A stretch of DNA of 56,388 bases from positions 310,001 to 366,388 of the forward strand of contig AP026179.1 in the NCBI GenBank assembly GCA_030295235.1, read 5' to 3'. The notes beneath the pieces were generated by a model. The model was not told where the DNA came from. It searched no databases and saw only the letters and a program-made list of their open reading frames with translations. Below, piece after piece: positions 1 through 56,388 of the stretch. This DNA is from Fistulifera solaris (lineage: Eukaryota). Every line of letters begins with the position of its first letter. Positions within the stretch are counted from its first letter, which is position 1. The position numbers and the translations under genes were made by a program.

Positions 1-966
1 GAATCCCCTTGCCGAGAACTGGATACAGGAACAAAAGCAAGATTGTGCTTGCCCCGGAATTCAATTTCAATACCTAAGCACTGAACGCGGTCTTGTCTCT
101 CATGTAAAGATGGGAGGTCTTGAACGTGATGACATTTTGAATCAACGGATACGTAACCCATGGTCGTGAAGCAGCATTGAACCAAGACGGCCAAAATCAA
201 TATAAGACTGCTTAATAGCAGCACTCGAGCGAACTTAGCTAATTCTAAATGCCGACTTGAAGTTTACTTCGTAGAGTTCACTTCGGGCTTGTGGGACAAG
301 CATTAGGCAACGCTTCGGAAAACGTTTCGACATCATGAGTCGTTACGACCAGTGGAAATGCTGCTAAATGCTTTAACATGATAATAACATGAAGCGTAGC
401 TTTAAAATATTCAACGGAATGAAGGTGGATTAACTGGTTGACAGTTGACAGGAATCAAGATTCATGATTGAAATCCAGTCGTGGCAAGGATCCATCTACA
501 GTTCAGGCTATAGTTAATAGGTAGTCAACGATCCGCAAAAATCTCTTTGACATCATGAATCATCATCATCGACGCTTGCATTGCAACTACTCCGAAAAAT
601 AACTGAATGTTGATCAGTAAGCCACGCCTGTACCTGATAGTTTTCGAAAACGAGCTCTAGCAGAACGACTCAAGTTTAGATAGCGTTCTGGATCGGAAGT
701 CGGAAGTGAATTTTGATTCAGGACTGGTTGCACTCGGCAACTCTATAATATTATAGTATTTATTTAATGACAACAGTTTTCTCAAGGCTACTTTCACTTT
801 CACCTTCCACGTCGTCACCAGTACACTTCGAGTCATAGTTCTTTTCGAATTAATATGATTTCGAATACGTGTCTCGTACCTGGTACCGAGCATTTGCATT
901 CTGTCTCTTCGCCAAAGACCTCAACAATAACTTGTTTTTCTTGTTTATATTATCCACTTAACATCA

Positions 967-1410
967 ATGAACGATACGAAAGACGAAATACGACGGCAGA
1001 TCTTCTTTGATCAGCCGACTATCGAGGACGCCCTCAAAAATCATACGAGTTGGTTCGTAGCACAAAATCAAAAAGTGGGTTCGACTCTCGAGATTCTTCA
1101 ATTGACGCGGATGCTTTCCAAGTGCATCAATCAGCATATATGCTCTTTCAATACGAACAATAAACAGGATATTATCCTAGCCTCTGTTTGGAATCCTATA
1201 CAGCAAGATGAAAGTCGAAAGGTTACGCAAACGTTGGGGCGAGTGGCTCTACAAGCCGTTTGGAGGCAGTTGGATCTTATATCGACGCGAAGAAAAAATG
1301 AGATAAACGCCCATGAAGAAACAGACAACAATGATATTGCTGACTCCTTCTTCAACTTCTTTGAAGCGGCGCTCTTTGCATCTCTGGAAAGGATCCATTC
1401 GCTCGCTTGA
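967..1410 (+). CDS. Hypothetical protein, 147 aa
   Basis: ATG-initiated ORF in an A-rich start context (catcaATG), convergent with the next gene; no recognisable domain. Confidence 0.45.
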   Translation: MNDTKDEIRRQIFFDQPTIEDALKNHTSWFVAQNQKVGSTLEILQLTRMLSKCINQHICSFNTNNKQDIILASVWNPIQQDESRKVTQTLGRVALQAVWRQLDLISTRRKNEINAHEETDNNDIADSFFNFFEAALFASLERIHSLA

Positions 1411-1649
1411 TTTGGAATACCGATCGAGGAAAGGAAGAACTAACCCGACGGGCGACTCAAAGAAAAGCGGATGCTGCTCAACGTAATTATACTAGCAAAG
1501 ATGAGACTCATCAACTCCCACAGATTGAGGAAATAGATTGAAGCACGTCAATTGTTGTCCCCAAATAAGTAATGAAAGCTCCATAACTATGTTGGACTAA
1601 GCTTATCCAATGTAAAGTAAAAAAATAGCCAATGAAAAGCGCTTTCAGG

Positions 1650-4312
1650 TCATACTTCAGCCAAATCAACCTTCTTTTCTTCCGACGATCCTTGTGCATT
1701 TTTGCCCCGAGATCCTCCAACTTGCATATCCAGAAAAGCGAATCGTTCTCGTCGGATGCGGCGCCAACGTTTCTTGCTAGCTTTTATTTCTTTTTGACGA
1801 TTCTCTTCCTCTTCCCGTTCTTTCTTACGGGGATCTATAATAAGATCGAATGCTTCCTGCGGTGCACTCATCAGCGAGTCCCATAAGCTAAGACTTGCCT
1901 GCGTCTTCTCTTGATTGCGAAGCATTTCAGCTGCTTTCACTTTGATCATAATCTCATTTGCTTCGTCGTGTTTCTCTTGGGCCTTGAGAGATTGAGCCAA
2001 GTATTTGTACAAATTCACAGTTTCGTGATGATCGGGTCCAATGTCGGGAGATTCGATTCGCAGTCGAATCAGATGTTTGAAAATGAGTTCTGCCCAAACA
2101 TCCAGTCCGTGCTTCAAAAAGATACCGGCTTCCGCAAAATAATCAAGGATTTGTTTTTCATGATACCACTCTAAATTATCCAAAGGAGTGTTCGCCACAG
2201 CTTCTTCGGCCATGACAATAAGTTCCGCCATAGTCTTGCGGTCCAGTCCATCCAAGGCATCAAATGGATCGTCGAACGTATCGGTCTTGTACTCCAAACA
2301 ATGGCGGTAGTGCCGGAAACCATCTACGCCACACACCACCCACATGGGCCAGATGTGTACCTGAATTTCACAAATGTGTTCTTTGAGCTCCACATTGATA
2401 ATGCAGTCACGATATCCACCCGGTTTGGCGTCGTAGTCGGACTTTAAGGACGACATTTTGACACGGCGGATTAAAGGGCCAAACGAATCACGCGCCAGTT
2501 CGAGTAGTGCCAAGAAACTGGGAAAATCCTTTACGACCAACAAGGCTCGACAGTAATCCGTTACTTTTAGTAAATCCCCATTGTACTTTTTTCTCTGCTT
2601 TTCGAATGGCAGCATCGACATCTTTAATTGGGCCCACGCCCACCTCTTCCATGCCCAGATTTCCTGCCAGCTCTTTGCAGATTTCCACCAAAGTTGGTAG
2701 CGCAGTCTCCGCTTTTTTGATCATAGCGCGAGCCACATCTTTGCTTGTCATTGTTTCATATTCCGGTAACTTCTTTTGTGTCACTTCTTTGTCATGATTT
2801 TTGTATCCACCATCTCCGGGATCATTGAGGCCTGTCACACTGTTCAGGTACGGGTACGTCGGATCCAGTTGCAAACGACGAAAAACTTCATCATACTTGT
2901 TGCGATCACGTAGTAAGCTACAAATCATGCGATAAAAGTCCCACGAGTCTTTGATGACAGCGCGACGCTTGGCAATGGCTTCGAGAGCTTCATCGTCATC
3001 TTCGCCAGCATACGCCCCGGCATGAACTCGTTGTGTCGTGTAATAGATACCACCCGCGCCGCCGCCATGTTTCTTTCCATCCGGTAGTGCCCCGGCGCGA
3101 ATGAGATTGTGTGAATAGCCTGCCAAATTGAGATATTGATCTTCAAATTTGTCCAGCTCGTCTTTATTTAATTTCTCCTTACTCCATTGGTTCCGTGACT
3201 GCAAACAATCAAAGTATGTCAGCACAGCTCTAACTCAATTTGATGAATGTCTTTTTTAACGAGTATCATACGCACCTTTGAGTTTTTATTGCTGTTTTTG
3301 GCCAACATAAGGTTCATGGCTTCCCACCAAGCGGTCGCAGTGCGTTGCTCACACGCCACTAGAGTCCCAACGCGACCGTCCTCGCCAACCACTTCGAGAC
3401 CACGACGCGAACGATCCGGACTTGGCCGCGCCTGTACAATGCGTAGCTCTCGGATCAGTTGGGTACGATCCGTGCGTGTATGCGGTTCCGACATGAGACT
3501 CAGTTGCTGCGTTGATGTATCCAAACGATAAATGAGAATACCTTCGGGGACACGATTGTACCGATTCTTTTCCGAAACTCTTTTTCTTTTTGCCGAATTT
3601 TTTCTTGTTTGGTTTTGGCGTGTTCCTGGCGTGCCATTTCCGCAGCCGCTTTTCGAGCGCGATACTCGATCATGGGATCAATGGTGGTGGTGACGGCTCC
3701 GGTGTCAGTCTGTTTGCCGCAGCAAAACCACCCTTTCTTTGTTTTGGGCGCAACGACATGTACAATGGCGGAAGGAGTGGGACGTACCGGCGGCGTCATG
3801 CGTGCACGCATCGTATCGGTCGTTTTGATACTGGAATCATCCAGAAATTCATTCAAAAGGGCCACTGACGCTTGTAATTCAATAGCATTCTGACCTTCGC
3901 CGTCTTTGGGAGGCCAGGAATAAGCAGGATCGACAAATGCCGCCTCAAGAATGGTCCCTGACGGAAAAGCGAGTGACAGAGAAGTTTCATCGGCGGCATT
4001 CTGTTGTTTCTGAGCATCAACAACGGGTTGCAGAATATTGCTGGTGCTTTCAGTACTCTTCATTTTACTGCAAGTTCTCTCTAACAGATTGTTTTTTACG
4101 ACCGATATTTCATCGCTCGCTGTATGTCTCGTACGCTCTTCATCATCATGAGATGCGACTTGAAACACGCGAACTTGATCTGGCTCCACTTGCTGAACTT
4201 CTTCATCGTCCGACGCGGCATCATCCTCGACCGATGATTCCTTGACAATCTTTGTTGACTTTCCGAGAAATAGCTCTGTCACGGAATTAAAAATGGAAGG
4301 TTCCGTGGCCAT
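1650..4312 (-). CDS. PH-like domain + RelA/SpoT-like nucleotidyltransferase + TPR-like C-terminus
   Basis: Joins ORFs 3500-4312, 3219-3524, 2488-3225 and 1650-2621 via apparent indels in T-runs (~3570, ~2590) and a GT-AG intron 3199-3275. PH-like end (RRGLEVV..TLVACEQRTATAWWEAMN). RelA/SpoT-like motifs GPIK..AIRKAEKKY.GD..VTD, GGYRD, CEIQVH. GPDHHET TPR-like segment. Confidence 0.75.
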
Positions 4313-5255
4313 GTTTTGTGCTTGTGCTGGAAGAGATTCAAAGTGTAGCTTTTAAATGACAAACAACAGAAGGAAGGTTTCTGTTGTTGCCGTACAAACG
4401 AAAATGATCGAGGCCAGGCGCAAAATGAATGGAATGGGGCGGTTCAAACTACGAGTATGTAACCGTTGGCCTTTTTAAGTATTCTCGAATACATAGCAAA
4501 GCATTGGACTTTCAACGGTTTGTCATCTTTTAGTGAATGAAGGCACGAAGTACCGGATCAGAATCCTGCGAATGATTATTTAGCTGTATGACTGTCTCAG
4601 TATCCATGAAAATTTGCACTAGGGTCCAGTGTGTAGTATCAACTTTATGTGACTGCACATCAGTCACGAGAGGCGGGTTTCAGTAACTGCGGAGTATGAG
4701 GCTGCTTCATCTGGCATGCAGCTAGGATTTTTCTTTCTCTCTACCCGGTAACGAGCGAGGCCGTTTTGACGCAACTAGTCATTCGTCGATCAATGATTTA
4801 AACGTACGTCACGGTCGACTTTGAAAAGAAGTGACGACATGCCCGACAGCAGTCAATGACAATCACAAAAGCTAACTGACCCAAGTCGTGACCACTGGCT
4901 TGATAGGATGTAGAGGCTCGATTGGCATTGTTCCGCTAGTCTGCAGTGCTTTGCGTCGACATCCTAAACTTGATCTCAATCTTGATGTAGTCTAAAAGAC
5001 TCTGGAGGAACAATATTTTACTTGTATACTTTTGTATTTTACGTGATTATTCGCAAGGATTGAGCATCGAGCTGTACTCAACCAAGCTAAAACCAAGAGC
5101 CTGGTATTATTGATCACGATATTTGTTTACCCTTGTAGTTTAACACATGTTGGTCGTAGAGTAAAAAGAAAAGGAACACGGATTTTCACGGGGCCTAATA
5201 AAACAAAACACAACGTGACACTTGATTCTTGTTTGAAATTGCGGTGCTTATTTCG

Positions 5256-5587
5256 TAGACCTCTGTCCGTTCTCCGTTTAACAGGGAATTCCCAACTGGG
5301 ATCCCAGTTCAATTCCCTTCCTCGTTCATTTTCCCAATTCCCTGTTTAACAGGGAATGAGTGGGTGGACGTCTGACCGGCAATCAGAGACCTTTATTCCT
5401 TTGTTTGCGCGGTAAATCAACAGAAAATCTCTAATCTAAAGCGTTAAGGATTAGGGACTGACTACCATATTTCGTAAACGGGACTCATTAATGCGAACAG
5501 GGAATGCTCCCAGTTCACTCCTTGTTCGATCAAAATCCCTGTTCACTCCCTCCCTGTTGGAGTGAACTGGGAACGGACAGAGGTCTA
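5256..5587. mobile_element. Non-autonomous hAT-like MITE, 332 bp
   Basis: Perfect 17-bp TIRs TAGACCTCTGTCCGTTC (5256-5272 / 5571-5587) and perfect 8-bp TSD TTATTTCG (5248-5255 / 5588-5595). Internal repeated motifs ACAGGGAAT and CCCAGTTCA. An 8-bp TSD with TAG termini is typical of hAT elements. Confidence 0.9.
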
Positions 5588-5640
5588 TTATTTCGTACCA
5601 AGGAGGATTTTCTCGCTTCGCGGATGAATGAATAGGCCAA

Positions 5641-5675
5641 GTGAACCGTGAACCGTGAACCGTGAACCGTGAACC
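5641..5675. repeat. (GTGAACC)5 tandem repeat
   Basis: Five perfect 7-mer copies. Confidence 0.9.
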
Positions 5676-6886
5676 GTACCTAGTAATCAGTAATCAGCGA
5701 AAAAGACCGCGCTGTTCGCTCTTCCAAGAGAAAACCATGATGGTCACGATGATGATTCATGATTCACGGAATAAGATGCAACATGCGACAGAGACACAAT
5801 CTTGAGTCTTTCTTGGAATGCAGTACACCTTCGTGCGAATCACTCGGAAGCCCAGACCTCAAAATCGGAAGCCAACGTTTCATTCGTTTGTTTCTTGGTA
5901 TGTTTCGCAGTCCCGCGTACAGTCCTCCATAAGAGCGAGCATTTCGTGTGTCTCAGGTCTCAGGTCCCAGAGGGAGGAATACGATGGTGTGGTTCCTGCC
6001 CACGCAGTCTGTGGCCAAATGTACATTCTTCGCCTCCGCTTCCGCCGACGCCTTCGCAGAAAGACTCGAAGCGGCTCGGCTGCATTCACAAGATGCATAA
6101 ATGCAAAAATAAAGAGGCAGGCAGTGGGTGATAAAAATTCCATGGTTTTATGTTTAAATTTTTAATTCCTGTTAGTTATGAGTTATACAATTATAGAGGG
6201 CAAAAGACTACGGGTGATCTTGTACAATACACTTGAACATACCATGTGAATGTCGTGTGTCGTCTTCCTCAAACGCTAACCAGGTACAGTAGAAAGAAAT
6301 GTCAGGTCCAGGTCTCACTGGCTCGACGAATTTGACAGAATACGGACTACAATAAGTTCTCATCCAATTTCAGTAGAGAAAGGAGATGAAGAAATTTATC
6401 GGCGATCTCCGTTCACCGTTCACCGATCACCCCCCGCATTCACTCTTCTGATCGTCAAAGCATCCTCTACCCTCTACTCTTAGTTACGCGCGGAATAAAT
6501 CAATGTCCTGTCTACGTCATTTTCCCTAATTAGGGTCGTAGAATAACTAGCAACAACACTTGATAGTTTTAGTTATTGCTCAACTTCAGTTAGTCCGATC
6601 TCCCGTGTAGAAACTTTATTGAAGTTTGGGGAAACCTGTCTTCCAGTGTTTAATGTCTCACTTTTCCGGACCAAACGACTAAGCCCTTTCTTCTACTGGA
6701 TTCGGTTTTGGTGTTTTTGCGTTTCTGCACAGTTGACTCTTTCTGCTTCTTCTACTATCACATTCCCACACGAATTCAACCAACTTTTTCACCCGAAACA
6801 TCACACAAAATACAAATAATAATTATCAACGACTCCATTCATTTCCTTTTTTCATCAAGATACCCAAGCACATCGCTAAAGTCAAC

Positions 6887-7417
6887 ATGACATCTTGTCT
6901 CTACTCATCACACGAAGATCAAGAAGTAGGAAACTTCTTCTGTCAAGCTCCCCCGGAAAAGATCGAAAGCACACGAAAGCTAAACGATGATTCCTTCCCG
7001 CGAAGACCTTTGACGATGAGCAAACCATCCAGTAGTGATTCATTCACCAAGCCATCGGGACGTCAGACTCCTCGTCTGCTGATAACGCCTTACAATGATG
7101 ATGTTTTTGACGATGAGAACGATGATAACATCTCTACAGAAATCACCGAACCGGAAGCAACCCCGTGGCTGTTCCGACCGATTGCCCCACCGGACGACTC
7201 GGCGGAGTACGATCTCAACGACCACGATACCTTTCAGCACGTTCAAGACGAAGACGAGATGTGGGATGCTTTCCTGACGGGAATACCTATGGAAATTGAA
7301 GTCGATCCTAGGTATTGTATCGAAGATGACGACGTACAAGATAACCTCGATCGAATGCTGATTGCACTGCACGCACAAAGTCAACAGCTGATAGATATGC
7401 CCGGGCGACAATATTAG
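6887..7417 (+). CDS. Hypothetical acidic protein, 176 aa
   Basis: ATG ORF with caacATG context and D/E-rich, protein-like composition; no known domain. Confidence 0.6.
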   Translation: MTSCLYSSHEDQEVGNFFCQAPPEKIESTRKLNDDSFPRRPLTMSKPSSSDSFTKPSGRQTPRLLITPYNDDVFDDENDDNISTEITEPEATPWLFRPIAPPDDSAEYDLNDHDTFQHVQDEDEMWDAFLTGIPMEIEVDPRYCIEDDDVQDNLDRMLIALHAQSQQLIDMPGRQY

Positions 7418-9075
7418 CTAGCCAGGCATAATTGTCTTACCTGCAGCGCTATTTTGCTTTAGTACATATTATAATTTATAAAGTTAGTTTTGCTTTCCTT
7501 TCTGATCCTGGGCTTCGTGAGTAACGTTGTTAATCGTCCGCTAGTTGACATGCTGCGACACTGTCTACTATGAAAAGGTCAACAGACGAACGATGCGGAG
7601 AGCAATAGTCATGCTGGGTGACTAAAACATCTTGACGCTAGCATCAGAGCTGCCCACAAAAAAAACCTATGTATCTCTCGAACCGTCCGCTCATCCGCCG
7701 GACATGAACACTCAAATTGCAAGTAAATCGGAAAGCTGAGTAGGATTGATGAAACTCCGAGACAGCTAAATCGTAGCTTCTCGTTTGGAGGATTGTGAGT
7801 CATTTCATTTTGAGACCCGAACTTTGATCAGATTGTCGAGCAAACCATTTTTGTCGTTCCAATCGATGGTAGATGCAACGTTTTTCTCTCTTTAGATCAA
7901 AATGATTCGACTTATAACCATCCTCTGAGCTCTTTTTGTTGCATCGATACTACGTAGTTATCACGACACCCGTCACAGTCACATGCATGAGCACAGTAGA
8001 AAGCACAGTTTTCCTGAGCATGATCGATCCGCTTCTTCCACTACTTTCCGTGTAAGATTTTGACCGTTAACTCTCATTTTTCAAAGTCAAATACTCTTCC
8101 TTTTCTCTTTGGCTCCTAGCAGTCGATTGAGATGGTGCAGGATGCAAAAATAGGGATATCTCACTTACGAACTATGCCCCTAACAACAATTCTTATGGCC
8201 TTCGCGATTCTTGACACTCATTCTAGTATCAAATAACAAGCTTTCATCTCGCTAAAAAGGGAATCCGATTTGCAGCGTTCTTAAACTTTCCTTGAGTTCG
8301 GAAGCTCGCCTCCGCTTTTTATTGATCGAAAAGAGAATCAATCATGTTGGTCGCTTCGTTGAAGAAAAGTCTGTAACACCAACCAAAGAGTGCGTCGCGT
8401 TGAGTTATTGCTATTCCTTGCAAATAAAAAGGCTTAATTATTTATGGGAGAATAAAGCGCATTGACAAGAACACCGACAAGAATATCAACAACTCAAAGT
8501 GCGTAGATGCGGATCGTTGGGGACGACGATGCGGCGCGAACAATCGTGATTCGAGACGGAAGGCCAGTCGTGTCGAAAGGTAGTACTCCTATCAAGTACC
8601 AAGTCTTACTTACAAAGTAACGACCCGCAGGATCATGTTCATCCTGAGACAATGAGCGCATTCCAAATCATGCTGAAGACTGTCGCCTTAGAATAAGAAG
8701 AGAAATTCGCTTGTCAAGCTGTGGAAGGAACAATGGCTAGATAGTTATATTGTGACAGAAGAATATCAGTCATGTAGAATGGGTAATTAACGTTATTGCG
8801 TTAACAACTGATGGGCGAGAGAGCGAGATCCGGTTCGATACCAAGACAAGTGTTAAAATCAGTTCATTTGTGACAACATATGCTACGAAGGCATAAACGA
8901 CAACGCAGCAGATGATTTTTCTTTACGCATCAAACACACGATGCATAAATGCCCGCTCCTCATGTAAAAAGCAGAGCATAAAAATGTTCACCAACAAGTA
9001 TTGATTATTAGTTTACAATGATTGATCTCAGCGGGTCTCAAATCGCATTCTAGAACAGCTAAGATCATCAGCCAT

Positions 9076-9136
9076 CTACAGATTTGGCGCCACCACGCGT
9101 ATCACTTCAATTTCACTATCGTCGTCATCAATATCA

Positions 9137-9167
<31 letters not shown>

Positions 9168-11312
9168 CTTCTTCTTCTTCTTCTTCTTCTTCTTCTTCTT
9201 CTTCTTCTTCTTCTTCTTCTTCTTCTTCTTCTTCTTCTTCTTCTTCTTCTTCTTCTTCTTCTTCTTCATGCAGTGGGGTACTTTGTGCATCGAATCACGA
9301 TTCTCGACAGGGAAGCCCATGTCCAGGCTTCCCATAATAGACGACAAGGTGAGAGGATCCGTCCAAATTTTCTGGTTGCGGTGAATTTCCAAGTCGCGTT
9401 CCACTCCCGGGGCAATGTCAGGAAGCTGTCCAAGCAAAGCTGATTCTGTTGCTGCCTCAATCGCATTAACTTCCTGGTCCTTAGAAATTTTTAGGGACTC
9501 GCAGTGCGCCCGCACCTTTTCCAAAGTCGATTTCAACTCTTCATTACTTGTCCAAAGCATAAAGTATTTTCGTTCCGTAGGGCACCGACACATGAAATGA
9601 CTGTGACGCAAGCAGCTCACTTTCGACTGACTACACTGGCACGCCACTGCCGAAGAGAAGCATACGTGTTTGCAAGCATGACACAATCGTCGATCATCAT
9701 AACTTGCGCTCTTTTCGTCAAGTTGGTCTAAACTGTTGCGAGGAAGCGCAATGACGTCTGATACATCACGAACGCCATCATCGCTTAGCTTTTTGCGCAA
9801 ACGAAGCTCTTCCTGTACCACACGTTCCAACTCATTCAACAGACGACGACAGGTCGCGTAGGATTTCACGTCTTCCAGATGATTGGCCATCGTAAATGTC
9901 AGACGGTCCTGTGAAAATACAGCCGGCCGAGAAAAGGAGCGATAGCGTTCGTTCGCTTCAGAACCATATGAAATCCAATCTGGCGTAGCAAAGTTCACCG
10001 CTTCACCAACGTTCGGACCAAGACTAAAGCCAGAATGAAAAGACCTGGGAAACGTGACCTGTGGAAAGACAACAAGGTGAGATGATACAATGTGGCTTCT
10101 ATGCGATCCAGATCTGTAAACTTACGACAAATTCTCCTTCATATTGCAATAGCTTACTGACTACCACGTCCGCATTTTGAAGGAGTCGTGGACTAAACAT
10201 GGTAGTAATGTGATGAAGCAGATCAGGAACATCTCTCATCTTCATGGAAAGATAGTTCTTAAAGACGCGCTCGAGACCTTCCGCAGCTTTCTTCTCCCCT
10301 GGAACACCGTACCACTGCTTGGGTGCGCCTTTGTGGTGATAATTGATGCTGTACATGTAGTTATCTTCATTGTGCCAGCAGAAAGTCGTAAACAACGAAC
10401 CAAAGTACATCCAGGGGCAATTGACACCATTGATACCGACTTTCACATATTGCAAAACACTTCCCGGTGCACTCGGTATATTGTTTAAATTCCACCACGT
10501 CTCCTTGTAATAATCTTCCGTTCCAAATTTGGGTTCCGGCAGATTCATCTTTTCGGCATTTCTGGTTCCGTGCACACTTCTACCCCGTTCCGACAGCGGA
10601 AAGCCCGATCCAAAGTCATGAGTATCCACATCATTCCCGTACTCGACTGCCACTTCCTTGGTGTGTGTCTCTACGACATCCCAGTAATCACGTTCTAAAT
10701 TATCGGGTGTGAATTGTCGACGACCGTCGCTCGCATCCGTGTGACGAGCCAGCAAATCATGATCCGGATAATGTGCATTTTTCCATGCTTTCGTGCGTTC
10801 ACTCGAGACCTGTAAATACTCTTTTGCCGCGTAATCATTGCCATCCCCGAAGCTGACACCTTCTTGCAATCGATGTAGCATTTGCAATTTTGTAGCGAAC
10901 GTTTTCTGATTTCGATCAATGTCAATGCCTGTAGCGGAAAACGCGAAGAAATAAGAGAGAATATAAGAGATGAATAGGTAACAATGAAAAGAACAACTGA
11001 CATCCTGTGCGACTAACCAAAATAGCGAGAAGGATTCCATCCTTTCGGAGGCACAATTTTACAGATGCCGTAACGTTCCGCTACTCCCTGTATCTTAGCA
11101 ATATAATCCAGCGGATTGCCTTCCATCTCTTCTACCGTAGGAAAGAAAACAGGAGCCCATGGAATATCAAGTTTCCCTTGACGCGTTCGATCGAGTTTGG
11201 AATTTTGGATGGCTTGCGCTAAATAGCGCTCTTCTGTCGCGGTAGCAAATTGAAAGTAACTCGGAGGACGCCTTCTGCGTCGCTTCGCGGCGCGGTGATT
11301 CGCGGTGCTCAT
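9076..11312 (-). CDS. KDM5/JARID1-like histone demethylase (JmjN, JmjC, C5HC2 zinc finger)
   Basis: JmjN (APVFFPTVEE..YGICKIVPP); JmjC with Fe ligands in CWHNED and TFPRSFHSG; C5HC2 finger (CHACKHVCF..CQC..CLRH..CRC). Introns 10929-11017 and 10059-10125 restore the frame. The C-terminus is probably in the poly-Glu frame ending at 9076. Confidence 0.9.
9138..9267. repeat. (CTT)43 / (GAA)n microsatellite in the 3' end of the JmjC gene
   Basis: 130-bp perfect trinucleotide tract. Confidence 0.95.
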
Positions 11313-12007
11313 TGTTATGAGTGTTTCTTTTGTCTATGAAATAAGTAGATTAATGAAGTAAGAAAACTGTTACAATGAATGATACCTGGTAGCCATGCAA
11401 CGCTTGTTTCCCGAATGCAAAGACTTTCGCGCCGCAGCGATGACAGTCCGGCGAAATACAACTACGCGTGCTAGCAGTGGAAAGTGGAAGTGGAACTATT
11501 TGCGGCTTGCGGCTTGCGGCTTTCATTATTTCACCGCCAACGTCCGCTCGGTGCCAGCGTGACCTACTATAGAGAAGAAAGTGCGAGTTCTTTCCGAAAA
11601 AGTCGTGAACATCCGAACCGAGCGTTGGCCAAACGGACAGACGGCGCACTCCATCGGACTGACGACGCGACGGGCTAAAACCAAAAACACCCTCTCACTC
11701 TCACTACCAGTACCAGTGCCAGGAACGTGAAACAGTTACGAAGTACTACGTATAATTTAACGAAGGACCTAAATTTATTATTTTTATTCCCTAATTTCCT
11801 AAAGTTAGAATGCAATTTTGACATTCGGACTGATTTTTTCGTTGTCCATTTTCAATGTACCGGCATTTCCGGAACGTCCACAGGATGTCTGTATGATTAA
11901 TTTTACAGAACACCACTTTCAGAATTTCTGTGTGATCAATAACAAGGCTTCCTGAATTTCTAAAGATACACAGATTTTCTGTTTTGTTGAAGTTGAAATG
12001 CCACTCA

Positions 12008-12170
12008 CCCAGATTTTCTGGTAACGTGAAAATATCCATTGTCCTGATTTTCTGGGCGCGTGAAAACACCACATCCCCAGATTCAGAATTCAGATTCTCC
12101 TGGCTTCAGGTGACAACACCTCACTCCCAGATTTTCTGGGACGGGAAAACACCAATCCCCCAGATTTTCT
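12008..12170. repeat. Cluster of CCCAGATTTTCT-like motifs
   Basis: About five imperfect copies (~12008, 12043, 12076, 12126, 12159) in the divergent promoter region between the JmjC and RluA genes. Confidence 0.55.
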
Positions 12171-12221
12171 ACGTGAGGACGATACCGCATGTAGCATAAT
12201 TTATTTTGACGTTTGACGGGC

Positions 12222-13169
12222 ATGGCATTATTTTCGTCGACCACAAACGTTATGTTATCAAGCTATTCCAAATTAGAATCATTGCTCCTACTCATATTAT
12301 TATTATTACTACAATCAGTTGACAGTTTACATATTCCGATTCTTTACGAATCAAAGGAAATCTTGGCGATAAACAAACCATCGGGAATTCAACATCATTC
12401 GACAACTGACGAATTGGGCATCGTTGCACTCATTCGACAACAATACGATCAAAAACATCCGACAACGCGATTATACAGTGTTCATCGACTTGATCGAGTG
12501 ACATCGGGAATTTTGTTGTTGGCGAAGACTCCAGAGGCAGCTCGAGAATTGACCCGATTGTTTCGCGAAAAGAAAATTGTCAAATATTATACAGCGCTGT
12601 CGTATCACAAAGCGACACAGAAAAAGCAGGGATGGATCCAAGGAGGAATGGAACGCGGTCGACGCAAGTCGTGGATGTTAGTGCGCAAAAACACTACGAA
12701 TTTTGCTCAAACGCGATTCTTTAGTGCGGGCTTGGGGCAGTTGAGTGCTGCGAATGGTTTGGCTCCATTAGCTCTCTCCAATTCAAAGGAAACCACCCCT
12801 TTGGCACCCCGCACCTTGTTGCTGTTGCGACCGTACACCGGAAAAACACATCAGCTGCGTGTCGCTGCAAAAAGTGTTGGTTTACCGCTGGCGGGCGATC
12901 CCGTCTACAAGGATCGCTACGATTCATCGGCGACACTGAATCGAACCTATTTGCATGCGACTGCTTTAGAGATTCGTGCGTCAAAAGATGATACTCCTTC
13001 ATGCTTCCCGGAATGTATATCATTGTGGTGCCCGCCGCCGTTTGCACACTTTTCGCAGAATCCGGAAGAGTTCAACGAGGTTCTACAACGATTGGTGGAC
13101 AAGCATTGCGAGTCGGCAGAGCTCCGTGCTCTTTGTCGCGGGCCGTATCACGAAGAAATCTCGCCATGA
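12222..13169 (+). CDS. RluA-family pseudouridine synthase, probably organelle-targeted
   Basis: Motifs INKPSG, VHRLDRVTSG (catalytic Asp), TGKTHQLRV, GDPVY, YLHA; hydrophobic Leu-rich N-terminal leader. Confidence 0.9.
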   Translation: MALFSSTTNVMLSSYSKLESLLLLILLLLLQSVDSLHIPILYESKEILAINKPSGIQHHSTTDELGIVALIRQQYDQKHPTTRLYSVHRLDRVTSGILLLAKTPEAARELTRLFREKKIVKYYTALSYHKATQKKQGWIQGGMERGRRKSWMLVRKNTTNFAQTRFFSAGLGQLSAANGLAPLALSNSKETTPLAPRTLLLLRPYTGKTHQLRVAAKSVGLPLAGDPVYKDRYDSSATLNRTYLHATALEIRASKDDTPSCFPECISLWCPPPFAHFSQNPEEFNEVLQRLVDKHCESAELRALCRGPYHEEISP

Positions 13170-13866
13170 AAGGAAATACATCTTCACTGTTGCTTTGGTG
13201 CTCAGCCGACCGGATCTTTGGAACAGGCATTTCGAAATTTGTGAAAAAGCTCGGCGTTTTGGAAGTACTTTAGTAATGGCCAGTCGGAGTAGAGGCTACT
13301 AGAGGTGTGTCGGTGGTCGGCGGCCGTTCCGCTTGTTATAGCTAAAACACGTGTTGATGATGGGGTCACGATTGCACGGAAAGTTCTTGGTTCGAATGGC
13401 CGATCCATCGGCGGAGCACATCAAGAGAGGACGAGAAAATCACTCTCGGTTCGTGGCTAGATTGCGCAAAACCACTGTGACGTCATTTTGAGTCGTGAAG
13501 TGCTGTCACGCTTACACTCCGAGTACTTTGATACCCTCTTTGTGTACTCAACGATTCCCGCGGTGTCTGTCGGTACGGCGCCTTTCTCGTGCCCTTAATT
13601 ATTGAATACTTATGGATAGGCACGGATCTCCACACAGAAAGTACCAACGAGAGCGAGCCGACTACAGTAACTATGGTACAAATCCAATCGAACCTTTCGA
13701 ACGGAAATCGGAGACCATTCCGGTGAACCTTGAGCGCACTTCTGAGAAATTTCTCATTTCACAAAAAGCGTCCGTTCCTTCCTTCATTTGTGCTCACCTC
13801 TATTTGAGGCAGTAATGTTCGATTGATGAAACATCACCTCTGACAGCATCACCCCATTGTTCCATC

Positions 13867-14511
13867 ATGAAGTTCCCAACGCAACCCCGTAAAAGCCAAA
13901 AGCGGCAACAACGAACAGCCAAACCAGAACAACCGCGACGAGAAGACGAAGAAATCATCAGTATTTCGTATTCGGATATGTACACGAGTTCCACTGTGGG
14001 TGAGCCCGCTTACGATTTGGAGGCCGTGCAAGAAACATCCGAACCACAGTCCTCGATGATGGTGTTTTCTACACTTCATCCGGAGGACACCCCTACCGTA
14101 ACATCGTTCCCTACCGACGTCCAGAGTATCATTCGCCATCAGCGTTGCACTACAGAAGAGTTCGAAGTTGTGTTTCGACAAGTCGGAGAGGACTTTACTC
14201 CGAAACAAAAGAGTCAGATGCGATTGTTTCAACTACTGACTTCGCCGACGCAGTCGAGCAATTCTTCCCATGCTCCCAAGAGCGATGAAGACGAACTCGA
14301 AACGAGTTGCTTTGGTTCTCCGTGGGAACTTACGGTCTGGACGATTTCAGCTATTCTGGTGATTAGCGTGACGGTGATTCTTTGTGCTTTACTTTACAAT
14401 CGTCGCATCGGTGACGATGCTCCTGTGACGGCTGTTCCCTTTTCGGCTTCCACGATACCTCCGCAATGGACTTCAGACGCTTTGAACGTGACGACGACAC
14501 CGAGTCCATGA
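13867..14511 (+). CDS. Single-pass membrane protein, 214 aa
   Basis: ATG ORF with one hydrophobic segment (VWTISAILVISVTVILCALLY) and a Ser/Thr/Pro-rich tail. Confidence 0.6.
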   Translation: MKFPTQPRKSQKRQQRTAKPEQPRREDEEIISISYSDMYTSSTVGEPAYDLEAVQETSEPQSSMMVFSTLHPEDTPTVTSFPTDVQSIIRHQRCTTEEFEVVFRQVGEDFTPKQKSQMRLFQLLTSPTQSSNSSHAPKSDEDELETSCFGSPWELTVWTISAILVISVTVILCALLYNRRIGDDAPVTAVPFSASTIPPQWTSDALNVTTTPSP

Positions 14512-14979
14512 AATTTCTGTATGTTTCTATGTATCGTTGCGGAACCTCTGGCAAGCTATGGAGGTCTGCATTGATTGTTTCTGTTTTTATGAATGGCTTC
14601 TTTGTGAGCCCGCGAACTTCACTGAATCTTTTCGCGCGCAAAATCTGCGCCAAAAAGTGAAGATTTTAGCTCTTTTCTTTCTATAGTAAATTTTAGTTAG
14701 ACGTTGTTCTAGATTTTCCTTCTCAACGGCTATTGATCTGTTAAGTACAGATACTCTTTGAACTGGTTTCTGTACAAATGGAAGCTTCGCGGGCGCGCAC
14801 CCAAAGACCCTGAATTTTCAAAAGCCAAGAAAGCAGAAAGCTGCCGCCCACCAAGAAAAAAAATGACTTGAAGCAACAACGCAGAAAGCTTTCCCCGTGC
14901 TATCGTTGTCTTTTTCTTTCTATCAAGACGTCAAATTTCGACCTCAGCTTCCATCAACGCCCTTCACTTTTGAAGACGA

Positions 14980-16008
14980 ATGACAAATCGACAAACCGCG
15001 TTGCCTCTATTTGACGAGCCGACCTTGTCAGATATTTACATGAGCGACATGGAAGACGACGACGACGATGACTTGAGTGACGATTCGATAGCGAGCTCTG
15101 CCGTGGAAGGCGCGTTTCCTGTACAACGGATGTCGCAACAGAATGACTCGTTACTTGCAGAACTGCCGGCGAAAAGTCTATCCATGATACAAACACTGCC
15201 AAGTCCTATGAAAACACCCAATCGGCATCGCTCGCGAAGATCACGTCATCGTCGACAACAACCGAGTCCAGGAGAAGATCCACCGGGATACGAAGCTTCG
15301 AGCACATTAGATTTGACGCGCTTTATTTATACGTTACCGGACGTGCATGAAGAAGAACCTTCCAAGGCTTCGACGATGCCCAAGGACCCAAAGTTGATTG
15401 ACCCGTATGTGCAGCAACGGCGCTTACATTTGTGCGTCATTTTCCTTAGCTGCATGTTCTTGTTGCTGGGGATTACGGTCGCCGTTATCGGTTCGACCAT
15501 CTATCAAGAAGATGAAGTCCCAACGGCTACCGCTGCCAGTGTCGCTCTCGAACAGGAAGATGGTGGTAGTTTACCCGCCGTGCCCATTGATCTCCCGGAT
15601 AATCTTTTTAGAGTTCGTCCTCCGTCACTGTCGCCGTCTCGTGGGGATACTACATTTCCTTCGGCATTGAAAGATACTATTGCACCAACCGCCATGCCTA
15701 CGTTGCGTGTATTCGAAGTCACTCCACCCATGGCGCCTCCTAGGATGCGACCGACCGTACGACCAACCCGAGCACCCACCATGCAATCCACAGACCCACC
15801 TTCGTCGCCGCCGATCTTGGAACCTTTGGAGGTGCAAGTGTCTCCACCGTCGCGACCACCCACACGCTCATCTTTGACGGCCCGTCCGACACCGGTTCGA
15901 TCGTTCGCTCCGACCCCCAGACGCGTTGAGTGGAGGCCAGCGCCCGTAGAAGAGACGTTTGAACCCACGGTACCCGCCAAGAAACCAAAAGGAGAAAAAC
16001 GGCAATAA
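14980..16008 (+). CDS. Single-pass membrane protein with Pro/Thr-rich C-terminal region, copy 1
   Basis: 342-aa ORF with TM segment LCVIFLSCMFLLLGITVAVIG and PT/PS repeats. A paralog at 24648-25667 differs only by in-frame indels and substitutions. Confidence 0.75.
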   Translation: MTNRQTALPLFDEPTLSDIYMSDMEDDDDDDLSDDSIASSAVEGAFPVQRMSQQNDSLLAELPAKSLSMIQTLPSPMKTPNRHRSRRSRHRRQQPSPGEDPPGYEASSTLDLTRFIYTLPDVHEEEPSKASTMPKDPKLIDPYVQQRRLHLCVIFLSCMFLLLGITVAVIGSTIYQEDEVPTATAASVALEQEDGGSLPAVPIDLPDNLFRVRPPSLSPSRGDTTFPSALKDTIAPTAMPTLRVFEVTPPMAPPRMRPTVRPTRAPTMQSTDPPSSPPILEPLEVQVSPPSRPPTRSSLTARPTPVRSFAPTPRRVEWRPAPVEETFEPTVPAKKPKGEKRQ

Positions 16009-16416
16009 GGTTTAGTAGGATATGCTTTCTTTGTTTCTAGACTCATCATTGCGGAAAAGGATCGCCCATTTGAAGTCGAACGTCACAACCGCTTTATCAC
16101 CATAGTTACTGCTCATCGGAGAATGCCTTTGTTGACGATTCAGCCGTTCTGGAGCTTCCTCCTTGTTTGTGGCTCAAATTTTGGAATCTCGTGTGTGCCA
16201 ATTTCGGGATCATGTGTGTGCAATTTTCAGGCTCGATTAACTATTACGACATGCTATCCATTCACTAAAGATTCGCTATGACAGAAGTGCTTCGTCGAAA
16301 ACGAATGCTACCAAGTACCCACAAAATTTCGATTGCAGCAATGGCTGAAGCCTGGCTTTCATTATCAGCCGAAGGAGACGTCCTGCTGATTATGTTAACT
16401 GTTTCTATTTTTAATT

Positions 16417-17992
16417 TTATTTTGGCCAGTATTGCCCGTTCAATACTTCATATGCGTACTCTTTTCCGTAATACTCACTTTTGAATTTCACGATGGTGGG
16501 TTCGATGGGATCTCCATAATAAGCAACTGAGAACACCTGTCTATATGTACGTGGCCAATATGTGGTCCCCCACTTAAATCTTCCATCAGAGTAATAAATT
16601 TTGAGGGACAAACGTTGAGTAGATGTTGGAGATGTTTTGAAACATCTCGTTGTTACATGGAACCATAACATTCGACTGTTGACGGGCGAAGGTAGAATGA
16701 CAATACTTTCAATGATGCCCGGCTCCGATTGATCGACTACATGAGTTCCCATATCATAGTCGGAGAGCATGCCTGGAACAGTGGCCCCTGTCACTGTAGC
16801 TACCGTTGAAAAGTCAAAAGTAGGAAAAATAGAGGCTTGCAAGTTCCAGCGAGTTGCTGTAAATGGCTGTGGTGGCGTAATCTCCTTGCAAAGCTCTCCG
16901 ACAGCATTAATAGCAGTTTCTATCACCGTACATGCTTTTTCGGCCTTATCGAGGGCCCTCTTGCAGGCAGCCGCAATGAGAATTCCCTTCTCCCGTAGGT
17001 CCAGCTGCCAGCAAGTCGATAGCTGCCCCGATTGCTACGCATGTTGTAGTTTTAAAGGTTTCAAGTTCAAGTGCGGTGCAAGTGAGGTCCACGACGTCAA
17101 GAGCAAGTTCGCAAACTTCCTCCACAGCTGTTGTATCGTCTTCCGTCTGGACATTGATCCAGAAATAATATTTGCCATTGGAGGGTGTACCCCACACGCA
17201 ACCGTCTTTTGTGTAAGATTGTGAGTCTTCTGAGAGTTCGTAACAAAGACGAAGATTTGCGTCGGTGTACGGTTCACCACACTTGATGATTTGAAGCACG
17301 ACACGTCGATAACCAGATGAAGTATCAGCGCTTCTAACAACACTGTCTTCCAACACCTCGAATTCGAGTGTATCCCCTTCCTTGGCATCGCTCGGACTTT
17401 GAGAAACAAATCCATCAGGTTGCAAATTCACCGTCAAGTCAGCGGTACGCGAAGTGATGTTCGACGACGAAACTCGGTTCGGGCCTTCCGTGTTCAACGA
17501 TGTTGCGTATCGCGTACCGTTGATCTCCACTGCAATATCAGCCTCGTTAAGAGAAGTCCAGTTAATATCCAGGATGAAATCTTCCGCGGTGTTTGAAACT
17601 CTGCCAATGCGTCCGCTCTCATCAACACGCAAATTCACTAAGTCGGAATCGCCGCCGACAAAGAAATCAGTGACCGTGCTTGCGGTGCCGTTGGTGTTCT
17701 TCGTTCCGTGAATCTCAATCTTATCTCCCTTGTATGTTGTCGAAAGTATCTTGCTTCCTGGACCTGAATCGAAAGTAAAGTCGTTAACATCGATCTTCTC
17801 TTCCTTCTCTTCCTTGTCGCGAGGACCCTTGAAAAAGTAGCTACGATCTAAGAAGATGGAGTCCGCCGCTGCATTCGTTGAGTAAGCCGAAAACTGCGCG
17901 ACCCCTTTCAACACAAGCAGCGCAGTAGTTACGACCCCGAACAGGAGCGCAAAGCGGCCTGCATTGTAGAACTCACGTGTCGTGTTTGTCAT
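16417..17992 (-). CDS. Signal-anchored/secreted protein family, paralog A
   Basis: ORFs 16946-17992 and 16417-16926 join via an extra C near 16985, seen by comparison with paralogs B and C. N-terminal hydrophobic segment FALLFGVVTTALLV, beta-rich domain, 6-Cys helical segment, variable C-terminal domain. Confidence 0.7.
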
Positions 17993-18719
17993 CGTGATTA
18001 TTTAGCGTTAGGAGCGGTGTTTGAGAGTAAAAAGAGGAAATAAACTTGCACAATGAGCACTGATATTATTTTTTGCGATGAATGAAATAATGAATGCACA
18101 TTGCGCGATGCGCAAACAGCAAGAGCAAAAACCCTTTTCATCACATGCGACATGCGAGCTGTGCTGTACAAGTAAGGTTACGTAGTAGTAACCTTAAACC
18201 TTACAGGGTACATCGGCTTTTGTAGCTTGCCTACAGAAGACACCACAGTACTGTAAAACAATACTACGGAGTACGTACTACGAGTAAGACATTCAGTCAC
18301 GGACGTCGTGGACTTACCAGTTATCCGGGTTCTCCTCTGTCGATAAATTTCCTTAGCAGAGCTACGTGAAATTACATAGACATTCGAAGCGTTGGATCAT
18401 TCGTTCCATCATCGTTTTGTTTTCAAATCGTGGGCGACTCTTGCGTTCTGCTACGATCACGAAGCAATTACGGTGGGCATCATGAAAGGGCTAGTCTATT
18501 GTTTCACGCTTTGCAATTTTGCAGGCGAGACGTGTGAGTAGGATACATCATCATCTTCTTTTGCATCGCTGAAGAACGCTAACCTTATCCATTAACTGTT
18601 ATCGGCCCCTCGTTTTTCTCCTGCATCGTCGTCCACTTTTATGACATCGAAAGAACGAAGCAAACACCTCTTCTTCTTATGCTCCTCTTATCTGATTAAT
18701 TGTTAAGTAAGCAAACGCA

Positions 18720-19068
18720 GGGTATTGACAGGTTGGAGTGTGAGCGTTGCAGCATCCACCGAAGCGGGGAAAAGATCTTAAGTACGATATCATCACGGCT
18801 TAAAAACTAACTGACAGAGAGTACCATTTATTCGAGAAAGCATGGAGAAAGATGATATTTTCGTCTCTCAATAATAAGAGATTATTCTATCGAAGAAATA
18901 TCACGATGCGGTGCGCAGCAATTCAGTCAGAAGTCAAGCTAATAATTATCAGAGAGGACACCGCGACCGAGTGCCTAAACAGCAATCCGTTTTAAAGTTT
19001 TGTTCAAGAGTCGCTGAGCGACAGCATGAGAGGCTTCTTGGTTTCTAGCCAAAACTAGGGCGATGTTT
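18720..19068. repeat. Duplicate of ~22207-22560 (last ~30 ASPM codons plus 3' flank)
   Basis: Colinear match, e.g. TGACAGGTTGGAGTGTGAGCGTTGC and CAGAGAGTACCATTTATTCGAGAAAGCATGGAGAAAGATGA. Confidence 0.85.
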
Positions 19069-19408
19069 ATTCCATTCGCCGAAAACGAATGCTTCCTATG
19101 TCGGGACTGATTAGAAGGGGTTTAGTCGGACGAATTCGAAAAGATTGATTATTATTCGCTACCTCGTCGAGCGAGCAACCTAGGATTTATCAATGAAGTT
19201 ACTCAAACAGACTCAACGCTAAACAAAGGGATCAGCTTCATTTCGTGGTTGTTGTGGATAATAGGCGTTCAGCATTAAGGAAGACTTTAAATGAGAAATG
19301 CATTTGCTTGCTTTCCTGCTTAAAAAAGAAATTGTGCGGAAATATTGCTGGAACAGTGCCATGATAAGTATCGCAAACGCCCTAGCTCCATTGTCCCTGT
19401 TTTTTGTG

Positions 19409-20989
19409 TTAGGGTAGTATTGCCCCGTTCATCACTTTGTATTCGAATTCTTCTCCGTAAGGTTGACTCTTAATATTAACCAGGTCGAGAACATTGGGCC
19501 GATTTGCTAAACTATACATGGAGACCTCTCTCCTAGGATTTCCTGGAGACCAAGTTACATGCCAAATTCTTTTTCCCTCAGAGTCATAAATGTTGAACCG
19601 CATATATTGTTCACGGTACCATGGCCAAGACGTGAAACATCGCGTTGCAATTATAAATCTTAATTGCCCAGGATAAGGTGCAGGTTGAACGACGATACTT
19701 TCAATAATGCCCGGCACAGACCAATCAATATCGTGAGTTCCCATATCAAAATCTGAGAGCATGCCTGGAACAGTTGCTCCTGTCACTGTAGCTACCGTTG
19801 GAGAAAAGTCAAAAGTAGGAAAAGTGGAGGCTGCAAGTTCCAACGAGTTGCTGTAAACGGCTGTGGTGGCGTAATCTCCTTGCAAAGCTTTCCGGCAGAC
19901 ATGGCTGTGATAGAAGCTGATGCCATCTGGCATACTTTATCGGCCTTATTAAGGGCCCTCTTGCAGGCAGCCGCGATAAGAATTCCTTCTCCCGTAGGTC
20001 CAGCTGCCAGCAAATCTATAGCCGCACCGATTGCTATGCACGTTGTAGTTTTGAAGGTTTCAATTTGAAGTGCGGTGCAAGTGAGGTCCACGACGTCAAG
20101 AGCAAGTTCGCAAACTTCCTCCACAGCTGTTGTATCGTCTTCCCGTCTGGACATTGATCCAGAAATAATATTTGCCATTGGAGGGTGTACCCCACACGCA
20201 ACCGTCTTTTGTGTAAGATTGTGAGTCTTCTGAGAGTTCGTAACAAAGACGAAGATAAACGTCGGTGTACGGTTCGCCACACTTGTTGATTTGAAGCACA
20301 ACGCTGTCGGTAGCCAGATGAAGTATCAGCGCTTCTAACAATACTGTCTTCCAGCACCTCAACTTCGAGTGCATCTCCTTCCTCGGCATCGCTCGGGCTT
20401 TGAAACCCCATTCCTTCAGGTCGCATATTCACTGTTAAGTCATCCGTGACGCGAGGGTGGCATCCGGCAATGAAACTCGGTTCGGGCCTTCCGTGTTGAA
20501 TGATGTTGTGTATTGCCTGCCGTTGATCTCTACAGCAATATCAGCTTCTGTAGGAGAAGTCCAGTTAATATTAAGGATGAAATCTTCCGCGGTGTTTGAA
20601 ACTCTGCCAATGCGTCAGCTCTCATCAACACGCAAGTTCACTAAATCGTAATCGCCGGCCGACAAAGAAATCGGTGACCGTGCTTGCGGTGCCGTTGGTG
20701 TTCTTCGCTCCGTGAATCTCAATCTTTTCTCCCCCGTATGTTGTCGAAAGAATCTTGCTTCCTGGACCTGAATCAAAAGTAAAGTCGTTGATATCGATCT
20801 TCTCTTCCTTGTCGCTGACGGTTCTTGGAAGAAGTAGCTACGATCTAACAAGATAGAATTCTCTGCTGCATTCGTTGAAAAAGCCGGAAACTGCACGGCC
20901 CCTTTCGACACAAGCAGCGCAGTAGTTACGACTCCGAATAGGAGGGCAAAGCGGCCTGCATTATAGAGATGGGATGTTGTGTTTGTCAT
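19409..20989 (-). CDS. Signal-anchored/secreted protein family, paralog B (several frameshifts: errors or pseudogene)
   Basis: Starts MTNTTSHLYNAGRFALLFGVVTTALLV and is colinear with paralog A across several frames; distinct C-terminal domain. Confidence 0.65.
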
Positions 20990-21204
20990 CGTGAATTTGT
21001 AGTGTTAGGAACTGCGCTTTGGAAGGGAAACAGAGGAGATGAATTCACAATGAGCACTGATATTAGTTATGAATGAAATGCGCAGCTCGCAACAGCAAGC
21101 TTAAAACTCTTTTCATCACTCGATCATCACAGGCTCTGTGCGAGGTGCGCGCTGTACGTGGAACTACACTCGAGTCTTACAGTATCTTGACATTTGAGCT
21201 ACTT

Positions 21205-21276
21205 CCTACAGGGAGACACGGGAACGCACCTCTGCTTGGTACATTTTTCTACGGGGGCCTACGTGAGTGTACACTT
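21205..21276 (+). repeat. 72-bp dispersed element, copy 1
   Basis: Identical to 27922-27993; a diverged inverted copy lies at ~29705-29784. Confidence 0.85.
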
Positions 21277-22467
21277 TTTCCCGAACCTTCCAGGAAACAC
21301 TACTGTGCCTAGAGTAGTATATAAAAGTAAAATTCAGTCACGGACGTACCACGCACCAGGTACTGTACCAGGTATTGAGTAGTGAGTGGACGAGTGGACG
21401 ATGATTTCTCAATACAGAACTGTACAAGTAACCTTACCTGGTACCTGGTACCTTGTACTGTAGACTGTAGACTACTGGTACTGGTAATGAGCCTTATTAC
21501 TGGAAAGGACGTTTTTTAAGACCCGGTCCGGCGAAATAAGGGTGCACGAAATTGCTAGGATTTGGTCACCCCCAAAAAACTTTTTTTCTTCGATTTCTGC
21601 AAAAAATACATCAATCGATAGCTTTTAAAAAGTTATTGCAATGTATTATTCTACTTTTGCTAGTTTTGTCGATATTAACTAATTTTTGAAGCATAAACAT
21701 AGACTTTTTGTAACGGTCGAAGCATAGACAGGTACCGCTGCGCATAACAAATTGTAGAATTTCGTTTCGTTTTTGTACCGCTTCGTCATCGCCAACGCGA
21801 CTTCTCGCTCAAAAACATTCGGCCGTTGAGCAAGAAACTTGATTAAAATTGACTTGAAAGACCACTTTCAGATCCCTCTTTTGGTAAAAGATGATCACCA
21901 TAACGTGGTTGATGGAATGCTACTGCTGGGGGCAATGATTTGTGCCACACGGGGACAAAAGATAAGTTTATTCTTGATTTCGTCGTCGTGAAAATCTTGG
22001 GGTCGCTCTTTCTACTTCGTTTTCTCTTTCACAGCGGCCAAAACAACAATCAACCGTCAAACATCCTCTTTAAGTGTCACTTGAGGTCTATTCTCTGTTA
22101 ATTGTTTATAGAAGCAGCAGTTTTTAGAGGAGTTATGTAACGACTAATAATCACTCACATTTTGTTGTGAATTTTGTAATGGTTGTATTTTGCTCAATTA
22201 TTTTTGGGTAATGACAGGTTGGAGTGTGAGCGTTGCTGCATCCACCGAGCGGGGAAAAGATCTTAAAGTATGATATAATAACTGCTTTAAAATTACTCCG
22301 TAACTGATACAGAGTACCATTTATTCGAGAAAGCATGGAGAAAGATGAAATTTTCGTCTCTCAATAATAAGAGACTATTCTATTGAAGAAATATCACGAT
22401 GCGGTACGCAGCAATTCATTCAGAAGTCAAGCTAATCATTATCAGAGAGGACGCCGCGACCGAGTGC

Positions 22468-24436
22468 CTAAACAGCAATCCGTTTTAAAATCTTGTGCAA
22501 CAGACGCTGAGCAACGGCATGAGAGGCTTCTTGGTTTTTAGCCAAAACTAGGCGGTGTTTGGGATCTTGTTTATTGAAACGATTGCGATTGGAATTTTCA
22601 ACAAGTATGTGAGACCGGCGCGAAGAGACGACGTCGTAAACAGCTTGCAGTCGCTTCTTGTTTTCTTTCGACTTGCAATAGTCCTGAATAAAATGTGAGA
22701 CTAACGATGGAGAAAGTTACAATAGAAGAGCAGCAAAGAAACCTACCATCAGATCCACGTTAGCCTTGACAGACTTTGACAAAAGTGCAACGGAAAGACT
22801 GAAAACAACCTCCTTGTCGCGAAACATCTGAAGCAAGTCCAAGAAGATACGGACGCCAGTAATTGTAGCGACTGAAGGTAAAAGCTCGTTGAAGCGTGCA
22901 ACGTTCGACAATGTCAAAAGGATCCACTCCAAGAGCTCAACATGCGGGAGACTCCGATTGCAGCTCCTTACAAGAGAAAATAGAATATCGGGCGCTCCTG
23001 CTTGCGTAAATGCCGTGCAACATTGGCGTGAATAACGAGTGGCACGTTCAAGAAACTGGATCGAGTCAAGTATGTCCGAAAGGCCCGAGCTCTTTCGCAG
23101 CCTGATCAAGGCTCGCTTGGTTTTGTTGCATAACCGAAGATCGGGATTCATCGTCGAGTTAATCTTTGCGACTTGAACTCTCTGCATTCGGCTTGCCGCT
23201 AAAGGATCCTTTGCGCGAACAGAAAAACCACGGAATGCACCTTGAAGTTGAACGAAACCGGCTGTCATTTTTCGGAATGCCTTCTGCATTCGACACTGCT
23301 TCCAGCTTAAAGCTATTTTTCTGGCGGATGTGTGTTGCAACATGCGCCGAGAGTGTTCACGGTAACTGCACTGAATGATCCGAGCAGAGCGCTCTTTGCA
23401 GAAGGTCAATGCGAGATGTTCATCTCTGCAAGATTCAGCGTGCTTTCTGCCCAACCAGCCACGAAACAGAGATTGAATAGCCACGGCAGAGAGCTCCATA
23501 CAAATGAAGTACGTAACACTAACATAGGCACGCCATGCTCCTTGAATTTGAGTAGCGGCGAAATGCTGCAAGGCCAAGTCTGCTCTTTGGATGTGACCGC
23601 GGACAACTCTTTGCACCTGGGTGATGGCAACTTTTCGAACAAGAAACTTTGACCGAAGAAAGAACATCCTCATTGTGGCTAGAATCTTAATTGCACTAGA
23701 AGATTGTCGTCTTAGGTGCCGTACAACCAAAGATCGTCTTGCGAATGACTGAAGGCGTACTATGTCAGCCCTTCTCTGAGCAACTTTAGATACTGCGATG
23801 AAGCGTCGGGCAGCTGCCTGGATTTGAATGCAACTCAGGATGGCCATCATGTAATCGACATGCTTTGTGTAGCATCTCCAGGTTTTCTGAAGTTTTGTGG
23901 CGGCGCGACCGCGACGTAGAGATACTCGAGTAAGGTAGCCCCGCACAAAGCGTTGAAGAACTATGGCTGCTGAGAATGCTGCACATGACTGAGAGAAGCG
24001 TGTTTTCATGCTGTGCATACGAACGGCCGATTGAATCCTTATAATTGACTTTCTCCGCTCATTAGCCGCTCGTCTTGCCATCCACATCCGTGCAATAGAC
24101 TGGACTATAACAATATCAACCAACTCGATGTAGTAATCAATTCGTGCTACATGCCCCCTGAATACACGTTGAATGTGCACGGCGCTCTTCCTCAAATTCA
24201 TAGTCTCTCTTTGCACAAGATAGCCACGGAATCGGCTTTGAATGACTTGCGCGGCTCGTATTTCATTGTTTCGAGCTACGACCATCATATTCGTAGCGAG
24301 TTTTGCAAGCCAAACACGACACGAACATTGAATCATCAACAGATTGGCTCTTCGGTTCTCAGCCAGCCTACAGGACAACCATTTTCCGTACACAGGACTG
24401 GATTCGGATAGTGCTAGATCGAATCGGTGAATACAT
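22468..24436 (-). CDS. 5'-truncated ASPM duplicate (IQ repeats + ARM-like C-terminus)
   Basis: Colinear with ASPM 30427-32390, with a long open frame, the same last intron (22684-22746) and the same stop position. Similarity ends abruptly near 24442. Confidence 0.7.
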
Positions 24437-24647
24437 TTTCGTGTACGAAATGATGCGTCGCGGGCTCGCACCCGAAGACCCTGAATTTACAAAGCCAAGG
24501 AAGGTGCCGCCAACCAAGAAAAAAATGACTTGAAGCAACAACGCAAAAGCTTTCCCCGTGCTATCGTTGTCTTTTTCTCTCTTTCAAAGCATTGATTTTC
24601 GACCGGTTTACTTGTCCTTTATCAACGCACTTTACTTATAGATACGA

Positions 24648-25667
24648 ATGACAAATCGACAAACGGCGTTGCCTCTATTTGACGAGCCGACCTTGTCGGA
24701 TATTTACATGAGCGACATGGAAGACGACGACGACGATGACTTGAGTGACGATTCGATGGCGAGCTCTGCCGTGTTTCCTGTACAACGGATGTCGCAACAG
24801 AATGATGTGTTGATTGCGGAACTGCCAGCGAAAAGTCTATCCATGATAAAAACCGTGCCAAGTCCGATGAAAACAACGAATCGCCACCATCGCTCGCGAA
24901 GATCACGTCACTCGTACCGACGACAACAACCGAGTCCTGGAGAAGATCCACCGGGATACGATGCTACCTTGGATTTGACGCGCTTTATTTATACGTTACC
25001 GGACGTGCATGAAGAAGAACCTTCCAAGGCTTCGACGATGCCCAAGGACCCAACGTTGATTGACCCGTATGTGCAGCAACGGCGCTTACATTTGTGCGTC
25101 ATTTTCCTTAGCTGCATGTTCTTGTTGCTGGGGATTACGGTCGCCGTTATCGGTTCGACCATCTATCAAGAAGAGGAAGTCCCAACGGCTACCGCTGCCA
25201 GTGTCGCTCTCGAACAGGAAGATGGTGGTAGTTTACCCGCCGTGCCCATTGATCTCCCGGATAATCTTTTTAGAGTTCGTCCTCCGTCACTGTCGCCGTC
25301 TCGTGGGGATACTACATTTCCTTCGGCATTGAAAGATACTATTGCACCAACCGCCATGCCTACGTTGCGTGAAGTAACACGACCTGTGGCCCCTCCGAGT
25401 AGGCGACCGACCTTACGACCGACACGAACACCCGCCATGCAATCCACACAATCGCCTTCGTCGCCGCCGCCGATCTTGGAACTTTTGGAAGTGCAAGTGT
25501 CGCCCCCGTCGCGAGCACCCACACGCGCCCCCGTGACGGCCCGTCCGACACCAGTTCGATCGTTCGCTCCCACCCCCAAACGCGTTGAGTGGACGTCAGC
25601 GCCCGTGGAAGAGACGTTCGAGCCCACGGTACCTGGAAAGAAACCAAAAGGAGAAAAACGGCAATAA
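24648..25667 (+). CDS. Single-pass membrane protein with Pro/Thr-rich C-terminal region, copy 2
   Basis: 339-aa paralog of 14980-16008, inside duplicated block ~24458-25759 = ~14787-16100. Confidence 0.75.
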   Translation: MTNRQTALPLFDEPTLSDIYMSDMEDDDDDDLSDDSMASSAVFPVQRMSQQNDVLIAELPAKSLSMIKTVPSPMKTTNRHHRSRRSRHSYRRQQPSPGEDPPGYDATLDLTRFIYTLPDVHEEEPSKASTMPKDPTLIDPYVQQRRLHLCVIFLSCMFLLLGITVAVIGSTIYQEEEVPTATAASVALEQEDGGSLPAVPIDLPDNLFRVRPPSLSPSRGDTTFPSALKDTIAPTAMPTLREVTRPVAPPSRRPTLRPTRTPAMQSTQSPSSPPPILELLEVQVSPPSRAPTRAPVTARPTPVRSFAPTPKRVEWTSAPVEETFEPTVPGKKPKGEKRQ

Positions 25668-25790
25668 GGTTTAGTAGGATATGCTTTCTTTGTTTCTAGA
25701 CTCATCATTGCGGAAAAGGATCGCCCATTTGAAGTCGAACGTCACAACCGCTTTATCACAGTTGTTACAGATCATCAGAAAACATTTTTT

Positions 25791-27363
25791 TTAAATCCGT
25801 ATTGGGTCGTATTGCCCGTTCATTGTTTCAAATGCGTATTCTTTTCCGTATGGCTCGCTTTTTATTTTTAACGACGGTGCGAATATTGAAATCTGTATAA
25901 TAACTCCAGGAGTACACTTCTCTCGAAACACCTGCCCAAACTTTGCTAGTAAACATGAGTTTCCCATCAGAGTCGAAACGTTTTAAAGACAAATATTGTG
26001 TGTACAATTGAGATGCTTTGAAACATCGCGTTGTTACATAAAACAACAAGAGTCCATTGTCCTTGGGTCCTGGTTGAATCACAATACTTTCAATGATGCC
26101 CGGCGCCGATTGATCGACCTCATGAGTTCCCATATCAAAGTCTGAGAGCATGCCCGGAACAGTTGCTCCCGTCACCTTAGCTACCGTTGAAAAGTCAAAA
26201 GTAGGGAAAATGGATGCTTGCAAATTCCAGCGAGTTGCTGTAAACGGCTGTGGTGGTGTAATCTCTTTGCAAAGATCTCCGGCAACCATAATAGAAGCTG
26301 ATGCCATCTGACATGCTTTTTTCGGCCTTATTGAGGGCCCTCGCAAGCAGCCGCAATCAGAATTCCTTCTCCCGTAGGTCCAGCTGCCAGTAAGTCTATA
26401 GCCGCACCGATTGCTATGCATGTTGTAGTTTTGAAAGTATCTATCTGAAGTGCGGTGCAAGTGAGGTCCAAAGTTTCAACGGCAAGTTCGCAAACTTCCT
26501 CCACAGCTGTTGTATCGTCTTCCCGTCTGGACATTGATCCAGAAATAATATTTGCCATTGTACGGCGTACTCCATACGCAACCGTCTTTTGTGTAAGATT
26601 GTGAGTCTTCTGAGAGTTCGTAACAAAGACGAAGATTTGCGTCGGTGTACGGTTCACCACACTTGATGATTTGAAGCACGACACGTCGATAACCAGATGA
26701 AGTATCAGCGCTTCTAACAACACTGTCTTCCAACACCTCAATTCGAGTGTATCCCCTTCGTTGGCATCGCTCGGACTTTGAGAAACAAATCCATCAGGTT
26801 GCAAATTCACCGTCAAGTCAGCGGTACGCGAAGTGATGTTCGACGACGAAACTCGATTCGGTCTTCCGTGTTCAACGATGTTGCGTATCGCGTACCGTTG
26901 ATCTCCACTGCAATATCAGCCTCATCTAGAGAAGTCCAGTTAATATCGAGGATGAAATCTTCCGCGGTGTTTGAAACCCTGCCAATGCGTCTGTTCTCAT
27001 CAACATGCAAAGTCACTAAGTCGTAATCGCCGCCGACAAAGAAATCGGTGATAGTGCTTGCGGTGCCGTTGATGTTCTTTGCTCCGTGAATCTCAATCTT
27101 TTCTCCCCATATATTGTCGAAAGGATCTTGCTCCCTGGCCCTGAATCAAAAGTAAAGTCGTTGACATCGATCTTCTCTTCCTTGTCGCGACGGTTCTTGA
27201 AGAAATAGCTTCGATCTAGCAAGATGGAGTTCTCCGCTGCCTTCGTTGAGTAAGCCGAAAACGGCACGGCCCCTTTCGACACAAGCAGTAATGCAGTAGT
27301 TACGACCCCAAACAGAAGCGCAAAGCGACGTGCATTGTAGAGCTGGTGTGATGTGTTTGTCAT
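25791..27363 (-). CDS. Signal-anchored/secreted protein family, paralog C (several frameshifts: errors or pseudogene)
   Basis: Starts MTNTSHQLYNARRFALLFGVVTTALLLV; colinear with A and B; third variant of the C-terminal domain. Confidence 0.65.
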
Positions 27364-27921
27364 CGTGAATCTCTAGTCTTGGGAACGGCGTTTGGAAATG
27401 AAACAGAGCAGATAAACTCACAATGCACGCCTTTTCATGTATTTGCGATGAAATGAAATTTTTGCTCAATTGTCACAAAATCTGTGATTGCAACAGATGT
27501 ACAACGTACAGGCCGTAATGAACGTCTATTTTGCCGATCATTCAAAACCATCAAATTGTGAACAACATCCGATGAAGTTGAGCGGATAGCGTTCACATAT
27601 CTATTCAACTCCAACTGTTATTGCACGTTCTCATCCATTCCAGTCCTTTCCAGGATAATCTAAGATCCTTGGCTGTTCAAATAGATGAGAACCACTACAA
27701 TAGATAAACGTTAAGCCGCGCATGACTCAACCTATCATCCCGAACCCTAACAAATCAGAATTCATTTACTCTAGTGCATCATCAATCATCAATCATCATT
27801 CATCATGCTGTTCGAGTTCGAGGTGTGAGCTGGAACGAGCTACTGTAAGGTTTACATGGAATTACAGTCAAGAGTCAAGCCAGACAGTACTGCATGAACG
27901 CCTTTTGTTGCTTGTTGCTTA

Positions 27922-27993
27922 CCTACAGGGAGACACGGGAACGCACCTCTGCTTGGTACATTTTTCTACGGGGGCCTACGTGAGTGTACACTT
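27922..27993 (+). repeat. 72-bp dispersed element, copy 2
   Basis: Identical to 21205-21276. Confidence 0.85.
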
Positions 27994-28249
27994 GGTAGTA
28001 TATGGTATGTCATGTTTGACCTTCATCTTCATATCATCATCGTCGTCGTAGTATCAGGTACCGGTATCCCAAACCACAAGATTCATTGAGAGGTCCAATA
28101 TTGTTGCCATTAGATGAACTCCCAACTCCCAAGAGTTCACATGCGTGCGCCTAAATGCCGTGCAACACTGATGTGAACGGCGACTGGCCCGTTTAAGAAA
28201 ATAAAGTGATGATGAATCGTAACTCTACTTGTGATCAATTAATGACTGA

Positions 28250-29367
28250 TTACTGAGCGAATGCGTCCAAGAGAAGGACCCCCAACACAACTCCAGCTAC
28301 ATGAGAATATAGATCAACGGAATTGAAGAAGGGGCCCGATCCAGACGATGCAGATGTTGTCGGTTCAGGGTTATTGTCAGACGAGTTGCTTCTCGCACCC
28401 GAGGGCGAACCCGTCGTTTCGACTGGAGCTGATTCATCCGTAGCAGTAGGTGGTGATGGTGTCACAGGATTAGCGACAGGTGCTGGTACCGGTGCCGGTT
28501 CCGGTTCTCCCTCGACGATGCCTGCGACTGCAACGTAAATTCAAACAATTGACCGTCCGAATTGGCGGGCTCGGAAACTAAAATGTAGTACTCGATACCA
28601 GTCTCGGCGGTCCACTCGATTGTGGATCCCCATGTACTACCGGAAGTGACACAAGCGTCTCCATCGCCACTACGAGATTGGATCCCCAACACTTCTCGGG
28701 TATTGCCGGTGGTGGCTCGCAGAGCCAGCGATTCTTGAGCATAAGTGGTAGTGTACTTGAACCAAACTCCGTTTTCACCAAACAAACCGCAGACGTCTTG
28801 AGAAAAATCCGAAAGTGCACCTACTGTGGTGAAATCCCCCCGAAAAGGAAGATCATCTTGTGTCAACGCAACAGCAGTCTCCATGCTGTCGTTTACGGGA
28901 GGCTCTAACTCTTCGACGAAAAGCGTATAGGGGTCACTCCCATCGGCGTCACTAAAGACGTAGAGGAGATACTCGACTCCAACTTCTGCTTGGAAGACCA
29001 AATCGTTAGAAGTGGCCAAGGAAGACGAATCTTCACATTTCAGAGAATCACAAGAGCCCGTAACAGCTACCGTTGCCACCGCAAAAATAAATTCTTCCAT
29101 CACTTCCACAGACACGCGGACCATGGTTGGTTTCGAAGCAATGTAACGGAACCAAAAGCCAGCTGGAAAGGCCGAAGATCCCGAGGCTAGAGCGTCATCG
29201 CAGATAGAGAGAGGAAGATAGTAGGAATTATCCACAGGTTCTACCGATGACGGAGTGAATGTAAAAGGCGCCGTAATGCTTTGTGGAGCACTGCAAGACG
29301 TTTGAGCCTGCACCAGAGCTGTCTGGAGCGTCGTCGTGAGCAACGCTAATAGTAACGACACCATCAT
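28250..29367 (-). CDS. Secreted, probably GPI-anchored surface protein with two related beta domains
   Basis: Signal peptide MMVSLLLALLTTTLQTALVQA. Internal repeat GFWFRY..AEVGVEYLLYV / GVWFKY..AETGIEYYILV. After one indel at ~28521 a Pro/Ser/Thr stalk and hydrophobic C-terminus (VAGVVLGVLLL) follow. Confidence 0.7.
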
Positions 29368-29704
29368 GAAGCAGTAGTCATGGCGACGAAAGAAAGGCGA
29401 GCGATTATGAATCATTTCAACGCGTTGTACAGATGGTAAGAGGAAAATACAAATGCAAAAAGTTCTTGGTTGGCACATTTTGATTTGGTTGCGATGGATT
29501 ATTATTTGCGAATTGAAGTGCGAGGATGACGTTCGGGGGCAATGCTCTCTTCTGTACAGGTATAATAATGATTTATTTAGTTATGTTAAGGTTATTTTGA
29601 ACTGTACTGTTGACTAACTCTAGTGACTGAAATGTCATACTGTCATACGTGGGAGGGGGGAGGGGCAATACTGAAACTACAGTAACAATCCAATTTTGAG
29701 TTTT

Positions 29705-29784
29705 GACCAGGAACGTGGGGAAAAAGTGTACATTTACGTAGGCCCGCGTAGAAAATGTACCAAACACAGTTGCGTTCCCGTATC
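29705..29784 (-). repeat. 72-bp dispersed element, copy 3 (inverted, diverged)
   Basis: Reverse complement reads GATACGGGAACGCAACTGTGTTTGGTACATTTTCTACGCGGGCCTACGTAAATGTACACTTTTTCCC, matching 21215-21282. Confidence 0.8.
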
Positions 29785-30426
29785 AACGTGACTGAGGTTA
29801 CGAAGGATGTCGCAGAGGAGCTAACGAGACGTCTCAATTCTCCGTCCGCCATATAATACTATCAAACGAAACGAGCAACAAATCCTCCTCTTTGGCGAAT
29901 GGTTTAGTGAGCGAGCAAAGAGAGGGATTAGTGAGAAGCGAAGTTTGAACGTTGTTGCTTGCGTCGAGCCTGACAATAGCTTGTCAAGTACGATAATCAC
30001 GGCAATATGATGAACGGATTCCATTCTTACCAGAAGCATGAGGAAAGAGTCCCGTATCGTTTGGCAAAGGCTAAAACAACCTAAAGATATGACCAGACTC
30101 TCATTATTAAGATGCATAAGAATCTTCGACGTGCGGCGGTTTTGGGCAGCGAAACGATATCGCGCCTACATCTACGGCTTATTTTCATCCCAGAACCTTA
30201 CACACGAGCTACAATTGGTTTCGTCTTAGTCGATGCCGAAACGGGATGCTTCACACTTAAAGATAGGAACACTACGTTATCTCGCTCATACAACTATGAT
30301 GAATAATAGTCACACAATGTGGTGCGGCATATTATGTAATGCAGTCAACGACTAAGCTTTCAATAAAGAACGTCGCAGTCGCCATGTTAAATCACCGTCG
30401 TTGAGATCATCATACAGAAACAGAGC

Positions 30427-33400
30427 CTAATCAACAATCCGTTTCAAGATCTTGTGCAACAGACGCTGAGCAACAGCGTAAGTAGCTTCTTGGTTTCTTG
30501 CCAGAACTAGGCGGTATTTCGGATCCTGCTTACTGAATCTATTGCGATTGGAGTTTTCAACAAGTATGTGAGACCGGCGAGAAGAGACGACGTCGTAAAC
30601 AGCTTGCAGACGCTTCTTGTTTTCTTTCGACTTGCAATAGCCCTGTGTAAAACGTGAGAGATAGAGATAATGCGAGAGGAGCAGCAGTAAAACGTACCAT
30701 CAGATCCACGTTTTCCTTGAGAGACTTCAACAACAATGCAACGGAAAGGCTAAAAACAATTTCCTTGTCGCGGAACATTTGAAGCAAGTCCAAGTAAATT
30801 CGAACGCCAGTGAGTGTTGCGACCGAGTTTAAATGTTCGTCGAACCGTGCAACGTTCGATAATGTCAAAAGGATCCACTCCAAGAGCTCAACATGCGGAA
30901 GACTCCGATTGCAGCTTCTCACGAGAGAAAAAAGAATATCGGGCGCTCCTGCGCGCGTGAATGCTGTGCAACAGTGATGTGAATAACGAGTGGCACGTTC
31001 AAGAAACTTAATCGAGTCAAGAATGTCCGAAAGACCCGAGCTCTTTCGCAGCCTGTTCAAGGCTCGCTTAGTCTTGTTACATAACCGAAGATCAGGATTC
31101 ATTGTCGAGTTATTCTGCGCGGCTTCAATTCTCTGCAATCGGCTTGCCGCTAAAGGATCCTTTGCGCGAACAGAAAAACCACGGAATGCGGCTTGAAGTT
31201 GAACGAAACCGGCTGTCATTTTTCGGAATACCTTCTGCATTCGACACTGCTTCCAGCATAAAGCTATTTTTCTGGCGGATATATGCTCCAGCATGCGCCG
31301 AAAGTGTTCTCGGTAACGGCATTGGATGATCCGGGCAGAGCGCTCTTTGCAGAAGCTTATTGCGAGATGTTCCTCTCTGCACGATTCAGCGTGCTTTCTA
31401 CCCAACCAGCCACGGAACAGAGATTGGATAGTCACGGCAGAGAGCTCCATACAAATGAAATACGTAACACTGACATAGGCACGCCATGCTCCCTGAATTT
31501 GAGTAGCGGCGAAATGCTGCAATGCCAAATCTGCTCTTTGGATGTGACCACGGACAACTCTTTGCACCTGGGTGATGGCTATTTTCCGAACAAGAAACTT
31601 GGACCGGAGAAGAAACATCCTCGTTGTGGCTTGAATCTTTATAGCGCTAAATGATTGTCTCGTCAAGTGCCTTTTGACTATAGCACGTCTTGCTATTGAC
31701 TGAAGACGTACTATGGCAGCCTTTCTCTGAGCACCCATCGATATTGCGATGAAGCGACGGGCAGCTGCCTGGATCTGAATGCAACTCAGGATAGCCATCA
31801 TGTAATCGACATGCTTTGTATAGCATCTCCAGGTTTTCTGAAGTTTCGTGGCAGCGCGAACACGCCGCGTAGAGGCTCGAACGAGGCAGTCCCTCACAAA
31901 GCGTTGAAGAATTATGGCTGCTGATCCTTTTGCACGTGACTGAGAAAAGCGTTTTTCATTCTATACATACGAACGACCGATTGAATCCTTATAACTGAAT
32001 TTCTCCGCTCAATAGCCGCCTGCCTTGCCATCCACATCCGTGCAACAGCCTGGACAATGACGATATCAACCAATTCGATGTAGTAATCGATTCGGGCCAC
32101 ATGCCCCCTGAATACACGTTGAATTTGGATGGCACTCACTCTCACATTCACCGTCTCTCTTCGCACAAGATAGCCACGGAATCGGCTTTGAATGTTTTGC
32201 GCGGCTCTTATCTCATTGTTTCGAGCTACGACCATCATATTCATAGCACGTTTTGCGAGCCAAACCCGGCATGCGCGTTGAATGATCAAGAGATAAGCTC
32301 TTCTTCTCACAGCCAGTTGACAAGACAACCATTTCCGTACACAGGACTGGATTCGGATTGTGCGAGATCGAATAAGTGAATACCTTTTCGTAGCTATGTA
32401 TGACCGACAGATAGTTTGCGCGAAAATGATTTGCAGCCGCATAAACTGGTACTTCGTTTTTGCTGACTTTTGCCGGGTCCACGCTTGAAGAACACTAGCC
32501 GCTTTATGCAATCGCAATATTTCGTTCCTCGATCTCATTCCTCTGATGCGCGATTGTAATCTCTTGACACCCAAGTCGACTATGGGCAAAAGTTTGGTAA
32601 GATATCTGTTTCGTAAAGAATAACTTCTCCAAGTTGCTTGAAGGGAACAGGCTGCATAAACAGCATTATGAAAATGCTTACGCGCTTTCAAGCTTCGCCA
32701 ATAATTTTGAATAACAGTTGCGTGTTGTCTCTTCATGTAAAAAAGCAGAACGTGCAACGTAATACCTATATGCCGTCTGTATGCGTAGGCAGGCGCGCAA
32801 GAGGATACTTACACGAGATATGGCACCGTGTCGGCGCCAAGCACTCTGGATTCGAGTGGCAGCCTGGCGTCTCGACTCTATATCCTTCTCAATAAGGATT
32901 TTTACTCGATATCGAAGATAAGCGATCTGATTTGAAGAATCAAATAAGTTCGATAAAACTGGAAATGAAATAGGATTTGTTCGGCAAAATACATACCTGG
33001 ATACAACGAGCTAAACGATTTTCTTTGTGAGCCTTGCGAGCAAGAAGATGAGTTTTGGTCTTTTTTTGCAAAAGTAATACAGCTTGACGGCGCTTCTTAT
33101 ATTCCTGTCCTGCAAGGAAGCGCCTGGCTAAAGCTTGCACAGTTATAATATCGATGAATGCGAGCTGGAGATTGACCTGAGCCAGGAACCCTTTCCAAAT
33201 CCGCTGAATCTTACATGCGGATTGGACCATTTTAGTGTAACGACGAGCTCGGAAGGCTTTCCATTGCTTTAGGATAACTGATGAGGCCGCTAAGATCAGC
33301 TTTTGATGCAATCGCGAAACATTATTACGCCACCAATGCTGAATTGCGACGGCTGCATCGTCTCGAATCATTTGCTTGACCATCATACGAGTCCACCACA

Positions 33401-36001
33401 ACTGAATGATCATTGCTGCGTTAATCCTCTCCGTTACGACTCCCGTTCGTTTTGAAGCCAAGAAACGGCGTACATGTTTCTACCGAGCTGTGAGATTTAC
33501 TACAACTACTATACAAATTAAAATCATGATCATTCGCTTACCTGGATAATAACCGCCTTCTGATGTGTCTGTTCACGGCTTAGTCGCAACAGGGAAAACT
33601 TGTTCTTGTATCGGAGTACAAAGTTCTCTAGCACGGCGACTGCTTTCGCATAAGTACAGCGCTGTGAAGAATAGTACACTTCTCGATGTATCTCCCACGC
33701 ACTCCAGATCAACCTTGCAGCTTCTTTTCGTCGCAGCTCCATTTTCCGCTCGCTATAAGCCCGATAGGCAAATTGAATCAAGCGGGTCGCTCGGTCTTCC
33801 GCACTGGACGAAAGTAAACGAGAGCAAAGACAAGTTAACGCAAGCAACATGGATTCTTCAGAAGGTTTAGCTGGGATGATTTGGTGCGGCATTCCACCCA
33901 AACGAACTAACACTTTGTTAGCACGCTTCGCGTTTTCCTTAGCGGAATGCTCGGAGTAGTCGATATCCTCAATACGTAGAAGCCGAGGATGGTAATAATG
34001 TATCAATATGCAAACAGAGACTCCATCAAAGAAAGATGATGTCCAATTTTGTACAGACCGACCGAAACGACGACACACCAAATCAGCCCATATTAGCAAG
34101 CTGCCCTTGAGATCAGGTGGAACAAAGGGGAAATTCGAGAATGAACGAAGTCGCTCGAGTCGTTCAATCTCTTCGTGCACTCTTTCCACGGGTAGCAAAT
34201 CATCCAAGCAAGACTTTGCTAGAAGAGTCCACAGCAATAAGAATACTCGATCGCGATACCCATCGACAATATGATGAGCCAAAACCTTACTGTCCGGTAC
34301 AAGATGCATCAACTCTCCGAGGACACGTTGTAAATTACGTATTTTTTGCAGACGGGAGCCGGCTGGAATTTCCAATTTCTGAATCAGCTCAAATCGAGGC
34401 AAGTGCAATAGTTCTTCGGCCCAACGTGCCAAGCGTGTCCCATCTCGTAAATCAGTAGCGAGATTGACAATGCGAAAATCAAGTTCATCGACTACCGACT
34501 GCTGATACACCACTTTCAAACCTTGTCGTTCCAGATGGCGAGCAAAATTACCCTGGCCATGGAGGACAATTCGACTCAGTGCGTTTAAAATGTCTTTCAT
34601 TGCTTTGTACTTCGAATTCGCGTTGAAAAGGGGTTGGTCAAAACAATGAGCCTGCGTTGCTTCTTCCAGAAAGAAGAAAAGCACCAGTACACGATACAAT
34701 ACGAGCTGCCGCATCTCCTGTTTGTAGTCCTTTTCGAAGCGACCCGAAGGGACTTTGCATTTTCCTCGTGTATACTTTTTGAGAAGTTTCCGATCGAACA
34801 GTAGACGATCCAAGATGAAATCTTTCATGGTCATCTTGTTGGGAATATCACCCAACATCGTTTCGAGACCAAGCCGAAGCCACTGCGGCTGAAAGGACTG
34901 AAGGAGCTCCATGACCTCGGCACGAACAGTGAGATCCGCGTGAATATCTTTGTCGGTGCGAATAGTGACGCGGCCAGTCGAAATTTCGGAATGGAGCGTG
35001 TCGCGCGTGGTTGACATGCTGACAAAAACGGCTCGTGCTTTCAATCGCGCCTTGGCGTATCGTTGATGCCATTGCAGCGTATCTGCTTCGTCTGGGGGAC
35101 ACAAAATGTAATTTAGAAATGTAGTGAAGGTTTCTTCTTGTTGACTAGCCCACGCTTCCTTGTTTTTTCTTTTCGTCGGCACTTGTGGTTGCAGTCGGAG
35201 GCATCAATTGAATCGGAGACATGATCGTTTTTGCTTTTACTTTTCCCATTCGTGCTTTTTTTCTGAGAGGAGCGACCGGGCACAAAGCTACTTTGTTTTC
35301 GAGGGATCGGTGGTTTCTTTGGTGGTCTTGTTCCCTGCGCGGCTTCGCAAAACACACTAGAGAGATCCATGCAAACCCCGGCTGACTTGGTAGTGCTGGG
35401 AGGCGTCATGACCGCTTCCATGAGCCCTTTCAACGCGGCATCAAGACTCGCATCACCTTGTGATGTAGAAATTGGTTCCGGTGGTAGATTCTGAGGAATA
35501 GCAGACGTATCAATGACCAAAGCTGGCGCCGTCGAACTAACGATCGTCGGAGGTACATTGACTGGAGCAGGAGAGTGTCGGGGTGCTTCCGTAAATTTCT
35601 GCAAAGTTGATTTGAAAATACTTGATTTAGGTTTTGATTCTTTTATTGCGACTGGATTGCTTTCCGTAGAACCGGGTATCGCTTTGGAAGATAGTATTTT
35701 TGTTGTGTTTGTTGTCATTGTCGAGAAAACGCCCGTTGTGGGTAGCACGGAGTTGTCTACAACCGGAGAAGATAGCGAAATGAAGGAAGAGTCTCCTGAC
35801 AATTGCATTTCTTGAGACAACATCGAGCGCGGTGTCAATGTCGCTCGAACAGCACGACGAAACGAAGGTGTAGCATTCTCTGTAGCCGTCCTATCTCCAA
35901 ATAATTGGGATTGCTTTTTTCTTTGCTGTCGACATTTTCTCTTCCTGGTTGGTGCGGCGACCAAGCGGTTGTCGTTTAGAAGAATGTAAGGCTTCCATCA
36001 T
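30427..36001 (-). CDS. ASPM: Abnormal spindle-like microcephaly-associated protein homolog
   Basis: Disordered N-terminus with D-box-like RQPLGRRTN. ASPM-type CH region (WLRLGLE, DFRIVNLATDLRDGTRLAR, HHIVDGYRD, NWTSSFFDG). Many IQ motifs and ARM-like end (RSCNRSLPH). Introns at ~33480-33541, ~32927-32996 and 30643-30697, plus several indels. Confidence 0.88.
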
Positions 36002-36554
36002 CGCGTATTTCCGTAGTCAATGGGTCAAAACGAGCAGAAAAATGCCATATCAATTGTAATGATGGCCATGGTCTTTGCGAATCAACAGAAAAATCACAAT
36101 TGTTGTCGTTATCGGTCGACTGCCGGTTGCAAACAACGAGGCCGGCGACAAGAGTAGTTAAATATAGCAATTTGAATGATGTTTTCTTTTAAATGTCAAA
36201 TGTCACTTCTTTTTTTACGTTTCTAGTATAGCTACACACTGTAGGCTTATATTCGATCGAAATCCGTTGGTATTGGTATGCGTTGACTGTGATTTACAAT
36301 CCAACAGATTTGACTGTCCGTCGCTCCTCATGTTGACCTTTGGTGTTCGGGAGTGGATGACGTGGACCAACGAAGACACTTCTTTCGAGTTTCGAGTTCC
36401 GACGAAAACGAGAAAATGAATTTCATCGGAAGAAACAGGAGAAAAACGAAAGCAACAGTCATAAACACAAGCCGACAAAACGTTCCATGGACAAGACGAA
36501 TCTCGAACGAATCACTTTTCTCTCCCTTTCCTACCGTATAGTTCTGTCTTGATA

Positions 36555-37727
36555 ATGGCCAATTTTACCGATTTGTTACGTAGCAACCAAATGCGCTACT
36601 TTGACCCAATGGGCATGCATTTTGCCTGTTTTCAAGAAGAAACTGAAGAACTGTTGGACGCCATTCGCTCGAATGAATCGGTGATCGGCTTTTGGTTTGA
36701 TCCGTTTATACCGCCAAGCGACGAAGATGACGCTCTACGACAAGACTATCTGAATTGGTGTTCTCAGTTGCTCAATGCTTGCAATCAATTTCGCGGATTG
36801 CGACGCGCCTACATGAATACATCACATTTCCCGCTCTCTTTGAAGCAACTATGTCGGTTTGTGCAACAAGCTCGGCAATTAGAGCACTTAAGTCTTGGTT
36901 CCCTCTCGACACTTGACATGTGTGGCTCGTCGGATAGCACTTACTGGCTGGACAGTTCTATAGCACCGTTTTTGCATCGCTTGCGAGAACATTCCCATTT
37001 ATTGTGTTTCGATTTACACCTTCCGGACCAAAAGAGTGACGCTTGTAGAGAGCTTCTTGAGCAGCTTTACTCCTTATCTAACCTGCAGGAGCTGCGAGTG
37101 TCGTTTAGTCGAGCCGGTCATGGCGACCTGAATCGAAAACCTTGCTGGGTTCACTCGCTGATGCAGAATATGCCTCGGCTACAGCGTCTTTCTCTTCGGA
37201 ATGTGGTTCATGATTATAGTACGAACTTTCTGATTGCTCTGCTAGATAACTCAATGTTACAAGAATTGTGTCTGATTGACAATCATGTGGATGAGCTGGG
37301 GTGGAACACATTAGCACAATCCTTGAAAACAAATTGTCGCCTTCAAATACTCCGCATTGGTCATGGAAATTTTGTTCCTGATAGATTTCTCCGTTTTTTG
37401 GCCCAGGCTTTGAGCGGCAATCAAAACACTGCTTTGCAGGAAATTCATTTTGCTGGTAGCAAGTCGGACGAGGGCTGTGACGCGCGTATCAACGCGCTTT
37501 TACTGAACCTAATGTCAACCAATACGTCATTGCAGAGCATCGAAATTGTAAGCCATGAATTAAATGAAGTGATCGAAATGTATTTGAAACTCAATCGCGC
37601 TGGGCGGGCGAAATGGAGGTCAGATTTTGAAGCTTGTTGGGAATGTATGGTGCAACAAGACCTTGATTGTATATATACCATGTTGCAAGAGAATCCAGTC
37701 TTGTGCAGTCAATTTGATACTTCTTGA
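36555..37727 (+). CDS. RNI-like leucine-rich repeat protein
   Basis: LxxLxL repeats (LEHLSL, LQELRV, LQRLSL, LQELCL, LQILRI). C-terminal YLKLNRAGR..LDCIYTMLQENP motif resembles expanded diatom LRR families. Confidence 0.75.
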   Translation: MANFTDLLRSNQMRYFDPMGMHFACFQEETEELLDAIRSNESVIGFWFDPFIPPSDEDDALRQDYLNWCSQLLNACNQFRGLRRAYMNTSHFPLSLKQLCRFVQQARQLEHLSLGSLSTLDMCGSSDSTYWLDSSIAPFLHRLREHSHLLCFDLHLPDQKSDACRELLEQLYSLSNLQELRVSFSRAGHGDLNRKPCWVHSLMQNMPRLQRLSLRNVVHDYSTNFLIALLDNSMLQELCLIDNHVDELGWNTLAQSLKTNCRLQILRIGHGNFVPDRFLRFLAQALSGNQNTALQEIHFAGSKSDEGCDARINALLLNLMSTNTSLQSIEIVSHELNEVIEMYLKLNRAGRAKWRSDFEACWECMVQQDLDCIYTMLQENPVLCSQFDTS

Positions 37728-38155
37728 TCCCTTAAGTATGGGAATCAAAAATAAATTCTTTTCAATTCTTCTCTGTAGACTTCCGACCTTTATTAGCGAA
37801 GCGTTTGTGCCAGCTGTCCGCCAAATTTTTAACCCATGAATTTGTTGGCTCTTTACATTAAGGCACAAATCTGTCCACTTTAGCGGTGCAAAAACAAGGT
37901 GGACGAGCAACTAGAGGCCTCTAGCCGAATTGTTATTGTTTTTGTAAGCTTCAAAACGATAATGATTAACGACGAAGTCGACTGTAATGTGAAGGTGCCC
38001 AAGGACTCATTATCCACAGACAGCACCTGTGAAAGCATCCCAATAGCTGGACAAGAACAGAAGAATCGGATTGAGGAACGTTTCAAACTTTACTTTAGGA
38101 CTCTACCAAGAAGATACTCCGTGGCGAATAATCTGCGAAGGAAACTTCTTTGACA

Positions 38156-38557
38156 TTAAACGCTCAAGTCAATATCTTCGTCATCCTCTTTAATCAAATC
38201 CGAATCAAACTTATACAGTCGATCTTTCGGATTCTTCACATTAATTCCAGCAATACTCGCTACACCCAACAATTCCGCCATTTCTTGCTTTTTGAGATTA
38301 TCTTTATCGTCTCTTACTTTTCGCATGAATTCACCCCGATCTTGCAACCGATATCCCTCAAAAGCCTTTCGTTCTCCCCTGGCAAATTCTTCCGGAACCA
38401 TTTCACGACTGTTACCGAGTCCCCATCCTCCGGTTCCTTCGCCGTATAAAACAGTCCTCGAGGACGACGAAACGAAATCAGCACCGCATTCTGAAGGAAG
38501 AAAGGCGCTGATGGAGGGAAGCAATGCCGACGCCAGTAAGAATAAAAGTCGGCACAT
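38156..38557 (-). CDS. Small, probably plastid-targeted protein
   Basis: Signal peptide MCRLLFLLASALLPSISA followed by F (ISA-FLP), resembling the diatom ASAFAP bipartite targeting motif; Ser-rich transit segment. Confidence 0.65.
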   Translation of the reverse strand: MCRLLFLLASALLPSISAFLPSECGADFVSSSSRTVLYGEGTGGWGLGNSREMVPEEFARGERKAFEGYRLQDRGEFMRKVRDDKDNLKKQEMAELLGVASIAGINVKNPKDRLYKFDSDLIKEDDEDIDLSV

Positions 38558-39254
38558 AATAACGACACTGAGGTTACTATTCATTGATCTTGAGGACGCT
38601 GGAGCAAAAGAGAAAGACGAGTAGACTAATAATAAGGTTTGTTGTCCCTTGAAGAAGTTCGCTGCCAAACACGTCGAACGCGCAACAGCAACCGACGCTT
38701 ACGTCATTTTCACGACACAGCCCAGTCATCTCATAAGGTCGTCTACACTTTGGGACTATAGTGAATCTTGACTTAGGCAAAGGGGGTGGAGGAACTTCAA
38801 TGCAAACAAGTGATTTCTGCGTTGAAAATAGAGAACATAGATAGGTAGCTAATTGAAGCACAAAGAACAGCTTAATGACATGGAAACGTTGGCACTTAGA
38901 CCTATTTATTGGGTATTTTCATTCGCCTAATTCGTGACTGAGTCTTGTCGCTCCGAAAACGGACAACACTTCAAGGCTATAGTGCTCTTTCGACATGCTA
39001 AGTTCGAATCATTACAACTCTTTCGCTCGGCTAAATTGCGTCTCGCTCGCTACGAAAAAGGCAATAAAAAAGAAGGCGAGGTGACTCTAGTTTGATAACA
39101 AAGACTCCCTGTCGGAAACCTTGAATTAATTATTTGAAAAAATCTTTTTTTACAAAACGTAAACCCAAACTAACGATTCGCCCGACGGACTAGGCCGTAA
39201 CCTGATCTGAATCAGATGGCAGCCCCCATGATTATCACCACGGTGATGACTTGG

Positions 39255-39372
39255 TAATCCTTCACTAGGTGATACCTCTAGTGAAGGATTAATGAATCTG
39301 GGAACGGCGTTAAAATTCTGCCTCGTCGTAGACGCTACGTAGAATCTTGTACTGGGAGGCAGAATTTTAACG
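39255..39372. other. Two adjacent perfect inverted repeats (hairpins)
   Basis: 14-bp TAATCCTTCACTAG/CTAGTGAAGGATTA (39255-39291) and 17-bp CGTTAAAATTCTGCCTC/GAGGCAGAATTTTAACG (39308-39372). Confidence 0.85.
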
Positions 39373-39630
39373 TCCCCTTCCCTGCCATAGGGATGGATAG
39401 GACATAAGTACGCTAAACTCTCAATTTTAATTTAATTGGTTGGAATCTCCGTGCGACAGAAGGATGCTTTTAATAATTGAACTACTATGAACTGAAATGT
39501 AGTCTTGACCGACAGCTACGTTCCGCAGGTTCTGCAAAAGGCAAGAACATACTTCTTGTAAACCCTCAACTGTGTCATCGCATCGCTTGAAACAAAAGCA
39601 AAAGATTCAAATCAACACACTCAACTCAAC

Positions 39631-40834
39631 ATGAATAATATAGAAAGCAATACATCGCGTAAGAATGAGATAATTGATTTGACGGAAGCAAACCCGGCGA
39701 AGCGGCAAACGCAACAAACGATAATCGATTTGTCGATGGACGATGATGTTGGTGATGATTACACGCACAACATGATGCGGAATTTTGCAGGCTCTCGGAG
39801 AAAGCGTAAGCGTCAGATTGAGAACGAAACAGTCAATCCTATCAGTAACAATGTGGAAGTCATTGACTTAGAGGCTCTAACAGCTAAGGCCTGCTCGGAG
39901 AATACGCAACCTTCGACCACCGAGCAAGATGAGGAGACTCTCTACAAACAATCACTGGGACCAATTCGAATGGAATTCGTTTCCGATTTCAACCCAAAAC
40001 ACAAATTCGCGGGAACATTGCGGAATCCTACCATGAAAACGACTAAGTTGTATCAAGAGCTCCTCGAATATCAGCTCAGTTTGCCCGTACACGCCCAAAG
40101 TTCCATTTTTGTTCGGGTCCAAGAGTCGCGACTCGATCTGCTTCGTGTTGCTATCACGGGTCCCGAGGGTTCTCCGTACGAGAATGGTGTCTTTTTCTTT
40201 GATTGCTTTTTTGCAAGATTATCCGGCACGTCCTCCGCGCGTCCAGTTCCTGACGACTGGAGGTGGAACGATTCGATTCAATCCTAATCTCTATAATTGT
40301 GGCAAAGTGTGTCTCAGTTTACTAGGAACGTGGAGCGGTCCGGGCTGGGAACCGAACAAATCGACGCTACTACAAATTCTAATAAGTATCCAGGCTATGG
40401 TGTTGGTCAAGGATCCCTACTTTAATGAGCCGGGTTTTCACCCAAAGCAGCGCGACGCTGCGGAGACGAGTGAACAATACAATCAGAAGATTCGCTCCTA
40501 CACGACAGTCTACGCCATGCGAGACATGCTGAAACACGCTACTTCATCCGGTCTCTATTTTGAATTTGCCCCTGTACTGCGTTTGCATTTTCAGTGCCGC
40601 GAGAAACGAATAGAGCATCAGCTGCAAGAGTGGGTGGCGAAGAATAGCAATTTGGAAACGGCAGTACAAGAAATTCGATCACTTTTAGGGAGCTTGGAAC
40701 GGGTTTGTGAAAATGATTCTTTAGGTTTCATGATTGTGGATCTTTGGAGCGATTCATTGCAAGGAATTCGGAGCAGCAGGAATTCTTCCCTTTTACGTTC
40801 CTCCACATTCTGCCCGTTGGGGTGCGGCTGCTGA
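39631..40834 (+). CDS. Ubiquitin-conjugating enzyme (BIRC6/UBE2Z/UBE2O-type UBC) with N-terminal SIM-like motifs
   Basis: ITGPEGSPYENGVFFFD, RFNPNLYNCGKVCLSLLGTW (catalytic Cys) and PYFNEPG. The two ORFs join via an indel in the T-run at ~40207-40212. Confidence 0.85.
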
Positions 40835-41024
40835 ACTAACTAATTGGTCTGTTCGAGTAGAGCTTAACAAATGATGGGAACGTTGGTCGTTGATGAGGAA
40901 GCGGAAAGGCTAGTACATTCCTTACGTTTAAACAACAGAATACAGAATCGTAGTGGTTTTGTTGTATTAAGTTTTTCACGGATGCTGCACGAGCCCCTTA
41001 ATCTTTTCGACTCGGAAGAACTAT

Positions 41025-44000
41025 CTAAACCTCTGCCTCTTTCATGAGTGATCCCATGGAATCCGTTCGACTACTATTGTGCAAACCCGATGCTTCGTAA
41101 ATTTCACCCCTGTCAGCAAGAGGATCAACAGCATAGTTTGGCGGCTCGAGAGTCAAACTTTCTTCTGCTCTCATGATGGTGTTATCGACAAGTGTCTCGG
41201 ACGGTTCGGGCACATCATCCATTTCACCATTTGATGGCAGCTCTTCGCCATTCTGCACAATTTTGCTTAACTCAAGATTCCGAACAGCGTCACCTCCGTT
41301 TCCTTCCTCGATGCCTGAAGAATCCGCCGGCTCGTTTTCAAGCTTCTCTGTTGGCTGTGATTCGGAATATAAACCATCATTTTCGTTGTCGGTGGAAGCA
41401 TTTTCCTTTAGCGCAATATCTGGGGTCGAAGATACACGTGTAACAAGCATTTGGGTGAGACTCAAGATCTCTTCCTTTTGCAACCGATACCGCCCAGCAA
41501 AACTGGCGTGATCCACTGCATTGAATGCAAATGGAAGGCATCGAAACTGGAAAACCCATTGAGCAGCTCCTTCAACAAGTCAGTAAATTTTGCATAAATG
41601 ACTTCGTCTGCGTGAGTGTGGCCATACTCTGAAGCGAGACGCTCGACCTCCAAATACTTTGCTATGAGTTTCCGCGTTTCTTCCATTACTAGTTTCTGCC
41701 CTGTAGTTGTTCGAATTGGTTTACCGTCGTCGGAAGTGTGAGCGTCAAAACCTTCACTCCTAGCGGCAATCTGCAAAATAAAGCGATTCAGCCATTTTCT
41801 TGCATACACGGCTGTCTCAATATGGTCGGGTCTGTCAATACAAAAGGGATTTTGAGAAAAATTTGCAAAAATAGCAAGCTTTCAAGCAATACGGTTAAAA
41901 ATACTCACGCTCTCGGCAATGGCTCTTCTTTCTTCTTCGTTCCCTGTGTTAGAAGTAAAGCCGCTTTCTCCCAATCTTGGATACCCGCCCCGAGGCCTGC
42001 AATAAGAAAGAGGATCCACTTCATCGAGATGGACAGACTATTGTTTGTTAGTAGTCGTCCGACAATATAGACCGCATTGCTTCCGATATAACGTCGACTC
42101 GTGAGCAGTTTTTCTTCTGCAACGAATTCCTCTACTGAGCTTAAATATTCCCTTTCAGCCATTTCGGTAACCTTGGCCATCGACGACTCGTCATCCGCTT
42201 GTGTTTCTTGTGTATTATTTGTGGCCACTGTCGGTTTCTCGGGGAAACCCCTCGCCGTCAAGCATCGACGCAACATGTGACAAGCCGTCGCCCAGACGTC
42301 TTCGCTACGCAGGGATTTGTCCAAATCCTTGACCAAAAATTCTTCCAATCGATAAAGGCCACGGACGGCCACAGGTCCGTTGTCCGAAATAAGACAGTTG
42401 TTTAGAATTGCAAGAACTTCGTCAACGAGTGATGTGTCGTCAAAAACAATGATAGACCTCAAGCAGATGCTAATACACAAGTTCAACACCACATCAAATG
42501 TCGTGTCAAGCCAATCGGTACCTGAAAAGGGAACCTCTTCGACAGCTTCGTCGACTCTGTTCTTTGTGACTTTGGGAACCAAGAAAAGATCAATATCCTC
42601 TGGCAAAGTGGGTCGCTGACTCTCTTCGCTATCGATCCCAGTCTCAGCAAATTCCAAGACGGGAGTCAATATACCGCGAAAGATCAATTGTAGTGTCTGC
42701 ATACTGTCATCAGGACTCTTGCCTTTACATATGCAGCTCTTATCACCAGGAAAGAAATACCTGTTGATAATATGTTCGAGTGCCTCGATAGATTTCGTTC
42801 GAATAGTTAATCGTTCATCGCCAACTGCTTTTGATAATCCAAGCAGAATTGGCCACCACAATTCCAGTTCCTTTGTAGAAATGTCCGTCTCTAACGGAAT
42901 CTCGCTTGGGCGACGTCGTCCCCTTGGTATATCCGATTTGCTGGCTAGAAACTCTGCCAAGATAAGCAATTTATCAACTGCCATTGAGCTAAGATCATGG
43001 TTGGGACCGTCTACGAACCTCAAATAAGCTGTTGCACATTCAACAAAATGGTCATCCAAAACTCCGGCATGTTCCGATGTTCGACTTAGACATGGTTCAA
43101 TGGCTTGATTTAGAATTTCGCTGCTCATTTCTGCAATAGACTTATCTACATCCTGTCCACCTAATCCCAAAATCGACAAGAGAGGGACCCATCCGCTTCT
43201 CAAACCACCGCGATGAGCAGATGATTCATTTAAGTCCTCGCCGAACACATGAATGATGCGAGCAACGCAATTCAACAATAGCTCCTTGGTACTCATCTGT
43301 TTTGATCGACCCATAACAGTCTCGAGTGGTTTTAGAAATCGCTTTTGGAATTCAAACACTTCTAGTTCTTCGCGTTGCAGATACTGAATACTCATCTGCC
43401 GAAAAGAATCGACTGCGTACATTGCAAGCGCTGGATTTGGATGTAGTGCCGTTTCGGTAAGATGCTCCGCTACAATGCTCCAGAGTTCCGCGAACAACAA
43501 CCGTGGTCTCGAGTCCATGTTGTAGTGTGTAACCTCAACAAGCTTCTGCAGGTTGTAAATGTTAGGCTGGCTGTGATGAAATGGATCTTTGCCCGATCCT
43601 TTTGAGAGTTAGCCAGAAGGACGTGATGATCGCGATATGCAACTGCAGTCAAATCTGTCTTCGTCCCTAATGCAACTCCGGCCAACGCTCCAACTGATAT
43701 CTCCGACTTTGATACTCGACAAAGGTGAAGAACAAACTCTTTCACTGCCCCGGGGCTTAAGGACGAAGAACGCTCGTATATGGCCTCGATGATAGTCTCA
43801 GAAACAGCGTCGTAGACTGCTCTAGCATTTGCTTCGTCTATAGCCTTGGAATCCATTTCCTCTTCCAGTTGGAAGTCGTCGTCGTCGAAAAAGGTAGACT
43901 CGGCAAGTGAATCCTCATCAGTCGAATAAGATGCATCGGTATCGGGCCCGTTGAGCGACTCTCCATCTTCCGCCGCTGCACGGCGCCTTTCCTGCTCCTT

Positions 44001-47000
44001 TCGCTTGGCGCTCTTCGCTTCGAGCTTCGCCCGACGACGCTCGGCCGCGGCACTGGCGACGCGGTCATTTCTGGCCATCAGGTGAAATAGCTGGTGAAAT
44101 CGATTAATTTCGCTTAAAGCCTTAAACACATGCTCCCACGATCTACCAAGAAGCTCGCCGCTTTCTTTGGCCAGGCTCAACATAGTTTGCATACAGCGTA
44201 AGTGACGTGGCTCGAGTAGTCTTCCAGAACCCAGTTGAGTGAAACCAGCTAATGCGCCCATATAGGCATCCCGAGCAGTACTATTACCGCATAGACCAGA
44301 CGTTGTAATGGCAAACCGAAAACCAGTCAAACAAACCTCTATCGTTTCAGCGGCATTCTCAGCAGCAATCTCTAACTCGTCATCAGATGCAATGTTAATT
44401 AAAGAACCAGTCCCATTCGCCGACTCCATAGCAGTCGAAAATGCGGCCAATGCCGGGCCCCAAGCTACATCAAACATAGGAGAAACATACTCATCGCGTA
44501 AACCGCTATCTTCTGCCATAACGAACCGCTGTGTATGATGTCGACTTGGCTTGTCGGTCTTAGATTTGATATTCTTATGACTCACGTCAGACGGGCGGCG
44601 ACGCTTTAGCAGTGATTCCGTGGTTCGCAAAATATGATCACGTTCTTTTGAAAGTTGCTTTCCTTTGCGCGATCAGAATCTTCTTGTGCTGCAAAAAACG
44701 AAACAGTATTCGGGAGACTGACGACAGCTGCTCTCTCTCGTGCTTCGTCATCTTCCTTCAAACTAATCGGATTTCTCTTAATTCTGTCAAATATAGATGA
44801 GAGAAGATCTTCTGGCAAATCTTTGCCATCACAAATGCCACGGTTGTTTCGAATAAAGCCCTCTTTGGTCATCCGACGTTCTTCTTTGATAGCAGGATTG
44901 TGAAGGTCAGTGTTGAGCATTATGATCGAGAAAGACAAAATGAATGCAGCGTCCGCAGATGGGAAAACGCCAGCGTTTTGTTCGGTGAAGCGCTCTGCAA
45001 ACTTTTCCATGATTCGATCAATCTAGCGAGTTGAGCGCCAAAAATAGTGTGAGCATTTTCGAGTCAGCGTCCCAAACACGCGAGACAAAGTATTGCCCTA
45101 CCTTCTGAGCCTCACCCGGCAATCGAAACGAGCTGAGGAAATACCTAATGGCGTCATCAAAAGGAAGTCCTTCAAAATTTAGTAAACGCACGTATTCGTG
45201 TAAAACCTTGATCGAAAATCCGTTTTGGTATTCCACTTCACGACCAAGGTATTCACCGATTTGAGTCTTATCGAAAGCATCTTTTAGTTGTAAAGGTATT
45301 TCGCAACTTCCTTCGGATCTTCCCCGTCCAAATGTCCACACTTGACTGCATAGGCGATCCCAGCAGAAGGCTTCTGATTGAAACGTAAGATAATTTCTGT
45401 CTCCTCCTTACGTCGTTTGACCTTTGATCCGTAAATTTCAACGAGATTTCGCTTTTCATCGCCGTCTAAAGCTTCTTGGTCCAAGATCGAGCCGCCTTTC
45501 TGACTAAGAATATTTTCATCCTTTTGTTTTACATTTGCCGCCAAAGGCTCAATGATACATGCGTGTAAGCTGGCCAAAACCTGTCGGAGTGCCTTCATCG
45601 CCGTCAACCTCAACACTCGATTTTCGCTTCGCTGTTTTGCAATACGAGCTACACCTTGGCTTCCCATGAATAGTGTACTGCCGCGCGATTGTTCTTGCAA
45701 GCCAGAACGCGAAACAGTGGATAGTGTGTTGACGATCCTGTGGAAGAGATCAACAGCGCTGAGATCGCAGTCGTAATTCAAAAGATCTCAGCTAATGTTT
45801 TCGGATCTGAACATATTTCTTCGAACGTCTTGACGACTAGTGATTTGTGTTCAGCAGGAGAGTTCTTCGAGTCGAGAATGACAAAGAACACATTCGTGAC
45901 AAACGCCTCGATTTCATTCTTGAGAATAGATCGAAAATTACGAACTAAAGGCACGAAAATGCGGAGACTCAGATTCACCACGTCTGTGTTGTCTGAAGTG
46001 CAGTTTTTCAGAAGAGAAACACAGAGATAGTTCTTGATAGCAGTGTGAAATTGCGGCCCACTTTTCTCGATGAATTCTTTTGTGACATTCATGTGTTGAA
46101 GCACGTACAAAATGAGCTCCAATGCCAGGAGTTTTGACTCAAGAGCAGGATGAATCGCTGACGTAAAAGTAAATGCGCGTGTTCGTGTCCCGCTTCGCCT
46201 CCTCCATTGGTCAGCGTACTGCGACTACCTTGGGTAGCATCCTGTCTCTCATCCCATGTATCAGCGCTTCCACTCGCTTGCAATCCCACAAAGAACCTGC
46301 ACTGTCTACATCAGGTAGACTGCGCATACTGAGCTTGCAAAGCGACCGCAACACTAAGAACACGTCTCTGTGGTTCTCCGAAGGAAAATGGTCTTTGGTT
46401 GGCTCCATCTTATCCGTATCTGTGAGAACCACACGGTTAAAGACGCTTGTGGTGAGCTGTTGCAACGCAGCACGTGCAGTGGTGCGATTCGACATTGATT
46501 CGGTGGTTAAGTAAACATGGTAAAGCGTTCGAATCGATTGCAACAAATATCCACCATGGAGTAGCGCTTCTCCGTTATCTACGGTGCGACAGCCACTAAC
46601 CAAAAGAAACTTCATGGCAGCTAGTTCGTTTCGGTCAAGGCTGAGATCTGCATTGAATACGGATTGGGTAAGCATGTCAATGACGACCTTATTCTCCTGC
46701 TCGCCTACTCTACCAAGCGCCACAGATACACCATCGAGGCACCCGTGTGCCACCAGCTCCGAAGCTGCGTCGAAAACACCCAACAAGAGGAGCGAAAATT
46801 CAAGCTGACCCTTGCGGTCTTTCTTTTCGAAGTTGCGCGAGCTAGCATGGCCCCACATCGAAAATAAGTTTACAAACGCAGTAAGTGCACGCCGAGCGCG
46901 GTCCGCTGTATCACCCGCTTCGCCCATTACAGCATTCACGACGCGATCTGATTCGTCGGGTATCTCTTCTTCTTCTCCTTCTTCAAACAAGATATCCATC

Positions 47001-48223
47001 AATTCACGGTAAGGAACAAATACAGGATCCTCTTTTGCACGAAAAATATAGCTCATGATAGGTCTTCCTTTCTTGCCTCCGTACGTTGAAATCACATTCT
47101 GACGAGTCTTGTGCGCGAATTTCCGAAGCAAGCGAAGCGTGCCATCGGGATCCGGAATCGGCGTTTCATCTTTAATTTGACCTGGTCCAGATGAAGTTCG
47201 ACGTTCATGGATAGGAAGCGGGGCAGAGGAGGGCATTTCGTTGGGCTCAGAATGATCGAATGCGTCCTCTAAGTGGTGTTTATCCTCTTCATTCATTTCT
47301 TTTCCCTGAGAGGGTGCGTCAGAAGTCTCGACAAGACCTCCGCTGTTGGTTACCGTGTCCGCTGGGCCTTGCGCCGCAACTGATTGCTGCAGTCCATTAT
47401 CTTGTGATTCCGGTGACTGTTCTGGTCCAGGAAGTTGCTCGGCAGAGGGCACTTGAATAATAGCGGGACGATCACAGGGCGATTTCGCGTCAGTGACAGT
47501 CGCTTCATCAACAGAAAGCTCTGCTTCGTCTTTCTTTAACTGCTGAACCCCGTCGTCAGCAGGAGACTCCTGAACAGCCTCCTCATCATTCGAAACCTGC
47601 ACCTCATCAACTCCAGATACGTCAGGTTCTGCTGCTGCCCCTTCGGTCACGTCTTCCGTGGGTTCCGCAGCTGACGCGGGCGCTGCCGATCCGAACCACC
47701 CGCTAAAGTAGCTAGAGTACGAACTCACTAGAGCATCAGCTGTGTTCATATTTGGCTGTGAGTCCGGGGAAACATCGTCTAGGGGAGATTCAGCAGTAGA
47801 ATCTGCAGGCTCTTCGTCGACGGGCGCATCGGATAGAGAAGGATCAGCCTGTGGCTCCTCGGCACCTTCTTCCTTGTTTTCCACGGTAGGCGGGATGTCT
47901 TCGGCAGAAGTCGCTTCTTGAGTTTCAACTCCATTCTGTTGTTCCTCTTCGGCGTGCGGAAGGGCAGGAATGGTTTCCTCAAGTGCCCCGCTTGACTCAT
48001 CTTCAATCTGAGGCACCGGAAGCTGTTCTACGAGATCGTCTTCGGTAGGTCGCAGCAAAGAAGGAGCTTGAAGATTAATCGTATCACTTGGCGGCGATTG
48101 CATCGCGCGTCTACTATTGTTACTCAATCTAGGGGTTTCCTCTTCGACCGCGACAGTCAAGCCCGCAAATAATCCGGTCATTCGAACTGGCGACTCCGTA
48201 GACGAAGCGCTGTCCTGTTCCAT
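41025..48223 (-). CDS. Large Sec7-domain ARF guanine-nucleotide exchange factor (BIG/Sec7 type)
   Basis: DCB/HUS region (LCVSLLKN, NYDCD), Sec7 motifs FRLPGEAQKIDRIMEKFA and LSFSIIMLNTDLHNP, HDS domains (YAVDSFRQ, FQKRFLKP, LRSGW, WWPILLGL). Introns 45023-45101 and 41832-41908; several indels. Confidence 0.9.
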
Positions 48224-49356
48224 TGTAAGAAGGTTGCTAGTTTTATAATAGCCTTCTTACCGAGTTAAAGTAAAATAGGCAGAATCGAAACAGTCTGCAA
48301 TGAAGTCTTTTAAAGCGCTTGCTGTTTACGACTTGCGGCGCATAATGATAATCTTTTTCTCGTCGTCTCGCGTCCGTTCCGCTTTTATTTTTCTGTCTCC
48401 CACACCTTCAGGATCCTCTCGGACGCGAGGATGACGATGACCTTTCAACATTCGGTCACACAGACGCCGCTTCGTGTGCTGTTGCGGTTGGTGCGTGACC
48501 AAAAAACAGTCGTGATAAAGTTCTGCTTACACTTCAGTCTATAGTCTATATAGTTCTCGGGAAGACAACCTCCGGGTCCCCTCTGTCGATAGATTTCCTC
48601 TACGAGGCCAGGTGAAATGTACGGTACTTCTACAAGTACCGTACCTGGTACCGCAGGCAATCGCAGAGCAACGATGATTGAAATACAAGTACAAGATGAC
48701 TACTTGTGCTCTCCTTCATTACACTCATATTCGAACATCAGTTGTGGGTATCAAGAATGGACCGTAACCGACGCTGTAATCATATTCGGCCTTCCAGATG
48801 TCGACGAGATTGCCAGCACGTTGTTCCCTGAAATCGACTCTCTTCTCCGCATGGTGTAAGCTCCATGAATAACTGGCCTATTTACAAACTGGAGATCAAT
48901 TGAAAAGATTTTTCTGCCCGCTCAAACGAATTGAGACACATTTTCATATAGTACGGTTGCTTGTTGACTGTAAGAATCTCTTCAGGCAGTGTTCGCAAAG
49001 AGCTCATTTTCCGTTTCGAACCTCGGGCGTCGTTACAATAAATCGTCCCACATGAGAAACACAAAACATAAACAAATTAGCTTCCCCCCAAAATCGTTAT
49101 GTTCAACTACAGACTTGGCGAGCCAGCGTCGATGTACACAAAATAGCAGTTGCCATTAAGAAGGACCTCACATGTACTTTGTAACCACGCGAGGCAGCCG
49201 GCTTCTCTTCAAAGTCCAACAAAGTCAACATGGTCGCAACGTGCAGAACGCCGATGACAAACAAAGAAGCTCTTTTCAAGCCTGTCCACAAAATGTGATG
49301 GCTGTACAATCGACTACTTTGTAATATTCAAAGCAACATCAACGTTTCTCGGAAAC

Positions 49357-50639
49357 ATGGATCGACAAATTGAAACAAGCGGAAACAGTTCATGGGGACC
49401 GAATTTAGCAAACAATCAAGGTACGCGGAAAGCATGTCACAGCTGCACGGATCCTATCTTTGGAAACTTTCTCTAACAAGCCTGTTTGAATCGCTGCAAC
49501 AAGGAGACTTTTCTTACAACCCTCATCAGAATTATTTACACAGCACCCACCTTGCGAGTCGAGAGGATCGTATTTCAGACAAAGACCAGCGCTATGGTAA
49601 GAGTATCCCTCGAGAAGCTGATTGCTCTTCAACGACGAACTTTAACACTAACAATCTTGTCAAAATTGACTTGAAGGCCGTGCCGAAAATGGCGACAACG
49701 TGTTCCCTTTAGTTAACCGACAGGGAAAGGTACTCATCGACCAACACGCACGTTGTAACACAACCCATTTTCGTCGAATTCCATATCCGCCATCTGTTGG
49801 TTGTTCTGAAAGCAAAGCCGAAGAGAGTTATTTGAAAGATTCGAGGGATGAGGTCCCCTTCGACAAGTATCGACGGATGCAGATTGACGAACAAGCAATG
49901 TACATGGAGCCCGGCCAGGGCCCTTCGAGCAATACCATTACTTCAGCAATCATCATCTTCAGCACGAAGGGAGCCACGTTAGCTATAATTATCACCACGG
50001 CATGAGTGTCCACCCGTACTGGCAGCAAGGCGACCAAGGATGCCTTGTTGCACCTCCGCAGTATCCACCCAACGCCCATCACGGTTTTGGAGACGATCAC
50101 GAACATTGCCAAGACTATCGGCATTTGATGAAAACAGCAATGACAGGAACCTCTGTTCCTCACTCTGCTCCGCTTTTCATGACTTGCGACCACGAAAGTC
50201 TTTCCGAATATCAATGCCTCATTCGTAAACAAATTGAACTATTCTGTGCCACGAGCTCAGACATAGAGTTGACTGTCCAAGGCCGAAACCGTCACATTGA
50301 AGCGGGACAAGTCGGCGTCCGCTGTCGCCACTGCGCCCATTTGCCGGTAAAGAAAAGAGCCCGCGGAGCCGTCTACTATCCATCAAAACTGAGCTGCATC
50401 TACCAAGCCGCTCAAAACATGGCAACAGTTCACCTAAGTAAGCACTGCACTCTTGTCCCTTCCTTCATTCGCGCGGAACTGCTGAAAAAGATCGCAAGTC
50501 TTCGGCTGGTAGCGGTAAGGAGTACTGGGCGGTAGGGGCGCGCACGCAAGGGGTTATTGAGCTCGATGGGAGGCTCTGGTTCGAACATAACGTTTTGGCC
50601 TCTTACAATCAACACGGATTCGGCCACTTTGGGCCTTGA
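49357..50639 (+). CDS. Uncharacterised CxxC..HxxxHC-domain protein, paralog 1
   Basis: C-terminal domain SLSEYQCLIRKQIELF..QGRNR..GQVGVRCRHC..YYPSKL..IYQAAQNM..HLSKHC. Upstream exons inferred from GT donors at 49421 and 49597 and are uncertain. Indels at ~49920 and ~50488. Confidence 0.65.
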
Positions 50640-51036
50640 GATGGTCGTTGTTTTGTAGGTTCAATCCAATAAGACAAAAGTAAAATGAATCGACGGTCTC
50701 GGTAATTTGTCCTTAGTAATGTAGTTCGTCGATTAATGCAGATTGCACATCCAATTGGCAGTTTCGTGAAGATAAATTCAGTCGATGATTCCGTGAGGTC
50801 TTCGAGACGCAAAACGGTTCGCAAGTTTCGAAACAAAAAGATCCAGGAGATCGTGTTTTAGATCTGTATCAACGTACTGGGTGACGCACTCGAATTCGCT
50901 ACTCTGATGCAAGGGCTTTGCGGATCTCACTGGATTTCGGAAGGTCATTCTTAAATCGGAAGCTTCACGCGAAAACCTATCCGCCATACACATACTTGCT
51001 TAACAGGGGAACACATAAACACATAAATCCACCAAC

Positions 51037-52496
51037 ATGAACCCATACCAAAAACGAGAAGATTGTTCCCTTGCCAAGGAGGCAAAACAGCAACTGGTTC
51101 ACCAGTCGCCGCTCAAGTATCCAGGAAATGCACCAGCTGGTGATCTTTACCAGCCGTGCAACACCGAGAAGGAAAGCATCCATTTGGTTGAAGACAAAGG
51201 TATGTACAAAAGCGGAAAGAGAGCGGGGTACACCTCTCTACCGGAATATCTAACGAAGTAGCGCTGATTTCATTACTCCTGTAGCAGCAATTCACGCACA
51301 AGATTCTTGGCATACCGAGGAAAGCAGGACTAAGATTATCAGTGGTTTTACCGCATTCGATAAGGCAGAAAGGAATCATGACGAAGGATGTGCAGGTAAG
51401 CTCAAAGCTTTTCGAGCGGTCAACGAGTACAGCCAGTTCATGCAAAGTCTCTCACAAAATTGCTTGCTTTCGTGTTGAAGGAAAGCGCCACAAATCGTGG
51501 CATCATGGGTCTAGCAACCCACCAGTCGAGGCATTTCCGGCTTTCTATGTAGGATCTTCCGTGCCGTATCCCGTTGATTTTCTCTACGCAGCGGACGAAC
51601 ACATGCCCGCGTTTTCCGCAGAGACAGAAGCTCCCGCCCACGCCGACATGGTTCACGGTAGTTATTCGTCGTTTCGCCTAGCCAATCGCCGATGGGGCGA
51701 CCAGTGTCACCACTATCATGGTCATCTAGCCACAAGTAGCTTTCCCGAGCTCCAGGTCCACTCATTTGCAGAAGACGGTCCGCTTTCTACTGGCTTTGAA
51801 GGAATCCATGACTACACGCAATGGATTTATCCCCCGCACACGCAACAATTTGCGTCAGTTACTCCCAATCCGTTCGCCAGCGAGTCAGATTCGATGCAAT
51901 ACGGAGTTGACAACCGATTCTTGTTACCGGCGTCGAATCATACGAGTACGCAGTACTTTCATTTTCAACAAGAGACCGAGGAAGCGGTTGCCGAAGTCGA
52001 AAGTCCCCCGAGAGACTTTACCGAGTCCAGAACAACGTCTCTGTACCTTGCCTGCGACGCCGATAGTCTTTCCGAGTATCAGTGCCTCATTCGCAAACAA
52101 ATTGAATTGTTTTCCGCGACGTACTCGGATATCGAGATGACCGTTCAAGGCCGCAACCGCAAGATTCACGCGGGACAAGTCGGAGTGCGCTGTCGTCACT
52201 GCGCTGATATTCCCATCAAGAAGAGAGCTCGCGGTGCTGTCTACTACCCATCGAAACTGAGCTGTATCTACCAAGCCGCTCAGAACATGTCGTCGGTTCA
52301 TCTAGTGAAGCATTGTACGCGCGTCCCGGCTTCCATTCGGGCCGAATTGATGAAGAAAGACCGTAAATCATCGGCAGGAAGCGGCAAGGAATATTGGGCC
52401 GTCGGAGCACGCTCGATGGGCATTATTGAAATTGACGGAAGACTCTGGTATGAAAGCGATGCGCCTGCGTCTTGGAACGATGCAGTTTCGATCTGA
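51037..52496 (+). CDS. Uncharacterised CxxC..HxxxHC-domain protein, paralog 2 (intact)
   Basis: Exons 51037-51199, 51285-51395 and 51481-52496, joined by two phase-1 GT-AG introns, give one open frame ending in the conserved domain. Confidence 0.8.
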
Positions 52497-52708
52497 GTAC
52501 TTTTCAAATCAAGAATGACGTTGTGACGACTTCAATCGTCTTTGATTCGAACTTTCTAGTTATCTTTATTTACTCATCATTTTATAACAATACGTTGTAA
52601 TACAAACAATAATGAAATGTTTTTCTCTTGTCGCGTCGTTGCTTGTTTCTTGTTTTGCTCGTTTATTCCTCGCTTGCGTTGTTTTACCAGTACAAGTTTT
52701 ACTTTCTA

Positions 52709-52726
52709 TAACCCTAACCCTAACCC
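52709..52726 (-). repeat. Interstitial telomeric repeat (TAACCC)3
   Basis: TAACCCTAACCCTAACCC on +, opposite in polarity to the terminal tract. Confidence 0.8.
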
Positions 52727-53188
52727 GGTCAAAACGAATGACTAACTAGTACTCCGGAGTAAACCGTAACGAATAACGACGGCGAGCAACGAAGGACGGA
52801 CGCCGGAATACGGAAAGCGAAAGTTCAAAAATGCACATGCCACAGAACCACAAGGACAATGACAGAATTTCCGTGCCCGCGTTCTACGCGAGCAATGGTA
52901 CTGAGAGCTGCGAGGTCGCTTAGTCATCTGCGAAGTCTTGGGAAGATTTTCGCACTTTTTAATCCACAAAAACTGTTCACCGTACGGTGTAAAGTCCTAT
53001 GTAATTCTTCAAACAGCAATTATGAATATACCTTTCCGAATGTCAGTTCCGAGTCACGTGTCACGTTCTCACATTTTTCGGCGTTTCGGCTTGTGCTTTT
53101 CGTCGCCCTTCGCATTTATTTTTGCAGCCCGCAAGCGCCGCCCCAGCGGCAGGCATGTGATGAACAAACATCTCCTTGAAGAGGAAGA

Positions 53189-54660
53189 ATGGAAGGTGAT
53201 TATTATGACAATGAAAAGAGTTTATCAAGAAGCTTCGACGACTCGGAGCAAAATGGAAAGCATTTGGATTCTCGAAAAAGGCAACGATTGGAAGCGCCGA
53301 CCTTTTCGGACCTCAAAGGATCGCCATTGAGTGTGAACATGCCAGCACACTCGGCATCAGCTAAAGGTACGCAATCTCGTGTTCTTGGATTAGAAAAAGA
53401 CATCATCACTGTAAGAAGACATCCGGCAACTGAAGCTTTCTTACTTTGCTGTTTGTTGTTTACAAAACTTTGGCTTCACAGATCGATCGGCGTTTCACAG
53501 CAATTGTTATTCCGACGACGTAGACGGCACCAGTCCGAGTCCATCCATTCACCAGCATCCATGCTACAACTATGACTACTCAGAAAGGCGCACAAGCGGT
53601 CGCTCTTATCCAGGTGAGGCGAAATTATTGATCGTCGATTACTCCATTCTATAAGATATCTCACCATCTGTGCATTGTTTTCTGTATCTTGCAAATTCAG
53701 TTCCTCCTTACAAGCAACAACCGTTTCCGCATTATGGCGAGCATCGTGCTCCCTATTCTCAACCACTCATCAGTTCCACGGATGAAATTGCTGGTATTGA
53801 GAGGCAGCCCTTTACCCTGACAATCCGCATCATTCAACGGGTCACTGCGCACCTGTCCAGTGGGATCCTTACAGCTATCATCACTATCAACATTTTCAAC
53901 ACAAGCAACAATCTTGGAGCAATCCCATTTCGAGATATCCTTCAAAGGGCGATTCCCATAAGAACGATGCAGGTCTGCATTCATCATTTCAATACCCCAC
54001 CAAAGACGAGCGACATCAGGATTTTCTGCAGCCCACAACTCCTCCTTATCCATACTACTTCAACAGTTACCCTGTATACTATCCACATCCACAAATTGCT
54101 TCCAGTTACGGGAAAGGATCGCCGCTGAACTCCTTTTATCCGGGCCCGGATGGAATGCCGACGCACTCGGAAGACATTCCCCCTCAACGGACCATGTCAC
54201 TTTACATGACATGCGACGAAGATCGTCTTTCCGAGTATCAGTGTCTGGCGAAAACAGATTGAAGTATTTTCAGCCACTTATTCCGATTTGAAGATGACAG
54301 TGCAAGGGCCTTAATCGTCAAGTCCTTCCGGGGCAAGTGGGAATCCGTTGTTGTTTTTGTTCGCATATTCCTGTCAAAAAAGCAAGCGGGCGTCAGTCTA
54401 CTACCCATCCAAACTCAATTGCATTTATCAAGCAGCACAAAACATGGCGTCCGTTCATTTGGCAAAGTATTGCTCATTCGTTCCGGAAGATATTCGGGCG
54501 AGTTGCTGCGACACATGAAAGACCGAAAGTCTTCCGGCTGGAGGCGGGAAGGAGTATTGGGCAGTGAGTGCTCGGTCCTTAGGGATAGAAGAATCGCGAT
54601 GGGCGACTCCGTTTAGCAACTGCAATTACTGACGATTCGTCACGGGCGACCCAGCGATGA
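53189..54660 (+). CDS. Uncharacterised CxxC..HxxxHC-domain protein, paralog 3 (multiple frameshifts; possible pseudogene)
   Basis: Domain visible across frames at 54195-54620 (LSEYQCL, KQIEVFSATYSDL..TVQG, GQVGIRCCFC, YPSKLNCIYQAAQNMASVHL). Probable intron donors at ~53411 and ~53613. Confidence 0.55.
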
Positions 54661-54792
54661 TACAGCAAATATTCAACTATATGAGATTGAATCCCTAGGC
54701 GGAAGCGATCCCCTACACAGGTAACGATTGAGAGCTAGTTGACTCAACATATAGTATTTGTGAAATCAATTACCAAATTAATCATCATAAAT

Positions 54793-56217
54793 TCAAATCA
54801 TCGTATGCGTGAAAGTCGTTCCTCTCTTACAAAGTAGTGGATTAGCAAAACGGTTTACATTATCTTTGCCGTCGTCCAAATGAAATGTACCCAGATCGAT
54901 CTTTGGTACCACAAAAACTGCGAAGACTACCGTAAATCCTTGTAAAGCAGCCTTTGATTTTTGACAGATATTCGATAAAAAAAGTAAGTCAATGCAATCA
55001 AAGTAGTATTCCGAGCTTTCTATTTCACTCACCTTGCCATACTGAAACACCTCTTGTCGTGCAGACTGAGCCAGTGGACCGATTTCTCCTCCGCATAAAA
55101 TCCCAGACAAGGAATATTTGGAAAAGCCTTTCGAAATCGCTTTGCATCTGCCATCTCCTCGCGTATTAAGTGGCTTGCTTCCGGTCCACGTCCATTGCAA
55201 CTAATCATGAGAGCCCCTAACAGCTTTTCATCTTTCAATGCATCTTGCAGTTGCTGCATTCGCAAATCCATATCATGTAAGCAAGCGTCTCCATCAATTT
55301 CAAATAAATCCATGTTCTTTCCTTGCAAGGACTCGCTTCCCAAAGATTCATCAAACAGTAAAAGAAGTCGACCATGCTCGAAAGTTGATGCACATTGCAT
55401 AATGTAAAGCCATCTCCATCCGAATCGCGAAGCCCCACCAGCGAAGCTCGACCAAACTGCCGCATCATTTCCATGTAAGTGTATACTTTTCCAGTAGATC
55501 GATCTTCAATACTCAATATCTGGTGATAAGGTGGTGCGGAGGAATCGGGAAATATGTATCCATCGTCGCCGAATGGTAAATACTGCGCTTCCTTGACCCA
55601 AAACGGCGTCTCGAAGCGTGGCGGGCCATTTAATGTCATACTGCGCATACCTCGTGACACCACTGATCGTACCGGCACATCTCCTCCCATCATAATACCA
55701 AATATCCCTTCTTCTACTGTCTCAACAATGTACTGATGTCCTTGTACCATGTGCACTAAGTTTGCAACCAGGTTCTGTTTTCCTCGACACCAATGGTCAC
55801 AGGGCAACCCAAGTTTTCATGATATCGTTCACTTCCGATTCGGACAAGTTGGCAAGGTCACCGGGCAGACTGCTGCTGGGAAGCGAGACAAAGCCACTGG
55901 TACAGACTCCGCCTACAATTGTTGATTGTGGGTATTTGTTTTGAATGAGAAGAATAGTCGATTCAAGTTTGGCGTAGCACAAATTTTCTCCACACGCAAA
56001 TATCATACACACTTTGCAGTCGAAGGAATTTGTGTCGTTGTCGTGTAAAATCTGATGGATGTTGCCTTGTTCACCACTCGTCAAAAGAAAAGGAAGTATT
56101 GTGACGTTGGGGAAGCTTCCCAACATGAGAGAATCATGGCTGCTGCACTCAACTTCAAAGGATACACAGCACTGAATACTTGCTGCCGTTACACCCAGTT
56201 GAATTGTATTGGTTGGC
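54793..56217 (-). pseudogene. FIST-domain gene, 5'-truncated by the telomere
   Basis: FIST motifs YPQSTIVGG, VVSRG, LMISCNGRG, FPNIPCLGFYA.GEIGP, LQGFTVVFAVF; intron 54952-55032. The frame (LPTNTIQLGVTAASIQ..) stays open up to the telomeric repeats with no upstream start or promoter. Confidence 0.7.
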
Positions 56218-56388
56218 AGGGTTAGGGTTAGGGTTAGGGTTAGGGTTAGGGTTAGGGTTAGGGTTAGGGTTAGGGTTAGGGTTAGGGTTAGGGTTAGGGT
56301 TAGGGTTAGGGTTAGGGTTAGGGTTAGGGTTAGGGTTAGGGTTAGGGTTAGGGTTAGGGTTAGGGTTAGGGTTAGGGTTAGGGTTAGG
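56218..56388 (+). repeat. Telomere (TTAGGG)n, about 28 copies
   Basis: Perfect TTAGGG repeats to the window end, G-rich strand 5'->3' toward the end, as expected for a chromosome terminus. Confidence 0.97.

Follow-up and report, generated by a model that had tools for sequence, protein, structure and literature searches.

The Pseudomonas aeruginosa type VI effector Tas1/Apk1 (PDB 6OX6) is a (p)ppApp synthetase toxin, a secreted bacterial toxin domain that comes with an immunity protein. It has the RelA/SpoT-type (RSH) synthetase fold, which also occurs in RelQ/SAS1, in RelP/SAS2 and in the long Rel, RelA and SpoT enzymes. The toxSAS enzymes CapRel and FaRel2 act instead as pyrophosphokinases on RNA or tRNA 3′ ends. 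In CapRel, the C-terminal part of the same polypeptide is regulatory, as far as the accounts we drew on describe it. In FaRel2, D90 has the Mg2+ role and Y128 stacks the acceptor, according to passages of a bioRxiv report (10.1101/2021.04.30.441581).

Eukaryotic members of the superfamily include the diatom proteins PtRSH1, PtRSH4a and PtRSH4b. These carry HD and SYN domains and make (p)ppGpp, and a bipartite plastid presequence is described at least for PtRSH1 in the relevant sections of one study (PMC6881373). The corresponding Phaeodactylum tricornutum loci are given as 11099, 7629 and 33947 in part of the text of Avilan et al. (2019), and for P. tricornutum the supplement of Atkinson et al. 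(2011) has a single ‘divRel’ SAS entry, Phatr2 49781, which is presumably the locus of RSH4a. RSH-type domains outside the plastid are also reported in eukaryotes, as the N-terminal domains of fungal NLR proteins, in the portion of the report that describes them (bioRxiv 10.1101/2022.03.16.484565).

The locus studied here lies in a 56,388-nucleotide stretch of Fistulifera solaris DNA (contig AP026179.1 of assembly GCA_030295235.1, positions 310,001 to 366,388), which we call the window. All features described below are on its minus strand. The coding region occupies 1650..4312, with an ATG at 4312 and a stop codon at 1652..1650, and comprises about 861 codons when the homopolymer lengths of the read contigs are used. 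Its frame falls into four pieces, which are 4312..3569 (the variable N-terminal piece), 3566..3276, 3198..2587 and 2585..1653. The second and third pieces are separated by a predicted 77-nt GT..AG intron (3275..3199); the unspliced frame meets a stop codon there, and the flanking exons align with orthologues. The other two joints are frame breaks. A four-A run (3571..3568) at the first break (3567..3571) is one base short, and a six-A run (2592..2587) at the second (2586..2592), which falls midway through the catalytic core, has one base too many. Against 25 full-length orthologues, the four pieces nonetheless form one continuous alignment that crosses both breaks and the intron.

The breaks were corrected using contigs from independent sequencing runs (X1, X2) of the source organism. 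Because these contigs span the intron unspliced and without joints, they behave as DNA. The extra base at 2587 is missing from every covering read contig (19.9 of 19.9 depth in X1 and 7.98 of 7.98 in X2). The missing base at 3567 is present in one read contig, where it restores the frame (depth 11.7 of 47.4). Thus, both frame breaks are homopolymer-length differences, and the read-contig correction is full at 2587 and partial at 3567.

The catalytic part of the protein was modeled with AlphaFold from an orthologue fragment (P0127) and a 47-sequence alignment (mean pLDDT 82.7, pTM 0.75, with 248 of 363 residues at a pLDDT of at least 90). Foldseek returned 55 PDB matches to this model at E≤1e-3, and all among the matches listed are RSH enzymes, in the order Tas1 (7.1e-7), RelSeq (4.4e-6), SAS1 (1.2e-5), and then Rel, RelP and RelA. 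When 48,161 chains were searched with VIA-align, the picture was the same: the best 11 rows are all RSH (Z 7.5–11.4), and the first non-RSH row has a Z of 6.6. The leading rows are SAS2 (Z 11.4, 147 residues, 3.1 Å), CapRel (10.9), Tas1 (10.9, 156 residues) and Rel (10.7), followed by RelP (10.5), SAS1 (10.0), SpoT (9.5) and an exported SAS (9.4). The resemblance to RSH enzymes is far above chance. Foldseek, VIA-align, a profile match to Tas1 and residue conservation place the predicted core at 2286..2751. The predicted model therefore gives the catalytic part the fold of RelA/SpoT-type synthetases, and its motifs are substituted, as the sequence-only reading had proposed; the absence of such a structural match, which that reading had named as evidence against itself, is not what we observed. 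Taken alone, the gene model and the RSH fold are almost certainly correct.

Sequence comparisons gave fewer links to known proteins. A family profile (A3) searched against PDB sequences matched Tas1 at E 4.2e-4, its sole match outside TPR proteins. When aligned to E. coli RelA residues 180–400 with hhalign, all motifs fall in register, but the probability is 9.6% (P 0.0034). In the ESM Atlas, there is a score of 0.93 to a cluster whose members have PF04607 in 34% of cases. The Pfam RelA_SpoT model itself (PF04607), a check that the sequence-only reading had suggested, matched none of the four window pieces or 25 orthologues (E≤1) and none of 23 divergent relatives (E≤0.01). Similarly, NCBIfam and PADLOC models matched none of seven sequences, and phmmer with the C-terminal window piece found no match among PDB sequences. 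No HD domain was detected by Pfam in the four window pieces or the 25 orthologues, in agreement with the earlier claim that the hydrolase is missing, and Pfam detected neither NACHT nor NB-ARC in orthologues or divergent relatives.

Two earlier results differ in strength from those above. A profile built from 25 close orthologues reached Tas1 at E 0.9 only. A full-length AlphaFold model of the orthologue P0010 had a mean pLDDT of 57, and about 45–50 in the catalytic part, and its RSH rows in Foldseek were weak (Tas1 E 0.068, RelP E 0.097). It was the second model, with its more diverse alignment, that settled the question of the RSH fold.

Tas1 is the nearest relative by sequence and by Foldseek rank, in preference to the housekeeping (p)ppGpp synthetases. 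The best Foldseek match covers 194 columns at 22% identity, and in the aligned stretch both proteins have Pro-x-Lys in Syn1, Asp-x-x-Arg spacing in Syn2 and a Tyr-x-Gly-Asp element. Whereas Tas1 is a secreted toxin domain, the diatom protein is eukaryotic and conserved, and combines several domains, PH and TPR modules among them. We searched 2,959 jackhmmer homologues of Tas1 for five diatom genus names and ‘Eukaryota’, and found no diatom genus. RelQ/SAS1, RelP/SAS2 and the long Rel/RelA/SpoT enzymes have the fold in common with the diatom core (Z 10.0–11.4, 138–147 residues, 3.1–4.4 Å). In contrast to these enzymes, the diatom protein has no Pfam RelA_SpoT match and no HD, TGS or ACT domain, and it is eukaryotic without plastid targeting. 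It also adds a very conserved, family-specific helical segment before the core (2812..2991; helix 67–115 and later elements of the P0127 model, pLDDT >90). This segment is outside the RSH-matched range, which begins at about model residue 155–165.

The Syn-like, Cys-Cys and TPR-like motifs quoted in the sequence-only reading all occur on the minus strand where it had placed them. We counted residue conservation across 47 diverse relatives, with the register taken from alignments to Tas1 and E. coli RelA. In the Syn1-like motif (2634..2599), the two Lys residues, which bind phosphate in RSH enzymes, are each present in 46/46 sequences. The Syn2-like motif (2564..2547) has an Asp (2558..2556; Mg-binding in RSH enzymes) in 45 of 46 and, three residues on, an Arg in all 46; the canonical RSH spacing is five. 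The Tyr of the Syn3-like motif (2420..2403; Tyr at 2414..2412), which stacks the acceptor in RSH enzymes, is found in 43 of 45, and the other two have Phe. Finally, the Glu of the Syn4-like motif (2369..2355; Glu at 2369..2367), catalytic in RSH enzymes, is invariant (44/44), and the neighboring Gln (34/44) and His (36/44) are lost in a divergent subgroup. The conserved Asp, Glu, Lys and Tyr line up with their counterparts in E. coli RelA. Other positions differ from RelA in the alignment: in Syn1, Arg becomes Pro and Ser becomes Ala; in Syn3, Ser becomes Asp and nothing aligns to the His; and in Syn4, Arg-Thr is replaced by His and a hydrophobic residue. The Syn1 Arg, Syn3 Ser/His and Syn4 Arg-Thr thus also set the protein apart from SAS and long Rel enzymes. 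Given that canonical RSH positions are replaced, the donor, the acceptor and even the type of reaction could differ.

The N-terminal half appears to contain a PH domain. In the P0010 model, structural matches to PH domains cover residues of about 20..225. VIA-align finds many of them (Z 8.4–9.8 over 84–102 residues, on a model with a pLDDT of 65–85 in this region), among them the pleckstrin C-terminal PH (Z 9.8, 89 residues, 3.2 Å) and those of Osh3 (9.3) and SKAP55 (9.0). The Foldseek rows have probabilities of 0.94–1.00, yet E values of 0.025–0.07. Pfam PH_17 on the window piece is under threshold (E 0.053), and PH_17 and PH_27 each match 3/25 orthologues, all under the cut-off. On the predicted structure, the PH domain is probably real, and split. 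Strand 1 would come from a distant motif of 31 residues (3866..3958, residues 119–149) that is invariant or nearly so in the 25 orthologues (pLDDT 65–68 at this strand), and the remaining strands and the C-terminal helix would form the PH-like core at 3297..3551. The insert between them contains a basic and aromatic motif with a Cys-Cys pair (3713..3739), a candidate S-acylation site. This pair, with its aromatic and basic flanks, is present in 23 of 25 orthologues. The insert ends, directly before the PH core, in a Lys/Arg-rich helix (3569..3670; helix 99–137 of the P0010 model, pLDDT 72–78) that is also seen in the orthologue alignment. The sequence-only reading had a PH-like domain upstream, and this part of it stands; the refinement is that the domain appears to be split, with the Cys-Cys motif inside its insert. 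A PH fold broken by a long insert is known in the PI3-kinase enhancer (PDB 2RLO; VIA-align Z 8.5). In the diatom protein, by contrast, the insert comes after strand 1 and bears the Cys-Cys motif and a polybasic helix. The PH and NTase parts were not seen as separate transcripts, the other result that could have counted against the reading: 6/6 transcript-derived (MMETSP) orthologues of the alignment carry both in one open frame.

Downstream of the core is a TPR segment of about two repeats (1920..2174), and the TPR-like motif noticed earlier (2039..2019) is within it. The segment is of the kinesin-light-chain type. Profile A3 matches the TPRs of KLC1/KLC2 in the PDB at E 2.9e-10 to 2.5e-7, and VIA-align matches the KLC1 TPR with a Z of 11.4. 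Pfam TPR_12 has matches in 11 of the 25 orthologues, none of which reaches the curated cut-off (best E 7.1e-5). A conserved, highly charged helix follows (1728..1835), which is supported by the orthologue alignment and corresponds to helix 691–718 of the P0010 model. Fungal NLRs with RelA_SpoT also often end in kinesin-light-chain-like TPR repeats. However, Pfam RelA_SpoT matches the fungal domains and not those of diatoms, the diatom TPR has about two repeats only, and NACHT and NB-ARC were not found.

The survey of phylogenetic distribution that the sequence-only reading called for recovered the family in pennate and centric diatoms and in one bolidophyte. Orthologues are 700–870 aa long, with ~65–75% identity over the C-terminal half. 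We found 175 relatives of 546–2000 aa, and every organism-named row among the 120 listed is a pennate or centric diatom, with 59–75% identity over the C-terminal 311 residues. Cluster representatives at E≤1e-3 number 579. Triparma retinervis (Bolidophyceae) has a relative at 49% identity; it was the sole new named organism in wider taxonomic searches, the remainder being the same diatom orthologues or metagenome proteins. The orthologues are called ‘hypothetical’, ‘expressed unknown protein’ or, in the case of P0010, ‘PH domain-containing protein’ in their sources, and we found no published description of the diatom family in the literature.

Two frame breaks within the window sequence could mean that the locus is a decaying pseudogene of the F. 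solaris genome in which both frameshifts are real. The low coverage of the frame-restoring form at 3567, in one contig only, fits this idea, and one allele or strain may be truly broken. However, each break is a single-base length difference in an A-run, and that at 2587 is missing from all covering read contigs in two runs. Moreover, the four pieces contain no in-frame stop and are 59–70% identical to P0010 (39% for the N-terminal piece), so we regard decay as very improbable. A further (p)ppGpp synthetase of plastids, akin to RSH1 or RSH4, is still harder to credit. Diatoms do own plastid RSHs, and the protein shares organisms and superfamily fold with them, but their domain set and presequence have no counterpart in the new family. 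PtRSH4a and PtRSH4b are strongly homologous to bacterial synthetase domains, and BLAST found three RSH genes only in P. tricornutum, with this family not among them, as far as the pertinent sections report (PMC6881373); here, by contrast, Pfam RelA_SpoT gave no match and HD, TGS and ACT are all missing. A further point is targeting. Diatom plastid import requires an ER-type signal peptide. By hydropathy, neither a signal-peptide-like nor a membrane-spanning stretch is present in the window protein or the 25 orthologues, as had been claimed for the signal or transit peptide: the N-terminal 12-residue Kyte-Doolittle maximum is ≤1.56 in these 26 proteins, the 19-residue windows are all ≤1.56, and the net charge of the first 40 residues is −1 to −11. 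A soluble protein that is encoded by a nuclear gene and located outside the plastid is, judging from sequence, the best explanation.

Our preferred reading has three modules, namely a split PH-like domain, the helical segment with the divergent RSH core, and the kinesin-light-chain-type TPR with the charged helix. The enzyme would be active and would transfer the β,γ-pyrophosphate of ATP to the 3′-OH of an acceptor. The acceptor would be a nucleotide, for instance ATP/ADP or GTP/GDP; an RNA 3′ end is less probable. Through its split PH domain, whose insert (a loop of some 115 residues joining strands 1 and 2) is polybasic and could be acylated, the enzyme would sit at a membrane, and the TPR and C-terminal helix might bind a partner or restrain the enzyme. 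We lean slightly towards this whole chain of gene model, RSH fold, active enzyme and membrane placement. More tentatively, a bacterial toxin domain of the Tas1-like (p)ppApp synthetase type might have been domesticated by diatoms and the bolidophytes, which are sister to them, giving a conserved, membrane-recruited cytosolic enzyme. Its product, (p)ppApp or a related 3′-pyrophosphorylated nucleotide, would then be a eukaryotic second messenger; we consider this possible, with the chances against it. The protein could instead be an RNA or tRNA 3′-end pyrophosphokinase like CapRel and FaRel2. It would then put a brake on translation or act as a suicide effector against viruses, and the TPR or C-terminal part would be an autoinhibitory sensor. 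CapRel is joint second in VIA-align (Z 10.9, 139 residues; FaRel Z 6.0), and the acceptor-stacking Tyr and Mg-binding Asp required for tRNA modification are retained. In addition, phage proteins activate CapRelSJ46, according to part of an mBio 2025 paper, and the fungal NLRs in which RelA_SpoT domains are N-terminal are immune receptors, in the passages we used (bioRxiv 10.1101/2022.03.16.484565). However, Z scores ≤1 apart are ties, so the structural search gives CapRel no preference over SAS2 or Tas1, and by sequence the family is significantly linked to Tas1 alone, whose acceptors are nucleotides. The diatom gene, unlike the toxSAS genes, has no toxin-antitoxin or defence context, and it combines very high conservation with a C-terminal TPR; about 65–75% identity between pennates and centrics looks more like a housekeeping or regulatory role than like the rapid evolution of immune genes. 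An RNA-directed enzyme is therefore unlikely in our judgment, and we doubt to a similar degree that the fold is catalytically dead or repurposed, as a nucleotide binder or scaffold in a PH/TPR adaptor protein. Several canonical motif positions are substituted, no family model recognizes the domain, and the protein is rich in modules for interaction with proteins and membranes, all of which would suit a dead fold. Yet the Asp, the Glu, two Lys and the Tyr are kept in 43–46 of 44–46 diverse relatives, which is unexpected if it is dead, and Tas1, with the same Syn1 and Syn2 variants in the aligned stretch, is described as an active enzyme in the material consulted.

The prevailing view restricts eukaryotic alarmone chemistry to plastids. 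A section of a 2022 review (PMC10107265) states that plants and algae have yielded no report of pGpp or (p)ppApp and that ppGpp is present in animals without an obvious synthetase, and part of a 2025 paper (PMC12691689) has the characterized RSH enzymes all acting in the bacterial cytoplasm. The combination of a PH-like targeting domain, a divergent alarmone-synthetase fold and a TPR in one conserved protein suggests that diatoms might use this bacterial-type nucleotide-modifying chemistry beyond the plastid. With its deep conservation in diatoms, intact-looking catalytic residues, lack of a plastid signal, and modules of membrane and protein-binding type, the protein is a clonable candidate for alarmone-type chemistry in the eukaryotic cytosol, in algae of global ecological weight. 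If true, a domesticated Tas1-like enzyme would be the first alarmone-type synthetase outside bacteria and plastids. Motif reading and structure prediction together recovered an enzyme family left unannotated by Pfam, NCBIfam and PADLOC.

The C-terminal module (helical segment, RSH core and TPR) also ends proteins of 817–2549 aa (among them P0135, P0141 from Cyclostephanos, P0142, P0144 and P0146). In these paralogues, the same module is joined to different, far longer N-terminal regions, and such reuse fits a catalytic cassette with exchangeable targeting parts. Separately, many short proteins (about 160–470 aa) match the N-terminal motif and PH part only, and could be either a stand-alone family or fragments of orthologues.

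The gene at 4312..1650 on the minus strand encodes an enzyme of the RSH (RelA/SpoT homologue) fold with a new, eukaryote-specific architecture that is unseen by current family models. The Pfam RelA_SpoT model matches none of the four window pieces, none of 25 orthologues (E<=1) and none of 23 divergent relatives (E<=0.01), and NCBIfam and PADLOC have no match for the catalytic part. A profile of the 25 orthologues searched against PDB sequences ranked Tas1 first, a (p)ppApp synthetase toxin domain from a Pseudomonas aeruginosa type VI effector (PDB 6OX6), but at E 0.9; this alignment covers exactly the Syn1/Syn2-like stretch of the RSH synthetase motifs. With a profile of 47 more diverse relatives, Tas1 was the sole match other than TPR proteins (E 4.2e-4). 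Aligned by hhalign with residues 180-400 of E. coli RelA, the family profile scores weakly (probability 9.6%, P 0.0034) yet keeps the motif register, pairing Lys-Lys, Asp-Asp, Gly-Tyr, Glu-Ile-Gln and His-His. In an ESM Atlas feature search, one bacterial cluster, with PF04607 in 34% of its members, scored 0.93 and ranked below the diatom clusters.

A first AlphaFold model, of a full-length orthologue, was poor in the catalytic region. A second, of a fragment of another orthologue (P0127) with the 47-sequence alignment, reached a mean pLDDT of 82.7 and a pTM of 0.75, with pLDDT >90 over residues ~70 to 350. Foldseek found 55 PDB matches to the second model at E<=1e-3, and those listed are all RSH enzymes: the best are Tas1 (7.1e-7), RelSeq (4.4e-6) and SAS1/RelQ (1.2e-5; SAS, small alarmone synthetase), followed by S. 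aureus Rel, RelP and ribosome-bound RelA. VIA-align, which independently compared structures all-against-all over 48,161 chains, ranked 11 RSH enzymes highest: SAS2 (Z 11.4), CapRel and Tas1 (both 10.9), Rel (10.7), RelP (10.5), SAS1 (10.0), SpoT (9.5), an exported Streptomyces SAS (9.4), and then Rel, SpoT and RelA (8.1-7.5). Below these, Z falls to 6.6 with RsfS-like and other nucleotidyltransferases. Since both profile and structure matches to the RSH fold exist, the RelA/SpoT-type fold proposed in the sequence-only reading stands, with its structural match found by both searches on a predicted model. On the strength of that model, the catalytic region almost certainly adopts this fold.

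We counted conservation at the positions aligned with RSH functional residues in the 47 diverse relatives. Both Syn1-like Lys residues are invariant (46/46 each), as are the Arg three residues after the Syn2-like Asp (46/46), the Arg after the Syn3-like Tyr (45/45) and the Syn4-like Glu (44/44). The Syn2-like Asp is present in 45/46 and the Syn3-like Tyr in 43/45, with Phe in the other 2; the Gln and His of Syn4 are retained in 34/44 and 36/44, respectively. In the toxSAS FaRel2, the available text of a preprint reports that the corresponding Asp coordinates Mg2+, that the Tyr stacks on the pyrophosphate acceptor, and that both are highly conserved among SAS enzymes (bioRxiv 10.1101/2021.04.30.441581). 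The diatom family differs from canonical RSH enzymes at the Syn1 Arg (replaced by Pro), the Syn1 Ser, the Syn3 Ser/His and the Syn4 Arg-Thr, and Tas1 likewise has Pro at the Syn1 Arg position. This residue pattern resembles that of an active enzyme on a divergent branch similar to Tas1.

A PH-like domain had been placed upstream of the catalytic part. This is probably right, with the refinement that the domain appears to be split and that the Cys-Cys motif, also placed upstream, would fall inside the insert. PH structures match the full-length model in VIA-align at Z 8.4-9.8, among them the pleckstrin C-terminal PH (9.8 over 89 residues), Osh3 (9.3), SKAP55 (9.0) and the split PH of PI3-kinase enhancer (8.5). 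Because the aligned range runs from residue ~20 to ~225, the match takes in both the short strand of the highly conserved N-terminal motif (3958..3866, minus strand) and the PH core block (3551..3297, minus strand). The simplest reading of the model, which we hold with moderate confidence, is a PH domain with the N-terminal motif as strand 1 and an insert of ~115 residues in place of the loop between strands 1 and 2; pLDDT is 65-68 in the first strand and 74-85 in the core. In PH domains, phosphoinositides are usually bound by this loop. The insert contains a basic/aromatic Cys-Cys motif, retained in 23/25 orthologues, and a Lys/Arg-rich helix, and its Cys pair may be S-acylated. At the other end of the protein, the segment described as TPR-like proves to be a TPR of the kinesin-light-chain type (KLC1/KLC2: profile E 2.9e-10 to 2.5e-7, Z 11.4), and the C-terminal end is a conserved, highly charged helix.

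Dozens of cluster representatives of ~160-470 aa (P0150-P0207 and similar) match only the N-terminal motif and PH part, covering profile positions ~10-250. They may form a split-PH family of their own, or may be fragments of orthologues that end before the variable linker.

The observation made from the sequence is thus confirmed, and the fold and architecture first read from it are supported by Foldseek, VIA-align, the KLC profile and single-frame orthologues. As the likeliest mechanism we propose an active ATP-dependent pyrophosphokinase of the Tas1-like branch, which the split PH domain would place at a membrane and the TPR/C-terminal part would control; we give this whole chain slightly better than an even chance. 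Membrane recruitment and a non-canonical product are put forward as hypotheses. According to the available text of a review, pGpp and (p)ppApp are unreported in plants or algae (PMC10107265).

The protein is best placed in the cytosol, possibly at the membrane periphery, to judge from its N-terminus. A hydrophobic N-terminal stretch is absent from all 25 orthologues and from the window protein: within residues 1-60, the highest Kyte-Doolittle mean over 12 residues is <=1.56. No 19-residue segment of these proteins exceeds 1.56, and over residues 1-40 they carry a net negative charge (-1 to -11). Import into diatom plastids requires an ER-type signal peptide, and the presequences of mitochondrial proteins are basic; given these targeting needs, the missing hydrophobic stretch and the acidic N-terminus suggest a cytosolic location. 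The non-plastid character suggested earlier is therefore supported by the lack of a signal-peptide-like stretch in all 26 proteins.

With the C-terminal 311 residues as query, 175 longer proteins matched. The 120 listed have 59-75% identity and 556-874 aa, and none carries a precomputed Pfam domain. Every organism-named match among those listed is a diatom, whether pennate (Seminavis, Nitzschia, Pseudo-nitzschia, Cylindrotheca and Epithemia) or centric (Skeletonema, Thalassiosira, Cyclotella, Discostella and Detonula), and several relatives are transcript-derived ORFs labelled complete. In 6/6 aligned MMETSP-derived sequences, the PH and nucleotidyltransferase parts share a single frame, which speaks against two separate genes.

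The 25-orthologue profile found 579 cluster representatives (E<=1e-3) among 1.84 billion proteins. Its C-terminal half (positions ~330-745) also ends much longer proteins of 2549, 1517, 1476, 1354 and 1181 aa. Paralogues with long N-termini (P0135, 2549 aa; P0141, 1517 aa, a second gene of Cyclostephanos tholiformis; P0142, P0144 and P0146) share a C-terminal cassette of helical segment, RSH core and TPR, and at E<=0.01 Pfam matches nothing in their long N-terminal regions. A more divergent subgroup includes a 49%-identity relative from Triparma retinervis; this species is a bolidophyte, and bolidophytes are the sister class of diatoms. No named family member was found outside Ochrophyta, and most relatives are metagenome proteins.

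Full-text literature searches found no published description of such a protein. BLAST searches by Avilan et al. (2019, PMC6881373) identified three RSH genes in P. tricornutum, each combining HD and synthetase domains; these differ from the studied gene in lacking PH or TPR, and neither term occurs in the available text of that paper. Among the entries listed in a supplement of 2,959 Tas1 homologues (PMC12691689), five diatom genus names and 'Eukaryota' are absent. An earlier survey, in its available text, credits P. tricornutum with two Rsh1 proteins and with a SAS, Phatr2 49781, that is labelled 'divRel' and left unplaced (Atkinson et al. 2011, PMC3153485). Were Phatr2 49781 a member of the studied family, the mere existence of a divergent SAS in diatoms would have been published since 2011. 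We presume that this locus is probably RSH4a.

From the ATG at 4312 to the stop codon at 1652..1650, the gene consists of four open pieces spread over three frames (4312..3569, 3566..3276, 3198..2587 and 2585..1653, minus strand, from stop-to-stop frames and sequence). The motifs quoted earlier were all recovered where they had been placed. A canonical GT..AG intron of 77 nt (3275..3199) separates the second and third pieces; unspliced, the frame runs into a stop shortly after. At each of the two remaining junctions the frame shifts by one base within an A-run: 3571..3568 (four A in the window, five needed) and 2592..2587 (six A, five needed). Aligned with 25 full-length relatives, the four pieces are unbroken across both shifts and the intron. 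On the plus strand, no frame within this interval exceeds 125 codons.

Read contigs from three public runs of the same organism, one containing 96% of the sampled words of the window and two containing parts, were compared over 1500..4500, and the differences listed are those at 2587 and 3567. At 2587, every covering contig has one base fewer (depth 19.9/19.9 in run X1, 7.98/7.98 in run X2), and this loss is exactly what the reading frame needs midway through the catalytic domain. An extra base that repairs the other shift, at 3567, is carried by one X1 contig (depth 11.7 of a summed 47.4), while the rest of the depth there matches the window. An allele or strain with the shift is therefore possible, and the mixed homopolymer could be a heterozygous frameshift allele in a diploid diatom, not an error. 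The contigs span the intron unspliced and without joints; they therefore behave as DNA and are uninformative on transcripts. In our view the gene exists in intact form, with ~861 codons, and the break at 2587, at least, is an assembly or strain artefact.

Four overlapping long-frame pairs elsewhere in the window, each on the minus strand in different frames (9102-11058, 30557-32808, 33530-35997 and 41905-44672), resemble the two homopolymer breaks; single-base indel errors, or very short introns, may be frequent in this assembly. The 2.4 kb 5′ of the ATG (4313-6700) has longest frames of ~119 codons on either strand and presumably represents a promoter or intergenic region. Further upstream, the next long frame starts from ~6737 on the plus strand.

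Follow-up and report, generated by a model that had tools for sequence, protein, structure and literature searches.

Subtelomeric families of surface genes that evolve by ectopic recombination include the FLO/EPA adhesins of yeasts, the var genes of Plasmodium and the VSG genes of trypanosomes. Little is known about how diatoms recognize surfaces, bacteria or mates, and most diatom secreted proteins belong to no known family. [quoted passage not shown] The stretch of DNA analysed here, referred to as the window, comprises 56,388 nucleotides of the diatom Fistulifera solaris (assembly GCA_030295235.1, contig AP026179.1, positions 310,001 to 366,388) and holds three copies, A, B and C, of a gene of ~524 codons. 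Judged from sequence, the copies are paralogs arranged in tandem in a subtelomere, and they encode an uncharacterised multi-domain protein. The first-pass annotation of the window had given correct coordinates for all three and had placed them near a chromosome end; they are on the minus strand and lie 29-40 kb from a perfect TTAGGG array that starts at 56218 and continues to the end of the window. Two duplication units are paralogous to each other, and a 284-nt stretch of unit 1 beside the tail of A (16124-16407) has no counterpart in unit 2 (Table 1).

Table 1 Features of the subtelomeric locus, in window positions
Feature	Position	Strand	Description
Copy A	16417..17992	minus	~524 codons; equals deposited protein P0004 (FisN_UnNu118) except for 2/524 residues and one extra base (G)
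Copy B	19409..20989	minus	codons 1-296 compared with P0003 (FisN_42Lu001, partial): 5/296 mismatches, 7 additional bases, one in-frame TGA
Copy C	25791..27363	minus	against P0002 (FisN_42Lu002), 0/524 residue mismatches and 8 indel events
Tail of A	16417..16698	minus	93 codons past GIIESIV plus stop; with the conserved first strand, predicted FN3-like beta-sandwich
Tail of B	19409..19691	minus	furthest diverged of the three tails
Tail of C	25791..26079	minus	A-run near 25866-25871 with one surplus A
GGG run in A	16985..16987	minus	site of the single frame-breaking extra G of A; GG in B and C
Duplication unit 1	14767..18088	unassigned	Pro/Thr-rich single-pass gene 14980-16008 (+) and copy A
Duplication unit 2	24437..27459	unassigned	gene 24648-25667 (+) and copy C
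TTAGGG telomere array	56218..56388	plus	perfect units to the window end

Relatives of the three copies are found in diatoms and in Planctomycetota. A phmmer search with P0002 returned 26 proteins at E<=1e-3, 7 of them at E<=1e-10, with similarity spanning residues ~70-470 and E values from 4e-76 (P0005) to 7e-4. Examples of the family are P0005-P0030, including the Entomoneis protein P0007, and ORFs in the Phycisphaerae MAG L001 and the Planctomycetota MAG L003; no Pfam or NCBIfam model describes it. Besides the similarity of the core, A, B and C have in common with these proteins four invariant Cys (A positions 238, 294, 305 and 343), the motif AAID....GPTGEG of the helical region, the N-terminal leaders and the order of domains, which places them in an unnamed diatom/Planctomycetota family of apparently secreted proteins. 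Leaders in the bacterial members are of lipoprotein type, and N-terminal Big_9, RTX-repeat or BACON extensions occur in some of them.

The protein encoded by A, B and C has one N-terminal hydrophobic segment followed by four N-x-S/T sites, contains ten Cys, and is probably secreted or signal-anchored. The earlier description of it as a surface protein is plausible from these features and from the leaders of its relatives, but as an inference and not as an observation. The predicted architecture begins with a single-layer beta domain and a disordered linker, followed by a small beta domain and a Cys-rich three-helix bundle that bears the AAID....GPTGEG motif; beta domains come next, the last of them an FN3-like beta-sandwich, the tail domain (AF2 pLDDT ~72-90). 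Residues 422-519, the predicted tail, can be superposed on FN3 domains from fibronectin, myomesin and CD45 and on beta-sandwich domains from glycoside hydrolases (Z 8.0-8.7, rmsd 2.5-3.0, 84-90 aligned residues); these are middling Z values, which a common fold alone can reach. Sequence identity is 1-10%, and Pfam searches with pieces of A and with P0001, P0002 and P0004 matched 0 families (E<=0.01-0.1), fn3 and Ig models included.

The three copies differ mainly in this last domain. Up to and including GIIESIV, amino acid identity is 84-88% (A-C 372/424, A-B 359/426, B-C 362/422), compared with 34-51% over the last ~93 residues (A-C 47/93, A-B 31/91, B-C 35/91), in an alignment that requires three in-frame gaps. 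This agrees with the first-pass annotation, which had put A and C at about half identical and B lower, and its further points that the tails are rich in W and Y (15/93, 11/93 and 11/95 residues) and keep the framework residues TRCF, SDG/SEG and KS..YG.E..NG invariant across A, B and C also hold. In total, 22 of 97 columns are invariant in the three-way tail alignment, and W, Y and F together make up 16-21.5% of the tail vs 8.2-8.6% of the body. The statement that framework codons are the same even at third positions is true for only part of them: where a tail residue is invariant, its codon is the same in A, B and C in 10 of 22 cases and varies in the other 12, vs 256/338 identical in the body, so that synonymous change is also high in the tail. 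In the relatives, the tail domain is conserved as well as or better than the core (tail/core identity ratio 1.06-1.74 in 8/8 pairs without the Fistulifera protein, 0.46-0.64 in 5/5 pairs with it), whereas A, B and C are least conserved precisely there. The family signature GTDGY.DS..C...G...C.L.VPGA ... F is lost there, with [ST][DE]G and the first Cys as its only remnants. The acceleration of the tail is thus specific to the A/B/C clade, in which the Cys pair and VPGA were lost and aromatic residues gained.

Selection changes at the same boundary. Omega lies at 0.20-0.31 for the body, at 0.13-0.17 for the 75 codons that directly precede the tail, at 0.51-0.62 for the tail as a whole and at 0.65-0.90 for its core, where pN/pS is near 1; these are pairwise values among three sequences that share branches and are hence non-independent. 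The body is under purifying selection, and constraint on amino acid change drops ~four-fold just past the first strand of the last domain. Across GIIESIV, dN rises 6.5-8.6 fold relative to the 75 upstream codons (dN 0.06-0.08, dS 0.37-0.58) while dS rises 1.7-2.7 fold, and N:S counts differ between the two segments in Fisher tests (p=0.004, 0.001, 0.0002), which supports the first-pass reading insofar as the selective regime does change there. The tails nevertheless stay in frame and retain the framework residues shared across the family. The length differences within the diverged tail are three, each of 3 nt, and neutral simulation over a tree length of ~0.93 substitutions per site gave P ~8e-5 that all three tails stay open, which rules out neutral decay. 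Positive selection is not supported: omega clearly above 1 was not found in the tail by any method (whole-tail estimates 0.43-0.91; bootstrap medians 0.52-0.62 with upper 97.5% limits of 0.91-1.08), although tail pS, at up to 0.43-0.62, is near saturation and renders dS and omega imprecise.

With dS of 0.65-1.3, the three tail types are old, and a second source carries one of them without change: the tail of P0001 shows 0/85 mismatches to that of A. Of 13 substitutions counted in a contig piece of run X2, 12 are listed, and all of these fall outside the tail, at 17418-17731. The searched collection contains four close proteins, which form three 90% clusters, and neither further tail types nor fragments of them were found among 5.8 billion clustered proteins. 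The words hypervariable and polymorphic, and the recognition or toxin system that the first-pass annotation had derived from them, therefore go beyond the data.

Taken together, old, stable and functionally diverged binding heads are the best explanation for the tails, to which, as a whole, we give a probability of roughly 0.45. After duplication, the terminal domain would have changed its role, and the three copies would most likely carry three different, stable, putative binding heads on the conserved body as a common scaffold. Their putative ligands would be extracellular, e.g. glycans, matrix or the surfaces of partner cells. An observation against binding heads is that variable sites show no enrichment in loops of the model and occur evenly in strands and loops (Fisher p=0.63), unlike what a loop-based binding site predicts.

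The same even spread speaks for another reading, in which the domain simply lost its ancestral role in this clade and now drifts under weak residual constraint, having only to fold and not to disturb secretion, so that the tails would differ in sequence and not in function. Such non-adaptive relaxation, which we consider rather unlikely, is also consistent with omega below 1 everywhere (0.65-0.90 even in the tail core), with the loss of VPGA and of the Cys pair found throughout the family, and with the lack of recent change in tail A between two sources. It accords poorly with three tails that all stayed open over ~0.93 substitutions per site (P ~8e-5), with internal length changes that are all in frame and with an AF2 model still confident in the tail; the doubling of aromatic content in all three tails suggests a property that was gained.

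The first-pass annotation had instead proposed ongoing diversifying selection on a binding surface, i.e., a polymorphic receptor, adhesin or toxin for recognition of pathogens, mates or self. The sharp climb of nonsynonymous change right at the last domain, pN/pS near 1 in a tail core whose frame is kept, the subtelomeric location with recombination between copies, and an FN3-type fold, which often serves binding, are compatible with this proposal. However, no omega estimate clearly exceeds 1, variability is not concentrated in loops, three tail types without fragments constitute the repertoire found, tail A is the same in a second source, and none of the listed strain differences falls in the tail. 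Moreover, Pfam searches of the neighbour genes detected no toxin or immunity-like partner at the locus, only IQ motifs and a sub-threshold Pro/Thr repeat match. Ongoing diversification is thus improbable. Slightly more speculative still is the proposal of a putative diatom cell-surface system, on a scaffold common with Planctomycetota, whose recognition heads would be the tails: old, balanced, allotype-like, kept distinct by selection in spite of conversion, and used for telling apart partners (bacteria, mates, self); if true, this would be the first subtelomeric recognition-gene cluster in diatoms.

Gene conversion has patchily homogenised the body between copies. Sites at which one copy differs from the other two are arranged in blocks (76 runs vs a shuffled mean of 121.9 and minimum of 99 in 10,000 shuffles), pairs of copies contain tracts of zero divergence, and P0001 is a C/B/A mosaic. 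Conversion in the body accounts for part of the contrast between tail and body, and the tail dS is 2.5-4.5 times that of the body, the pattern that the first-pass annotation had named as grounds for doubt about selection; synonymous divergence is indeed raised in the tail, but the rise of dN is far larger. It is very unlikely that conversion alone, with the duplication's real age visible in the tail, homogenisation everywhere else and selection equal throughout, explains the locus, even though the mosaic is clear and the 284-nt heterology beside the tail of A could stop conversion tracts. In the first 75 codons and the 75 codons upstream of the tail, dS (0.37-0.58) is near that of the tail, yet dN is 0.06-0.12 vs 0.40-0.66 in the tail, and N:S counts in the tail and the upstream segment differ with p from 0.004 to 0.0002. 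Conversion is insufficient because dN jumps far more than dS across the boundary.

The indels noted in the first-pass annotation are present in the window sequence: length differences between the copies comprise 17 frame-breaking and 7 in-frame ones, B has 8 frame breaks ahead of its C-terminal end and a stop, one in-frame TGA, and in C the frame is broken at 7 positions (8 DP events). Among the deposited F. solaris proteins, those of A and C are open from start to stop and that of B is open for codons 1-296; frameshift-aware alignments to them are summarised in Table 1. Of the contig pieces listed for runs X1-X4, seven cross breaks of the window, and in each of them the number of gaps fits the breaks in its range, with one additional gap in the 5' flank of one piece; run X1 may derive from the culture that also gave the window. 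Over 16300-17762, a 2,919-nt contig of run X2 has one base fewer than the window, and so does a contig of run X1 over 25730-26162, a range that spans the tail of C. Three runs read C at position 20617, which turns the TGA of B into GGA, and a contig of run X3 agrees with the window, with no gap, at GGGG near 19426 in the tail of B. One base is missing near 19833 in B, a site outside all listed contig pieces and protein matches; no protein with the tail of B is present in the searched collection, and its 3' half has no external protein for comparison. A preprint describes a telomere-to-telomere MinION assembly of F. solaris polished with Nanopolish only (bioRxiv 10.1101/2021.11.10.468027), and the source assembly of the window is likely built from nanopore reads only. 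Most frame-breaking indels and the stop of B therefore look like errors of the assembly and not of the genes, and such errors are small beside the 34-48% nucleotide divergence, yet greater than zero. That B and C represent copies of A in pseudogene decay, as the window breaks and the one near 19833, seen in the window sequence alone, would suggest, is scarcely credible, since neither the deposited proteins nor the listed pieces of independent contigs show the breaks wherever they cover them, C matches its deposited protein apart from indels, without a single substitution, and omega in the bodies of B and C is far below 1. As a practical warning, the apparent pseudogenes in this nanopore-type sequence look like artefacts, and analyses of gene families on it need an error-aware reading.

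The A/B/C protein resembles the trailins in being a probable extracellular protein of a raphid diatom with a domain otherwise bacterial (bioRxiv 10.1101/2023.03.06.531300), and a domain otherwise found in bacteria suggests gene transfer between bacteria and diatoms. It differs from them in its predicted fold, with no Pfam match to the CAA domain (PF20597) in A, B, C or their relatives, and an adhesive role would be speculative. With the FLO/EPA, var and VSG families, the locus has in common tandem paralogs near a telomere, conversion mosaics (76 runs vs 121.9; P0001) and a probably extracellular protein with one strongly divergent domain. In contrast to the tens to thousands of copies in those families, a large variant repertoire was not found (three copies in the window, four close proteins in the searched collection, no further tails); tail omega is below 1 (0.43-0.91), the listed sequencing runs, none of them on record as RNA, gave no sign of switching or silencing, the variable part is predicted to be a C-terminal FN3-like domain, and the host is a free-living alga. 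The locus is a compact and testable case, in which a scaffold shared with Planctomycetota carries a terminal domain that is now the most divergent part and yet still coding. If the tails bind different ligands, the cluster would exemplify how new specificities arise in an alga through subtelomeric duplication together with gene conversion.

The three paralogous genes A, B and C (about 524 codons each) share 84-88% amino-acid identity in the body, which extends to GIIESIV, and 51% (A-C), 34% (A-B) and 38% (B-C) in the tail of the last ~93 residues, in agreement with the coordinates, motifs and identity estimates of the first-pass annotation. In the tail, 22 of 97 alignment columns are invariant, and the aromatic content is about twice that of the body. 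As calculated from codon alignments with broken codons masked, the body has a dS of 0.22-0.39, a dN of 0.06-0.09 and an omega of 0.20-0.31, and the tail a dS of 0.65-1.29, a dN of 0.40-0.66 and an omega of 0.51-0.62.

Elsewhere in the family, the terminal domain is conserved as well as or better than the core. The ratio of tail to core identity is 1.06-1.74 in all eight family pairs without a Fistulifera protein and 0.46-0.64 in all five pairs with one, and A, B and C have lost the Cys pair and the VPGA motif of the terminal domain; the acceleration of the tail is hence confined to the subtelomeric A/B/C clade. The divergence is also old, and it is stable: P0001, a close relative, carries an identical tail A (0/85 mismatches), and between the window and a metagenome contig the 12 listed of 13 substitutions all lie at 17418-17731, outside the tail. 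A clade-specific regime change on a still-functional terminal FN3-like domain has thus been added to conversion of the body. The reading we favour, tentatively and with a probability of about 0.45, is that three stable heads have diverged in function on a common scaffold.

A non-adaptive relaxation of the terminal domain is a somewhat less likely explanation. The tail is not in decay: in a neutral simulation along the estimated branches, the probability that all three tails stay open was ~8e-5, and the three length changes within the diverged tail are of 3 nt each. An arms race, akin to the diversifying selection on a binding surface that the first-pass annotation had proposed, is improbable. 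Other estimators give a tail omega of 0.43-0.91, and the bootstrap limits of tail omega in the three pairs are 0.35-1.08, 0.24-0.91 and 0.31-1.03; positive selection is not supported. Variable tail sites are not enriched in the predicted loops of the structural model (p = 0.63 and 0.34). Hypervariability is not supported either: no tail type beyond A, B and C was found in the searched protein collections, with none among proteins of 95-305 residues and matches to P0001 and P0002 alone among longer proteins.

The body is a gene-conversion mosaic. Its blocks alternate between A=C, A=B and B=C, divergence is zero in some 30-codon windows, and a runs test counted 76 runs where shuffling gave a mean of 121.9 and, in 10,000 shuffles, never fewer than 99. 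Mosaics are also found elsewhere: P0001, from another source, resembles C over residues 1-40, B over 41-120 and A from 121 onwards, and one 2,919-nt metagenome contig (run X2) joins an A-type gene to C-type flanks. Conversion that merely spared the tail would account for this mosaic and for a tail dS 2.9, 4.5 and 2.5 times that of the body in the three pairs, but as the whole story it is very improbable, because the 75 codons immediately preceding the tail combine a high dS (0.37-0.58) with a low dN (0.06-0.08; omega 0.13-0.17) and differ from the tail in N:S counts (p = 0.004, 0.001 and 0.0002).

Only four close relatives turned up among 5.8 billion clustered proteins, and three of these are named Fistulifera solaris hypothetical proteins: P0004 (FisN_UnNu118, 524 aa) corresponds to A, P0002 (FisN_42Lu002, 524 aa) to C and P0003 (FisN_42Lu001, partial, 296 aa) to the 5' part of B. 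In the window, the frame is broken once in A and eight times in B, there always ahead of the C-terminal end; B also contains an in-frame TGA. C has frame breaks at seven positions, which the frameshift-aware routine counts as eight events. Frameshift-aware alignment found 8 indel events and 0/524 residue differences between C and P0002, one extra G and 2 residue differences between A and P0004, and 7 extra bases and 5/296 residue differences between B and P0003; such indels without substitutions point to sequencing error rather than decay. In a comparison with contigs of four public sequencing runs (X1-X4), covering 12 of 40 indel rows and 32 of 407 pieces, the gap numbers in all seven listed break-spanning pieces fit the extra or missing bases of the window in their range; the breaks of B near 20305, 20144 and 19833 and of C near 26862, 26740 and 26322 lie outside these pieces. 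The X1 piece at 20802-21234 shows an additional gap in the 5' flank, and X1 and the window possibly share a culture of origin. The base at 20657 is missing in three runs. A GGGG near 19426 gives B its different C-terminal end, which looks real, since this GGGG is ungapped in an X3 contig. None of the listed runs is on record as RNA; contigs of X3 and X4, which are only guessed to be RNA runs, overlie parts of A, B and C. That the genes are pseudogenes, as the broken frames and the TGA would imply, is hardly credible, given the lack of residue differences between C and P0002 and the C at 20617 that in three runs turns the TGA into GGA.

The window and the independent contigs differ mainly by 1-base indels, intergenic DNA included, with 8 listed 1-base indels versus 4 listed substitutions at 18458-19380. 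Assembly error may have interrupted or truncated ORFs anywhere in the window. The telomere-to-telomere F. solaris assembly, from which the window appears to derive, was built from one MinION run with Canu and Nanopolish polishing, and 'Pilon' does not occur in the text (bioRxiv 10.1101/2021.11.10.468027).

Features of the window, contig pieces spanning frame breaks, and family members in metagenome-assembled genomes (MAGs)
Feature	Coordinates	Strand	Remarks
Gene A	17992..16417	minus	
Gene B	20989..19409	minus	
Gene C	27363..25791	minus	
IQ-motif-rich gene, duplicated	22463-24442 vs 30422-32391		adjoins cluster; 87% identity; Pfam IQ E 1.4e-32
Duplicated neighbour gene	14980-16008 and 24648-25667	+	acidic N-terminus, single-pass, Pro-Thr-rich
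338-aa ORF between C and second IQ gene	28462-29478	minus	hydrophobic leader
Cys/His-rich domain, three tandem copies	50173-50533, 52053-52449, 54200-54565		67-77% identity
Long TCT (GAA) trinucleotide run	9119-9276		
Break-spanning pieces	X4 20340-20677, X3 20574-20707, X1 20802-21234, X4 26325-26699		
Break-spanning pieces	X4 27022-27195, X1 25730-26162, X2 16300-17762		
Family member, Phycisphaerae MAG	L001 987-2594		
Family member, Planctomycetota MAG	L003 597-2588		

The A/B/C core has no model in Pfam, NCBIfam or PHROGs; the libraries matched only accessory domains (Big_9, RTX-repeat and BACON), which belong to three distant relatives. Searched exhaustively with phmmer, 1.84 billion representatives yielded 26 proteins at E<=1e-3, including an Entomoneis protein and others with lipoprotein-type leaders, some of which have Big_9, RTX-repeat or BACON extensions. 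Invariant Cys residues and an AAID....GPTGEG motif are family-wide, and the C-terminal domain has the signature GTDGY.DS..C...G...C.L.VPGA. A degenerate DNA pattern for AAID....GPTGEG matched three loci in prokaryote genomes, two of them true members; the third (L002) lies within an unrelated gene and was rejected as matching by chance. An alignment of 18 family sequences contained no conserved stretch suitable for a pattern; patterns from six of them gave 22 matches in genome contigs, none confirmed. The members in Phycisphaerae and Planctomycetota MAGs raise the question of gene transfer between these bacteria and diatoms.

A sequence-profile search of the PDB gave no match at E<=1, and the ESM Atlas, in which P0004 occurs with an identical sequence, gave no usable match and has no model. 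In an AF2 model on the family alignment (mean pLDDT 71.9), a leader is followed by a beta domain at 70-170, a disordered linker and a small beta domain, and then by a three-helix bundle and more beta domains. FN3-type sandwiches can be superposed on residues 422-519 (Z 8.0-8.7). For the N-terminal part no structural match is clear: the 348-residue model (pLDDT 60.9) reaches a best VIA Z of 7.0, with no chain at Z 8, and best matches single-layer sheets (TCP10 domain, OspA, Rhs/Tc shell pieces); with the whole model, Foldseek found nothing better than multi-sandwich matches of low TM (TMq at most 0.16). A single hydrophobic segment at residues ~14-32, followed by four N-x-S/T sites, and ten Cys would fit a secretory or signal-anchored protein; the F after the segment also made a plastid-type (ASAFAP-like) leader worth considering.

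A perfect TTAGGG array from 56218 to the window end marks a chromosome end. The A/B/C region is a segmental-duplication patchwork, in which 14767-16123 together with A corresponds to 24437-25782 together with C; for B the match is limited to the gene body. The duplicated neighbour genes are identical at 308 of 335 residues (dS 0.155, omega 0.25), with PT-repeat, below threshold, as sole Pfam match; they lie tail-to-tail with A and with C and are absent beside B. Between the neighbour gene and the A stop codon, 284 nt (16124-16407) directly adjoin A's divergent tail and have no counterpart in the C unit. An exact 38-nt element lies upstream of B (21227-21264) and of C (27944-27981), and its word depth in genome-run contigs exceeds that of the surrounding sequence ~50-fold. 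Upstream of A, 18322-18352 shows similarly high depth. The element is possibly a repeat dispersed in the genome, or else a promoter element common to the copies. The 338-aa ORF has no Pfam match, and no tRNA genes were found at 13-33 kb. A few kb from the telomere, the tandem Cys/His-rich domain reads …SLSEYQCLIRKQIELF…VGVRCRHC…. No paper naming the locus tag or accession numbers was found, diatom subtelomeric gene families were absent among the best 15 of 22 literature matches, and 'subtelomer' does not occur in PMC8147415.

In summary, the first-pass observation is confirmed and its interpretation partly supported: what stands is a real, clade-specific change of selective regime on the terminal domain, whereas positive selection, hypervariability and a recognition or toxin system are not supported. 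A, B and C can be compared with Trailins (bioRxiv 10.1101/2023.03.06.531300), and also with the FLO/EPA, var and VSG families and the binding loops of FN3 domains.
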